DNA of 64,000 nt from Nemertoderma westbladi (taxonomy: Eukaryota; Animalia; Xenacoelomorpha): assembly GCA_032718475.1 (NCBI GenBank), contig JAUCBJ010002448.1:1-64000 (forward strand). Reading direction: 5' to 3'. The position numbers and the translations under genes were made by a program. Each line of letters begins with the position of its first letter. Position 1 is the first letter of the stretch. The notes beneath the pieces were generated by a model that had not been told where the DNA came from, did no database searches, and saw only the letters and a program-made list of their open reading frames with translations. Of the stretch, positions 1 to 64,000 are shown piece by piece.

Positions 1-454
1 CATGCAAAACTCGCAATATTGAAGAAAATACATTATTAGATATGTTGGCACGATTCTCATCCAAACATGAAGCCAATTTGCAACAAAGAAACGAAGAATG
101 CTCATGCCTATTGGGACTGTGACTAACAACCATAGATCCATTATTACCGGTACTATTATTGACATTCGTATTATTACTACCACCACCATTACAGTATCTT
201 TCAACTTCACCATCACTGGCATCATCAGTAAAATGTTCAAAATCTGAACCTGATCCTATTTCTTGTAATTCCTGAACAGATATAACTGTACCAGCACTCG
301 AACTACACGAGCCAGATTGAATATCTGGGAGTGGAGAGTCAGTTGGATTGGAATTAATTAAAGATGCAACTTTAATACTCCCAAATACTTCAGCAACTTC
401 ATCATCTAGTTTACGCTTCCTTTCCCTAGCCAATTGTCTAACAGAAGTCATCAT
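1..454 (-). CDS. N-terminal part of a probable CMC/EnSpm-like transposase, running off the window edge
   Basis: Manual translation from ATG 454 is open to position 1 (MMTSVRQLARERKRKLDDEVAEVFG...KLASCLDENRANISNNVFSSILRVLH). The acidic low-complexity stretch followed by L..x..NIS...F..ILR resembles the N-terminus of animal EnSpm-like transposases. Confidence 0.4.
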   Translation of the reverse strand, partial: MMTSVRQLARERKRKLDDEVAEVFGSIKVASLINSNPTDSPLPDIQSGSCSSSAGTVISVQELQEIGSGSDFEHFTDDASDGEVERYCNGGGSNNTNVNNSTGNNGSMVVSHSPNRHEHSSFLCCKLASCLDENRANISNNVFSSILRVLH

Positions 455-1077
455 GCATACATCTAATCCTGTAATATCTCAGACAGAAAAAACACTACTA
501 ACAAATAACTAAGAATAAACTAAAATAAACTAGGGAATTTTAACCAGAAACTGGGGAGTGCATTCCACGTACAGACGTAGGAGGCCCTGGTTCGATCCCT
601 TGACTTGACCAGGTTTTTGGTTTGGGGTTATTCGGAGGACCCCATATAATCCGGACAAATCCGGCCCCATATAATTTATCTAACCATAACGAATGAACTG
701 ATAAACCAATCAAGCTCAGGCAGTCAGGTCAATCTAATCAATCAACATACAAATACAGCCTGAAAGAAATACTACAAAAACCTAGCGGTAACATTCAATA
801 AACCTGCAAAAACCTTCCAAAAACCTGCAAAAACCTAATTTTTGTTTTGAAAAACCTAAGGTTTTTGCCAGCCCTGGCCGGTATATAATGAAATATCGAT
901 AATGGATTCCAACTCCATATTTCAGTACCGGTCTGCCGGTATTACAGTAGGCCTATTAATAACCGGATTATTAATAAACCGGAAAGAGTTTAGCCCGCAT
1001 TTTGGAAAGGTTGATATATCCCGATCGAGATAGGCCTATGTCAGTAGACCTACTGCAGTACCTACAGTCAGCTGGTC

Positions 1078-1488
1078 AGGAACACTGGTCACAATATGTC
1101 CAATTTACAGCCAGAATGTGTCCGCGGAAAACGCTCTCAGAGTGAAATTTCTCCATAGAAAACAATGCTAAATTTCATTTGAAAACCGGCAGTGAAATTT
1201 AAACATTGGCATTCTAAAAATTATGCCATTAGAATCGCCATAAAATTCTGTATAAATTGATTTGAGAATTAGAATCTCATCGTTGGGATAACTATCATAC
1301 AGTCATAATATTAAAAATAAAAATGTGCCCAGCTTCTGCTTTGAGTACTATTGGAGTAACAGCCAAATATGTCCGGAAATATAATCGCAGCCTGTGAAGG
1401 ACAAATAGTGGCTGCACGGACACTTTCTGGCTGTAAATATGTGGACAATTTTTGGCTGAGCTTCAGCCAGAAAGTGACCAGTGTTCCT
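1078..1488. mobile_element. MITE with terminal inverted repeats
   Basis: AGGAACACTGGTCAC (1078-1092) is the reverse complement of GTGACCAGTGTTCCT (1474-1488). There is also an internal inverted pair, TTTACAGCCAGAATGTGTCCG / CGGACACTTTCTGGCTGTAAA. Confidence 0.7.
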
Positions 1489-3797
1489 AACTGACCTATG
1501 TAAGTAAATATTGTAAGTAAATATGTTTTTTCCAGCCCTGGCTGCCCTATTGAAAAGTTTTATTTCTATTTTATTTTATAAGATCATCCGAACTTGCGTT
1601 CGCCATTCGGCGCTTAGTACAGTAGTAGTATTTAATGCAGTAATGCTGAAATGCACAACGAGAACGAGCACCTGTCAGCCTGTCTCACCCGAACACGCAT
1701 CTGGTTTGCGGTCATTTCATTCGCCCAGGCAGCCAGGTGCAGCGGTGCAGGCTGGCAGGTACCGGCTGACCGGTAGCTGGGTAGCAGGTAGGCCTACCGG
1801 TCTGCCGGTACGCGTCTGAGTGTGCAGCATGAATTCAGGAATTCCAACGTGGCATATACTGAGGACCGACGGTACTGATATACAGAAATAGGCCTACTGA
1901 CTGACTGGACATGTACGTACTGACGTACGTCATACATTCAGACATTGTGCATGTATCAGAGTATCTGTAGGCCAATCTCAGTCTCACTTCTCCTTCTCCA
2001 GTTCTCTCTCACGCTCACCACAGGCTGCAACTGCACTGTACTGCTGTATATGTCCAACATCCAACTACAGAACTACAAACTGACAAACAACATCAGAACA
2101 TAAACCTGTCCGCTGTCCTACTGTCTGATTGTCCTACAGTCCTAAGCTACTACAGTCAGACAGTACTACTGTACTACACTGTACTAGACTGCTAGACTGT
2201 ACTGTCAGTGTCAGACTGTAGGTACAGACAGGCCACAGGCAGAGGTAAGACTGTACGGCAGTACGGTACGGTACTCTACTCAGGTACACGTACAAGACGT
2301 ACATACAAGACGTAGATCATGCAGTCCACAGTCTGGCAGTAGGCAGGATGGTAGTCCCTTCCTGGTCCTGCATTCTCCATTTCTACCTACAGTAGAAAGC
2401 TACGGGACATCCAGCACCAGTAAGTTCAAGCTGCGCTGAGGTAAAGGATATGACAGTCATTAGGTCGAGGCGTACAACTGTACATGTATTACAGTTTATA
2501 TTATTACTAGCCAGTAAGCCATCGCACAGATCGCAGATGGATGAATAATGCAATAACTAAATAGTTTATTAAAAATAAATTTGACAAATGAATTATTATT
2601 AATGACCCAGACTATGCCCAATCATGAATCACTGCTTGCAATACATTATGGGTAATCTTTTTATAAAAATCACATAATCGTAATTTTAAGCTAGCATAAT
2701 GTCTGCAATAAGTTAGCAGAAAATTAAACAATTTTAAGCTCGCATAAAGCTTACATATTACAAGCACTAAATATCTCCCCCCAGCATGGCGGATATAGCA
2801 AATGATTAATTAATAGCTTGCATTACATTAACAATTTGACATTTATAACAATGTTTTACTCTATTTATTAAAAACACAATAAAATAGCATTAACTGTGAT
2901 GTTAACCAAAATGCTTGCAATTTGTTAGCACAAGTATGTAAAGTGCAGCGGTTGTGTCACATGCCAGCATTATGCAAGCTTTTTGCTAGGGTGGCTTTTT
3001 GCTAGCTTTTTACTACTAATGTTGTACATATAGTATATTAATAGGAAATAATTATCAATTATTACGGTGTAACGCACGGTACATAATGTTGTACATAGTT
3101 AATATTAGGAAATACTTCTATATCCATTAATGTATAATAATTAAAAAAAAATGTTCTAAAAATTGTTATAAAATTTATTAATTCTATTCATGAATTAAAT
3201 TTTGGCGGCTTTATACCCATTGTTGCCACTTAGTCAGAGGGGTGAGCTTATGTGCACGCCCTTGACTAACAAACAGATGGCAAGTTATTGGCAAATCCCC
3301 CCCCCCCCCCCCCCCGTAGTTTAGTAATAGATCAAAATAGATTCTGGAATATTCTACACAAGTACGGGCAAACATACACTCACCTCATACTAGGGCAAAA
3401 TATTATAGTGGATCAAAACAGATTGCGTCCAGAGCCGCCCCCCCCCCCCCCCCCCGTAGTTTATAAATAGAAGATATTATAAAGAAGTTAATTCATTTAA
3501 TAGATCAATGAAATCTGATTTTACCTTGCAATTTTTGACTAAATTTAATATTATTAAACTGCGATGACAGCTCTGTACCTCCAACACCCTGTGGTGGAGA
3601 AGGTAATGCGGGGTCAGAGATAGGCGAAAGTAAAACAACTTCCTGCCATTTATCAGCTATTGCTGACATTGTTTATTATGGGCGTATTCATCAATACTAT
3701 TGGAAGTACTAGTATATTTGCCAAGAGTTGATTTGTTTATCTGTAATAAAGTGCTCCCCAGCTCGTTTACTACAGACACCAACCCATACAATTCCTC

Positions 3798-4631
3798 CTA
3801 CTTACCCATACTGCGTGGTACACCATGGGGGTGTGTAAGTGTTTCAGCATTTGGTGAATACCTTCTAATACTGTAATAGGTAGTCACCCCCTTCGCCGTT
3901 GGTCGAAGTTGGCGTCCGTTTATAGGATGTTCAACTTTCCAAAAATTGTAAAACTTCCTGTTGTAAACACAGCCGTTGTGTAACGTACTGTAGTATGCCA
4001 CAATCTTTTGGTAGTGCTTATGCCCACGTGTATAAAATAGCGGGGCAAATTTCAAAAGGGCGCATAACATGTTTACTCCCCCAATGGAATTGGAGACGAA
4101 TTCGTCCAGTTGGTCAACGTCGACCTCTGGTAACGCTGTCAACGTGGTTGACAATGTCTCATCTGTTACAAACAACGCTGTAAAGGCGCGGGAGCGAAGG
4201 GGCGCCACGGGTAGATCAATGAAGCCCGGGCCCGCTAGCTCCAGTTGCATAACCCAAATGCTGCTCAAAGCGCCGGTCATGCAGCATCAGTTCCCTGGCG
4301 AGCGGGAGTCACACAGCGGACCCGGACAAGCGGCTCCCACAAACCCGAATGAAACTACCTCCAATGTTGACTCTATTGCGAAGCTGCTCATAGAACAGTC
4401 AATATATGACGACATCAAGGGAAATACCTGGATGTCGGTGGTGCAGACCATCATGGGGACGACGACTTCGAGGGTCGACACGACCGCGAAACTCGTTTCT
4501 CCTTCGAAGTGAGGCTTAATGATGGCGACATACGCCCCGATAGTTACGTCGCGCCAGAATGATAAAGTAGTCCCCACCTCGGCTGCCGTTCGTAAAACCA
4601 ACGAGAACAACTTCCCTGTCGTAACTGCCAT
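3798..4631 (-). pseudogene. Cys-cluster protein of unknown function interrupted by one in-frame TGA (probable transposon accessory gene)
   Basis: ORFs 4287-4631 and 3798-4280 are in the same frame and read ACPGPLCDSRSPGN*CCMTG across the stop. The region is a GC-rich coding-like island in AT-rich flanks. Confidence 0.5.
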
Positions 4632-4972
4632 CTACTGCCTACTGATTGCATACAACATATAGGAGGTATCGGTATCGGATGCTTTTTATTTTGTGATACT
4701 GATTTACGTACATACCTACCGCCATTGCTAAAGTGTTTTACCTAACTTGCTTAACTAGACTAATTAAATAAAGCTAAAATATAACTGTAAAATAAAAGTT
4801 AAAGTATTTTTATGATATTATTAATATATTATATTATGATAAATATTATTATATTTTTATAATTATTATTTATTTCAATGCAACTATAATAATAATAAAT
4901 TAGAAAATAAAGTGTTAATAAAATAAAATAAAATAATAATAATAAAAAATAAAATAAAATAAAAAACCACCA

Positions 4973-6010
4973 GCGGTTCAACCATGCCATACCATTGGTT
5001 TTTTAGCAGAAATCCCCAGTCGGATATTGAATTCGATTTTAGTAACCTATGGTTTAGTGCTGGTAACTTGCGGTTCAACCATGTCCTACCATTGGTTTTT
5101 TAGCAGAAATCCATGGTCGGATATTGAATTCGACTTTATTAACCTATGGTTTAGTGCTGGTAACTTGCGGTTCAACCATGTCCTACCATTGGTTTTTTAG
5201 CAGAAATCCCTGGTCGGATATTGAATTAGAATTTAGTAACCTATGGTTTAGTGCTGGTAACTTGCGGTTCAACCATGCCATACCATTGGTTTTTTAGCAG
5301 AAACCCCTGGTCGGATATTGAATTAGAATTTAGTAACCTATGGTTTAGTGCTGGTAACTTGTGGTTCAACCATGTCCTACCATTGGTTTTTTTACCAGAA
5401 ATCCCCGGTCGGATATTGAATTCGACTTTATTAACCTATGGTTTAGTGCTGGTAACTTGCGGTTCAACCATGTCCTACCATTGGTTTTTTAGCAGAAATC
5501 CCTGGTCGGATATTGAATTAGAATTTAGTAACCTATGGTTTAGTGCTGGTAACTTGCGGTTCAACCATGTCCTACCATTGGTTTTTTACCAGAAATCCCC
5601 GGTCGGATATTGAATTCGACTTTAGTAACCTATGGTTTAGTGCTGGTAACTTGCGGTTCAACCATGTCCTACCATTGGTTTTTTAGCAGAAATCCCTGGT
5701 CGGATATTGAATTAGATTTTTGTAACCTATGGTTTAGTGCTGGTAACTTGCGGTTCAACCATGTCCTACCATTGGTTTTTAGCAGAAATCCCTGGTCGGA
5801 TATTGAATTAGAATTTAGTAACCTATGGTTCAGTGCTGGTAACTTGCGGTTCAACCATGTCCTACCATTGGTTTTTTACCAGAAATCCCCGGTCGGATAT
5901 TGAATTCGACTTTAGTAACCTATGGTTTAGTGCTGGTAACTTGCGGTTCAACCATGCCCTACCATTGGTTTTTTTTAGCAGAAATCCCCGGTCGGATATT
6001 GAATTCGACT
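4973..6010. repeat. Tandem repeat, ~97-bp unit, ~10.7 copies
   Basis: GCGGTTCAACCATG recurs at 4973, 5070, 5167 and onward. Confidence 0.95.
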
Positions 6011-6545
6011 GGGCTGGTAACATAAAACACACGTAGAATTATATTGTAATCTAATAATTATATTCAAATAACAAAATTGAATTAAAGTAAATCAAATTAT
6101 GAAAAAATCATTACAATTATAAAATACTTGTGTATGTAAAATGGCACCACTGAACTATATAAAAAAATATACAAGATCCAAACGTTTTTATCTTAACATT
6201 GATTCGCTGCGGTGGAGACTATATTGCATGCCAAAGTATGTGTATATAGAAAATATGTGTACTCTGGCAAACAACAAATCAAATTATAAAAACACATCGC
6301 ATTGAGTGAGTGTATATTTAAACTACTAAACTATATTATAGGTAAAAAACACTAAACCACTAAAACTGCTTTAGGTAAAAATAAATCAATTTAAAAAAGG
6401 TATTTTTATATTCATTTTTGTAAAACAATATCAATAGGTTTTGCAGTGCAATGCAAAATATATGCATACTGCGGGAAAAGGTGTCTGTAAAAAAAACGCA
6501 GCTATTGAAGTTCCTTAAAGGTAAATTTGAAATAATAACTTAAAA

Positions 6546-6836
6546 TTAAAATAATAATTTGACAAAATAATGGTTCTTGTACGATAAGCACCGCAATTCC
6601 ATAGGCAACCTCGGATAAAAATATGACAGCCATATTTTATGTATTGATGGTGCATCATTGGGATTTAAATATATTTCATAAGCTGTAATGTGTGAATTAT
6701 AGCACAGCGTTTCTAACTTTTGAACAGTAAATAGTGCATCGCTTTCATCTTTAAGTACTTCTAATTTATTTACAAGTCCAAAACAAGGCATTCCAAATGC
6801 GTTATAATCAGAGGTCAATATAATCCTCTTTCCAGT
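6546..6836 (-). pseudogene. C-terminal fragment of a CMC/EnSpm-like transposase (continuation of 18598-19771)
   Basis: TGKRIILTSDYNAFGMPCFGLVNKLEV...LETLCYNSHITAYEI...HYFVKL resembles the P.FG.I / T..Y..H..AY tail of these transposases. It joins to 18598 once the insertion is removed. Confidence 0.55.
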
Positions 6837-6914
6837 TGTGGGGCGAGCCACGAAGTTGGCGGAGCCTTAGCGAATTGACACTGTTAGGGGGTGGGTCAAT
6901 TTATGCAAATAGTT

Positions 6915-6960
6915 GTCGTCGTCGTCGTCGTTGTCGTCGTCGTCGTTGTCGTCGTCGTCG
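6915..6960 (+). repeat. (GTC)n microsatellite within the HINE 5' region
   Basis: gtcgtcgtcgtc run with occasional gtt. Confidence 0.95.
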
Positions 6961-7084
6961 TTACGATTTTGACATGCTAATAACTTTGTCGGATTTAAAG
7001 CTGCCAAGTTGAAAATTTGTAGGTATCAATATGAGCAAAAGTTGAGATTTTTGAGAGACTTTCAGACACCATCAGTGCAATGGT

Positions 7085-8400
7085 CTCCCGCTAGAGGGCC
7101 ACATGTCTAAACATTAAATGCCCTCCCATTTCTTTGCTTTTAATCCGTTTAAGCTGAAACTTGGCAGATATGTATTAGACCATTAGCTGTGACTTTCAAA
7201 GGAGGCGAATCCATCTGCAGTTCTCCAGTCTGCCGCTAGAGGGCGAAATGTCCCGAATGTGAAATTATTCTTCCATTTAGTTGTTTATGATCTGATTACG
7301 CTGAAACTTGTCATATATGTACTAGATGACATCCTGAGTCTTTGTGTGGATTGTAATCGGTCCGAAGTTTTCCAGTCTGCCGGTAGAGGGCCACATGTCT
7401 AAACATTAAATGGCCACCCATTTCTTTGCTTTTAATCCGTTTAAGCTGAAACTTGGGAAGTATGTACTAGACCATTAGCTGTAAATTTCAAAGGAGGCTA
7501 ATCTGTCTGCAGTTCTCCAGTCTGCCGCTAGAGGGCGAAATGTCCCGAATGTGAAATTATTCTTCCATTTAGTTGTTTATGATCTGATTACGCTGAAACT
7601 TGTCATATATGTACTAGATGACATCCTGAGTCTTTGTGTGGATTGTAATCGGTCCGAAGTTTTCCAGTCTGCCGGTAGAGGGCCACATGTCTAAACATTA
7701 AATGGCCACCCATTTCTTTGCTTTTAATCCGTTTAAGCTGAAACTTGGGAAGTATGTACTAGACCATTAGCTGTAAATTTCAAAGGAGGCTAATCTGTCT
7801 GCAGTTCTCCAGTCTGCCGCTAGAGGGCGAAATGTCCCGAATGTGAAATTATTCTTCCATTTAGTTGTTTATGATCTGATTACGCTGAAACTTGTCATAT
7901 ATGTACTAGAAGACATCCTAAGTCTTTGTGTGGACAGTAATCGGTCCGGAGTTTTCGAGTCTGCCGCTAGAGGGCGAAATGTAGGAAAGTGATAACCTTC
8001 GCGAATTCACTAGAAGACATCCTAAGTCTTTGTGTGGACAGTAATCGGTCCGGAGTTTTCGAGTCTGCCGCTAGAGGGCGAAATGTAGGAAAGTGATAAC
8101 CTTCGTGAATTCCTTGATCTTAATCTATTTAAGCTGAATTTTGGAATATACAGTACCGGTATGTACTAGACCACATGCCTCGTCTTTGTGAGGAAGGTGA
8201 TCGATCCGTAGTTCTTTAATATGCCGCTAGAGGGCTAAATGTATGAAAGTGAAAACCTTCCAACATTTCGTTATTTATGATCCGTCAATCGGAAACTTGG
8301 TAGATATGTAATAGACCATAGGCTGTGGCTTTGTAGGGAAACTAATCCTTCCTTCTTCAGTTACCCAGTCTCCCGCTAGAGGGTTAACGTTTTCCGGGAA
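7085..8400. repeat. Internal tandem repeats, ~146-bp monomers organised as 292-bp dimers
   Basis: The CCGCTAGAGGG core recurs. TGCCGCTAGAGGGCGAAATGTCCCG occurs at 7231, 7523 and 7815. Confidence 0.9.
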
Positions 8401-8445
8401 AATCTTCTCCTATGTTTTTATAATCCTTTCGAGTTGATACTTAGC

Positions 8446-11400
8446 ACTAGAGACGGGCCTAGCGGCCCGTGAAGCAAGTCGTAGGAGACAGTACGAATCA
8501 AGTAAACGCTTTTTGTTCTGTCTGATAATCAATTAGTGTGAGGGTAGTCCCGGTGGTGTACGAACATTTTTCTAGACAACTTCAAACTATAATTATTATG
8601 TTGTAATCATCTAATGAATTATAAAAGCTGTTGTGATTATAGAAGATAGAGAGCAGTTAGCGAAATGATTATTTTATTCTATCGGATAGAGTAGTCGGAG
8701 TCTCAGAGAGGAGTCGAGGTGTCAATTGATTAATAACAATAACAGCAGTTGTCATGAATTCAATACAATCGCGCAGAAGAAGTGATAAGACAAATTCGTT
8801 CTTATTTTTGTAATAAATAAAACAAGTTGAGATGTTTCAATGTAAACCGCGATTAACAATTTACACTGTTCAATGTAAACCACGATATTAATTAAATATA
8901 ACAATTATATTATTATTATAACATATTTTTATATTTCAAACAATAATGTTAGCCTTATGGAGAATCATTTTGAGGCTGAGTAAAATATTCAGCCTTATAA
9001 GCATACAGTATTAATGTTGGCACAAAGTTTTCAAAATAAAACAATAATGCAATGAGAGCATAGTACAATACAGTGTGTAGTCAACACACTGTTTAACTAA
9101 CAGTCATTTAGCTTGTACGCCAATTAATTAACATAGCAAGGATGCATTGGGAAGAGTTATTCAGCTGAAACTGTAATAGCCAGTTAAACAAATTAATGTT
9201 TGCTTACTGTCTGGGTTGTATAGTAGAGTGATAATAAAACTTGGCAGAGAAAGTACTTCTTTGTTAGTTGGCCTTCCTATTGAATGCATTACCAGGCCAT
9301 CTCTATACATTTTTCATGAGTGCCAGCTGGTGTTTTATCATTGCGCCTATGGCAATTTTAGTGTTTTGGGGCTATTTTTCGAAATAAAACAAGTTGAGAT
9401 GTTTCAATTTAAACCGCGATTTCACAAGTACCCTTAGAAATCCATTTTCATGGTCCATGCAAAATTTAATCAAAATTGTTAGAGCCGTTTTGGCTCTAGG
9501 TCAGTAGCCAGTAGTCAGTAGCTTTTTTTCTTACAGTAATCAAGTCTAACGACTTGCTAACTAGTGACGGGCCTAGTGGCCCGATAAGGAACCGACTTTT
9601 TATTTTAAATAAAAGAGACAACGAGAATTAGTATAGAACTAATAATTATGTAAAAATACAATCATATTTCATACAATAATTATTAATAAATTCGATCTAT
9701 TATTAGTTGCTCAATTCTAGAACAAAATCGACCTGCAACTAGTGAAGACCTTGTTTTGTAATTTCGAAACCACGCTGGTGCGATGCGCGATATCGTGTTT
9801 AGTTAATAAAGTGAAAACTCCATCAATTCATGTGCAACCAGTTATAAGAAATCGCGATAAATTTAATTTGATTAAAAATAATTCTAGAAAAATTTTCCTC
9901 AAAAAGTATGAAGTCTTGGCATTGGTGACGCGAAACTAGGCTAGTGAGATTCAGGATATTGCGTTTAATATAAAAATCGAAAACGCTATCGAATTCCGTA
10001 AAGGCGTTAATAAAATACTGCAACTTTTTTGAAATTTGTAAAATTCTAGAACTAGAAAAAATTTATTTTTGAACGGCGCTGTTTGGGGTTTCGAAACATG
10101 GATAGGCTGAAAGAGGACATCGAATTAAGTTGAAAAATGAAAACCCCATCGAATTTGGACAAAGCGTTCCGGAGTTATAGCGGATCGAAAAAAATTGACC
10201 CCCCCCAGTCGCCAAAAATTTACAGTAATTTAAAATTTTGCAAAAAAAATTTTTTGCGTTATTTTTGATGGCGAATCGATTGGCAGTACTGGCTACGAAA
10301 AAAATTTTTTGAAATTTTTGGTCAGAAAAAAAAACATGGAAAAAGTATATTCTTAAAAAGATTTGATGTCTTTGCCTATGGTCAGAGAATGATCCAACTC
10401 TGTAACTTGGCAATCGCTCAAATCCATTCAGCTGAATGGCACAGTAGAGTAAACTAAAGTAAATTCCCTATACAATGTTCTGAAGGGGAGACTGACAGAG
10501 AGTCCAACAATAAAACATTTTGCAATAATGTTGACATTAATGTAGCCAACTCACTGTGTACTTAAGTCATTCAGCTTACATTAGCAGAGGGAGATATTCC
10601 CATAGAGTGCGCATTGGGAAGAGTAATTCAGCTGAGGCAATAATAGATTTCAAACTAAACCAACCAGTTAATATTTGCTTTGACAGAGTGTCCTAGGGCC
10701 TAAACAAACAGTATGGGTGTACTAAGTACAATAATCTTGGCAACCTCATCGATTTATACTAAGCCTTGTGTAGAAATCCATTACATAAGCCATTTTTCAT
10801 CACGACACCAGCTGTTATTGGTGTTATTTTACCATTGCGCCTATGGCGTTTTTTCGTTTATGTCTATTTTTCGAGCCCACGGCTCATGGACGAAATAGCG
10901 GAACATACCAGGGACCTTAGAATCGCGGTATCCAGCCGCTGTGAAAATTTCATCAAAATCGTTAGAGTAGTTTTGGCTATAGATTAACCAGCCAGTCAAT
11001 CAATCAGCCAACAATTCTTACAGTAATGAACCTCTCGGTTCCTAGAGTAGTTTTGGCTATAGATTAACCAGCCAGTCAATCAATCAGCCAACAATTCTTA
11101 CAGTAATGAACCTCTCGGTTCCTAACTAGTGACGGGCCTAGCGGCCCGATAAGGAACCGACTTTTTATTTCAAATAAAAGAGACAATGAGCTCGGCTCGG
11201 TCTGGCATGATTGGGCCCGATTCAGTTCGACTTGGCTTGATCGGCTCGGTTTGGCTCGATTGGGCTAGACTCGGCTTGATTGGGCTCGACTTGACACATC
11301 TCGATTCGGCTCAATCGGCTTGATTGGGTTCGATTCGGCTCGGTCCAGCTCGACTCGGCTCGATTGGGCTCGAATCGGCTCGATTGGGATTGATTGGGCT

Positions 11401-14400
11401 TGACTCGGCTCAACTTGGCTCAGTCCGGCTCGATTGGGCTCGACTTAGGCTTGATTGGGCTCGAATCGGCTCTATTTGGCTCGACTCGATTCGATTGGGC
11501 TCGACTCGGCTTGATTGGGCTCGACTCGACTCAGTCCGGCTCAATTTGGCGTGACACGGCTCAATTGGGCTCGGCTCGGCTCGGTCTGAGTCGACTCAGC
11601 TCGATTCGGCTCAATCGGCTCGATTGGGTTCGACTCGGCTCGGTCTGGCTCGACTTGGCTCAATTGGGCTCAATCCGCTCGACTCGGCTCGATTGGGATT
11701 GATTGGGTTTGACTCGGCTCGATTTGTCTCAACTTGGCTCAGTATGGCTCGATTGGGCTCGACTTGGCTCGGCCCGGCTCAATTAGGCTTGACTAGGATT
11801 GATTGGGCTCGACTCGGCTCTATTGGGCTCGACTCGACTCGATTGGGCTTGCCTCGCCTCAGTCTGGCTCGACTAGGCTTGATTGGGCTCAACTCGGCTC
11901 CGTTCGGCTTGACTCGGCTCGATTGGGCTCGACTCGGCTTGATCGCCTCGATTGGTTCTATTCGGCTCGATCAGTATGATTCGGCTCGATTGACACACGC
12001 TGCTGGAAGGGTCAAAGCCAAACTCACGTGCTGCACGAATGGACAAAGTCAAACAGTGTGTCTATTATTTGATGTAACTCACGTGCTGCTCGAAGGGCGC
12101 AACATCATATATCAAGGGTCAAAGCAAAACTCACGTGCTGCTAGAAGGGACAAAGTCAAACATTGTGTCTAATATTTGATTAACTCACGTGCTGCTCGAA
12201 GGGCGCAACTACATATATCAAAACAAGCCCCTGTCTTGTATTTTAATAATAATATAATAATATACACTTCCCAACGGGGTAAATGAAATTCGGTAAAATC
12301 ATATTATTATTTTATCAATAAAATAGATATAAAATAAAAATAAAAACAAATCAATTTGTATTTTAATTTATATCAGAAATCGTTGCCATGCTTAATGTAC
12401 TATATTTTGGTCCCATGACCCACCCCATTGAACAGCTTTGCTTACATCTGATAGAGAGTAATCCCAAATTAACTTCCCTCTACGAAAATTATTTTAATTA
12501 AATACATGCAACATAGCAGTCTACTCTACAGTCAACAGTAGTAGGCCTACACAATAACTAAAATGGCATTCAGCTTACCAGCTATTCGCATTAAGCTAAT
12601 AGATATTCGATTTCATTGGATTCAGTGAGTGTGTGAGGGCTATTGGGAGAGCAATCAGCTTATGATGTAATACATTAGAATCCCACAGCTTTTGTTTGCT
12701 TACTGTCTGAGTTTGTTGTAGAGTGAGGATAATACGTGGCAGAGAAAGCATTTCCTTGTTAGGTGGCCATTCCTATAGAATAGCATTACTAGGCTATCTC
12801 TATCCATTTTTCATGAGTGCCAGCTGGTGTTTTTATCATTGCGCCTATGGCGTTTTTTCGTTTATGTCTATTTTTCGAGCCCACGGCTCATGGACGAAAT
12901 AGCGGAACATACCAGGGACCTTAGAATCGCGGTATCAAGCCACTGTGAAAATTTCATCAAAATCGTTAGAGTAGTTTTGGCTGTAGATCAGTCAGTCAGT
13001 CAGCCAGTCTCGAGTTCTAGAACAAAAACGACATGCAACTAGTGAAGACCTCGTTTTGGAATTTCGAAACCACGCTGGTGCGATGCGCGATATCGTGTTT
13101 AGTTAATAAATTGAAAACTCCATCAATTCATGTGCAACCAGTAATAAGAAATCGCGATAAATGTAATTAAATAAAAATTATTCTAGAAAAATTTTCCTCA
13201 AAAAGTATGAAATCTTGGCATTGGTGACGCGAAACTAGGCTAGTGAGATTCAGGATATTGCGTTTAATATAAAAATCGAAAACGCTATCGAATTCCGTAA
13301 AGGCGTTAATAAAATACTGCATCTTTTTTGAAATTTGTAAAATTCTAGAACTAGAAAAAATTAATTTTTGAACGGCGCTGTTTGGGGTTTCGAAACATGG
13401 ATACGCTGAAAGAGGACATCGAATTAAGTTGAAAAATGAAAACCCCATCGAATTTGGACAAAGCGTTCCGGAGTTATAGCGGATCGAAAAAAATTGACCC
13501 CCCCCAGTCGCCAAAAATTTACAGTAATTTAAAATTTTGCAAAAAAAATTTTTTGCGTTATTTTTGATGGCGAATCGATTGGCAGTACTGGCTACGAAAA
13601 TTTTTTTTTGAAATTTTTGGTCAGAAAAAAAAAATGGAAAAAGTATATTTTTTAAAAGATTTGATGTCTTTGCCTATGGTCAGAGAATGATCCAACTCTG
13701 TAACTTGGCAATCGCTCAAATCCATTCAGCTGAATGGCACAGTAGAGTAAACTAAAGTAAATTCCCTATACAATGTTCTGAAGGGGAGACTGACAGAGAG
13801 TAATCCAACAATAAAACATTTTGCAATAATGTTGGCATTAATGTAGCCAACTCGCTGTGTACGTAACAGTCATTCAGCTTACATTAGCAGAGTGAGATAT
13901 TCCCATAGATTGCATTGGGAAGAGTAATTCAGCTGAGGCGGTATTACATTTCAAACTAAACCAACCCGTTAATGTTTGCTTTGACAGAGAGTGGTGGCCT
14001 ATACAAACAGTATGGGTGTACTGAGTATAATAATCTTGGCAACCTCATCGATTTATTACTAAGCCTTATGTAGAAATGCATTACATAAGCCATTTTTCAT
14101 CAGGACACCAGCTGTCATTGGTGTTATTTTACCATTGCGCCTATGGCGTTTTTTCGTTTATGTCTATTTTTCGAGCCCACGGCTCATGGACGAAATAGCG
14201 GAACATACCAGGGACCTTAGAATCGCGGTATCTAGATGCTGTGAAAATTTCATCAAAATCGTTAGAGTAGTTTTGGCTGTAGATCAGTCAGCCAGTCAAT
14301 CAATCAGCCAACAATTCTTACAGTAATGAACCTCTCGGTTCCTAACTAGTGACGGGCCTAGCGGCCCGATAAGGAACCGACTTTTTATTTTAAATAAAAG

Positions 14401-17400
14401 AGACAACGAGAATTAGTATAGAACTAATAATTATGTAAAAATACAATCATATTTCATACAATAATTATTAATAAATTCGATCTATTATTAGTTGCTCAAT
14501 TCTAGAACAAAATCGTCCTGCAACTAGTGAAGACCTCGTTTTGGAATTTCGAAACCACGCTGGTGCGATGCGCGATATCGTGTTTAGTTAATAAATTGAA
14601 AACTCCATCAATTCATGTGCAACCAGTAATAAGAAATCTTCAAGTTCTTTAATTTTTGATCAGTTATCTGTCAATTACTATTATTTAATTAATTCCATTA
14701 CTTACATATTATACATTTAAGAATTAAATGCGGAAAAAAATAAGAAATCGCGATAAATGTAATTAAATAAAAATTATTCTAGAAAAATTTTCCTCAAAAA
14801 GTATGAAGTCTTGGCATTGGTGACGCGAAACTAGGCTAGTGAGATTCAGGATATTGCGTTTAATATAAAAATCGAAAACGCTATCGAATTCCGTAAAGGC
14901 GTTAATAAAATACTGCAACTTTTTTGAAATTTGTAAAATTCTAGAACTAGAAAAAATTAATTTTTGAACGGCGCTGTTTGGGGTTTCGAAACATGGATAG
15001 GCTGAAAGAGGACATCGAATTAAGTTGAAAAATAAAAACCCCATCGAATTTGGACAAAGCGTTCCGGAGTTATAGCGGATCGAAAAAAATTGACCCCCCC
15101 CCCCAGTCGCCAAAAATTTACAGTAATTTAAAATTTTGCAAAAAAAATTTTTTGCGTTATTTTTGATGGCGAATCGATTGGCAGTACTGGCTACGAAAAA
15201 TTTTTTTTTGAAATTTTTGGTCAGAAAAAAAAATGGAAAAAGTATATTTTTAAAAAGATTTGATGTCTTTGCCTATGGTCAGAGAATGATCCAACTCTGT
15301 AACTTGGCAATCGCTCAAATCCATTCAGCTGAATGGCACAGTAGAGTAAACTAAAGTAAATTCCCTATACAATGTTCTGAAGGGGTGACTGACAGAGAGT
15401 AATCCAACAATAAAACATTTTGCAATAATGTTGGCATTAACGTAGCCAACACACTGTGTACGTAACAGTCATTCAGCTTACATTAGCAGAGTGAGATATT
15501 CCCATAGATTGCATTGGGAAGAGTAATTCAGCTGAGGCGATATTAGATTTCAAACTAAACCAACCAGTTAATAATGTTTGCTTTGACAGAGAGTGGTGGC
15601 CTATACAAACAGTATGGGTGTACTGAGTATAATAATCTTGGCAGGCAACCTCATCCATTTATTACTAAGCCTTCTGTAGAAATGCATTACATAAGCCATT
15701 TTTCATCACGACACCAGCTGTTATTGGTGTTATTTTACCATTGCGCCTATGGCGTTTTTTCGTTTATGTCTATTTTTCGAGCCCACGGCTCATGGACGAA
15801 ATAGCGGAACATACCAGGGACCTTATAATCGCGGTATCTAGATGCTGTGAAAATTTCATCAAAATCGTTAGAGTAGTTTTGGCTGTAGATCAGCCAGCCA
15901 GTCTCGAGCAATTCTTACAGTAATGAACCTCTCGGTTCCTAACTAGAGACGGCGTCAAGACGCCGTTAAGCAAGTCGGAAGTCATCAATCAAATGTAAAT
16001 TCCATCAACAAGCTGTCATTGGTGTTATTTTACCATTGCGCCTATGGCGTTTTTTCGTTTATGTCTATTTTTCGAGCCCACGGCTCATGGACGAAATAGC
16101 GGAACATACCAGGGACCTTAGAATCGCGGTATCTAGCCGCTGTGAAAATTTCATCAAAATCGTTAGAGTAGTTTTGGCTGTAGATCAGCCAGCCAGCCAG
16201 CCAGCCAGTCAGCCAGCCAGCCAGCCAGTCAATCAGCCAACAATTCTTACAGTAATCAAGTCCTACGACTTGCTAACTAGTGACGGGCCTAGCGGCCCGA
16301 TAAGGAACCGACTTTTTATTTCAAATAAAAGAGACAACGAGAATTATTATAGAACTAATAATTATGTAAAAATACAATCTTATTTCATACAATAATTAAA
16401 TAAATTCGATCTATTATTAGTTACTCAATTCTAGAACAAAATTGACCTGCAACTAGTGAAGACCTCGTTTTGGAATTTCGAAACCACGCTGGTGCGATGC
16501 GCGATATCGTGTTTAGTTAATAAATTGAAAACTCCATCAATTCAAGTGCAACCAGTAATAAGAAATCGCGATAAATGTAATTAAATAAAAATTATTCTAG
16601 AAAAATTTTCCTCAAAAAGTATGAAGTATGAAGTATGAAGTATGAAACTAGGCTAGTGAGATTCAGGATATTGCGTTTAATATAAAAATCGAAAACGCTA
16701 TCGAATTCCGTAAAGGGGTTAATAAAATACTGCAACTTTTTTGAAATTCGTAAAATTCTAGAACTGGAAAAATTTATTTTTGAACGGCGCTGTTTGGGGT
16801 TTGGAAACATGGATAGGCTGAAAGAGGACATCAAATTAAGTTGAAAAATGAAAACCCCATCGAATTTGGACAAAGCATTCCGGAGTTATAGCGGATCGAA
16901 AAAAATTGACCCCCCCCCCAGTCGCCAAAAATTTACAGTAATTTAAAATTTTGGAAAAAAAATTTTTTGCGTTATTTTTGATGGCGAATCGATTGGCAGT
17001 ACTGGCTACGAAAAATTTTTTTTTGAAATTTTTGGTCAGAAAAAAAAACATGGAAAAAGTATATTTTTAAAAACATTTGATGTCTTTGCCTATGGTCAGA
17101 GAATGATCCAACTCTGTAACTTGGCAATCGCTCAAATCCATTCAGCTGAATGGCACAGTAGAGTAAACTAAAGTAAGTTCCCTATACAATGTTCTGAAGG
17201 GGTGACTGACAGAGAGTAATCCAACAATAAAACATTTTGTTGGCATTAATGTAGCCAACTCACTGTGTAAGTAACAGTCATTCAGCTTACATTAGCAGAG
17301 TGAGATATTCCCATACAATGCATTGGGAAGAGTAATTCAGCTGAGGCGATATTAGATTTCAAACTAAAGCAACCAGTTAATATTTGCTTTGACAGAGAGT

Positions 17401-18558
17401 GCAGGGCCTAAACAAACAGTATGGGTGTACTAAGTACAATAATCTTGGCAACCTCATCGATTTATACTAAGCCTTGTGTAGAAATGCATTACATAAGCCA
17501 TTTTTCATGAGGACACCAGCTGTCATGGGTGTTATTTTACCATTGCGCCTATGGCGTTTTTTCGTTTATCTCTATTTTTCGAGCCTTGGAAAAAAAATTT
17601 TTTGCGTTATTTTTGATGGCGAATCGATTGGCAGTACTGGCTACGAAAAATTTTTTTTTGAAATTTTTGGTCAGAAAAAAAAACATGGAAAAAGTATATT
17701 TTTAAAAACATTTGATGTCTTTGCCTATGGTCAGAGAATGATCCAACTCTGTAACTTGGCAATCGCTCAAATCCATTCAGCTGAATGGCACAGTAGAGTA
17801 AACTAAAGTAAGTTCCCTATACAATGTTCTGAAGGGGTGACTGACAGAGAGTAATCCAACAATAAAACATTTTGTTGGCATTAATGTAGCCAACTCACTG
17901 TGTAAGTAACAGTCATTCAGCTTACATTAGCAGAGTGAGATATTCCCATACAATGCATTGGGAAGAGTAATTCAGCTGAGGCGATATTAGATTTCAAACT
18001 AAAGCAACCAGTTAATATTTGCTTTGACAGAGAGTGCAGGGCCTAAACAAACAGTATGGGTGTACTAAGTACAATAATCTTGGCAACCTCATCGATTTAT
18101 ACTAAGCCTTGTGTAGAAATGCATTACATAAGCCATTTTTCATGAGGACACCAGCTGTCATGGGTGTTATTTTACCATTGCGCCTATGGCGTTTTTTCGT
18201 TTATCTCTATTTTTCGAGCCCAGAGGCCATGGACGGAGTAGCCGATCATGCCAGGGACCTTAGAATCGCGGTATCTAGATGCTGTGAAAATTTCATCAAA
18301 ATCGTTAGAGTAGTTTTGGCTGTAGATTAGCCAGTCAGCCAGCCAGTCAGCTAACAATTCTTACAGTAATGAACCTCTCGGTTCTCGAGCCCAGAGGCCA
18401 TGGACGGAGTAGCCGATCATGCCAGGGACCTTAGAATCGCGGTATCTAGATGCTGTGAAAATTTCATCAAAATCGTTAGAGTAGTTTTGGCTGTAGATTA
18501 GCCAGTCAGCCAGCCAGTCAGCTAACAATTCTTACAGTAATGAACCTCTCGGTTCCTA
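8446..18558 (-). mobile_element. Head-to-tail array of HINE-like elements (two subTIR types)
   Basis: Units start ACTAG(T/A)GACGG-hairpin at ~8446, 9560, 11125, 14345, 15942 and 16276. They end with a CAGC/CAGT microsatellite plus TCGGTTCCTA or CGACTTGCTA. The ~1.5 kb bodies are near-identical. Strand is inferred from the HINE layout. Confidence 0.8.
11188..11990. repeat. Degenerate pentamer satellite (CTCGG/CTCGA/TTGGG)
   Basis: 5-bp periodicity throughout. It produces the spurious RLGSIGLDS-type ORFs. Confidence 0.95.
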
Positions 18559-18597
18559 ATTAACTCATTTCACGTGCTGCGCGAAGGCCCCACTTCG

Positions 18598-19771
18598 TGT
18601 ATAAATAAATGTATAAAATGTATAAATATAAAATGTATAAAAGCTATCTTTCTAAAACAATGCATTTGGGTTTATTCACAATTATTTACAATATTTATTC
18701 CCCTCACACTTTCATAAAGAAATCCGGACCCGTTGCTTGTTAATTGATAACACAATTACTCTTGTAAACGACTACTTAGGAATTTTGGTAAATTTTTATA
18801 ACATTGTTGGGACTTAGTCCAACGTTTAAGAACTGAATGTTTCGCTTCAAAACGCATCGCCCAATGCGTGCACGGAGGGCCAAAATTTATGATATCATCA
18901 ACCAAGTGTAACATGTAATGCAACTTAGGAAAAGATTTCTTATAACACTTAATAAAAGCATTACCATGCTCTTCCACAAGTGCTTCGAGAAGACAAATGT
19001 CATCTGGAGATATAAAATAAGACATACAAATTTGTACAATCCTATATAGAAACATTAGACATTGCCATTTCGCATTACTTTCCTTAAAATACTCACCAAC
19101 AGCTACTGGTAAAACATTTAAAAGGACATATGTCTGAATGGCAGACTGGCGTAGGGTGTACAACCCTTCAGAGGTTAATTGTTTATATTGTATCTTTGCG
19201 GGAATATCTGTACATTGTCTATTTGAATAGTTATATTGACTGATTTTGTTGTTAAGTTCATCAATCGACAATATATGTCTGGTTACAATCAAATCTTGAA
19301 GTATTAGTTTAATTTCAACAATAACCACACCTTCAAAGAAATCATGATGAAAATCATGTATTAAACAAGTTGTTAAAGAAAAGTTCGGAATATCTGACAA
19401 TGGACTGGGACCAATAATACCAAACATAACTGAGTTGGCTTTCCGTGTGGAAATTGGACTGTCACTGTCCATAACCAATTTCAGTTGACTTGTATAAAGC
19501 TCTTCTGTTCTCAATTCTAACCCTGAACTTTTTATTTTAATTGGTATTTCGATATTTTTTATCATGCAACTGCGGCAACTGCTGATGCTGGGTTATCGGC
19601 GACCAAACACAATAAAGTTCCATAACACTTTAAATTATTAAATGTGTAACCTTCACCTAAAATTTTCATAGCTCTTATGAAATCAGACAAAATTTCATTC
19701 ATATACAAGGAAACGTCAACACTAAAACAAACAGATTGCAAAAAAATACAGTTTAATTTCTTAGAAACCAC
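18598..19771 (-). pseudogene. Decayed CMC/EnSpm-like DDE transposase core
   Basis: Motifs LCLVADN, LRT...Y, HDFHHDFFEGV and PKLHYMLHLVDDIINFGP...WAMRFEAKH. Contains a frameshift or deletion and stops. Confidence 0.75.
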
Positions 19772-20354
19772 CTGTTTGCAAACTATATGTGTTTATTAAC
19801 AAGAACCAACAGTTTGAAAATAAAACCGACATTTTTACCTTTCATAGAAACCGCCGGTTTGCAAACTATATGTGTTTATTAACAAGAACCATCAGTTTGA
19901 AAATAATCAATTGTGATTTGGGTGAAACTTTTACCATAAAGTCTGCGATGTTTAACAGTATTGCAACTGTTCGTTATTCGAATAATTGCTTCTTTTCACT
20001 ACTCAATCGTGAGGATGATGGGGAGACTGGGAAATTATGGAACGGGTTCATGCCGAGTCGAGTTCAGAGAACTTATTAATGGATTATCTTACCCTGCACA
20101 GAAAGAAGGTTTGCGCAGTTCTTATACACGAAGAAAATCCTTTATTCCTCTCCATGATAACACGAAACCATTTGAATCCGATAACCAAGAGTCTTAATGT
20201 AACAGCAGCAAAAGGGATCCGCCTATACAATCCAGTTTTTAAAGGGTCTGCAAATTCAAGGAAATTTGATTAAAGATATCCCCCTACTATTATTGATTTG
20301 TGAAGCATTACAACGATGCGGAATGATTCAATGACTTCAACACTTATATAGCTA

Positions 20355-22675
20355 GTCTTCAACAGCGAATTATCTCTAAAGGAAATGGATTGTTTTTGGC
20401 TGGAACCCAGTTCAAGAAGCGAACTGGAAAGCATGGACTCATACTGGACCCAGTGGTCACAAGTCCCTGTCCCAGATAGACCATATTCTGTTTCGTAGGA
20501 AATACAGGAGCTCTATACAAGACTGTAATGCATTTACACTTCGAACCTTTTCCAGTGATCACTGCCTTATTGTGGCCAAGGTAAGACTTAGTCTGCGTGC
20601 TAGCAGAACAACGAAATCTGCCTTGCCGCGACATGACTGGTCCTCTCTGTTGCAACAGCCAAGTATGAGATCCAGCTTCACACTACAGCTGAGCAACAGG
20701 TATGAGGCTCTTGCCTCTGAGGCGGCAGATCACTGTGAGGGCTATACTGCCTTTACAGAAGCAGTTAAATTAGCAGCTGCAGAAACTGTTCCTGTATACC
20801 CTCAAAACAGGAAAAGGGCCCCCTGGACTGACAACAAAATTCAGAAGTGCCGAAATGACCTTCATAAGGCGCAGAAAGAGTCCCGACTCAAACAGACTAC
20901 AGCGGCCAAGAATGCAGTTAAGGCTGCATCTAGGTCCCTGAACAGGCAGTATTCTGTTAATCTACAGGAGCTAATAAACCAACAGGTTGATGCCATCAAT
21001 GATGCTGACGACAGCAGGCAATCATCCCAGGCATGGAAATCGATCAACTTGCTTACTGGGTGGAAAAGCCAATAAACCACCAAGGTTAAGGCTGAATCTC
21101 CAGCCGATGGTTGGAAAGCCCACTTTGAAAAGCTCCTCAATAATGACAGGGTATTGCCTGATAACTTTATAGAAGTAAAAGTGTCTGAGTCTGTACTCCC
21201 AGATATTCCCATTGGCGATATCTCCTTTGCAGAAGTGAAGGCTGCTGCAAAGAGCATTAAGAACAATCATGCCAGTGGAGTAGATGGTGTTCCCCCTCTG
21301 AGGTCTTTAAAATACCTGAGTGTTTAAACCTCATCTATCCCATCATAGTAGACATGTACCGAACATCAAGAGTCCCACAAGAAATGAAAACAAATAAGTT
21401 GGTGCCAGTTCCCAAGAAGGGCAACCTAACACTCTATGGTTCTTTTCGGGGAATCTCATTGATCTCAATTGCTGCAAAGCTATACAATAGGATTCTATTA
21501 AATCGCATTATGGATCCCATTGAGAGACTGCTCCGTGGAAATCAGAATGGGTTCCGTAAAGGTCGTGGGACCATGGAGCCCATTTTGGTACTTAGAAGGA
21601 TAATTGAAGAATTATCAAAAAAGAAAGACAGGCATCTGGCTGTTATCTTTGTTGACTTCTTCAAGGCCTTTGATTCAGTCTCTCGCTCACGTCCTCCAAG
21701 GAGACACACTTGCACCATTCTTGTTCATTATTGTGGTTGACTATGTTCTACGCATGTCCTTAGATCATCATAATGATGATGGGGTGATGATAACTCCACC
21801 TACTGGCTCCAGAAGTCGAGGAAATCCTGCCAAGTACCTAACTGATCTAGACTTTGCTGATGACTTAGGAGTACTCTCAGAATCATTAGAGGGAGCCCAA
21901 CGGCTCCTCAGCTCATTAGAACATGCTGCTTCTAGTGTTGGTCTTTTTATTAACTCCAGAAAGACCAAAATTTTGACAGTTAACATTGAAAGTCCTCAGC
22001 AAGTCTCTGATCAGATGAGCATAAGCTCAAAGGATGGTATGCTTGATCATGTGGATGACTTCTGTTACCTGGGATCATGGATCCGGAAATCAGGTGAGGA
22101 CCTTCGAATACGTAAGGGAAAGGCATGGGCAGCCTTGAATAGGCTTTCCAGGATTTGGAAGTCACCAAGAATTAATCGGAAACTTTAGGTCCGATTATTT
22201 AGAGCAGCAGTAGTTCCAGTACTCCTCTACGTGAGTCCATGCTGGGCTCTAACTGCTGAGGACACCAAATCTCTGGATGGCACATTCACAAGAATGCTAC
22301 ACCGGGTTCATTGTGTCAAGTACAATGCACACATCTCCAACCAGACACTATATAACATTGGAGGTGTCTCATTGGTTCCCCCAAGCTTGACACTAGAACA
22401 AAATCTCCTCCGCTTTGCAGGACTTTGCTTTCGCCGTGAGGACCTGCCAGTGCATAATCTTGTACTTTGGCAGCCTCATGGAGTGAATAAGCATGGTGGA
22501 CAGCCCATGACTTTCTTGAGACGCATCTTAAAGGACACTGGCCTTGAAGATGCGGATGATCTAGCAAATGTCATGGGTGATAGGGAGTTGTGGCGGTGCA
22601 ATTTTGTTGACAACCCGGCACAGCATTCTTAAAAATGCAGCTGCAATGCAGCATGCCGATTCTAGTAGTAGTAGC
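20355..22675 (+). mobile_element. 5'-truncated RTE/RTEX-type LINE (end of APE endonuclease + RT), degenerate
   Basis: QIDHILF and SDH (APE). QNGFRKGRGT, FVDFFKAFDSV, VLQGDTLAPFLF, LDFADDL and FCYLGSWI (RT). (TAG)n tail. Contains frameshifts, stops and an internal deletion near 21688. Confidence 0.9.
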
Positions 22676-23204
22676 TCTAAAGACAAGTAGCAACTATAAC
22701 TACTTCCTACTACTATATATATAACTACTACTACTATAATTCCATTATATGACACAACCACTGTCGCTCACAAAGCAAAATTACTCAATCATTTCGAAAA
22801 TTCAATCGTTCTGACTACAAATATAAGTGCGAGTGTGAGTTCCCTATTGTGAATTTCCTATAAATTAAGTTTCCTATATAAATAATGAAAATTTAAATAT
22901 AAAGGAATTGGATTGGATTAGCGAAGCAACTAATTGGATTAATCAATTATCCATTATTACTCAGTATAATTACCAACCTACGGCTATATTAAACAATGTA
23001 AAGTGGGTCAGAGTGATAAATTTCGTAAAGTGCTAAGTGTAGTGAGTTGCCAAGTATGAGTGTTAGTGTTGATTCAACTAAACTGGAGACTACAATGGAT
23101 AATTTGTACTGTTGGTTATAAACTCTAAAGGCAAGTTAAAGTAAGCAATGAAGTTGTTAATAGTCATTTAAAAAGTCGTTAATATTTCAATAAAGTATGT
23201 TAAT

Positions 23205-23735
23205 AAGAGTGAGTGAATGTGTGATGAGCGAGTGAGTGAGTGAATGAGTGGGTCAGTGAATGAGTGTGTGGGTGAGTGAGTGAGTGAATGAATGGGTGAA
23301 TGTGTGAATGAATGAGAGAGTGACTGATTGAGTGTGTGAATGAATGAGTGAGTGAATGTGTGAGTGAGTGAGTGAATGAGTGATTGAGAGAGTGAGTGAA
23401 ATAAGAATGTAAGTGAGTGAGCAAGTAAGTGAGTCAGTAAGTAAGTAAGTAGGTAAGTGAGTAAGTAAGTAAGTAAGTGAGTAAATAAGTGAGTGTGTAA
23501 GTAAAGTAAGTGAGTGAGTGTGTAAGTAAGTCGGTAGGTGATTATGTAAGTAAGTAAGAAAGAAAGTAAGTAAGTGGGTAAGTAAGAAAGTAAGTAACTA
23601 AATGAGTGAGTGAGTGAGTGAATGTGTGTGTGTGTGTGAGCGAGTGAGTGAGTGAATGTGTGAGTGAGCGAGTACGTGAATGTGGGGGTGTGTGTGTGTG
23701 TGTTGGGGTGTGTGTGTGTGTGTGTAGGGGGGTGT
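23205..23735. repeat. Compound microsatellite (GAGT)n/(GTAA)n/(GT)n
   Basis: Visible directly in the sequence. Confidence 0.95.
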
Positions 23736-24773
23736 TTGTAGAACCCCTAAAGGTCTAACTACACAGCAGCTTTTTAGGCTAAAGTGCTAACTTTTTTAAA
23801 GTGCTAACATAAAGTGCTAACCAAACCTGCCAAATTAATTCTAAAGACATGATTGGTGCAAATTTGCTTTCAGTTTGGCTGTTAGTACTTTAAAGGTTTT
23901 GCAAACTCGGACATGTGTATGTGTAAATTGCGATGCGCCCCCTAGCGTCTCATGTGTGCATCAATATATTGGCAGAATCTTCTATAGTGCTAACTTTGTG
24001 TGTAAATGTTAGCAGTATAATATTATAAAAATAAAGTTACTATAGTGCTAACTGCACTGTGTAAATGTTAGCAGTATAATATTTTAAGAGTAAATTGAAT
24101 ATAGTGCTAACCTAAGTGTGAAAATTTTGGCAGTTATAATGAACAAAAATCACATAATGAAAATATATAAAAGTTAAACTGTTTTTGGGACGATGAAAAA
24201 GGCAATTTAAAATCATTGAATTACTATTAATATCGTTTTAGGACTCTACGTAGGTACAATACTGTATGACAAAATAAACAAGTAACCATCACTTTTTGCA
24301 CTTTGAGATGTCCAGTTCCTTTTTTTATTCATTCCGTTGGATTCAGAACAGATGATTTTCAATTGGTGCTCAAATTTGGTACTAACACCAAAATTTAACA
24401 CCAGAATAATAACAAGTTTCAAATCTCTAGTACATTTTTCCGAAGAATTCTGAACCCCCCAAGTCGGTTGACAAAAAATAGAGATGACGGTACGGTACAA
24501 TTCATAAGTTCTATATCTTGAAAAGGTTTTTTTTTTGAAAAGTAAGTTCAGATTCCGAACTCTGTTTGATTGAGAAACATAATTGATAAAACCACGGGTC
24601 GTATTACCCCCCACATCCTCCGGGTTTAATAGGGTTAAGTATGATGGCTTAATAACATTTATTGATATTATTCAGAGTCGAATACTAAACTTCATGTGAC
24701 TGACATGGTAATTTTGAACAACAATAATAGGCAGTATTTATTTTTATCACGTTACAGTTAATGGTTAATTAAT

Positions 24774-25082
24774 TTATCTTTTACGTTTCCTGATTCGGTT
24801 ATATATTTGATGGTAAATATGCCGCCATGGGATACTACCAAGAATACTGTGCTCTCTTTGAATTTGCTCTATTTCCTCCTTTTTGGGCGGCGTCATATTA
24901 AGTAGGTTTTTCTCAAAGCACCTCTCTATTGTCTTTAACTCTTTCTTGGACCAATTTCGCTTTTCCATCGGTTTTGATTTCTCCCTACGCTTCTTTGTAG
25001 ACCTAGGCAACTTCTCTTTTTGGCAACCATCATTCAACATAGGCGATATATTCTCTTCTCCAACACCACTGGTAACCCCAAC
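24774..25082 (-). CDS. Last exon of the Crypton-type tyrosine recombinase (C-terminal helical, Myb/HTH-like domain)
   Basis: KRNWSKKELKTIERCF...PPKKEEIE...W..IY..IYN. The phase-0 intron GAG|GTTGGT (25419)...TAG| (25083) joins it in frame to the upstream ORF. Confidence 0.65.
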   Translation of the reverse strand, partial: VGVTSGVGEENISPMLNDGCQKEKLPRSTKKRREKSKPMEKRNWSKKELKTIERCFEKNLLNMTPPKKEEIEQIQREHSILGSIPWRHIYHQIYNRIRKRKR

Positions 25083-25419
25083 CTATTTATAGAAAAATAA
25101 GATTATTCGAATCTAATTAGAAAGACTATAACAAAACTCATCCTTAATATCATTGTAATGGTAAGTGCGAAACTATATAATATGATTTTCTAAGGCATCC
25201 TCTGGGTTTCAAAATTTTAATATTTTTGAACTGAAGTGAATTTTTGTCTAGTTTTAAATTTTTAAAGAACCAATAATTGCTTCTGACTGAGATCGTTAAA
25301 TTTGTTAATATTGTATTAGTTTCAAATATTTTCTATTAAATCTTCTATCAATTTATATTTTCTTAGTGATACAATCTTTCTGACAGTGCACCAATTCCAA
25401 TTATATTAGTATTACCAAC

Positions 25420-28400
25420 CTCCCTCTCGAATTCATTTAGGACATCATATTCATCTACATTTATCTTTCCGTCTTCCTCGCGATCTATACTGTGAACTAT
25501 ACTTGGAACCTCTTCAGTTTCATCAGGTATCTCTTCTCCATTTCGAACCTGTTCGTCTTCATCCTCTATATCGGACAACACATCTTCTAATGAGATTTCT
25601 GTCATCTTTTTACCAGCGGATTTGTTTAGTTTTCCTTTACTAATGGCGAGCATGACTTTCGATATTTGGCTGATTTCAATGACATTGTCGTGGAGTCTGT
25701 AAACTTGTTGGTGTATCATGGGTGAGTGCCCCAAATGTCGGCTCAGCCAATCTTTCTCATTTTCATCTAAGTTTAATAATTGGCAGACAGTGGCGCAGTA
25801 CTTTCTTAATATTGTGCTTCTGATCAATTCAGGTTGTTTTAATTCATAACGATAAGCATATTTGTGCAATATATCCAGCCCTCTTATTGGATTAGCACCA
25901 GTAGACTTGAAGACATATTCATTGTCATCCAAATTCTCGCAAAGGTACAGCAACAGAATTCGTACCTGTGGTGTTATTAGGATCGGAACTGGTCTTCCTT
26001 GCTTCCCCAATATTGTTATCGTGCCAATCCGTTTAATAAGCTGTTTTTCAATGTCTGATAATTTGGAGATAACCTCCTTGGGTGTTTGAGCAGTGGGGTC
26101 CCTATTTAGCCCATTTAAGACTGTGTGGCATTTAATGCCACCTGGTTCACTAGCTCGCTTGCTGTTGAAGATGATAATTTGAGCAAGAACTATCTCCTGC
26201 GTATGTCTATAATTTCGACATTCTTTATCCATGGACGATATTTTAAGAATATCTTCATTGACTCGTTTGTGAAATAATACAATATCTTCAGTTAGTGGTA
26301 TGGTTTGAACTTTATTAAAGCGTTCTTTTATAATTCCATGCCGGGCACGCCGCGACACTATAGACCCCCATTCCTTCTCATACAGCGTCAAGAAATCAGT
26401 TGACCGTGTTTGCATCATAGTATTGTTTGTTTTGATTGCATTACAATGAATCACACCATCGAGGGCCTTTAAGTTATAACCGATTTTCAGCTGTGTGGCC
26501 TTTACAAAGTTTAAAGTAACACAATCAGAGACCCTATCAAAATTTGCAGGATTTATCATATCCTGCGCCTGGAATCGAAAATTATCTCTTTGCAGTAAGT
26601 TCAACAACCGAGCCAAGCGTCTTAAGGTCTGTTGGGAAGATGAAAGACTCTCATCACCATCTCTTCTTCTCTTTAGAAAAAATTTAGCCAACTCGACAAA
26701 TGATGTGTCACTCTTGAGTATATCAAGTATTACATCCTGGCGCATGCTGGCATATAAGGAGCGAAGTTCACTGCTCTCATCAAACTGGACCATATCTAAA
26801 GCGCGACCAGCGATTAAGGATCCCACATGAGATGCACCAGCAGGTTTTAATGTACATTTTTTCGAATGCAGACTCAGCTGATGAGAACGAAAAGAGGCTT
26901 TACAAAATGGGCAACTTGTTACTTGATCTGTACTTGTGGATTGTATTATTGCGTTTGAATTTTTTATATGACCATCTCGCCTTTTTACAGCAATGATTCC
27001 TGCCCCATGCTTTCGCACACTGTTATTATGCTTGAAATTACCCTCATTGCGAAGAAGTTCAATAATATCCTGTCTTTTCTTGAAAAGTGTTTGCTCAGCT
27101 AAAGAGAATTGCTTTCTCTTTTTCTTGAATTCAATTCCTTTATCAATATCAATTAATTGATTAACATGCGACTCTTCACTATGTATTTGCTTGAAATGTC
27201 TTACCAGGTTAGTCTGTGGAAGAGTACAATAGCGACCATACTGCACTTTAACACCTCGATTGGATAAAACACTATCTACACAGATGGCGGCTGGTTCTTC
27301 AGAAACGTAAGATGTCATTTTAGGTTTGGTTAAAATCATTTCAGCTGGAATGGATAATTCGCGACCACTCCATGAGAGGAACTGCACCAGTTCTATATCC
27401 TCGCCACCAGCACCCTCCTTGTAGTGCTCCAGTTCTATATCCCCGCCACCGGAACCCTCCTTGTAGTGCTCCAGTTCTATATCCACGGCACCGGCACCCT
27501 CCTTGTAGTGCTCCAGTTCTATATCCCCGCCACTGGAACCCTCTTTGTAGTGCTCCAGTTCTATATCAACGGCACCGGCAACCTCCTTGTAGTGCTCCAG
27601 TTCTATATTCTCGCCACCGGAACCCTCCTTGTAGTGCTCCAGTTCTATATCCCCGCCACCAGAACCCTCCTTGTAGTGCTCCAGTTCTATATCCCCGCCA
27701 CCGGAACCCTCCTTGTAGTGCTCCAGTTCTATATCCACGGCACCGGCACCCTCCTTGTAGTGCTCCAGTTCTATATCCCCGCCACCGGAACCCTCCTTGT
27801 AGTGCTCCAGTTCTATATCAACGGCACCGGCAACCTCCTTGTAGTGCTCCAGTTCTATATTCTCGCCACCGGAACCCTCCTTGTAGTGCTCCAGTTCTAT
27901 ATCCACGGCACCAGCACCCTCCTTGTAGTGCTCCAGTTCTATATCCCCGCCACCGGAACCCTCCTTGTAGTGCTCCAGTTCTATATCCCCGCCACCGGAA
28001 CCCTCCTTGTAGTGCTCCAGTTCTATATCCCCGCCACCGGAACCCTCCTTGTAGTGCTCCAGTTCTATATCAACGGCACCGGCAACCTCCTTGTAGTGCT
28101 CCAGTTCTATATTCTCGCCACCGGAACCCTCCTTGTAGTGCTCCAGTTCTATATCCACGGCACCGGCACCCTCCTTGTAGTGCTCCAGTTCTATATCCCC
28201 GCCACCGGAACCCTCCTTGTAGTGCTCCAGTTCTATATCCACGGCACCGGCACCCTCCTTGTAGTGCTCCAGTTCTATATCCCCGCCACCGGAACCCTCC
28301 TTGTAGTGCTCCAGTTCTATATCCCCACCACCGGAACCCTCCTTGTAGTGCTCCAGTTCTGTATCCCCGCCACCGGAACCCTCCTTGTAGTGCTCCAGTT

Positions 28401-30369
28401 CTATATCAACGGCACCAGCAACCTCCTTGTAGTGCTCCAGTTCTATATTCTCGCCACCGGAACCCTCCTTGTAGTGCTCCAGTTCTATATCCCCGCCACC
28501 GGAACCCTCCTTGTAGTGCTCCAGTTCTATATCCCCGCCACCGGAACCCTCCTTGTAGTGCTCCAGTTCTATATCCCCGCCACCGGAACCCTCCTTGTAG
28601 TGCTCCAGTTCTATATCAACGGCACCGGCAACCTCCTTGTAGTGCTCCAGTTCTATATTCTCGCCACCGGAACCCTCCTTGTAGTGCTCCAGTTCTATAT
28701 CCCCGCCACCGGAACCCTCCTTGTAGTGCTCCAGTTCTATATCCCCGCCACCGGAACCCTCCTTGTAGTGCTCCAGTTCTATATCAACGGCACCGGCAAC
28801 CTCCTTGTAGTGCTCCAGTTCTATATTCTCGCCACCGGAACCCTCCTTGTAGTGCTCCAGTTCTATATCCCCGCCACCGGAACCCTCCTTGTAGTGCTCC
28901 AGTTCTATATCCACGGCACCGGCACCCTCCTTGTAGTGCTCCAGTTCTATATCCCCGCCACCGGAACCCTCCTTGTAGTGCTCCAGTTCTATATCAACGG
29001 CACCGGCAACCTCCTTGTAGTGCTCCAGTTCTATATTCTCGCCACCGGAACCCTCCTTGTAGTGCTCCAGTTCTATATCCACGGCACCGGCACCCTCCTT
29101 GTAGTGCTCCAGTTCTATATCCCCGCCACCGGAACCCTCCTTGTAGTGCTCCAGTTCTATATCCACGGCACCGGCACCCTCCTTGTAGTGCTCCAGTTCT
29201 ATATCCCCGCCACCGGAACCCTCCTTGTAGTGCTCCAGTTCTATATCCACGGCACCGGCACCCTCCTTGTAGTGCTCCAGTTCTATATCCCCGCCACCGG
29301 AACCCTCCTTGTAGTGCTCCAGTTCTATATCAACGGCACCGGCAACCTCCTTGTAGTGCTCCAGTTCTATATCCTCGCCACCGGCACCCTCCTTGTAGTG
29401 CTCCAGTTCTATATCCTCGCCACCAGCACCCTCCTTGTAGTGCTCCAGTTCTATATCCTCGCCACCAGCACCCTCCTTGTAGTGCTCCAGTTCTATATCC
29501 CTGCCACCGGAACCCTCCTTGTAGTGCTCCAGTTCTATATCCTCGCCACCAGCACCCTCCTTGTAGTGCTCCAGTTCTATATCTCCGCCACCGGAACCCT
29601 CCTTGTAGTGCTCCAGTTCTATATCCTCGCCACCAGCACCCTCCTTGTAGTGCTCCAGTTCTATATCCCCGCCACCGGAACCCTCCTTGTAGTGCTCCAG
29701 TTCTATATCCTCGCCACCAGCACCCTCCTTGTAGTGCTCCAGTTCTATATCCCCGCCACCGGAACCCTCCTTGTAGTGCTCCAGTTATATATCCACGGCA
29801 CCGGCAACCTCCTTGTAGTGCTCCAGTTCTATATCCTCGCCACCAGCACCATCCTTGTAGTGCTCCAGTTCTATATCCATGGCACCGGCAACCTCCTTGT
29901 AGTGCTCCAGTTCTATATCCCCGCCACCAGCACCCTCCTTGTAGTGCTCCAGTTCTATATCCACGGCACCGGCAACCTCCTTGTAGTGCTCCAGTTCTAT
30001 ATCCCCGCCACCAGCACCCTCCTTGTAGTGCTCCAGTTCTATATCCACGGCACCGGCAACCTCCTTGTAGTGCTCCAGTTCTATATCCCCATCTCCAGAA
30101 CCTTCCTTGTAGTGCTCCAGTTCTATATCCCTGTCACTGGCAACCTCATTATTGTACCCCAACTCAATATCATGCGACCCATCACATGAATGCAGCTCTT
30201 CTCTGATACCTTTCTCATTCAGCCGAGTCAAATCTGCGGCGAAATCCTTGTAGCCTCCTTTACATCGCCTTCTAAGAGGGTAAACTTTCCGTGCGACATA
30301 TGGTTGAAAAGTCGACTTCTCCAAAGCCAATTGTACAAGTCGCTTGCCACGATTACTATTATTATTCAT
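25420..30369 (-). CDS. Crypton (CryptonV-like) tyrosine recombinase with N-terminal 14-aa repeat array; one premature TAA at 29785-29787
   Basis: IIFNSKRASE (R), GKQGRPVPILI (K), STILRKYCAT (R) and LGHSPMIHQQVYRL (H, Y) form the YR catalytic set. CPFC...H...C zinc motif. ORFs 29785-30369 and 25363-29250 are in the same frame. Confidence 0.8.
27383..30165 (-). repeat. Coding minisatellite, 42-bp unit (~66 copies) encoding DIELEHYKEG(S/A)G(G/A)(G/V/E)
   Basis: Constant core CTCCTTGTAGTGCTCCAGTTCTATAT plus a few variant linkers. Confidence 0.97.
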
Positions 30370-31187
30370 TAAATTATATTGTATATGAAATTATTACTTC
30401 AAATTAATTGTTCTCTAGCCAAATCTATCAAATTTATCGAATCTATCAAACTGGTATACATAATAATATAGATGATACAACTTACTATCCAAGCTAGAAA
30501 CAACACTAAGGTAAAAAAAAAGAAAAAAAGTAAAAAAAAGAACTATATAGTACACATATTTTAGTATTTATTTGATGTTTATAAATTTCCAAATGGTGGT
30601 AAAGCGCAAATTGGGGGTTGGGGAAGGTGTTATTCGCTGAGTCTCATTTGTGCTTATTTGGGACTGACGTTTATTCGAGACAGGGTGCTTTTTCGAATAA
30701 ATGGCAAACTTTTATAAGAGCCATCCTGATATTTGGTTTCTTATCAGCTGTAATTAATCCCAGCATTTTTTTTTACATGAAGACACACCCGCAGTCGGGG
30801 TAAATATTTGTCGGGGGGAATTAATCCCAGCATTAACTCCTATGTAGGAGCTCTGGTTCAACTGCTGCCCTAAGTAATCGACCTTTGGGATTCCGTTTTA
30901 TTATTTTGGGACTCCAAATCCTGGACAGACTATTTAACGTATCCTACTAATTGCCCCCCCCCCCCCCCCCCGCCCCCCTGGCCAGCCAAAACAGCCAGAC
31001 ATGCACCTTAGACATGCATCCCCGACATGCATGACTCACGTTGGTTAAATTATATATTTTTTTTTAATTGTGATTAAATCACAAATATTGAAAAGTAAGA
31101 TTGGTTTAAAGAATTGCCTATAAAATTTTTATTCTTTTGTATTGGACCCTAAATGTGTGTGTGTGGGGGTGTGTGTGTGTGTGTGTG

Positions 31188-31443
31188 TGCACTTAGGCCA
31201 CAACAACCCCGAATTCCCTTTCCAAATTGGCGGCCACACTCTAGCAGTCACAGATTGTGAAAAGAACCTTGGAGTCACATTCCAGAATAATCTCTCCTTC
31301 CGCGTTCATATAGTCACAATAGTTTAGAAAGGGAACCGTATTCTTGGTCTAATCCATTGCAGTTTCAAACATACGTCGTAATGCTAGTAGTCCTATACCA
31401 AACGATGGTAAGACCGATTGGAGTATGATTCCACTATTTGGGG
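31188..31443 (+). mobile_element. CR1-type LINE RT C-terminal fragment
   Basis: HLGHNNP...EKNLGVTFQNNLSFRVHI...GNRILGLI...LYQTMVRP..EY.STIW, with stops and frameshifts. Confidence 0.75.
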
Positions 31444-32081
31444 CGCAGTGGCGGTACGGCTAATGTCGCGTTAGGGAAAGTCGCGTTACAGCTAATTTTC
31501 AGAGTAGCCATAACGCGACATTAAAAGTCGCAGTACGGCTACTCAAAAAGTCGCATTACAGTACGGCTAATTGTCGCGTTACAGCTAATCTATTGTCTTT
31601 GTTTTACATAGGGAATCATACATAGGGAACGCTTGACTTCGGACCAAATATAATAAAATAACTCCAGTAAGTAGAATACAGCAACACAAATATTATAAAG
31701 AAACGTACAGTAGGGTAGGTAGGTTATACGGATAGGTATTTTATTGAATTAACTAATAATAAATATCGTGGGTTCAATGAGTAACAATAATAATAATAAT
31801 AACTAGTAATAATAGTAACAATAATTCGCAATTCGAATCGTATAGAAAAACAGTAGGGCCTATAACTTTCGGATCGAAAATATACATACCTGCACTTCTG
31901 GCCGTTCTCATCAAACCACTCCGACAATCACACCAGTTCCAATGATGGATTATTTCACTATAAAGTAGCATTTTGTAGTTTAACGTAAAAACTTTCTAAA
32001 ATCCGACGCATTTTTGATTAAATTACAGTAATGTAATATGCCTATTCATATTGGTACACATAAAACCCGTTGGTAATCTAA

Positions 32082-32153
32082 TGGCGCAGTGGTCAGATGG
32101 TTAAGGCGTTGGTTACATTACAGATAGGTTACGAGTTCGAATCCCAGTCGGGA
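32082..32153 (+). pseudogene. tRNA-like sequence (tRNA pseudogene or SINE head)
   Basis: A-box-like TGGTCAGATGGTTAAGG and B-box GTTCGAATC at tRNA spacing. The acceptor and anticodon stems pair poorly. Confidence 0.55.
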
Positions 32154-32774
32154 AATTTGCATTTTTGGGCAATTTATTTTCATTTGATCTAATTTGATAA
32201 ACCAATGAGGTGCGTACAACACATGGAACGATAAGTTGGGCCAATCATAGGGCATGGAATATCTTATTGCTCCAATGTGAGGCCATGGAATGCTCTGGAA
32301 GGTTCTAGCGGATTCTATGTCCCAGATTTACTATATAAGGGCCGGTTTGCCTTTGGTTATCACTTACTCACTATTGTTAACTCTTACATTATCTCTTTGT
32401 ATCAAACACTTCGTGTTTCGTGTTGGAACTTATGTAAATCTGTTTGATAAATCTTTGTAAACTGTACATATACTGTAAACTTTTGAACATATATATTTCC
32501 AATTGTCCACCGTTGAGACAGCCAAGCATTGGGAGGATGGCTGCCTAGACCGTTAGGCCGTCAGCAACGCAGGGAAGATGTCCACAACACGCTAGCGCCC
32601 ACATTAGATTTGACGGCGCACCCTCTTCACCCCTTCGAAATACTCCACCTTGCCATGCAGCGCCCGATTTCCGAGGAAGGTAAGACTTTGTTTGACGCCC
32701 TTGCCCGACGTAAGACTTATAGATCAGGGTAAGCGTGACGCCATCCTGGGACGCCGCAAAATTTAGAATTAAGA

Positions 32775-33678
32775 AGTGGGCGTGGCACTTCAAATTTTTG
32801 AAAATTAGATATTCAGAAAATGCCCATAATTTTTTATTTCAACGCATCTTTATAGGTTTTCTGGGCCGCTGAATCGATTGAAAGTAATATAGAAGCCTGA
32901 AGACTTCGTGGTTCGCCATTTTTGGTGCACCAAAATTAGGGCGTGGCACTTGAAATTTTGAAAAATACGAGATTCGGAAAATAAAACAAAATTGAAATTT
33001 TAACGCATTTATATAGGTTTTCTAGACCGTTGAATCGATTGAAAGTAATATAGAAGCCTAAAGACTTAGAGGTTAGCCATTTTTGATGTACCAACATTAG
33101 GGCGTGGCACTTCAAATTTTGAAAAATGAAATGAAAAATTTTGGTGCACCAAAAATGGCGAACCACTAAGTCTAAGTCTAACTCTAAGTCTTCAGGCTTC
33201 TATATTACTTTTAATCGATTCAGCGCTCCAGAAAACCAATAAAATGCTTCGAAATCAAAGCTTTAGTAAATTTTCCGAATAAAGTAATATTGAAATTTTA
33301 AAGTGCCACGCCCTAATTTTGGTGCTCCAAAAATTACGTACCACTACACTTACATACTTGTATAGAGCATTAGAGTGATCCAAACCAATAAAAATAAATA
33401 CAAATAGCCCAAACATAAATAATTACTAAATCGCGAATGACTCTGTAAAATTCGAAAATTTAAAAAAATTTGGTGCTGGAGACCAAATTTTGAGGTGGCA
33501 CCCACATCGAAAAGTAGAAATCCAATTGCCAAGTCGTTTTTTTGCAAAAGATGCAGCATTAAATTTGGCTCATTCTCAATAAAAATTGGGCCGGTGCGTA
33601 ATGTGGTTGCATAGTTACAGCAACTAAAAACTAGGAATGGGCCAATTCGCCTCCCCCCCCCCAGTGGTAATAGGGTTA
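32775..33678. mobile_element. Non-autonomous DNA transposon remnant with a piggyBac-like AGGG|TTAA end
   Basis: Direct and inverted copies of GGGCGTGGCACTT and TTTTGGTGCACCAAAA. The terminus reads ...TAATAGGGTTAA. Confidence 0.45.
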
Positions 33679-33808
33679 ATATAACTGAGACAACTATAAT
33701 AATATGACTAAACAGTTACACTAGACATAAAACCCAATGATACACTTTATTATAAATAAATATATTTCCATCACCTAACAACACAAGTAGTACTCATGCG
33801 AACATAGA

Positions 33809-33991
33809 TTATTGTAAATAGAATCTATTGTTGCAAAGGTCTTCAAAGCAGTCAGTGACGGTGCAAGCGTTTCGTTGTTGACAAACAACGGCTTTTGCCT
33901 CATAGAAATCTATAGAACCAGGGAGAGGTAGTAGGTGATTCAAAGAAGGTCGGCGGCAAAAGGGAAATGCTTCATCTCCTACGTTCAAAGT
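33809..33991 (-). CDS. Exon 2 of a secreted Ly6/uPAR (three-finger)-like protein
   Basis: Acceptor TTATTTCAG|. Encodes TLNVGDEAFPFCRRP...VVCQQRNACTVTDCFEDLCNNRFYLQ*. C..DLCN is the LU-domain C-terminal signature. AATAAA at 33751-33746. Confidence 0.7.
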   Translation of the reverse strand, partial: TLNVGDEAFPFCRRPSLNHLLPLPGSIDFYEAKAVVCQQRNACTVTDCFEDLCNNRFYLQ

Positions 33992-34598
33992 CTGAAATAA
34001 TAATAATACATTACCATTAGTGTAGCTATAGAAAAAAATTGCATGTATCAGAAATCAGTTGACGATAGTAGGATGAAGGTTGGGTGCAACCTTCGCCCGC
34101 GTCCAACCTTTGCCCGGGGAAAGCTTCGCCCACAAGGCAATCATCGCCCACGAGTAACCTTTGCCCAATAAGATTAGTGTTTGTAACCAATTTAGTTGCC
34201 AATTCATGGAAAGGTAACAGGTTACAGAGACGGGTTTTTCTAACCAAAACAATAAACGATGTTGTTACCAATTGAGGGAAAGGAGCAGGTTACAGAGCTT
34301 TTTTCTAACCAAAACAACTTTTTTTAGTGTACAAGTTTGACTGCGGGCGAAGGTTTGCCCCGGGTGAAAGTTGCTTATTGTGAGGGCGAATATTGCTCCG
34401 GGCGAAAATTGGATGCGGGCGATGCCTTTTCGCGGGCGAAATTTACTGTGTACCCAGCTGAATAGTAGGTTTCGCACACCACAGGGTCCTTTATCAAGTG
34501 CAGGACCCGGAAAATGACAATATATTTAAGTCCAAAAGGGACCCTAACCAATACCACTATATTCCTATACAGTACAGACATGCACTTTGTGCTCTTAC

Positions 34599-34724
34599 CA
34601 CGCAAGCTACACAAAATCCCGCTTCTTTAGTAAAGTAAATTCCTTCGGGACTGCGCGCTAGGTAGTTGCACCTCAAACTGTATCCAACTACAACAGCTGT
34701 TGCAAATACCAACAATTTCAACAT
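34599..34724 (-). CDS. Exon 1 of a secreted Ly6/uPAR (three-finger)-like protein
   Basis: MLKLLVFATAVVVGYS signal-like peptide, then LRCNY...FCVACV. Donor GTG|GTAAGA is phase 0, matching exon 2. Confidence 0.7.
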
Positions 34725-34773
34725 TTTCACAGAAACGTTACTTGTAGCCAAACAATATTTAAAATCAATGTGC

Positions 34774-34781
34774 TTTATATA
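34774..34781 (-). promoter_or_regulatory. TATA box of the three-finger-like gene
   Basis: TATATAAA on the minus strand, ~50 nt upstream of the ATG at 34724. Confidence 0.5.
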
Positions 34782-35007
34782 AACATAAGATCGGATCGAA
34801 TAAGTCGAATATTCAAAATTCTGAAAAAATTTTGAAAATCAAAAAAAATTTAAATATATCCTATCTGAATCTTTCCCACAATTTCGCACAAGAATATTTT
34901 ATACCCTATACGCACTGAGAGCAATATGTTGTGTAATTTCTTTCTTAATATCTCTCGTAATATCTTTGAGATTCAATATTAGATATAATTTTATTGCTGC
35001 AAAAAAC

Positions 35008-37150
35008 CGACAAATCTCTCCGACAGTGTGCCGAAATCTTTATGACACTTCTGAATGACACTGTGCCAAAATCTCTCCGACACAGTGCGGAAATCTCTCC
35101 GACACTGTGCCGAAATCTATCCGACACTGTGCCGAAACCTCTCCGACACTGTGCCGAAATCTCTCCGACACTGTGACAAAATCTCTCTGAAACAGTGCCG
35201 AAATCTCTCTGACATTGTGCCAAAATCTATCCGACACAGTGCCGAAATCTCTCCAACACAGTGCCGAAATCTCTCCGACACTGTGCCGAAATCTCAACGA
35301 CACTGTGCCGAAATCTCTCTGACACTGTGCCGAAATCTCAACGACACTGTGCCGAAATCTCTCCGACACTGTTCCGAAATCTCTCTGACACTGTGCCGAA
35401 ATTTTTCCGACATTGTGCCGAAATCTCTCTGACACTGTGCCAAAATATCTCCGACACTGTGCCGAAATCTCTCCGACACTGTGACGAAATCTCTCCGACA
35501 CTGTGCCGAAATCTCAACGACATTGTGCCGAAATCTCTCTGACACTGTGCCGAAATCTCTCTGAGACTGTGCCGAGATCTTTCCGACACTGTGCCGAAAT
35601 CTCTCCGACACTGTGCCGAAATCTCTCCGACACTGTGCCGAAATCTCTACGACACTGTGCCGAAATCTCTCCGACACTGTGCCGAAATCTCTCTGATACT
35701 GTGCCGAAATCTCAACGACACTGTGCCGAAATCTCTCTGACACTGTGCCGAAATCTCAACGACACTGTGCCGAAATCTCTCCGACACTGTTCCGAAATCT
35801 CTCTGACACTGTGCCGAAATCTTTCCGACATTGTGCCGAAATCTCTCTGACACTGTGCCAAAATATCTCCGACACTGTGCCGAAATCTCTCCGACACTGT
35901 GACGAAATCTCTCCGACACTGTGCCGAAATCTCAACGACATTGTGCCGAAATCTCTCTGACACTGTGCCGAAATCTCTCTGAGACTGTGCCGAGATCTTT
36001 CCGACACTGTGCCGAAATCTCTCCGACACTGTGCCGAAATCTCTCCGACACTGTGCCGAAATCTCTACGACACTGTGCCGAAATCTCTCCGACACTGTGC
36101 CGAAATCTCTCCGACACTGTGACGAAATCTCTCCGACACTGTGCCGAAATCTCAACGACATTGTGCCGTAATCTCTCTGACACTGTGCCGAAATCTCTCT
36201 GAGACTGTGCCGAGATCTTTCCGACACTGTGCCGAAATCTCTCCGACACTGTGCCGAAATCTTTCCGACATTGTGCCGAAATCTCTCTGACACTGTGCCA
36301 AAATATCTCCGACACTGTGCCGAAATCTCTCTGAGACTGTGCCGAGATCTTTCCGACACTGTGCCGAAATCTCTCCGACACTGTGCCGAAATCTCTCCGA
36401 CACTGTGCCGAAATCTCTACGACACTGTGCCGAAATCTCTCCGACACTGTGCCGAAATCTCTCTGACACTGTGCCGAAATCTCTCCGACAATGTGCCAAA
36501 ATCTCTCCAACGCTGTGCCAAAATTCCTCCGACACTGTGCCGAAATTTTTCCGACACTGCGCCGAAATCTCTCCGACACTGTGCCGAAATCTCTCCGACT
36601 GTGCCGAAATCTCTACGACACTGTGCCGAAATCTCTCCGACACTGTGCCGAAATCTCTCTGACACTTTGCAGAAATCTCTCCGACAATGTGCCAAAATCT
36701 CTCCAACGCTGTGCCAAAATTCCTCCGACACTGTGCCGAAATCTATCCGACACTGTGCCGAAATCTTTCCGACTCTGTGCCGAAATCTCTCCAACAATGT
36801 GCAGAAATCTCTCCGACACGGTGCCGATATCTCTCCAACACTGTGCCGAAACTTCTCCGACACTGTGTCGAAATCTCTCCGATACTGTGCCGAAATCTCT
36901 CAGACAATGTGCCGAAATCTCTCCGACATTGTGCCAAAATTTCACCGGCACTGTGCCGAAATCTCTCCGACACTGTGCCAAAATCTCTCCAACACTGTGC
37001 CGAAATCCCTCCGACACTGTGCCGAAATCTTTCCGACTCTGTGCCGAAATCTCTCCGACAATGTGCAGAAATCTCTCCAACACTGTGCCGATATCTCTCC
37101 AACACTGTGCCGAAACTTCTCCGACACTGTTGAAATCTCTCCGACGCTGT
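35008..37150. repeat. 22-bp minisatellite (CACTGTGCCGAAATCTCTCCGA), ~95 copies
   Basis: Direct periodicity. All overlapping ORFs are repeat artefacts. Confidence 0.97.
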
Positions 37151-37163
37151 GCCTGATATGCCT

Positions 37164-38597
37164 TATATGTGGCTGGTTGCGAGAAAAGGGACCTGGGGAC
37201 CACATGGTCGATTTTGCGTTTTTAGGCCTATTAGATACAGAATTTTCTGGGCTTTCCGAATATCGAACTGGTTTTTTCATATCGTTTTTCGTTAAAAAGT
37301 TATGAGAGTTTAAACAAAAAATTAAAAACGCAGGTCCCTTTTCTCGCAACCAATGTTAATTTTTTGATGTGGTCCCGTTCTGGCATCCATCTCAGGTATT
37401 TTTTGTGCTAAAATTTTCAAATGTTTTTATAATTCAATAATATTAATTTTTTGCGCTATATGTAGCGGTTTTTTTAGACACTGATCACAAATATTGAACT
37501 CAAATATAACATTCTAGAAAATTTTTGGTAATTTTGAATGTGCCCTTTGGGGCACGAAAAAAAATCGTAGTGCAAATATGATAATGAAAAATCACCACAA
37601 AATTAAATTGATTTTATGAACATATGGTTTTTTTGGAATGCTGATCACGAATTAAAACAATTTTTTCGATATGTCATTGTGTGAATGTGCGGCACGAAAA
37701 ATACAAGTAGCAAAAGTTTGATAACCAAAAATCATTACCACATCAACCTGAATTTTAGACATTATGGGTTTTCTGGGACACTGATCACGAATATGACACT
37801 CAAAAATATCGTATTATCCAACCAAACTCGCTTTTTGCAATTTGAAATGTTTGCTACTTGTAATTTTCGTCCCAACAGAAAAGCACCAAAATTGACAGTT
37901 GCATTACCACGAATGATTTGTAACGTGTTATATCGTGATCAGCTACCTTGAAAACCAGTATAGCTTCAGAATTACCAAATCATAGGCATAATTTGACAGT
38001 TTATAAGTTTGTGCTATTTGTAATTTTCGTTCTGGGGCACTAGAATAGCACCAAAATTGGGTTTGCCTTACCAGAAATATTTATAACTAGTAATCAATTA
38101 CTCGTAATCAGCGACCTCGAAAACACATACGTTCAGAATTATCAAACCAAACACAAATTTTTTTATGTTGACATTTTTTTACTTGTACTTTTCATACTGG
38201 GGGACCAAAATAGCACAAAAAATGATGGTTGCTTTTCCAAAAAATATTTTTAACAAGTTTTATCATGATCAGCGACCTGAAAACCCTATTATTTAATAGG
38301 TTCAGCCACTCTGCTTCAGTTTCCATAATAAATTCTAATTTATTCGTGTATTAACTTGTTTGTACAATAACTAACCGAATAGGCTATATATATTCTACGA
38401 TAATCTAAAAAAACAAGTGTATACGGTGCTTACTACTATTACTAGTATAATACAGTTTGAATTTCGCTCTAATAAAACCCAATAACGACCAATAAACCAA
38501 TGAAAACAGTCGATTTTAAGAGCCAAACTTTAAACGCGTTTTTCTCAGAATAAACATTTTTTCCCCAGGTCCCTTTTCTCGCAACCAGCCACATATA
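37164..38597. mobile_element. Non-autonomous TIR DNA transposon flanked by TATA/ATAT
   Basis: TATATGTGGCTGGTTGCGAGAAAAGGGACCTGGGGA is the reverse complement of TCCCCAGGTCCCTTTTCTCGCAACCAGCCACATATA. There is an internal partial TIR copy near 37331. Confidence 0.85.
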
Positions 38598-38674
38598 CAT
38601 TTTTTCATAAAGGCAATCAAATATGTCAATTATTTAAAAAACAATAATAGGACAACTGTTCTTTACCAACTGTT

Positions 38675-39497
38675 CTTTGCTGATGACTTAGGAGTACTCT
38701 CAGAATCATTAGAGGGAGCCCAACGGCTCCTCAGCTCATTAGAACATGCTGCTTCTAGTGTTGGTCTTTTTATTAACTCCAGAAAGACCAAAATTCTGAC
38801 AGTTAACTTTGAAAGTCCTCAGCAAGTCTCTGATCGGATGAGCATAAGCTCAAAGGATGGTATGCTTGAGCATGTAGACGACTTCTGTTACCTGGGATCA
38901 TGGATCCGGAAGTCAGGTGAGGACCTTCGAATACGTAAGGGAAAGGCATGGGCAGCCTTAAATAGGCTTTCCAGGATTTGGAAGTCACCGAGAATTAATC
39001 GAAAACTTAAGGTCCGATTATTTAGAGCAGCAGTAGTTCCAGTACTCCTCTACGGGAGTCCATGCTGGGCTCTAACTGCTGAGGACACCAAATCTCTGGA
39101 TGGCACATTCACAAGAATGCTACGCCGGGTTCATTGTGTCAAGTACAATGCACACATCTCCAACCAGACACTATATAACATTGGAGGTGTCTCATTGGTT
39201 CCTCCAAGCTTGACACTAGAACAAAATCGCCTCCGCTTTGCAGGACATTGCTTTCGCCGTGAGGACCAGCCAGTGCATAATCTTGTACTTTGGCAGCCTC
39301 ATGGAGTGAATAAGCATGGTGGACAGCCCATGACTTTCTTGAGACGCATCTTAAAGGACACTGGCCTTAAAGATGCGGATGATCTAGCAAATGTCATGGG
39401 TGATAGGGAGTTGTGGCGGTGCAATTTTGTTGACAAGCCGGCACAGCATTCTTAAAAATGCAGCTGCAATGCAGCATGCCGATCCTAGTAGTAGTAG
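38675..39497 (+). mobile_element. 5'-truncated second copy of the RTE-type LINE
   Basis: Near-identical to ~21852-22675. Starts at FADDL and ends in a (TAG)n tail. Confidence 0.92.
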
Positions 39498-40427
39498 TTA
39501 TATATAAAATAATAATAACAATTTAATATAACTAATACACTTACATTATGGAATTATATCTCAAATAGTTCCGAAAATTTTGAAATATTTAGTTTAAAAT
39601 TATTAGTACTTTATTTTCTACAGCAGCAGTGATAAAGAGGAACATCGACGAAATGTGATGAAGACCACCCACATCTTTATTAGATTACCATTGACCGCCG
39701 CCCCCGCCAATGGGTAAGATCGCGTTTCGAGACACTCGCTACTCGTAGACTGTTTTTGCCTCACCGGTTAGGGAACCATTGGTTCTCGCTAACTTAATGG
39801 CTCCACATTGTCCATCATTTTCCTGTAATATTAAATAAATTATATATAGCTATTGATGAAAGAGTAATACATTTATTTACTAAATCAATAATAATTATTA
39901 AGTTTTGATATTTATTAAAATTTTACTGTTTTTACTGTTTTTTTTTACACTTACATTGTTACTATACACCATGCCTCCTAATAAAATGCCTCCTAATAAT
40001 ATATATTAAATGTTGATAAGAAGTTATTGTTTTTCAGTGGTTAAACTATTGATTGAGTGTTATCATCTCAAATATTATTTTACATTCTACTACAAAAAGT
40101 GGGCCTGGCAGAAAATTTTAAAACATCCACCACATTATAATATTACAAGAAATCTGATATGAGTTGGGGGATAACTGATAGACGCTGGGGACAACTGATA
40201 GGAACTGGGGACAATTGATATGAGCTGATACAGCCCCGTAGCCAGGATTTTAAAAAGGCGGTTCGTTTTTTTCCAAAAAATGGCACTTATTTAATTTGTT
40301 TTATTATTATTTTATTGTTTTATACAAATTATTTAATTTGTGGGGGGGGGGGGGGGGGGGGGGGGATTGGTTGACCTGAAGCCCGATACCAAATGTAGGG
40401 GTCGGGGAAATGTAGGGGTATGTAATT

Positions 40428-40615
40428 GCCGACTGTCGGCACAACGTAACACTGATACTGTCGGCACAACGTAACACCGACACTGTCGGCATAATGTAAC
40501 ACCGACACTGTCGGCACAACGTAACACCGACACTGTCGGCATAACGTAACGCCGACACTCAACACATTATCTGCACACTGTCGGCACAACGTTATGCCGA
40601 CACTGTCGGCACATC
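40428..40615. repeat. 25-bp tandem repeat containing the palindrome CCGACACTGTCGG
   Basis: ACTGTCGGCACAACGTAACACCGAC, ~7 copies. Confidence 0.9.
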
Positions 40616-41063
40616 GTTTACACCCTAATTTTTTTGGCAGTTTGGAGAACAATAATTTTTTTGACTGTATAAACCGGGCTTTGGAAACAATCCAACCCAC
40701 ACACTATGAGGTAAAACTTCCCTTCTTTGTTGCAGACGTCTGTTAGATTTACCGGCGCAAGGAAAAGCACTGACAGCAGAGAACTTATGCAATCAATAAA
40801 GTAACATAAAGGCAATCAATGGCGGCAAGTATTAAAACCTATTATTGAACAATTATTAGTAACTACCTTAGTGTAGATACCATTGTAATTTAATTATCGC
40901 TTTAAATGACATTCTTATGATTAACGGTCACAGACAGACTGCTAGCGCCTGGCTTCCAGTTATAGACAGACTGCTGGCACCTACCTACCAGTTCTACCAG
41001 TCCTACCGCTTCTACACGGGCACGGGGTCGGATCATGTCTCTAGCTGGGAGCTAGAGATCAGG

Positions 41064-41378
41064 ATGTTCGATGCTGATGAGGATCAGGATGTTCGTGATA
41101 GTTACCAAGTTGGAGATTTTGTGTGGGCCAAACTTAAGAAACGGGACAAATTTTGGCCTAGTCGAATATGTGAGCCATATGGAACGCCAAAAAGTTCTAG
41201 ACCCTACTGGGTGTTCTTTTACGGATCCAACAATTATGGGTGGGTTAGCGGAGCCATGGTTTTAAAATATGACAGGGGGGCCGATGATTACACTTCACTT
41301 ATCAATTCATCTTTGAATAAACTATTTACTAAAGGTGTTGCTGAGTTGGATGAGGAGCTTGGAAAAATCGTTACATGA
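41064..41378 (+). CDS. Stand-alone PWWP-domain protein (~104 aa from the ATG at 41064; the ORF extends up to 40917)
   Basis: YQVGDFVWAKLKKRDKFWPSRI...YWVFFYGSNNYGWV...LKY...LFTKGVAEL matches the HDGF/LEDGF/NSD-type PWWP pattern. Confidence 0.75.
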   Translation: MFDADEDQDVRDSYQVGDFVWAKLKKRDKFWPSRICEPYGTPKSSRPYWVFFYGSNNYGWVSGAMVLKYDRGADDYTSLINSSLNKLFTKGVAELDEELGKIVT

Positions 41379-42914
41379 TGGATGTTGGTTTAATTGAATT
41401 GAGTAGGATAATATTGTGTTGGTTGCTGGTTAATAGAATGCATCATTTGCCCTCACACAATCGGTTCCTTAATCAAGGCTCCACGTGCAATTTTTGTTGC
41501 AGTGCAGTTGCAGGATCTTTCACACTACAGGCGCCACTTTTCATATGGAAAACATACAGCAGTACGACCTTTATTACTCAGGCTACTTAGTGATTGGGGT
41601 GTTTTGTAGTTTACTGACTTACAGACTGGGATATATTCGTTTGTTTTTTTGGTTAGGGTTTGTTGGTCAGGCACAAGCCATAATTAAAGCAGTAATTAAA
41701 TCCTAACCCTAAGTCTTGAGGCTCTATTTTAAGAAATTCCACAAAATTTCTTAAATTTCTTATTTCTTCAATTTAATTACTGCTTTAATTAGGGTTTGGG
41801 CCGCCACTCTTGTAAACTGCGAGGCCCACAAGCGCGAGAAAAGTGGCGCCTCTAGTGGGATATCCCCAGTTACAAAAGTTGCTCGTGTGAAGGGGCCAGC
41901 AACATTTTGCAGAAACAAATTTCCGCAACAAAACTTGCTCGTGTGAGGCCAGCCTTATGTTGAGAATAAAAATGCCTGTGAAGTATTTTGGCAAGCAAAA
42001 CAGTGTTTGACAAAAGAAATCGGTGTCTATCCCCACTAAATCGATAAATGCGGTTCAGATGAGCATTATTCTTGTTTGTGAGGTAATTTTAATTAGGGGT
42101 GTATTCTTTTTAATGTCCAATATCTCTTGAAATAATCACTCTAAATCTTGATCTTAATCGATCATCGCAGTTCTAATGAGTTAATTTAATTAACCTATCG
42201 GTATCAGGTATATACCGGTACCAAAAGTGGGTCATTCAAATTTTTATATTCTTTTTATAATTTATTTTTATATTCTTTTTATAATATATTTTTATATTCT
42301 TTTAATAATTTATTTTTATACTTATGATGGATTTTATATTCATGCCAACTATTGCTATTTGGCACATTACAAACGACGTTGGTGGACCCAGTAAACATGA
42401 AGAATTTTCAGTAGGCCTAATGTTTCATTAAAATTAACTCAATAGCAGAAGTACGTATGATTATGTGAATGTTTTCAAAATTATAGGGCAAATGATGCTG
42501 ATGCACCATTTTTGTTTAGGTTAATGGTTGGTTGGTTGGGTATATTAGTTACTGGTAAAATACTTATCATCAAGTATTCACTGTCGCTATATACACCAGA
42601 TTTACCCTACTAAGTTGGTGAATTAAGAAAAATGGCAAACATGAATATCAATTATATATCACATTTATTATTATTTTATATAGTAAAGTTATCCGTTCCC
42701 CGGACGGAATCTTTGCTTATATTCCTGCACTATGGGTGGGGTTATGCCGCCGTGCGTGGGTTAAGACTGAACGGCTGTATTTTTAATTGGCTGGCAGTTT
42801 TACCAATCAAAAAGTGTCAAAATGTTACCACCGGGTGTTCTAAAAATATCCATGGTGTGGTGAGTGGTGACTTTTTCTATAACCCCGATTTGTGGTGCCA
42901 AAATTTAAAACCGG

Positions 42915-43975
42915 AATTTAATTAACACAAACCATGGTTTCATAGGTTTTAAAACCTTAGTTTGAGGGACAAACCGTGCTTTCTTAGGTTTTTAACCCTC
43001 GGTTTGAGAGAATCTACGAATTTAAACCTTGATATTAAAATTTGGAACACCATTTTATTATGGTACCTAAATATAAAACCGTAATTTAATTAACACAAAC
43101 CATGGTTTCATAGGTTTTAAAACCTTGGTTTGAGGGACAAACCGTGCTTTCTTAGGTTTTTAACCCTCGGTTTGAGAGATTCTACGAATTTAAACCTTGA
43201 TATTAAAATTTGAAACACCATTTTATTATGGTACCTAAATATAAAACCGTAATTTAATTAACACAAACCATTGTTTCATAGGTTTTAAAACCTTGGTTTG
43301 AGGGACAAACCGCGCTTTCTTAGGTTTTTAACCCTCGGTTTGAGAGATTCTACGAATTTAAACCTTGATATTAAAATTTGGAACACCATTTTAATATGGT
43401 ACCTAAATATAAAACCGTAATTTAATTAACACAAACCGTGGTTTCATAGGTTTTAAAACCTTAGTTTGAGGGACAAACCGTGCTTTCTTAGGGTTTTAAC
43501 CCTCGGTTTGAAAGATTCTACGAATTTAAACCTTGATATTAAAATTTGGAACACCATTTTATTATGGTACCTAAATATAAAACCGTAATTTAATTAACAC
43601 AAACCATGGTTTCATAGGTTTTAAAACCTTGGTTTGAGGGACAAACCGTGCTTTCTTAGGTTTTTAACTCTCAGTTTGAGAGATTCCACGAATTAAAACC
43701 TTGGTATTATAATTTGTAACCTCATTTTGTTATGGCGCCTAATTATAAAACCGTAATTTAATTAATCAAACCATGGTTTCATAGGTTTTAAAACCTTGGT
43801 TTAAGGGACAAACCAGGCTTTCATAGGTTTTTTAAACCTCGGTTTGAGAGATTAGCCACGAAATATAACCTTGGTATTTTGATTTGTAACCCCATTCTGG
43901 TATGGTACCCAAATATAAAACCTTAATTTAATTAACACAAACCATGGTTTCAGATACTTTAAAACCTTGTTTTTG
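42915..43975. repeat. Tandem repeat, 168-bp unit, ~6.5 copies
   Basis: AATTTAATTAACACAAACC at 42915, 43083, 43251, 43419 and 43587. Confidence 0.95.
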
Positions 43976-44779
43976 AGAGATTAACCACCGTTATTTGCTT
44001 GGAAAACCGTCCTTGTAGATAGGATCATAATTAATGAAACAACGGTTCTATCTGTTACTTTAACCGCCGGTTTCTTAAAATAACCCCTGGTAGTTTTGGT
44101 GTAAAAATACCCGGGATTATTTTAGAAAACCAGCGGTTTTTTTAGTTAAAACCAAGGTTTATCTTTTTCAGTGTGCTTATAGATATAGTGTGCCTGCAGA
44201 TATTAATATATAGTCTTTTAGAAGTATAGATAGGCAAGTTCTTGACAATAGGTCATATAATATTGACCCTAGATACATTTTGACATCATATTTGGATTCA
44301 GCAACCCACAAAACCATATAAACAACAATTATCATATGAATTTAGTCATGTTATTTCCTTTTGTAAACAAAAAAAGCTATTTTTGACACCCAGTTTGTCT
44401 CAATTTCAAAAGTGCCATGACACCACCATCTAGGGACATTTTTAGTCCAAAATTCCAACGAATTCGGATTCCTCATAAAAAATGGACAAAGATGCCTGGC
44501 GTTTTTCACATTTCGGAAAAGTGCTAGATTCCCCCAACCCTACTGTAAACCTTTGTAAAACTTTGTAAACCTTCTAACTAGGGATATTTAAGTCAAGTAT
44601 GACATCTTTAGTTTTACAATACTCTTCTCCTTCATTAGCCTTGTTGCGCTCGTCCTGTTTTGTCTTAAAATAATTTTCCTAAGCAGAGACTAATGAACGA
44701 CCTTTAGAACTATGCAAACTCTCGAAACTATGAGAGTAACTGCTGAGCTTATATATGGTAAATGGATACTTGTATCCAC

Positions 44780-45230
44780 TGTAAACTCGTCCAGGAACCT
44801 TGGAAACAGGCATTGGCTCGAACTCGAGTTTGATATTACTGCTCCCACGTTCTTCCTCTGGGAAAGATTCAACAAGTGCGGCAGAGTTGGATACAAACTT
44901 CTTCAGTTTAAATCCGCCACCCACTAAGCAGTCCTGTAAGTCGTGAGCTATGTTAATGGCTTGCTCCTCAGTGACACAGCTCTTTAAGCCATCATCTGCG
45001 TAAAAGTCGTGTTGGACTGTGTGTATTACATCGGCAGCAAACTTATCTGCTTGTCTCTTTGCTGTTTCTTTAAGGACAAACAGTACACCGTCCTGGCTAT
45101 CTCGGGCCCCGAAAATCCGCAGTTTCATCTGGTATGTGGTTGGCTCACCGATAGATCCTTTTTTGGATACCAAAGAAAGCGCAGACTATCGCAGTCCTCG
45201 GCCAATGCATGGACCTGATGGCTCAAACCT
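44780..45230 (-). mobile_element. Degenerate BEL/Pao RT fragment from a related, older element
   Basis: DSLRFLWYPK, YQM...FGA, DFYADDGLKS and GGFKLKKFVSNS are homologous to the RT at ~53790-54130. Confidence 0.8.
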
Positions 45231-45440
45231 GCACAGACAAGCCTGGTCTTTGTATTGGTAACTGATTCCAGCGTTATCATATTGATATAAATAAGGCATA
45301 GTGTGGACTGTGTGTGTATAGTGGCAAGATGAGTCATTGTCTCAGTGTTATCTCAGTTGATAATAATATATCATATTATTATCATATTATATGTTAGGAT
45401 GGGCTCAGTTGGCTATATTCATATTATATTCAAGATAATG

Positions 45441-46600
45441 TGTAAAAGCTTTTGCGTCATTAACCGGTTATTTTCCCTTAAAGTACTCTGTAGTTGGTTT
45501 GCCAGGCATAAAAAGGCCGTGTCCTTGCTGTACTGGTGTTTTAGAGGACATAAAAGTCATTTCTTATGTATTTGTACTGTATTTGTACTTTAGAGGACAT
45601 AATCCGCAATCTCGTGACGCGATAAGCTAGATACTCTTGAAAACAGTGTCGATACCATGATGACGGCTAACAGCTGATATTGCCACGTCGACGTTTCTTT
45701 GTTTCTTTGTTCTCTCGTTGTTCGGTTGACCAATCAGAGCGTTTGTTGTCTCTGTGTTGGAGGTGTATACAGAAACTCAGTAGTTCAGTGTTATGTTTTT
45801 GCCCAGAGCCTAAGAACCGGCTTTTGGCACCTCCGTGTTTTCAGTTTTTAGTCTTACATTAGTAGGCTTAATTATAGAACGTATATCTGTTATCACGAGC
45901 TATTCACTCATTTACTATCCATAAATTATTAATATTACTGCCTTTGCTGTTGGTTATTCGTTATATTTGTTGATGAATTATTATATCGGAATACTGATCA
46001 ATAGTCAGACACCCCACCTTCTTGATATACTAAAGGTTAGAGAGACCGGTTACAGATAAACGATTGCGACCTATGTATGTTGAGTGGTTTGAAGTGAATC
46101 TAATGCTATTTCATATGCCCAACATAAATTGTCTGTTGCTCTCTTTATACGTGACCAAATTTAGTGAAGGTCGGCAGATTAGTGTGCAGTATTGTGCAGC
46201 ATTGTGTATGAGTGTAACTGATAACAAAGCATCTCCTAAAGAATGTGCCATATACGTTAATCTATAGCCTTTTCGTTGTGACTAGTTAAAGTCATAACTC
46301 TGTTTACATATTTAGAGCGCCACGTCCTAAAGGAACTGTTAATATTTCCCGAAAGTGAATAATATTTGTCAGAGATTATATATTACGATCAGTCGAATAA
46401 TACAGTAGGCTTACACCATCAATCATTAAGCCCCGAACTCAGTCTCCCGGGTATATCCAACGGGTGAATGATTGCGCATAGACTGGCTTCGGCTAATGTA
46501 GTGTATCAAATACTCGTCATAGGCTAAAGACTATCTATCATCCAAAAGACATTCTAATTTTGGCAGGTTAAACTGTCAAAGGTCTTCAAAAGCGCAAACA
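45441..46600 (+). repeat. 5' LTR (1160 bp)
   Basis: TGTAAAAGC...GCGCAAACA. Near-identical to 60106-61255. Confidence 0.97.
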
Positions 46601-46611
46601 ATAACAGATAT
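46601..46611 (+). promoter_or_regulatory. Putative self-priming primer-binding site ATAACAGATAT
   Basis: Directly abuts the 5' LTR, lacks the TGG of a tRNA PBS, and is the exact reverse complement of LTR 45883-45893 (ATATCTGTTAT). Confidence 0.6.
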
Positions 46612-46884
46612 TGCTTCTGGATTGCGGTGTAAGCAATCTAGTCGAAAGTACCGGTCGACCGGAAACCTGTAGGCCTGACTGCCTGATCACCCGAACCGGT
46701 ACTTACAGTACAGGTACAGCAGTATTATTCGATTTTGATAATTATATACCGGTAGGCCTTAATAATTAATCAGGGACTGCAGCCCTGGTTTTTTATTGAG
46801 ATTTTACTTGTTTCTGTCAAGTTTTATTTATTTGTAGGCCAGTATTGAACAGAAGGCGTGTAAGCCTGATCATATTGTACAGAC

Positions 46885-47440
46885 AATTTGTAGGCTGGGC
46901 TGTTGTCTGATTGTTGTTATGTCTGAACGGATTGCAGTGTGTGTAGATCACCTGTCCGATAAAGAACGGTTAGGAAGTAGGGGCAGCCAAAGCTGTAAGG
47001 TAAACCCCCATCTAAAGAATAAGTCGTACTACTGGGTTAGAACGCATACTACCTAATCATTTCGGAGTCTGCATGTCCTGTAGTTTATTTAGGCTTGAGA
47101 GTAGTCTGCCATCGTTTAGTCTGTACTTTGTTTGTGTAGTCTGTACAGGTAGCGTATAATATTTATTTAGATAATTTGTAGGCTGGATAGTTGTCTGGCT
47201 GTTATTAGGTCTGAACGGATTGCAGTGTGTGTAGAGCCTCTGTCCGATAAAGAACGGTTAGCTGTAAGGTAAGGTAAACCCCCATCTAAAGAATAAGTCG
47301 TACTACTGGGTTAGAACGCATACTACCTAATCATTTCGGAGTCTGCATGTCCTGTAGTTTATTTAGGCTTGATAGTAGTCTGTCAGTGTTTGGTCTGCAT
47401 TTTGTTTGAGTGGTTTGTACGCGTAGCGTAATATTTATTA
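46885..47440 (+). repeat. ~288-bp direct duplication in the BEL 5' leader
   Basis: AATTTGTAGGCTGG at 46885 and 47173. Both copies share the AAGGTAAACCCCCATCTAAAG block. Confidence 0.85.
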
Positions 47441-48759
47441 TTCAGAGTTTATGCGATTATTCGCAACATTCATTCCCCAAGTTTGTTCCTACAATAATTG
47501 TGTTTGTTATACATACCGCTATAGTTAAATTAACCCCGGTACTACACGGGCTGCTTGGCGTAGGTAAAGACTGGTGATTTTGTGCACCGGTCACTCCAGC
47601 AGATGCCGTGGTTCTTTTAGCTGTTCAAGTATATTTAACTACTGATTATATGTTGTACAAGTACTCGTAACTAATTTAGGGTTTAGTGTACAGTGCTTTC
47701 CGAAAGTAATTAGTGTAGACATTATATTTGTGTTGTAAAGTGGTTGATAGGCACGTTCGATTAGCTCTATTAACTTCTAGGTAGGAACACTCCGTGATAC
47801 ATAACGTAGTACCTATAGCGATACGGCTATAGGTCGTCAGGCGGTGGTATTTTCTTATCTGGACAACGCAGTGTATTTACTACTACTTATTATTTTCAAA
47901 TACCTTAGTACCCTGTCCGTTGTAATAACCAGATTTCTAACCCTTTGTTAGGCTGGTTAGTAGACTTCTTGTAAAATTACCCTAAAATTTCGTATTTTGT
48001 GTTTTTTGTAAATTTTTGTGTTTATTTAGAGATTGTAATCTCAACCCGAATTGTACGTAATTTGTAGTATTAAGTAACTTAGTTAAATTAGAATTATTTG
48101 TTTTAGTGTCCAACAAGTAGCACTCTACTGAGAGCGCACTGCTTATGTGTAGTGACTCCCCAGAAATAATAACATTTATTTCAACATTGACAAAACCCAT
48201 TAAACGGGTATATATATATTATAAATCAACTCAAACGATTTATAAATAGTAGGCCTGCCATACAACAATTAGGTCTCAATATCAGTTGGACTACTGCTTA
48301 AATAACGGTAATAAAGTAAGTTAAAGTAACCAAGTAACCCTTAAAATTCAGAAATTCAATTATTCTAAAATAATTGACATACCGGTATTTACAATAGGCT
48401 TATTATATTTATTTCTATAAATTTTAGGTTGAAATCATACCGGTATTCTGTAATTAATTCTAGTCTGTAATTATACTTATATATATACATTATAGGCGTA
48501 AACTGCATACCGGTATTCACGATAGGCCTATTATATATTTATATATTTGTGCTAAAATTACCTACCGGTATTCTGTGATAAACTAGTCTGTAATAATACT
48601 TATATATACTATAAGCATACCGGTATACTAATATATTATATATCACGCTACACTGAGTAGCAGTATCGGTAATTAATTACTAGGCTAGCAGTTAACTCTG
48701 AATTACTAGACTTGCTTAAACTGTAATATAGCAGTAGGCATTCAACTGTGCAAACCAAC

Positions 48760-51700
48760 ATGTCTGATACTAAACAGAACCTGTCAGACAGTTTATTAGA
48801 TGTAACTATCTGCGACCCAGACAGAGGTGTAGAACCGTCTAGTCCTAAGTTCAGTTCACCTCCCACTGTGAGGAAGGTCATCCCTCCAGTAGTAATAACA
48901 GAACCTAGGCTGGTCCAACATCGTAGGTCTATCATAGGCACTCGAGCTCAGGTCAAGCGGGACCAAGAAGCAGCGGAACAGCAACAACCCGCGAGCCAAG
49001 AACTTATTTCTCAGCGGCCCGACAGCTCCAGTAGTGAAGATACTGTAGAACTGACACCCGAGCTCGGAGCAAGGATGACGGATGCGGTTTATTCGGATCC
49101 CCTTCTCATCCTTCCTGCAGCCGTACTCACTAGGTTATTGATCGCGGTGGAAGAACACCAGATCGATTGGGCGAGAAGTAAGCGATCAACTAAAGATCGA
49201 TATGAGGGATACACAAGGGAAGAACTGAAGTCTATGGTCGAGTCACAATGGAACTTCCCCGGACGCGGACTTCCATTTGATTTATCAGAAGCTGCCTGGG
49301 AAGACATACACCGGATGGGAGTAGCCCAGGAAACCATCGATCCAGCTGTGTGGAAGAGGTCCGCAGCTGGATACGCACAGGGATTCTTCAGCTCTATGGA
49401 GCGAGTAGAAAAACAAATGTTTCAACAACCAAAGGGACCTCAAGAGCAGGGACAACTGCTTTATCAAGTTAGAGAAAGAATTCTGCGAATCAGGCTAATA
49501 TTATCAGCCTTTGAAGAGGCTTCTAAAAGAAGACAAGACACGTCGTTGCAAGTTGCCGTAAAGACTTGGTTTCAACGGGTGAGTCGCCAGGTTCAAGGAA
49601 CAGCTCAGTGGAAAGCTCAGCTGGAGGAGCGCTCAACCCATGGAGAATCAACGGACGCTACTTTTTCCCAAGTGGAAAGTGAAGCGACGGCAGAGAAACC
49701 GCATAAGAGGGATGCCATTGACATCTATCTGTCAGACTATCAGCGTTTTTTGGGAGATGAAGAGTTGAGGAGAAGGTTAGCGGGACTTAGTCCTAATAGT
49801 GAAGGAGCCCAGCGTGTGTTGGATGCAATTGATGTGGATAGGTTAGCGGCGAACCAAGCTAAATTCGATGAACAACTCCGCATCGCTAGAGACCAAGAAG
49901 AAAAAGTAAGGAAAAAACGTATAGAAGACAGAAAGATAGCAGCAGTGGCAGAGGCAGAAAGAAAAGCGACCTTGGCAGGAGCAGCGGCAGAGGCAAAAGC
50001 GGCAGCAGCAGAAGCAGCGGCAGAGGCAAAAGCGGCAGCAGCGGCAGCGGCAGAGGCAAAAGCGGCAGCGGTGGCGGAAGCAGAACGGAGAGCGGCTGAA
50101 GAGATCGCCCAACTGGAGTTGGAAAATCTTCAAGAGAAGCAAGACGACTTCAGTAAACAGTTAACAGCTAGTAATATGCAGATGATGAATCGATCTACTC
50201 CCAAAAGACAGGGTTATACATCATCTGAGGAAGGCGATACCACCGACACTGAAGGCGGAGGAAATCGATCTCGCCTAAGCAGACGTAAAAGAACATTCCA
50301 CCGTCAGAAATTGCCTGATTTGCCTCCAGCTGTTAGAAGGCAACTAAATAACACCAACTTAGCGAGTACAGAACCCACAGATCAAATAATTACAATAGAG
50401 AGACTCCCTACTATAGTAGATGAGCCTGAAATAATTAGGCCTGTTCCCGAAGCTACCCTTTCGGTCGTAGAGACACCTGTACTCCCTGAACCTACCTCTC
50501 AATTCCCGTTGCACAGCACTAAGCTACCTGTGCCCAGCAGAACAGCCCATGAGACAGTTCATGCTCTAGACTCCGAGCGAAATATTCATGATTTGTCGCC
50601 CGTTGTCCCTCGTCCGCCCGCTACAACGTTGGCGGATCCCGTTTCGGCGGTTGATTGGGTGGACGAGAGACGGCGGGGGATGGACATTCTCCTCGGAAAG
50701 ATGGAGGAGAATCAAATGCGCTCCTCCCAACAGGTCCGAGAGTTAGAAGGGACTGTTCAACAGTTAAAGGGAACCGTAAAGGAAAGTAGGTTAGAGTTGC
50801 AGGAAGTGCAGCAAAATATCGCGCTAGAACGTGATAAATTAGTAAATTTACAAAAGGGTATACCACCACCCCTTGTAACAATGTGTCAACCTGTTAGGTC
50901 TGAAGTATCTCATGCGCAAGGTGTGGAGCCTACACGCATCTATACTGCTAGCGAAGTAGAAACTCCTATAGTGAACCCTATTAAGGGTAATTATAGACCT
51001 GTTGATAATGATATTCCCTATAGACCGGATCATAATCCGAGAAATTTATATACCGATAACTCGATATTAAATAACACGATGGGCCAAGAAAGTCTTACGC
51101 GTCAAATGGCTAGAACCGAAGCCCGGCAAGCGGTAAAGGTGGGAGAGATCGTCAAGTTCAATGGAGATGAGATGAAATGGTTACCTTTTAATGAATATTA
51201 CAAAGATAACATACAGAACTCTGTCCTATCTAATGGAGAGAAACTTAGATTCCTCATCGAGTGCTTGGAAGGATCTCCCAAGTTAATGGCGTTAAAGTTT
51301 ATTGGACATCCAGACGGATTAAGACAAGTTTGGGATACACTAAACATCAGGTATGGTAATAGGAATAACATAGCTGGGTATTTGTATGCAAAGTTGGTAG
51401 CGCCCCGAAAGTTTATTAGCAGCGGAATTATAGAGTTTTCCGATGAGATTCAGGAGATCTGTAGACAATTAGATTGGCTAGGTAAGTCTCATGAGTATCA
51501 GAATGCTATGGTTATTAGAGCAGTGGCTTCTACTTTACCGAAGGGTGGAGTAGGTACACGCTGGGATAAGAAAGTGTTATATATGATGGAACAACAACGA
51601 CGAGACCCTACCATGGCTGATCTCATGACATTCCTAGATGGAGAAGTGAAATTACAGCTCCTGAAACTGTCCAGAGAGAAGACACCAGAAAACAAGGTAA

Positions 51701-52929
51701 GTGAAAAACCCGTCTCTAGGAGAAAGGTAACACCAGTGTGTTATACAGACGACGGCGAAAGCCAGACTTCTCAAGGAGAAGATAGCGGGAAAGACACTGA
51801 TAGATCTTATTACGTAAATAAAATGCCTAAAGATCAGGTAAGTAAATTCAAGTCTCGAACAAATGACAGGAGAGAACAGGTCAGAAAAACTCCTCCTACG
51901 TCTCCCAAGAGAATTCAGGTGAGAAAGCCCGAAGAAAAAGCAAGTGTACACAATGTGACTCAGATTAAGGTGAGTAACATCAAACCGAAATGTGCGCTAT
52001 GTGACGGGACCCATCGCTTAAATATGTGTGATGAATTTCTAAAGAAATCATTAACTGAGAGACGTGAAGTCATGTGGGATAAGCGGTTATGTTATAATTG
52101 CCTCAGACAAGGACACCAACGGCGAACCTGTTACTCGGACATAAGGTGTGCAAAGTGTGGTGCGAAACATCATATCTTGTTGCACGCTGAATTCGAGCGA
52201 AATAGTCCGAATCAGGTAAGTGATTCCGAACTACATGTCCAATTCAGTGATGTGAACGACACTGATCAATCTGAGATGGAAGGATTCTATACGGACGAGT
52301 TCTCCGACGAAAACGAATCCTGTTACATGATAAATACCGCAGTGTATCGAGCACTCACATATGAAAAAGATACAGACAGTGACCTCACTCTAACTACTTC
52401 TGATCGACAACCATCTTGGAAAGAGCCATCTTCCAATGTAGGGATCCGAGAGTTTCCTGTGGTGCAGGTAAGGGTTCACGGACCTAAAAGGAGTTATGTA
52501 GTGAACGCCCTCCTTGACTCCGGTAGTACAGGAACATTCATCGATAAAGAGCTAGCCAAAGACATATTTGCTGGACAACCCAAGTTCCGAACTAAGCTAA
52601 ACATGTCAGGCATTATGCAAGTTTGGAAATCTACAGTAACAGCGGATTATTATGTAGGCGCGTTGTCCACCCCCCAGGACGAACTAGGAGAACATAGCAT
52701 AAGGTCAGTGAAAATGGTGGCTATAAAGAACTTCGCTACTACTCAAGCAGACCTTTATAATTGGGACGAGGATGAGAACATCCAACATCTTAACATACCT
52801 CGATTCCAGACTGATTATCCTGGAGTGCAAATACTCATCGGCCAAAACGCGCATGAGGCGCTGGAGACATTAGAGAAACGGCCTGCTCAACCGCAGCCAC
52901 TACAGACCTATGCGGTAAGAACTAACTAG
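48760..52929 (+). CDS. gag: BEL/Pao Gag + aspartic protease (ends at a frameshift)
   Basis: KFNGDEMKWLPF...LSNGEKLRFL (BEL Gag domain). Three Cys/His knuckles: CALCDGTHRLNMC, CYNCLRQGHQRRTC and CAKCGAKHHILLH. Protease motif LLDSGS. Long N-terminal coiled-coil, Ala-rich extension. Confidence 0.92.
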   Translation: MSDTKQNLSDSLLDVTICDPDRGVEPSSPKFSSPPTVRKVIPPVVITEPRLVQHRRSIIGTRAQVKRDQEAAEQQQPASQELISQRPDSSSSEDTVELTPELGARMTDAVYSDPLLILPAAVLTRLLIAVEEHQIDWARSKRSTKDRYEGYTREELKSMVESQWNFPGRGLPFDLSEAAWEDIHRMGVAQETIDPAVWKRSAAGYAQGFFSSMERVEKQMFQQPKGPQEQGQLLYQVRERILRIRLILSAFEEASKRRQDTSLQVAVKTWFQRVSRQVQGTAQWKAQLEERSTHGESTDATFSQVESEATAEKPHKRDAIDIYLSDYQRFLGDEELRRRLAGLSPNSEGAQRVLDAIDVDRLAANQAKFDEQLRIARDQEEKVRKKRIEDRKIAAVAEAERKATLAGAAAEAKAAAAEAAAEAKAAAAAAAEAKAAAVAEAERRAAEEIAQLELENLQEKQDDFSKQLTASNMQMMNRSTPKRQGYTSSEEGDTTDTEGGGNRSRLSRRKRTFHRQKLPDLPPAVRRQLNNTNLASTEPTDQIITIERLPTIVDEPEIIRPVPEATLSVVETPVLPEPTSQFPLHSTKLPVPSRTAHETVHALDSERNIHDLSPVVPRPPATTLADPVSAVDWVDERRRGMDILLGKMEENQMRSSQQVRELEGTVQQLKGTVKESRLELQEVQQNIALERDKLVNLQKGIPPPLVTMCQPVRSEVSHAQGVEPTRIYTASEVETPIVNPIKGNYRPVDNDIPYRPDHNPRNLYTDNSILNNTMGQESLTRQMARTEARQAVKVGEIVKFNGDEMKWLPFNEYYKDNIQNSVLSNGEKLRFLIECLEGSPKLMALKFIGHPDGLRQVWDTLNIRYGNRNNIAGYLYAKLVAPRKFISSGIIEFSDEIQEICRQLDWLGKSHEYQNAMVIRAVASTLPKGGVGTRWDKKVLYMMEQQRRDPTMADLMTFLDGEVKLQLLKLSREKTPENKVSEKPVSRRKVTPVCYTDDGESQTSQGEDSGKDTDRSYYVNKMPKDQVSKFKSRTNDRREQVRKTPPTSPKRIQVRKPEEKASVHNVTQIKVSNIKPKCALCDGTHRLNMCDEFLKKSLTERREVMWDKRLCYNCLRQGHQRRTCYSDIRCAKCGAKHHILLHAEFERNSPNQVSDSELHVQFSDVNDTDQSEMEGFYTDEFSDENESCYMINTAVYRALTYEKDTDSDLTLTTSDRQPSWKEPSSNVGIREFPVVQVRVHGPKRSYVVNALLDSGSTGTFIDKELAKDIFAGQPKFRTKLNMSGIMQVWKSTVTADYYVGALSTPQDELGEHSIRSVKMVAIKNFATTQADLYNWDEDENIQHLNIPRFQTDYPGVQILIGQNAHEALETLEKRPAQPQPLQTYAVRTN

Positions 52930-53982
52930 AGTAGGTTGGTACTTTACTGGCCCTTCACGTAGAACACTCAGAGAAAGACTACCGCAAGAGCGCGTCTGCC
53001 AGGTGAGTGAATGGGAAGATGATACTAGTGAGGGAGACGACTTAACTGAGGGAACCCCATACTCCTCAGATAACGACGACGTTCACCAGCTTTTTGATGA
53101 GGAGAATACCAGCGATCTCCTTAAGGAAAACGAGGCTTGGCAAAACCAAGTGAACTTATGTCAACTTCTTTATCCATCTGAACGAGAAGCTTATAACGAC
53201 GAGCTAAATGACGTCATTGAGCGTTGTAATGCCGTACGATTCTTTACGCAAGAGGCGGTAGAGCCCAATTCCTACGATAAAGCCTTATCGGTGGAAGAGG
53301 AAAGGGCCAAGCAGATCCAAGAGACAACTACACGTTTCCTCAAAGATCAAGGTAGGTATGAAGTCGGTCTACCTTTCCGCAAGAGAGAACCGAAGTTCAT
53401 CAATAACAGACCCTTGGCGGAAAAAAGAATCGCGCAACTCCATCGACGCCTTACGGCTAATTCTTCAGCTAAAGAAATGTATCAAACACAGCTGGAGAAA
53501 TTTATTAGTAAGGGATACGCGGAGAGAGTACCGGAAGAAACACCTGTGACTGAAAGAACGTATTACTTAACTCACCATTACGTTCCTAAACCCGGTAAAC
53601 CACATGAAGTGAGAGTAGTGTTTGATGGCTCCGCTCTTTACATGGGTCAATCCCTTAACTCTGAATTGTTACCCGGACCCAACTTACTTCAATCTTTGTT
53701 GGGAATTCTTTTAAGATTGAGACAATATTCGATTGCTTTCGCCTCCGATATAGAAGGCATGTTCTTACAAGTCAAAGTGTTAGATAGGGATCGAGATAGT
53801 CTACGATTTCTGTGGTGGCCCGAAGGAGACCTCAACCAGAAACCGGTGGAGTACTGGATGACCATCCAGGCCTTTGGGATAATCTCAAGCCCTTCCAATG
53901 CCTGTTCGGTAGTGCGTACCACTGCAGAGGACAACCGAGAGGCCTTCTCTAAGGAAGTGATCGACAACATCAAGCGGGACAT
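52925..53982 (+). CDS. pol: BEL/Pao Pol, N-terminal RT segment between two frameshifts
   Basis: TRVGWYFTGP, GRYEVGLPF, YYLTHH, RVVFDGSA, SLNSELLPGPNL, DIEGMFLQV and LRFLW. Confidence 0.9.
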
Positions 53983-56850
53983 ATGGACGACAACCTGAAG
54001 TCCCTTCCATCAGTTGAGGAAGCCATTGAGGTCGCTAAAGGAATGGTAGAGTGCTTAAAAAGAGGTGGGTTTCGATTAACGAAATTCACCAGCAACTCCC
54101 GTGAGTTTCTGGAGTCGATCCCTGCGGAAGATCTAGATTTGATCAAAGATGATCTGCCAGAAACCAAGACACTCGGCTTGAAATGGGACACAGAGCGAGA
54201 TATCCTGTTTTTCCAGCTAAAACAGCGAGATAATCCAGTTCGAACCAAACGGATTTGCTTAAGTATACTGAGCACTTATTTCGATCCATTGGGATTTATT
54301 AGCCCAGTTATATTGATTGCTCGTAGTTTGGTACAACAAATGTGGCTTGAAAACCACTCATGGGACGATCCACTTAAGGGAGAATTATTAAAGAAGTGGA
54401 TGAAATGGGAAGATTCTCTGCCGGCTATCGAGGATTTTATAATTTCCCGTTCATATTTTGGCCATGTTCTCCCTACGTATTCCTATCAACTCCATGTGTT
54501 TGGAGACGCCAGCGATATGGGAATAGGTATAGTAGCCTATCTAAGAGTGGAAACTCCGGATGGAATCAAAGTCGCCTTGGTTACTTCTAAGGCATTAATC
54601 AACAACAAGTTGAAAGTTCCTCGAGCGGAGTTAAAAGCGGCTCTATACGCTACAGCCATCGGCCGGAATGTAACAGAACAGATTGACTATCCATTAGAGA
54701 AAACTGTCTATTGGACCGACGCTTTACTCGTGTTAGAGTATATAACCAATGAAGTCTGTCAGTTCAGCGTCTTCATTACCAACAGAGTAGCCATCATACT
54801 TAGTCGCACGACGATGGACCAATGGAGACATTGCCCCGGAACGATTAATCCAGCAGACATCGCTTCCCGAGGAGCGACTCCAAAGGAATTGGTAAATACT
54901 CCCGAATGGTTAGGTGGACCCGACTTTCTCTACCGAGAAGAAGAAGAATGGCCTCCCCATCTCACAACAGCAGAGATCAGACAGGCCAAGGGAGCGGAGA
55001 AAGTTAAACCCAAAACTCGAGCGAGTAAATCGAAGTTGTTTAAACCTGCGGTTGATCTATCTGTATTATTTACTTCCGGAGAGGATGCTTTGGATCAGAA
55101 ACCCACCGCCACGACTAAAGAAGTCTTGGAAATCCGTGACAAGGATTGGAAATCTGGAATACCAGATATCGCGCAAGGACTCTCACCCCTCTTGCAGAGA
55201 GCGATACGTCACTACAGCTCCTGGAATCGGCTCTGTAAAGCCGTCACCTATTTAAAACGATGTTTTCATCATCGTTACTCCGGGACAAAGACCAATAGTG
55301 ATGATGCTCCATCAACGTCTGCACGAGTCCATGTTGTTAAAGATCTTCCCAAATACAAGATATCCGACAGGTTTCTAAAGGAGAAGATCAGTTACCAGGA
55401 GCATGATGAAACCAACAAACAGATGCTGAGACTCCTACAATGCTATGAAGATCCCGATAAGTATTTCCTGTTGTTAAGAAATCCGCAGATGTGCTTAAGG
55501 GATCGCTTCTCTAGTACCATGATAGATGGGTTAATACGTGTTGGAGGCAGGCTTACCAACGCCCCATTATCCTTTGACACTAAATTTCCCATACTCATTA
55601 GAAATCTTGACATACAAATCAAGATGATTGTAGATGTTCATAGCAAACTGTATCATGCTGGAACAGAACGAGTTCTGAGCGAAATTCGAACTCGCTTCTA
55701 TTTTTATAAACCCCGTAGGGCTCTGAACCAAGTCCTTAGGAACTGCATACCCTGTAGGAAAGCATTCAGTAGGCCTTTGACGCAGCGAGAGGCAGAATTA
55801 CCTAGGGAAAGAGTAAGCTTCTATGAACCACCCTTTACTAATACCGGTGTGGATTTATTTGGCCCTATTGAAGTATATCGTGCCCGGACTATAGTCAAGA
55901 GATGGTGTGTCATCTTCGTTTGTATGACTTGTAGAGCTATCCATCTCGATATGGTAAACGATCTATCCACCAACAGCTTCGTGTTGAGTTTACGACGACA
56001 GATCGCTCGCTTCGGAACCAGTAACACGATGAGATCGGATAAGGGAACGAACTTCATTGGCGCCAACAACGAAATTCAAGCTTACGTAAAGGACTGGAAT
56101 AAAAGACAGGTGGACGATCAGCTAAGGATAACAGCGTCTAGCTGGACCTTCAACGCCGCCGACGCCCCTTGGTGGGGAGGAAGTTGGGAGAGATTGATTA
56201 GGAGCGTGAAGACTGCGTTCCACTTCATTGTGCCTTGTCGCGCTTATCTCACCGACGAACTATTGCGGACGTTAATGGAGGAAATCGCCGCCTATCTCAA
56301 CGAAAGACCGCTTATGCCAGTCTCTTCAAGTCCTGATTCCCTAGAAGCTCTAACACCCGCGCACTTTCTACTGAAGAAACCCGTAGCCATGCTCCCACGA
56401 TCGGAGATCACAGACGGAGACGAGTACTGCCGTCGAACCTGGCAACTTATGCAGTTGCTATCCCGTCGTTTCGCTGACCATTTCGAGAAACATTACCTGC
56501 CCACTCTACAACTTCGAACTAAGTGGTTTGCGCAGCAAGAAAACGTCAGCGCTGGAGACATGGTGCTTATTGTGGACCCCGATCTCCCACGTAAGCGATG
56601 GCAAACAGGACGTATCATCGAGACTCATATCTCGAGCGATGGTTTGGTGCGATCAGTAGAACTCGTCGTCATGCGGCGTAACTTTAAGAAACCAGGGATA
56701 GTCTTTGAGACTCAACAGCTCAACCGCCCAGTGGGTCGTTTATGTTTACTGGAAAGAGACAGAGAGCTCTCCGGAAACTATGGAAGGCAAGAAACTCTTC
56801 CCACGACCACTTCCCTAATCCAACCCACATCTAGGGACTCCCCAACTTAA
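53983..56850 (+). CDS. pol: BEL/Pao Pol: RT C-terminus, RNase H, integrase
   Basis: (Y)MDD, LHVFGDAS, WTDA, NPADIASRG, H...H..C..C zinc motif, TGVDLFGP, RSDKGTNF and GGSWERLI. Confidence 0.95.
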   Translation: MDDNLKSLPSVEEAIEVAKGMVECLKRGGFRLTKFTSNSREFLESIPAEDLDLIKDDLPETKTLGLKWDTERDILFFQLKQRDNPVRTKRICLSILSTYFDPLGFISPVILIARSLVQQMWLENHSWDDPLKGELLKKWMKWEDSLPAIEDFIISRSYFGHVLPTYSYQLHVFGDASDMGIGIVAYLRVETPDGIKVALVTSKALINNKLKVPRAELKAALYATAIGRNVTEQIDYPLEKTVYWTDALLVLEYITNEVCQFSVFITNRVAIILSRTTMDQWRHCPGTINPADIASRGATPKELVNTPEWLGGPDFLYREEEEWPPHLTTAEIRQAKGAEKVKPKTRASKSKLFKPAVDLSVLFTSGEDALDQKPTATTKEVLEIRDKDWKSGIPDIAQGLSPLLQRAIRHYSSWNRLCKAVTYLKRCFHHRYSGTKTNSDDAPSTSARVHVVKDLPKYKISDRFLKEKISYQEHDETNKQMLRLLQCYEDPDKYFLLLRNPQMCLRDRFSSTMIDGLIRVGGRLTNAPLSFDTKFPILIRNLDIQIKMIVDVHSKLYHAGTERVLSEIRTRFYFYKPRRALNQVLRNCIPCRKAFSRPLTQREAELPRERVSFYEPPFTNTGVDLFGPIEVYRARTIVKRWCVIFVCMTCRAIHLDMVNDLSTNSFVLSLRRQIARFGTSNTMRSDKGTNFIGANNEIQAYVKDWNKRQVDDQLRITASSWTFNAADAPWWGGSWERLIRSVKTAFHFIVPCRAYLTDELLRTLMEEIAAYLNERPLMPVSSSPDSLEALTPAHFLLKKPVAMLPRSEITDGDEYCRRTWQLMQLLSRRFADHFEKHYLPTLQLRTKWFAQQENVSAGDMVLIVDPDLPRKRWQTGRIIETHISSDGLVRSVELVVMRRNFKKPGIVFETQQLNRPVGRLCLLERDRELSGNYGRQETLPTTTSLIQPTSRDSPT

Positions 56851-58503
56851 TATCGTTCGGAGTGGGCGTGTGACCATATTGCTTTATATTTGTATTTGTT
56901 TTATTTTTATATTTATGTATGTATTATTATGTAATTTTATTTTAATCGTTTTATTTAATTTTATTTAGTAGTATGGTATTTTAGAGATTATTTAGTAGAT
57001 TAGTGCAATATATATTCGCGTTTATTATTTAATTACGTATATTATATATTTAGTGCGACGGCGAGAAATAATTCTTTTTTCTCTTTCCTTACTGCCCGTA
57101 TTACATTATCAATACGTGACTACAGTAAGATGAAATATCCGTACTTATTAAAGTACAATAAAGCCACTACTATATTCAAGTATTATTGGTAGGCAGAGTA
57201 TTAGGAATGCAAAGTTCAGATCCTCGTGTCTCGGCTAAACCAAGCTCTGGGTAGACCTTGGAAACGACTTGCCTCTTCACACTGACATTGCTTCGTGCGA
57301 TATTGCTCTCATACCGTATATTAAATAATACATATAGTAGCGTGATGTCCCTTTAACAGTAGCGTATAACGCAAAATAAATCTGTTAAACCCTTTGACCA
57401 TCTGTAATTCTAGTCGATTAAGATATCGCGACACCCACCGATATACTTGAAAGACAAATTTCTAGAATCAATGGTTAACGTCCCCAGACAAGTTCTGGAA
57501 TAAACTGGTGCCCATCATAAATATTAATTATTAATATTTACAAAATTCTGTCAAATATCAGATCCTTTAAAATTCTAGTTGATTAAGATATCGTAGCACT
57601 TACCGATACTCTTAAAAGGACAAAATTCCTAGAATTAAGGATCCTATGTCCCCAGACCTGCTCTGGAATTAAATTGTGTCTATTTAACATTAAATAATAA
57701 AATTTCCGGGAATAAATTTAAATTCATATATTTCAATGAATTAATAAATTGTCATTTTATACAATTTATAACATTCCCAAAATTCCATTAATTAATAGAT
57801 CATGGGAGCGGAGATTCACTCTATTAAGTGTATTTGTGTGCGAGAATCTCCAATGTATAGTCAATAGCCGATAAAATTCATAAAATCATGTATAAAGGGG
57901 ATATTGACCATTAAAGAATTACTATTAAATAGCATCCCAGATCTGTATGCATGAGAATTACCCTAATTCTACCGCTAGCTTTCCATAATGTCACCATGGC
58001 AACAACCACGCTAGAATTAGAAGTGAGTTAAAAGAACAATAGAAAGCATGCGCATTGAATAGCATACGGAATAAATAGCACACCGCTAGTATCCAAGAAT
58101 ACATAATAACAACGTGACATTCTGGAAGGCACTTGACTAACGGACAAATGACCCGAATGTGTGATAGAATGTGTACCATTTGTGACTGTTACGTGGAATT
58201 TGTGCGTTTGTAGGAGAATGTTACTACTAAGGTGTGTTTACAGTAGCGAGTCGCAATTGTGAAAGTAACCCTAACTCTCCAGTAAGAACCTGAAGTATAT
58301 CTAAGCCTTTGGGACGGACAGTGGAGTGGCTCGTGCTGGTTGTTGTAGTCGTTGTGCAGCTACGACGTTGGCGATAGGCACATCGGCGAAAGTACACCAG
58401 CACTGAGGATCTCGCACTGTCCGGGGGCAGAGAGGGGTAGGCAGCGACGCCCGCTCGCCTAAATATAAACTCATTATAATATGGATAAATTTATATAGCA
58501 GAT

Positions 58504-59634
58504 ATGATTGAGTTGATAGAAGATGATCTTGGTATCAGGGAGCGATATACTCTACCTTTACAAGCGTTTGTTGATAGCTTGATACACGGCGACGCTGGTC
58601 CAACTGCTGCGGAGGACGATGATCGTTATATCGAACCGCCAATGTCCCAAGAGCAGCTCACGTGTGAGTTGGACTATAAGAAATTCACCGCTCGCTATAC
58701 GCATCGTAATGGTACGTATGTGGACTTCTTAACTACTGGTCATCCTATCGATTTACACGATACGGACAATGTCGACACCAAAAGGGAAATGGTACGATTG
58801 AAATATCCTACCCAGCGGAGGCGGAACGATAAACCGAGAATGGAACACGAGAATTCTATTCGAAACAGACTCGAAAGAGAAGACGTTGAGGAGCCGGATA
58901 AACGCAGCGACTTCAATGATTATCTGGAATTCCTGATAGAAACATATCTCAATATTGCCAGTCAACAAAATCTAGAAACTCGATATCCTCAAGGTATACA
59001 TCATGACCGCATGGTAGAACTCAAACGGCTCTATTCCCCTATGATGTATCTTACCGCCGATCGACCGCTACCTGTTGTACCGAATAGCTTCGAACGGATG
59101 GAGGAATATTGTAAGCTGGAGAAAGATCACTCGCGTTTCCCCTACAAGACGTACGTTTTTGGGTATTATTGCGATGAATGCTCAAGACCCAACCAACAAA
59201 CGGAAAGACATAAACATCCGCGGAGACGTTGCTTTAAACACGGTTTTACTCGCTATACTTACGGGAGTTTCGAGCGAAACTTGTTCAATGTATCACCTAC
59301 GCTCGTTCGACTCAGACGATTCTTAAATAAACCAATGATCAGAGTTTCGGAATACTCGATCAGAGCTCCTCCTTCCCTAGTGAGACCTCAGACTCTTGAT
59401 CCTATTAGTATGACGGATCCTCCCGAGCTGTACTCACTGCTCAAAGATCTAGTGTTACCTGAACGATTAGTCGGTGGCACCCCAGTTGTGGGCTTCTTAG
59501 ATATTAGCGCATCCTACCTAACCGGATTGGGACGCGGACATTTAATGTCGCCGTTTAACCCTTACCATCGTCCCGGCTTGACACGATATAACCTGTCACC
59601 AGAGTGGCGGAGAACGTTGTACCAAACGAGTTAA
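58504..59634 (+). CDS. Additional 376-aa ORF of unknown function between pol and the 3' LTR
   Basis: Uninterrupted sense ORF in AT-rich surroundings. Contains CDEC...H.H...C..H. No obvious signal peptide or transmembrane segment. Confidence 0.7.
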   Translation: MIELIEDDLGIRERYTLPLQAFVDSLIHGDAGPTAAEDDDRYIEPPMSQEQLTCELDYKKFTARYTHRNGTYVDFLTTGHPIDLHDTDNVDTKREMVRLKYPTQRRRNDKPRMEHENSIRNRLEREDVEEPDKRSDFNDYLEFLIETYLNIASQQNLETRYPQGIHHDRMVELKRLYSPMMYLTADRPLPVVPNSFERMEEYCKLEKDHSRFPYKTYVFGYYCDECSRPNQQTERHKHPRRRCFKHGFTRYTYGSFERNLFNVSPTLVRLRRFLNKPMIRVSEYSIRAPPSLVRPQTLDPISMTDPPELYSLLKDLVLPERLVGGTPVVGFLDISASYLTGLGRGHLMSPFNPYHRPGLTRYNLSPEWRRTLYQTS

Positions 59635-60097
59635 ACGCTATTCTACAAAGATCAGAAAGGAAACCTGCGTTTGTTCAGATAAACGTAAGTTGTAACAGCA
59701 AGTCTAAGCGATAAACGAATTGTCTTTATCTCAGTTCGATTGTGAAATCCAGAATCTCTAAGAAGATATCGAACTTAGACAACCCCATTCTCTGCGAGAG
59801 TTTTTGGATGAAAGTATCCAGCTACGAGCGGAGGAAAATCAGCTCGAGGAGAAGCATATCGAAACGGCGGATACCCCGACCATAATCCTACACCTTCTGA
59901 TGCAATCATATTGCACCCTTCACCCAGGATTTATAGCCCTCCTAGTAAAGTGGCTCCCCCCAAAGAGAAAAGGACTCTTGCTAGCCTCAAAAAACTGCGT
60001 AAACGCCGTCTGCGTAAGAAAGACTAACTGTTTAGAGTATTTTTATATTTTAGAAACTGTGATTTGTTATATTTTATAGACTTAAATCCCATTTTCT

Positions 60098-60105
60098 GGG
60101 AGCGG
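60098..60105 (+). promoter_or_regulatory. Polypurine-tract-like plus-strand primer site
   Basis: GGGAGCGG immediately precedes the TG of the 3' LTR. Confidence 0.6.
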
Positions 60106-61255
60106 TGTAAAAGCTTTTGCGTCATTAACCGGTTATTTTCCCTTAAAGTACTCTGTAGTTGGTTTGCCAGGCATAAAAAGGCCGTGTCCTTGCTGTACTG
60201 GTGTTTTAGAGGACATAAAAGTCATTTCTTATGTATTTGTACTGTATTTGTACTTTAGAGGACATAATCCGCAATCTCGTGACGCGATAAGCTAGATACT
60301 CTTGAAAACAGTGTCGATACCATGACGACGGCTAACAGCTGATATTGCCACGTCGACGTTTCTTTGTTTCTTTGTTCTCTCGTTGTTAGGTTGACCAATC
60401 AGAGCGTTTGTTGTCTCTGTGTTGGAGGTGTATACAGAAACTCAGTAGTTCAGTGTTATGTTTTTGCCCAGAGCCTAAGAACCGGCTTTTGGCACCTCCG
60501 TGTTTTCAGTTTTTAGTCTTACATTAGTAGGCTTAATTATAGAACGTATATCTGTTATCACGAGCTATTCACTCATTTACTATCCATAAATTATTAATAT
60601 TACTGCCTTTGCTGTTGGTTATTCGTTATATTTGTTGATGAATTATTATATCGGAATACTGATCAATAGTCAGACACCCCACCTTCTTGATATACTAAAG
60701 GTTAGAGAGACCGGTTACAGATAAACGATTGCGACCTATGTATGTTGAGTGGTTTGAAGTGAATCTAATGCTATTTCATATGCCCAACATAAATTGTCTG
60801 TTGCTCTCTTTATACGTGACCAAATTTAGTGAAGGTCGGCAGATTAGTGTGCAGTATTGTGCAGCATTGTGTATGAGTGTAACTGATAACAAAGCATCTC
60901 CTAAAGAATGTGCCATATACGTTAATCTATAGCCTTTTCGTTGTGACTATAACTCTGTTTACATATTTAGAGCGCCACGTCCTAAAGGAACTGTTAATAT
61001 TTCCCGAAAGTGAATAATATTTGTCAGAGATTATATATTACGATCAGTCGAATAATACAGTAGGCTTACACCATCAATCATTAAGCCCCGAACTCAGTCT
61101 CCCGGGTATATCCAACGGGTGAATGATTGCGCATAGACTGGCTTCGGCTAATGTAGTGTATCAAATACTCGTCATAGGCTAAAGACTATCTATCATCCAA
61201 AAGACATTCTAATTTTGGCAGGTTAAACTGTCAAAGGTCTTCAAAAGCGCAAACA
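60106..61255 (+). repeat. 3' LTR (1150 bp)
   Basis: Differs from the 5' LTR by a 10-bp indel (GTTAAAGTCA) and at least two substitutions seen by eye. Confidence 0.97.
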
Positions 61256-61752
61256 TAATGCAATTTTCTCCTTAGTTTTTGATCTAACAACATGGGGTAT
61301 TACAGTATAAGAGACATCGGAATGCGCTCCAGTATGTCATACAAGAGGACTGATATGCATACCTAGTATATCATGCAAGAGCACTAATATACATACTATG
61401 TATGTCATGCAAGGGCGCTGATATACATACTAAGTATGTCATGTAAGGGCGCTGCATGACATACCTAGTACGTCAAACATTTGATGTCAACCAAAGGGCA
61501 ATGGCCCAGAAAAATTTATCAAAATATGTTCCTTTTGGTCTACCATAGCTTCATGCTATTATATATATAGATATTATATATAGGTTTTACTTAGTTCGAA
61601 AATAACACCTGGTAAAATATAAGGATTCTCGCAGGACACTTTATTTTTGAATCAGTATGCAAAGGGTTAAATAAAGTAGGCAATAAAATAAAATAAATAA
61701 AATAAATTAAATATGGCAATTACTATAGTACTATTACTATAGTAGCAATACT

Positions 61753-61985
61753 TTGGGTTTTACTTTTGATTTTTCAAACTCGAATACAGTCTTCCTAGAC
61801 CTAAACCTTAAACACAACCCCAATAATGGACTCATTAATACCTGTGTATTTTTCAAACCATTATCCCACAAACTACCAATACCTTATAATAGTTTCCATA
61901 GTAACCACCTTTTACAATCAGTGGTGAAAGGTAAACTGACTAGGTTTTGGCGTTTAACCGGAGATACTATTGAATATAATAAGTA
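61753..61985 (+). mobile_element. Penelope-like element RT fragment
   Basis: FTFDFS...VFLDLNL...T.VFFKP......YNSFH......VVKGKLTR matches the PLE RT C-terminal pattern. Confidence 0.7.
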
Positions 61986-62004
61986 TAAATACGTATAAAT
62001 AAGT

Positions 62005-62450
62005 ATATAAACCTGGTACTGACAACCTCCTCGAATTTGTCTAACTGTTGGACGAAGTTTGGTGTGGTTCTCGACAGAAAATTCAACCTCGGCAGTATTC
62101 CACGGACCATGCAACAGTAGGATGGGTGTGGTGGGGATTGTGATATTTTTGCTAAATTGCCAACCAAGTCAGAGAGCTTAGTAACCCGCTGCTTAATATA
62201 ATCTAGACAAACTGGTTGGGCACCCAAAACGGAACCCAAGACCCTGTAGCCCTCTACAATTTGAACACCTGTGCCCTCAAATAATGATACGGCGGCATGT
62301 CTGGACTCAGCTTTGACAATCAGTTTTGATTTCGAGCTGTTTGGATAATAGCCGTATTTGGGGCCAATTTGACAAACCTTGCCCCAATAATCCCTTAACT
62401 TAGTCAGTTTCCGGATGGCCGTTCCATCATCAGCATACCATTTCTCTGTA
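62005..62450 (-). mobile_element. CRE-clade non-LTR retrotransposon RT fragment
   Basis: WYADDG...GPKYGYYPNSSKSKLIVK...GYRVLGSVLG...LAKISQSPPH...FLSRTTP. Confidence 0.75.
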
Positions 62451-62582
62451 ATCGCACTTATTATTTGTATTGCATTTATTATATGTATATATGTGAAAAT
62501 GACTTCACAATTATTTTAAGGTATGAATACGATTTTAATTTAATTATAATTGAATATTTGTACAGTAAATTTAAGTAATTAA

Positions 62583-63701
62583 GGGGGGGGTAGCGCATTT
62601 TCTGACCAAAAAGTCGAATTTTTGAAACATATCCTATCTGATGCAGAATTTCATGCTGAATCCTAATATGGAAACCGTTTTCCTATATCTTGCTTACTTT
62701 TCGAGATATCTGGGATAGAAGAGACTGGCTCCAATATATCGCGATATCGGTAAGGCGATAAAGTTTGGGGTTTGCATTCAATTTCTGCAAATTTCTGTGC
62801 TCAGTGGTGCTGATTGGATGTCTCCACGAGAAAGAGCACAAAATTTTAATTGAGAAGGTATTTTTTTATGATTATTGGACCTACTGATCAGTTTATAAGA
62901 CAACTTCATGTCTACGGAATGAAGACGGGACTCGAATAAGCGACTCTGCGGTCTTTGCGGGATTACACGGAATAGACTTATCGGTCATCGGAGATCTTCA
63001 AAATGTATAATCTCCAGTTCTAGTGGTCGTACGGAGTTCGTTTAGGGCTCATTCGAAAGCTCTTTTCTTAGAGACCAAAGTTACCATTTGGTTTGGCAAA
63101 CTCTTGAAAGCTGCCTGAGCAATCATAACTTGAACAAAATTTGCAAGGCATATTTTACCAAAATTCATGTTATGTTGCTTTAGAACCATTTTGTCTTAAA
63201 TCAAATGGTAACTTTGTTCTCTAAGAAAAGAGCTTTCGAATGAGCCTAAAACGAACTTCGTACGACCACTAGAACTGGAGATTATACATTTTGAAGATCT
63301 CCGATGACCGATAAGTCTATTCCGTGTAATCCCGCAAAGACCGCAGAGTCGCTTATTCGAGTCCCGTCTTCATTCCGGAGACTTGAAGTTGTCTTATAAA
63401 CTGATCAGTAGGTCCAATAATCATAAAAAAATACTTTCTCAATTAAAATTTTGTGCTCTTTCTCGTGGAGATATCCAATTGGCACCAATGGGCACAGAAA
63501 TTTGCAGAAATTGAATGCAAACCCCAAACTTCATCGCCTTACCGATATCGCGATATATCGGAGCCAGTATCTTCTATGCCAGATATCTCGAAAAGATATG
63601 GGAAAACGGTTTCCATATTTGGATTCAGTATGAAATTCTGCATCAGATAGGATATGTTTCAAAAATTCGTCTTTTTGGTCAGAAAATGCGCTACCCCCCC
63701 C
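62583..63701. mobile_element. Foldback (palindromic) MITE with TTAA target duplication, Kolobok-like
   Basis: TTAA|GGGGGGGGTAGCGCATTTTCTGACC ... GGTCAGAAAATGCGCTACCCCCCCC|TTAA. Inverted arms of ~510 bp around a ~100-bp spacer. Confidence 0.9.
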
Positions 63702-64000
63702 TTAAGTGAATTAAGGCCTACGAGTAAGAATGCATTTCTTTATTATTAGTTTTTACATTCTTATTTTATCACCAGTTTTTAAATGCCTTTTTTTACCTGG
63801 TTTTTACTATTAATTTTTTCTTTATTACCTATAAAAGTTTTGACTTTTCTTTTTAATCACCATGATTTACTTGCCTTTTTCTTACTGGTTTTTATTATCT
63901 TTTTCTTCAATACCAGTTTTTAATTGCCTTTATATTCGTATTGGTTTTTCAACCCTTTTTTTTTTAATAATGCCTGGACTATCGCTAAGCAGCCTAAGTG

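Follow-up and report, generated by a model that had tools for sequence, protein, structure and literature searches.

Probable self-priming of reverse transcription in an unusually long BEL/Pao retrotransposon

Belpaoviridae (BEL/Pao; Semotivirus) are described in their ICTV profile as having an 18-nt primer binding site (PBS) for tRNA-Arg or tRNA-Gly, a genome of 4.2-10 kb, and LTRs of 0.2-1.2 kb (PMC8742986). Another way of priming is known from Tf1. According to the available parts of the Tf1 papers, its first 11 bases serve as the primer, RNase H cuts after base 11 (PMC7175516), and the cDNA keeps a copy of the PBS at its 3' end (PMC11042837). Self-priming is also predicted, in the accessible portion of one survey, for plant Tcn1 (Ty3/gypsy) and for TAR/Houba/Osr-1 (Ty1/copia) (PMC6317226). 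Taken together, the parts of the literature covered here name Tf1/sushi, Tcn1, and copia TAR/Houba/Osr-1 as the self-priming lineages (PMC6317226, PMC554778, PMC4600332, PMC3601003, PMC8220671, PMC11042837, PMC6934838, PMC3118150, PMC7175516, PMC5006619, PMC7472051). Self-priming in BEL/Pao was not found in the accessible portions of the open-access literature; subscription papers, survey supplements, and Repbase/GyDB may describe such PBSs.

A BEL/Pao element is found at positions 45441-61255 of the window (the whole 64-kb stretch of DNA that was analysed). At 15,815 bp it is unusually long. Its features are the following.

45436..45440, + strand: left target-site duplication, 5 bp (TAATG); the same 5 bases lie downstream of the 3' LTR
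45441..46600, + strand: 5' LTR, 1160 nt, TG...CA, from alignment with the 3' LTR
45883..45893, + strand: predicted self-primer segment in the LTR, with its predicted 3' end at 45893/45894; exact reverse complement of 46601-46611, 10/11 kept in one related contig
46601..46611, + strand: non-tRNA PBS at offset 0 from the LTR end; complementary to the LTR, first TGG at +18
46612..46650, + strand: predicted leader hairpin adjoining the PBS, -13.3 kcal/mol; stacks on the duplex in a fold begun at 45883
46612..48759, + strand: 5' non-coding leader, 2.1 kb, with internal direct repeats
48760..52929, + strand: Gag (three Cys-His knuckles) and protease, up to the first frame break; DUF1759 E=1.5e-10, weak Asp_protease_2, motifs
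52919..53998, + strand: N-terminal part of reverse transcriptase, up to the second frame break; placed by motifs, alone without a Pfam match
53953..56850, + strand: C-terminal RT, RNase H, and integrase; Peptidase_A17 E=4e-36, DUF5641 E=5e-20, Integrase_H2C2
58504..59634, + strand: extra 376-aa ORF between pol and the 3' LTR; no relative found
60098..60105, + strand: short polypurine tract (PPT), immediately 5' of the 3' LTR
60106..61255, + strand: 3' LTR, 1150 nt, from LTR alignment; second copy of the predicted primer segment at 60548-60558
61256..61260, + strand: right target-site duplication, matching the left one

The element is a member of BEL/Pao, an assignment made on its proteins. The BEL/Pao domains Peptidase_A17, DUF5641, DUF1759, and Integrase_H2C2 are present (Pfam), and motif positions, in a frame broken twice, give Gag followed by PR-RT-RH-IN, as in BEL/Pao. 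The closest proteins among the matches listed are 28-40% identical; all have Peptidase_A17 and many are named from animals. The protein searches gave the element no match above about 40% identity, and no relative was found among viral contigs or in a single-protein scan of genome contigs. A chromodomain was not detected (Pfam), and Ty3/gypsy chromovirus proteins are absent. The gag-pol frame is interrupted near 52920-52929 and near 53985-53998, the latter at the DD motif of RT, and motif placement puts RNase H inside unbroken frame. Aligned with each other, the 5' and 3' LTRs show two substitutions and a single 10-nt indel. This 99% likeness implies that the element transposed recently and with its present PBS. 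The LTR and leader (45400-48800) gave no Rfam match at E<=1.

The extra ORF is intact, has a Cys/His cluster, and had no match in any sequence or domain search run. A basic stretch resembling a nuclear signal lies 3' of it in another frame (about 59990-60027). Purine-rich stretches with TGT, similar to a PPT and LTR start, exist directly after the pol stop (56859-56871) and before the extra ORF (58212-58221), and are possibly relics of growth of the element. Tandem direct repeats, 75-86% alike, are found in its non-coding parts (46881-47439, 48378-48608, and 57406-57705). Elsewhere in the window, an RT fragment of another BEL/Pao element (44679-45185, - strand; tblastn E=3e-9) lies 250 bp from the 5' LTR. 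On the same strand, a 42-bp array of at least 66 copies continues in frame into a 645-aa region (25363-30390), whose motifs we take to be tyrosine-recombinase-like; Pfam gives it a weak EF-hand match alone. The window also includes a 22-bp tandem array (34925-37300), a MITE-like pair of 96% inverted repeats (62579-63705), an ORF with a PWWP domain (40872-41378), and two related fragments of non-LTR retrotransposons (20380-22632 and 38520-39455, the second with RVT_1 and DUF6451).

The CA at the end of the 5' LTR (46600) is fixed by the TAATG target-site duplication (TSD) on both flanks and by the 3' LTR. The PBS follows without a spacer and is not of the TGG type. A tRNA PBS at the first TGG (+18) is ruled out, the LTR end as set by the TSD being 17 nt upstream of it. 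The 11 bases of the PBS are the exact reverse complement of 45883-45893, and of the copy of this segment in the 3' LTR; perfect pairing ends at 11, and the polarity of the pair next to the LTR end is correct. Apart from the position of the first TGG, this had been stated in the initial annotation and is borne out here, as is its remark that there is no clean TATA box about 30 nt upstream of 45883; just a weak TATAGAA is seen, at -10. No other primer site was found in the element. A splice junction within its own 11-mer is ruled out, as the bases are contiguous and there is no acceptor inside. The first five letters of the PBS (46601-46605) are the same as the start of the Tf1 PBS in the accessible part of PMC11042837, and the first six are shared with the relative L062; convergence or chance may account for these shared letters.

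Markov models of the LTR of order 0 to 3 give 0.0014-0.0046 expected chance matches. Of the internal 11-mers, 2 of 13,484 find a complement in the LTR, as do 30 of 45,420 in the flanks (32/58,904 in total). In a looser search that admits spliced partners and offsets 0-4, a match of 11 is attained at 36 of 9,340 control positions. The probability of a chance match is about 0.1-0.5%, in agreement with the earlier view that it is unlikely. It could still be argued that the match is accidental, that the PBS has decayed or that another primer is used, and that the self-priming relatives described below are a separate lineage, since this is a single element noticed after the fact. Against this stand the low probability itself and the 99% likeness of the LTRs, hence recent movement with this very PBS. 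Together with the evidence from relatives given below, we consider an accidental match quite unlikely.

Relatives from a profile search consist of the best 80 of 525 metagenome loci and 35 loci from prokaryote assemblies holding animal-type DNA, 115 in all. Both repeat copies are present around pol in 41 of them, and in 16 the 3' copy runs off the contig, leaving 25 usable relatives. Their LTR ends are fixed by the repeat pair, independently of the PBS, and the search for partners in the LTR included GT-AG spliced ones and offsets 0-4. Twelve of the 25 (about seven families, six loci being one family) have a TGG-type PBS, and the self-match is at most 6 nt in all 12. The other 13 include L114, whose PBS starts with GTGG and which is counted as non-tRNA. 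Ten of these 13 (nine families) pair over 10-12 nt with their own LTR, four contiguously and six only across a GT-AG junction; the three without a partner have poorly set LTR ends. Among downstream control positions, 12 of 2,500 reached 10 nt. These counts support the view that self-complementary and tRNA-type PBSs are mutually exclusive among the relatives.

An unguided scan was applied to the 46 of the first 80 loci in which a gag start and a pol stop could be placed (three pairs of them are near-copies). Matches of at least 11 nt were found in 20/46, compared to 1/46 for the complement-only control and 1/46 for the reverse-only control. The mean best length was 9.5, versus 8.2 for shuffles. 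Note that in 17/46 loci a length of 11 was also attained by one or more of 10 shuffles, and that the best matches in L012, L057, L060, and L076 are probably off the LTR end.

In 26 relatives hand-picked by eye after the match was seen, the same signature is found in other letters. The match is 11 nt long in 15 and 10-13 nt long in 25 of the 26, with offsets of 0-4. The element has the length (11) and the offset (0) that occur most often, which argues against an accidental match. The element thus shares with its BEL/Pao relatives an 11-nt complement 0-4 nt from the LTR end, at the same offset as in L062. While its partner is contiguous, as in L008, L015, L046, and L096, that of the majority (18/26) exists only if a splice junction is crossed. 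In L046, the 5' LTR copy has a splice acceptor (130-150) and the 3' copy a contiguous partner (6918-6928), which looks like the loss of an intron from one of the two LTRs or, alternatively, a chimeric contig. Among the prokaryote assemblies, BEL/Pao elements that are complete, with both LTRs and TSDs, are found at L091, L096, L100-L104, L106-L108, L110, L114, and L115; most likely they are host DNA left in bins.

If PBS and LTR segment depend on each other, they should change together, as the initial annotation had expected. Among the distant relatives this expectation is upheld, both by the ten pairing loci among the 13 without TGG and by the sister pair L082/L112 (LTRs 89% identical), in which two differences in the primer are accompanied by two matching differences in the PBS, i.e., compensatory changes. 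Among the close relatives it is not. These are diverged copies in contigs of one public run, unphased and of several subfamilies. Two related contigs, in which the alignment covers the first seven bases of the PBS, have A>T at 46608 (base 8). The prediction, made in advance, of a matching change at 45886 failed: among the differences listed, the sole contig that covers the segment has one at 45888 and is unchanged at 45886. Although this failure is a point in favour of an accidental match, it is not decisive because the pieces are unphased and come from several subfamilies. In the same contig, about 95% likeness over 45570-45876 is followed by 10/11 in the segment, a kept 45894, and then 1/11 (by eye). 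A segment kept at 10 of 11 bases, next to 11 bases that match at one, is not what an accidental match would lead one to expect. The break in likeness after 45894, seen in one contig, falls where a self-primed cycle would switch template, which is suggestive.

Another explanation is that the primer is a host RNA, either a 5' tRNA half or another small RNA, with a 3' end that is similar to the LTR segment by coincidence. Bases 45887-45892 read like what we take to be the start of the tRNA-Asn (GUU) anticodon loop, and the related contigs align through the first seven PBS bases and differ at base 8. Priming by half-tRNAs is predicted for several copia lineages in the accessible part of PMC6317226. 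Such a primer would leave the exact complement in the LTR unexplained, and variation at PBS base 8 among close relatives also speaks against it. Moreover, the PBS 11-mers of the 26 hand-picked relatives and the element are all different (27/27), so one tRNA could not serve the whole group. No tRNA gene is found within the 64-kb window. A host RNA primer is in our view very unlikely.

The duplex of segment and PBS has a predicted energy of -10.5 kcal/mol. Folding predicts it at 0.92-0.99 when the RNA begins at 45880-45883, and does not predict it when the RNA begins at 45878 or earlier, in which case the segment pairs near 46223-46251; such folds are weak evidence at lengths of 800 nt or more. 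A decoy at 46047-46061 that pairs with the segment (-13.6 kcal/mol) was dismissed, as it is not kept in related contigs (by eye) and is not the partner in long folds. The hairpin beside the PBS comes from a single-sequence fold. Across 25 relatives, a second short helix is formed by bases 5' of the duplex and bases after the PBS, and 13/10,000 permutations are as strong; in the element itself this helix is average (25/50 versus mismatched partners).

The pairing could also be real but structural, closing an R-U5 domain for packaging, dimerisation, or translation, with priming by something else. This would fit with a predicted partner that switches with the RNA start and with a second helix that extends the duplex in relatives. 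It would fit less well with the downstream arm, which occupies the spot required for a primer, within 0-4 nt of the LTR end, and does so only in elements without a tRNA PBS; as mentioned before, no other primer site was found in the element either. A purely structural role is judged to be very improbable.

The folds at 45880-45883 would favour an RNA start close to 45883. A TATA box at about -30 is found in 1 of the 26 hand-picked relatives (in four of which the box was sought from a misplaced donor or site), and is ruled out as a feature of the group. An A two bases before the duplex is present in 20/26, but the element has G there, and this departure from the group counts for an accidental match. 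The likely start of the RNA is not 45883 itself but a position upstream of it, by a few to about 10 nt. The form known from Tf1, in which the RNA would begin at A45883 and its first 11 nt would be the primer, is doubtful for the BEL/Pao group because 18/26 partners are spliced, the second helix lies 5' of the duplex, and the TATA box is found in one relative.

The Pol of the element forms a long branch and is no more than 38% identical to any sequence in the tree. In an LG+G4 tree, the element joins insect rows on the tRNA side (SH-aLRT 84). In a mixture-model tree without those insect rows, it is on the self side (SH-aLRT 92), and the 22 self-type and seven tRNA-type rows separate with one change. 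When the insect rows were restored in a quick tree, the element had no resolved position, and the AU test neither showed nor rejected its grouping with the self-type rows (p=0.53). Since the element is a long branch of shifting position, a common origin with the self group is not established. This variation between analyses is a further point for an accidental match.

Weighing these lines of evidence, we propose, with a probability of about 0.78, that the element primes reverse transcription with its own RNA and without a tRNA. As for the earlier claim of tRNA-independent self-priming in BEL/Pao, the exclusive PBS types, the unguided scan with its two controls, and the one covarying sister pair are on its side, while covariation within the element's own family was not seen. 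In the proposed cycle, segment 45883-45893 would be transcribed from the 5' LTR, and the transcript would fold this segment onto the PBS. Cleavage of the RNA at 45893/45894, for which the element's RNase H is the probable enzyme, would follow. Extension of the new 3' end into U5 would produce a TG...CA end with nothing added. The PBS may be rewritten in each cycle, when the primer is copied during plus-strand synthesis, and the match would therefore stay exact. In most self-complementary relatives, the 11-nt partner would be formed only after removal of an LTR intron, the element having the unspliced, contiguous form.

More tentatively, at somewhat short of even odds, there may be a large BEL/Pao radiation without tRNA priming, most members of which splice an LTR intron to make an 11-nt primer that is released from inside the RNA and is not its capped first bases. 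The element would be either a giant, deep-branching, intron-less member of this radiation or a case in which self-priming arose independently. If the primer is built by splicing of an LTR intron, host splicing would license replication.

If self-priming of the element is true, BEL/Pao is the third superfamily with this mode, and all three main LTR superfamilies hold lineages without tRNA primers. It would also bear on whether tRNA priming is ancestral or late, a question raised in the accessible part of PMC3601003. Such elements would presumably escape regulation by the supply of tRNA or by 3' tRNA fragments; the available portion of PMC7472051 reviews such regulation for ERVs. It may further explain why tools that seek a tRNA PBS miss such elements.

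Compared with the Belpaoviridae profile (PMC8742986), the element has the Gag with Cys-His knuckles, the PR-RT-RH-IN order, LTRs within the range of length (1160/1150 nt), a short PPT, and a 5-bp TSD. It differs from the profile in lacking the 18-nt PBS for tRNA-Arg or tRNA-Gly, in its length of 15,815 bp against 4.2-10 kb, and in having an extra ORF without known relatives. Like Tcn1 and TAR/Houba/Osr-1 in the available part of PMC6317226, it is a case in which self-priming is deduced from sequence alone, in lineages that exist beside tRNA-primed ones, although the superfamilies and hosts are different. The similarity to Tf1/Tf2 of Schizosaccharomyces pombe, Tj1 of S. japonicus, and other Tf1/sushi elements is in the PBS of about 11 nt, which is complementary to the element's own LTR and adjoins the LTR end. 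A partner that spans a splice junction, as in most of the BEL/Pao relatives, is not described for Tf1 in the portions of the literature covered. While Tf1/sushi elements are Ty3/gypsy chromoviruses, the element described here is placed by Pfam in a different superfamily, BEL/Pao. Most likely, it works like Tf1 without being a member of Tf1/sushi.
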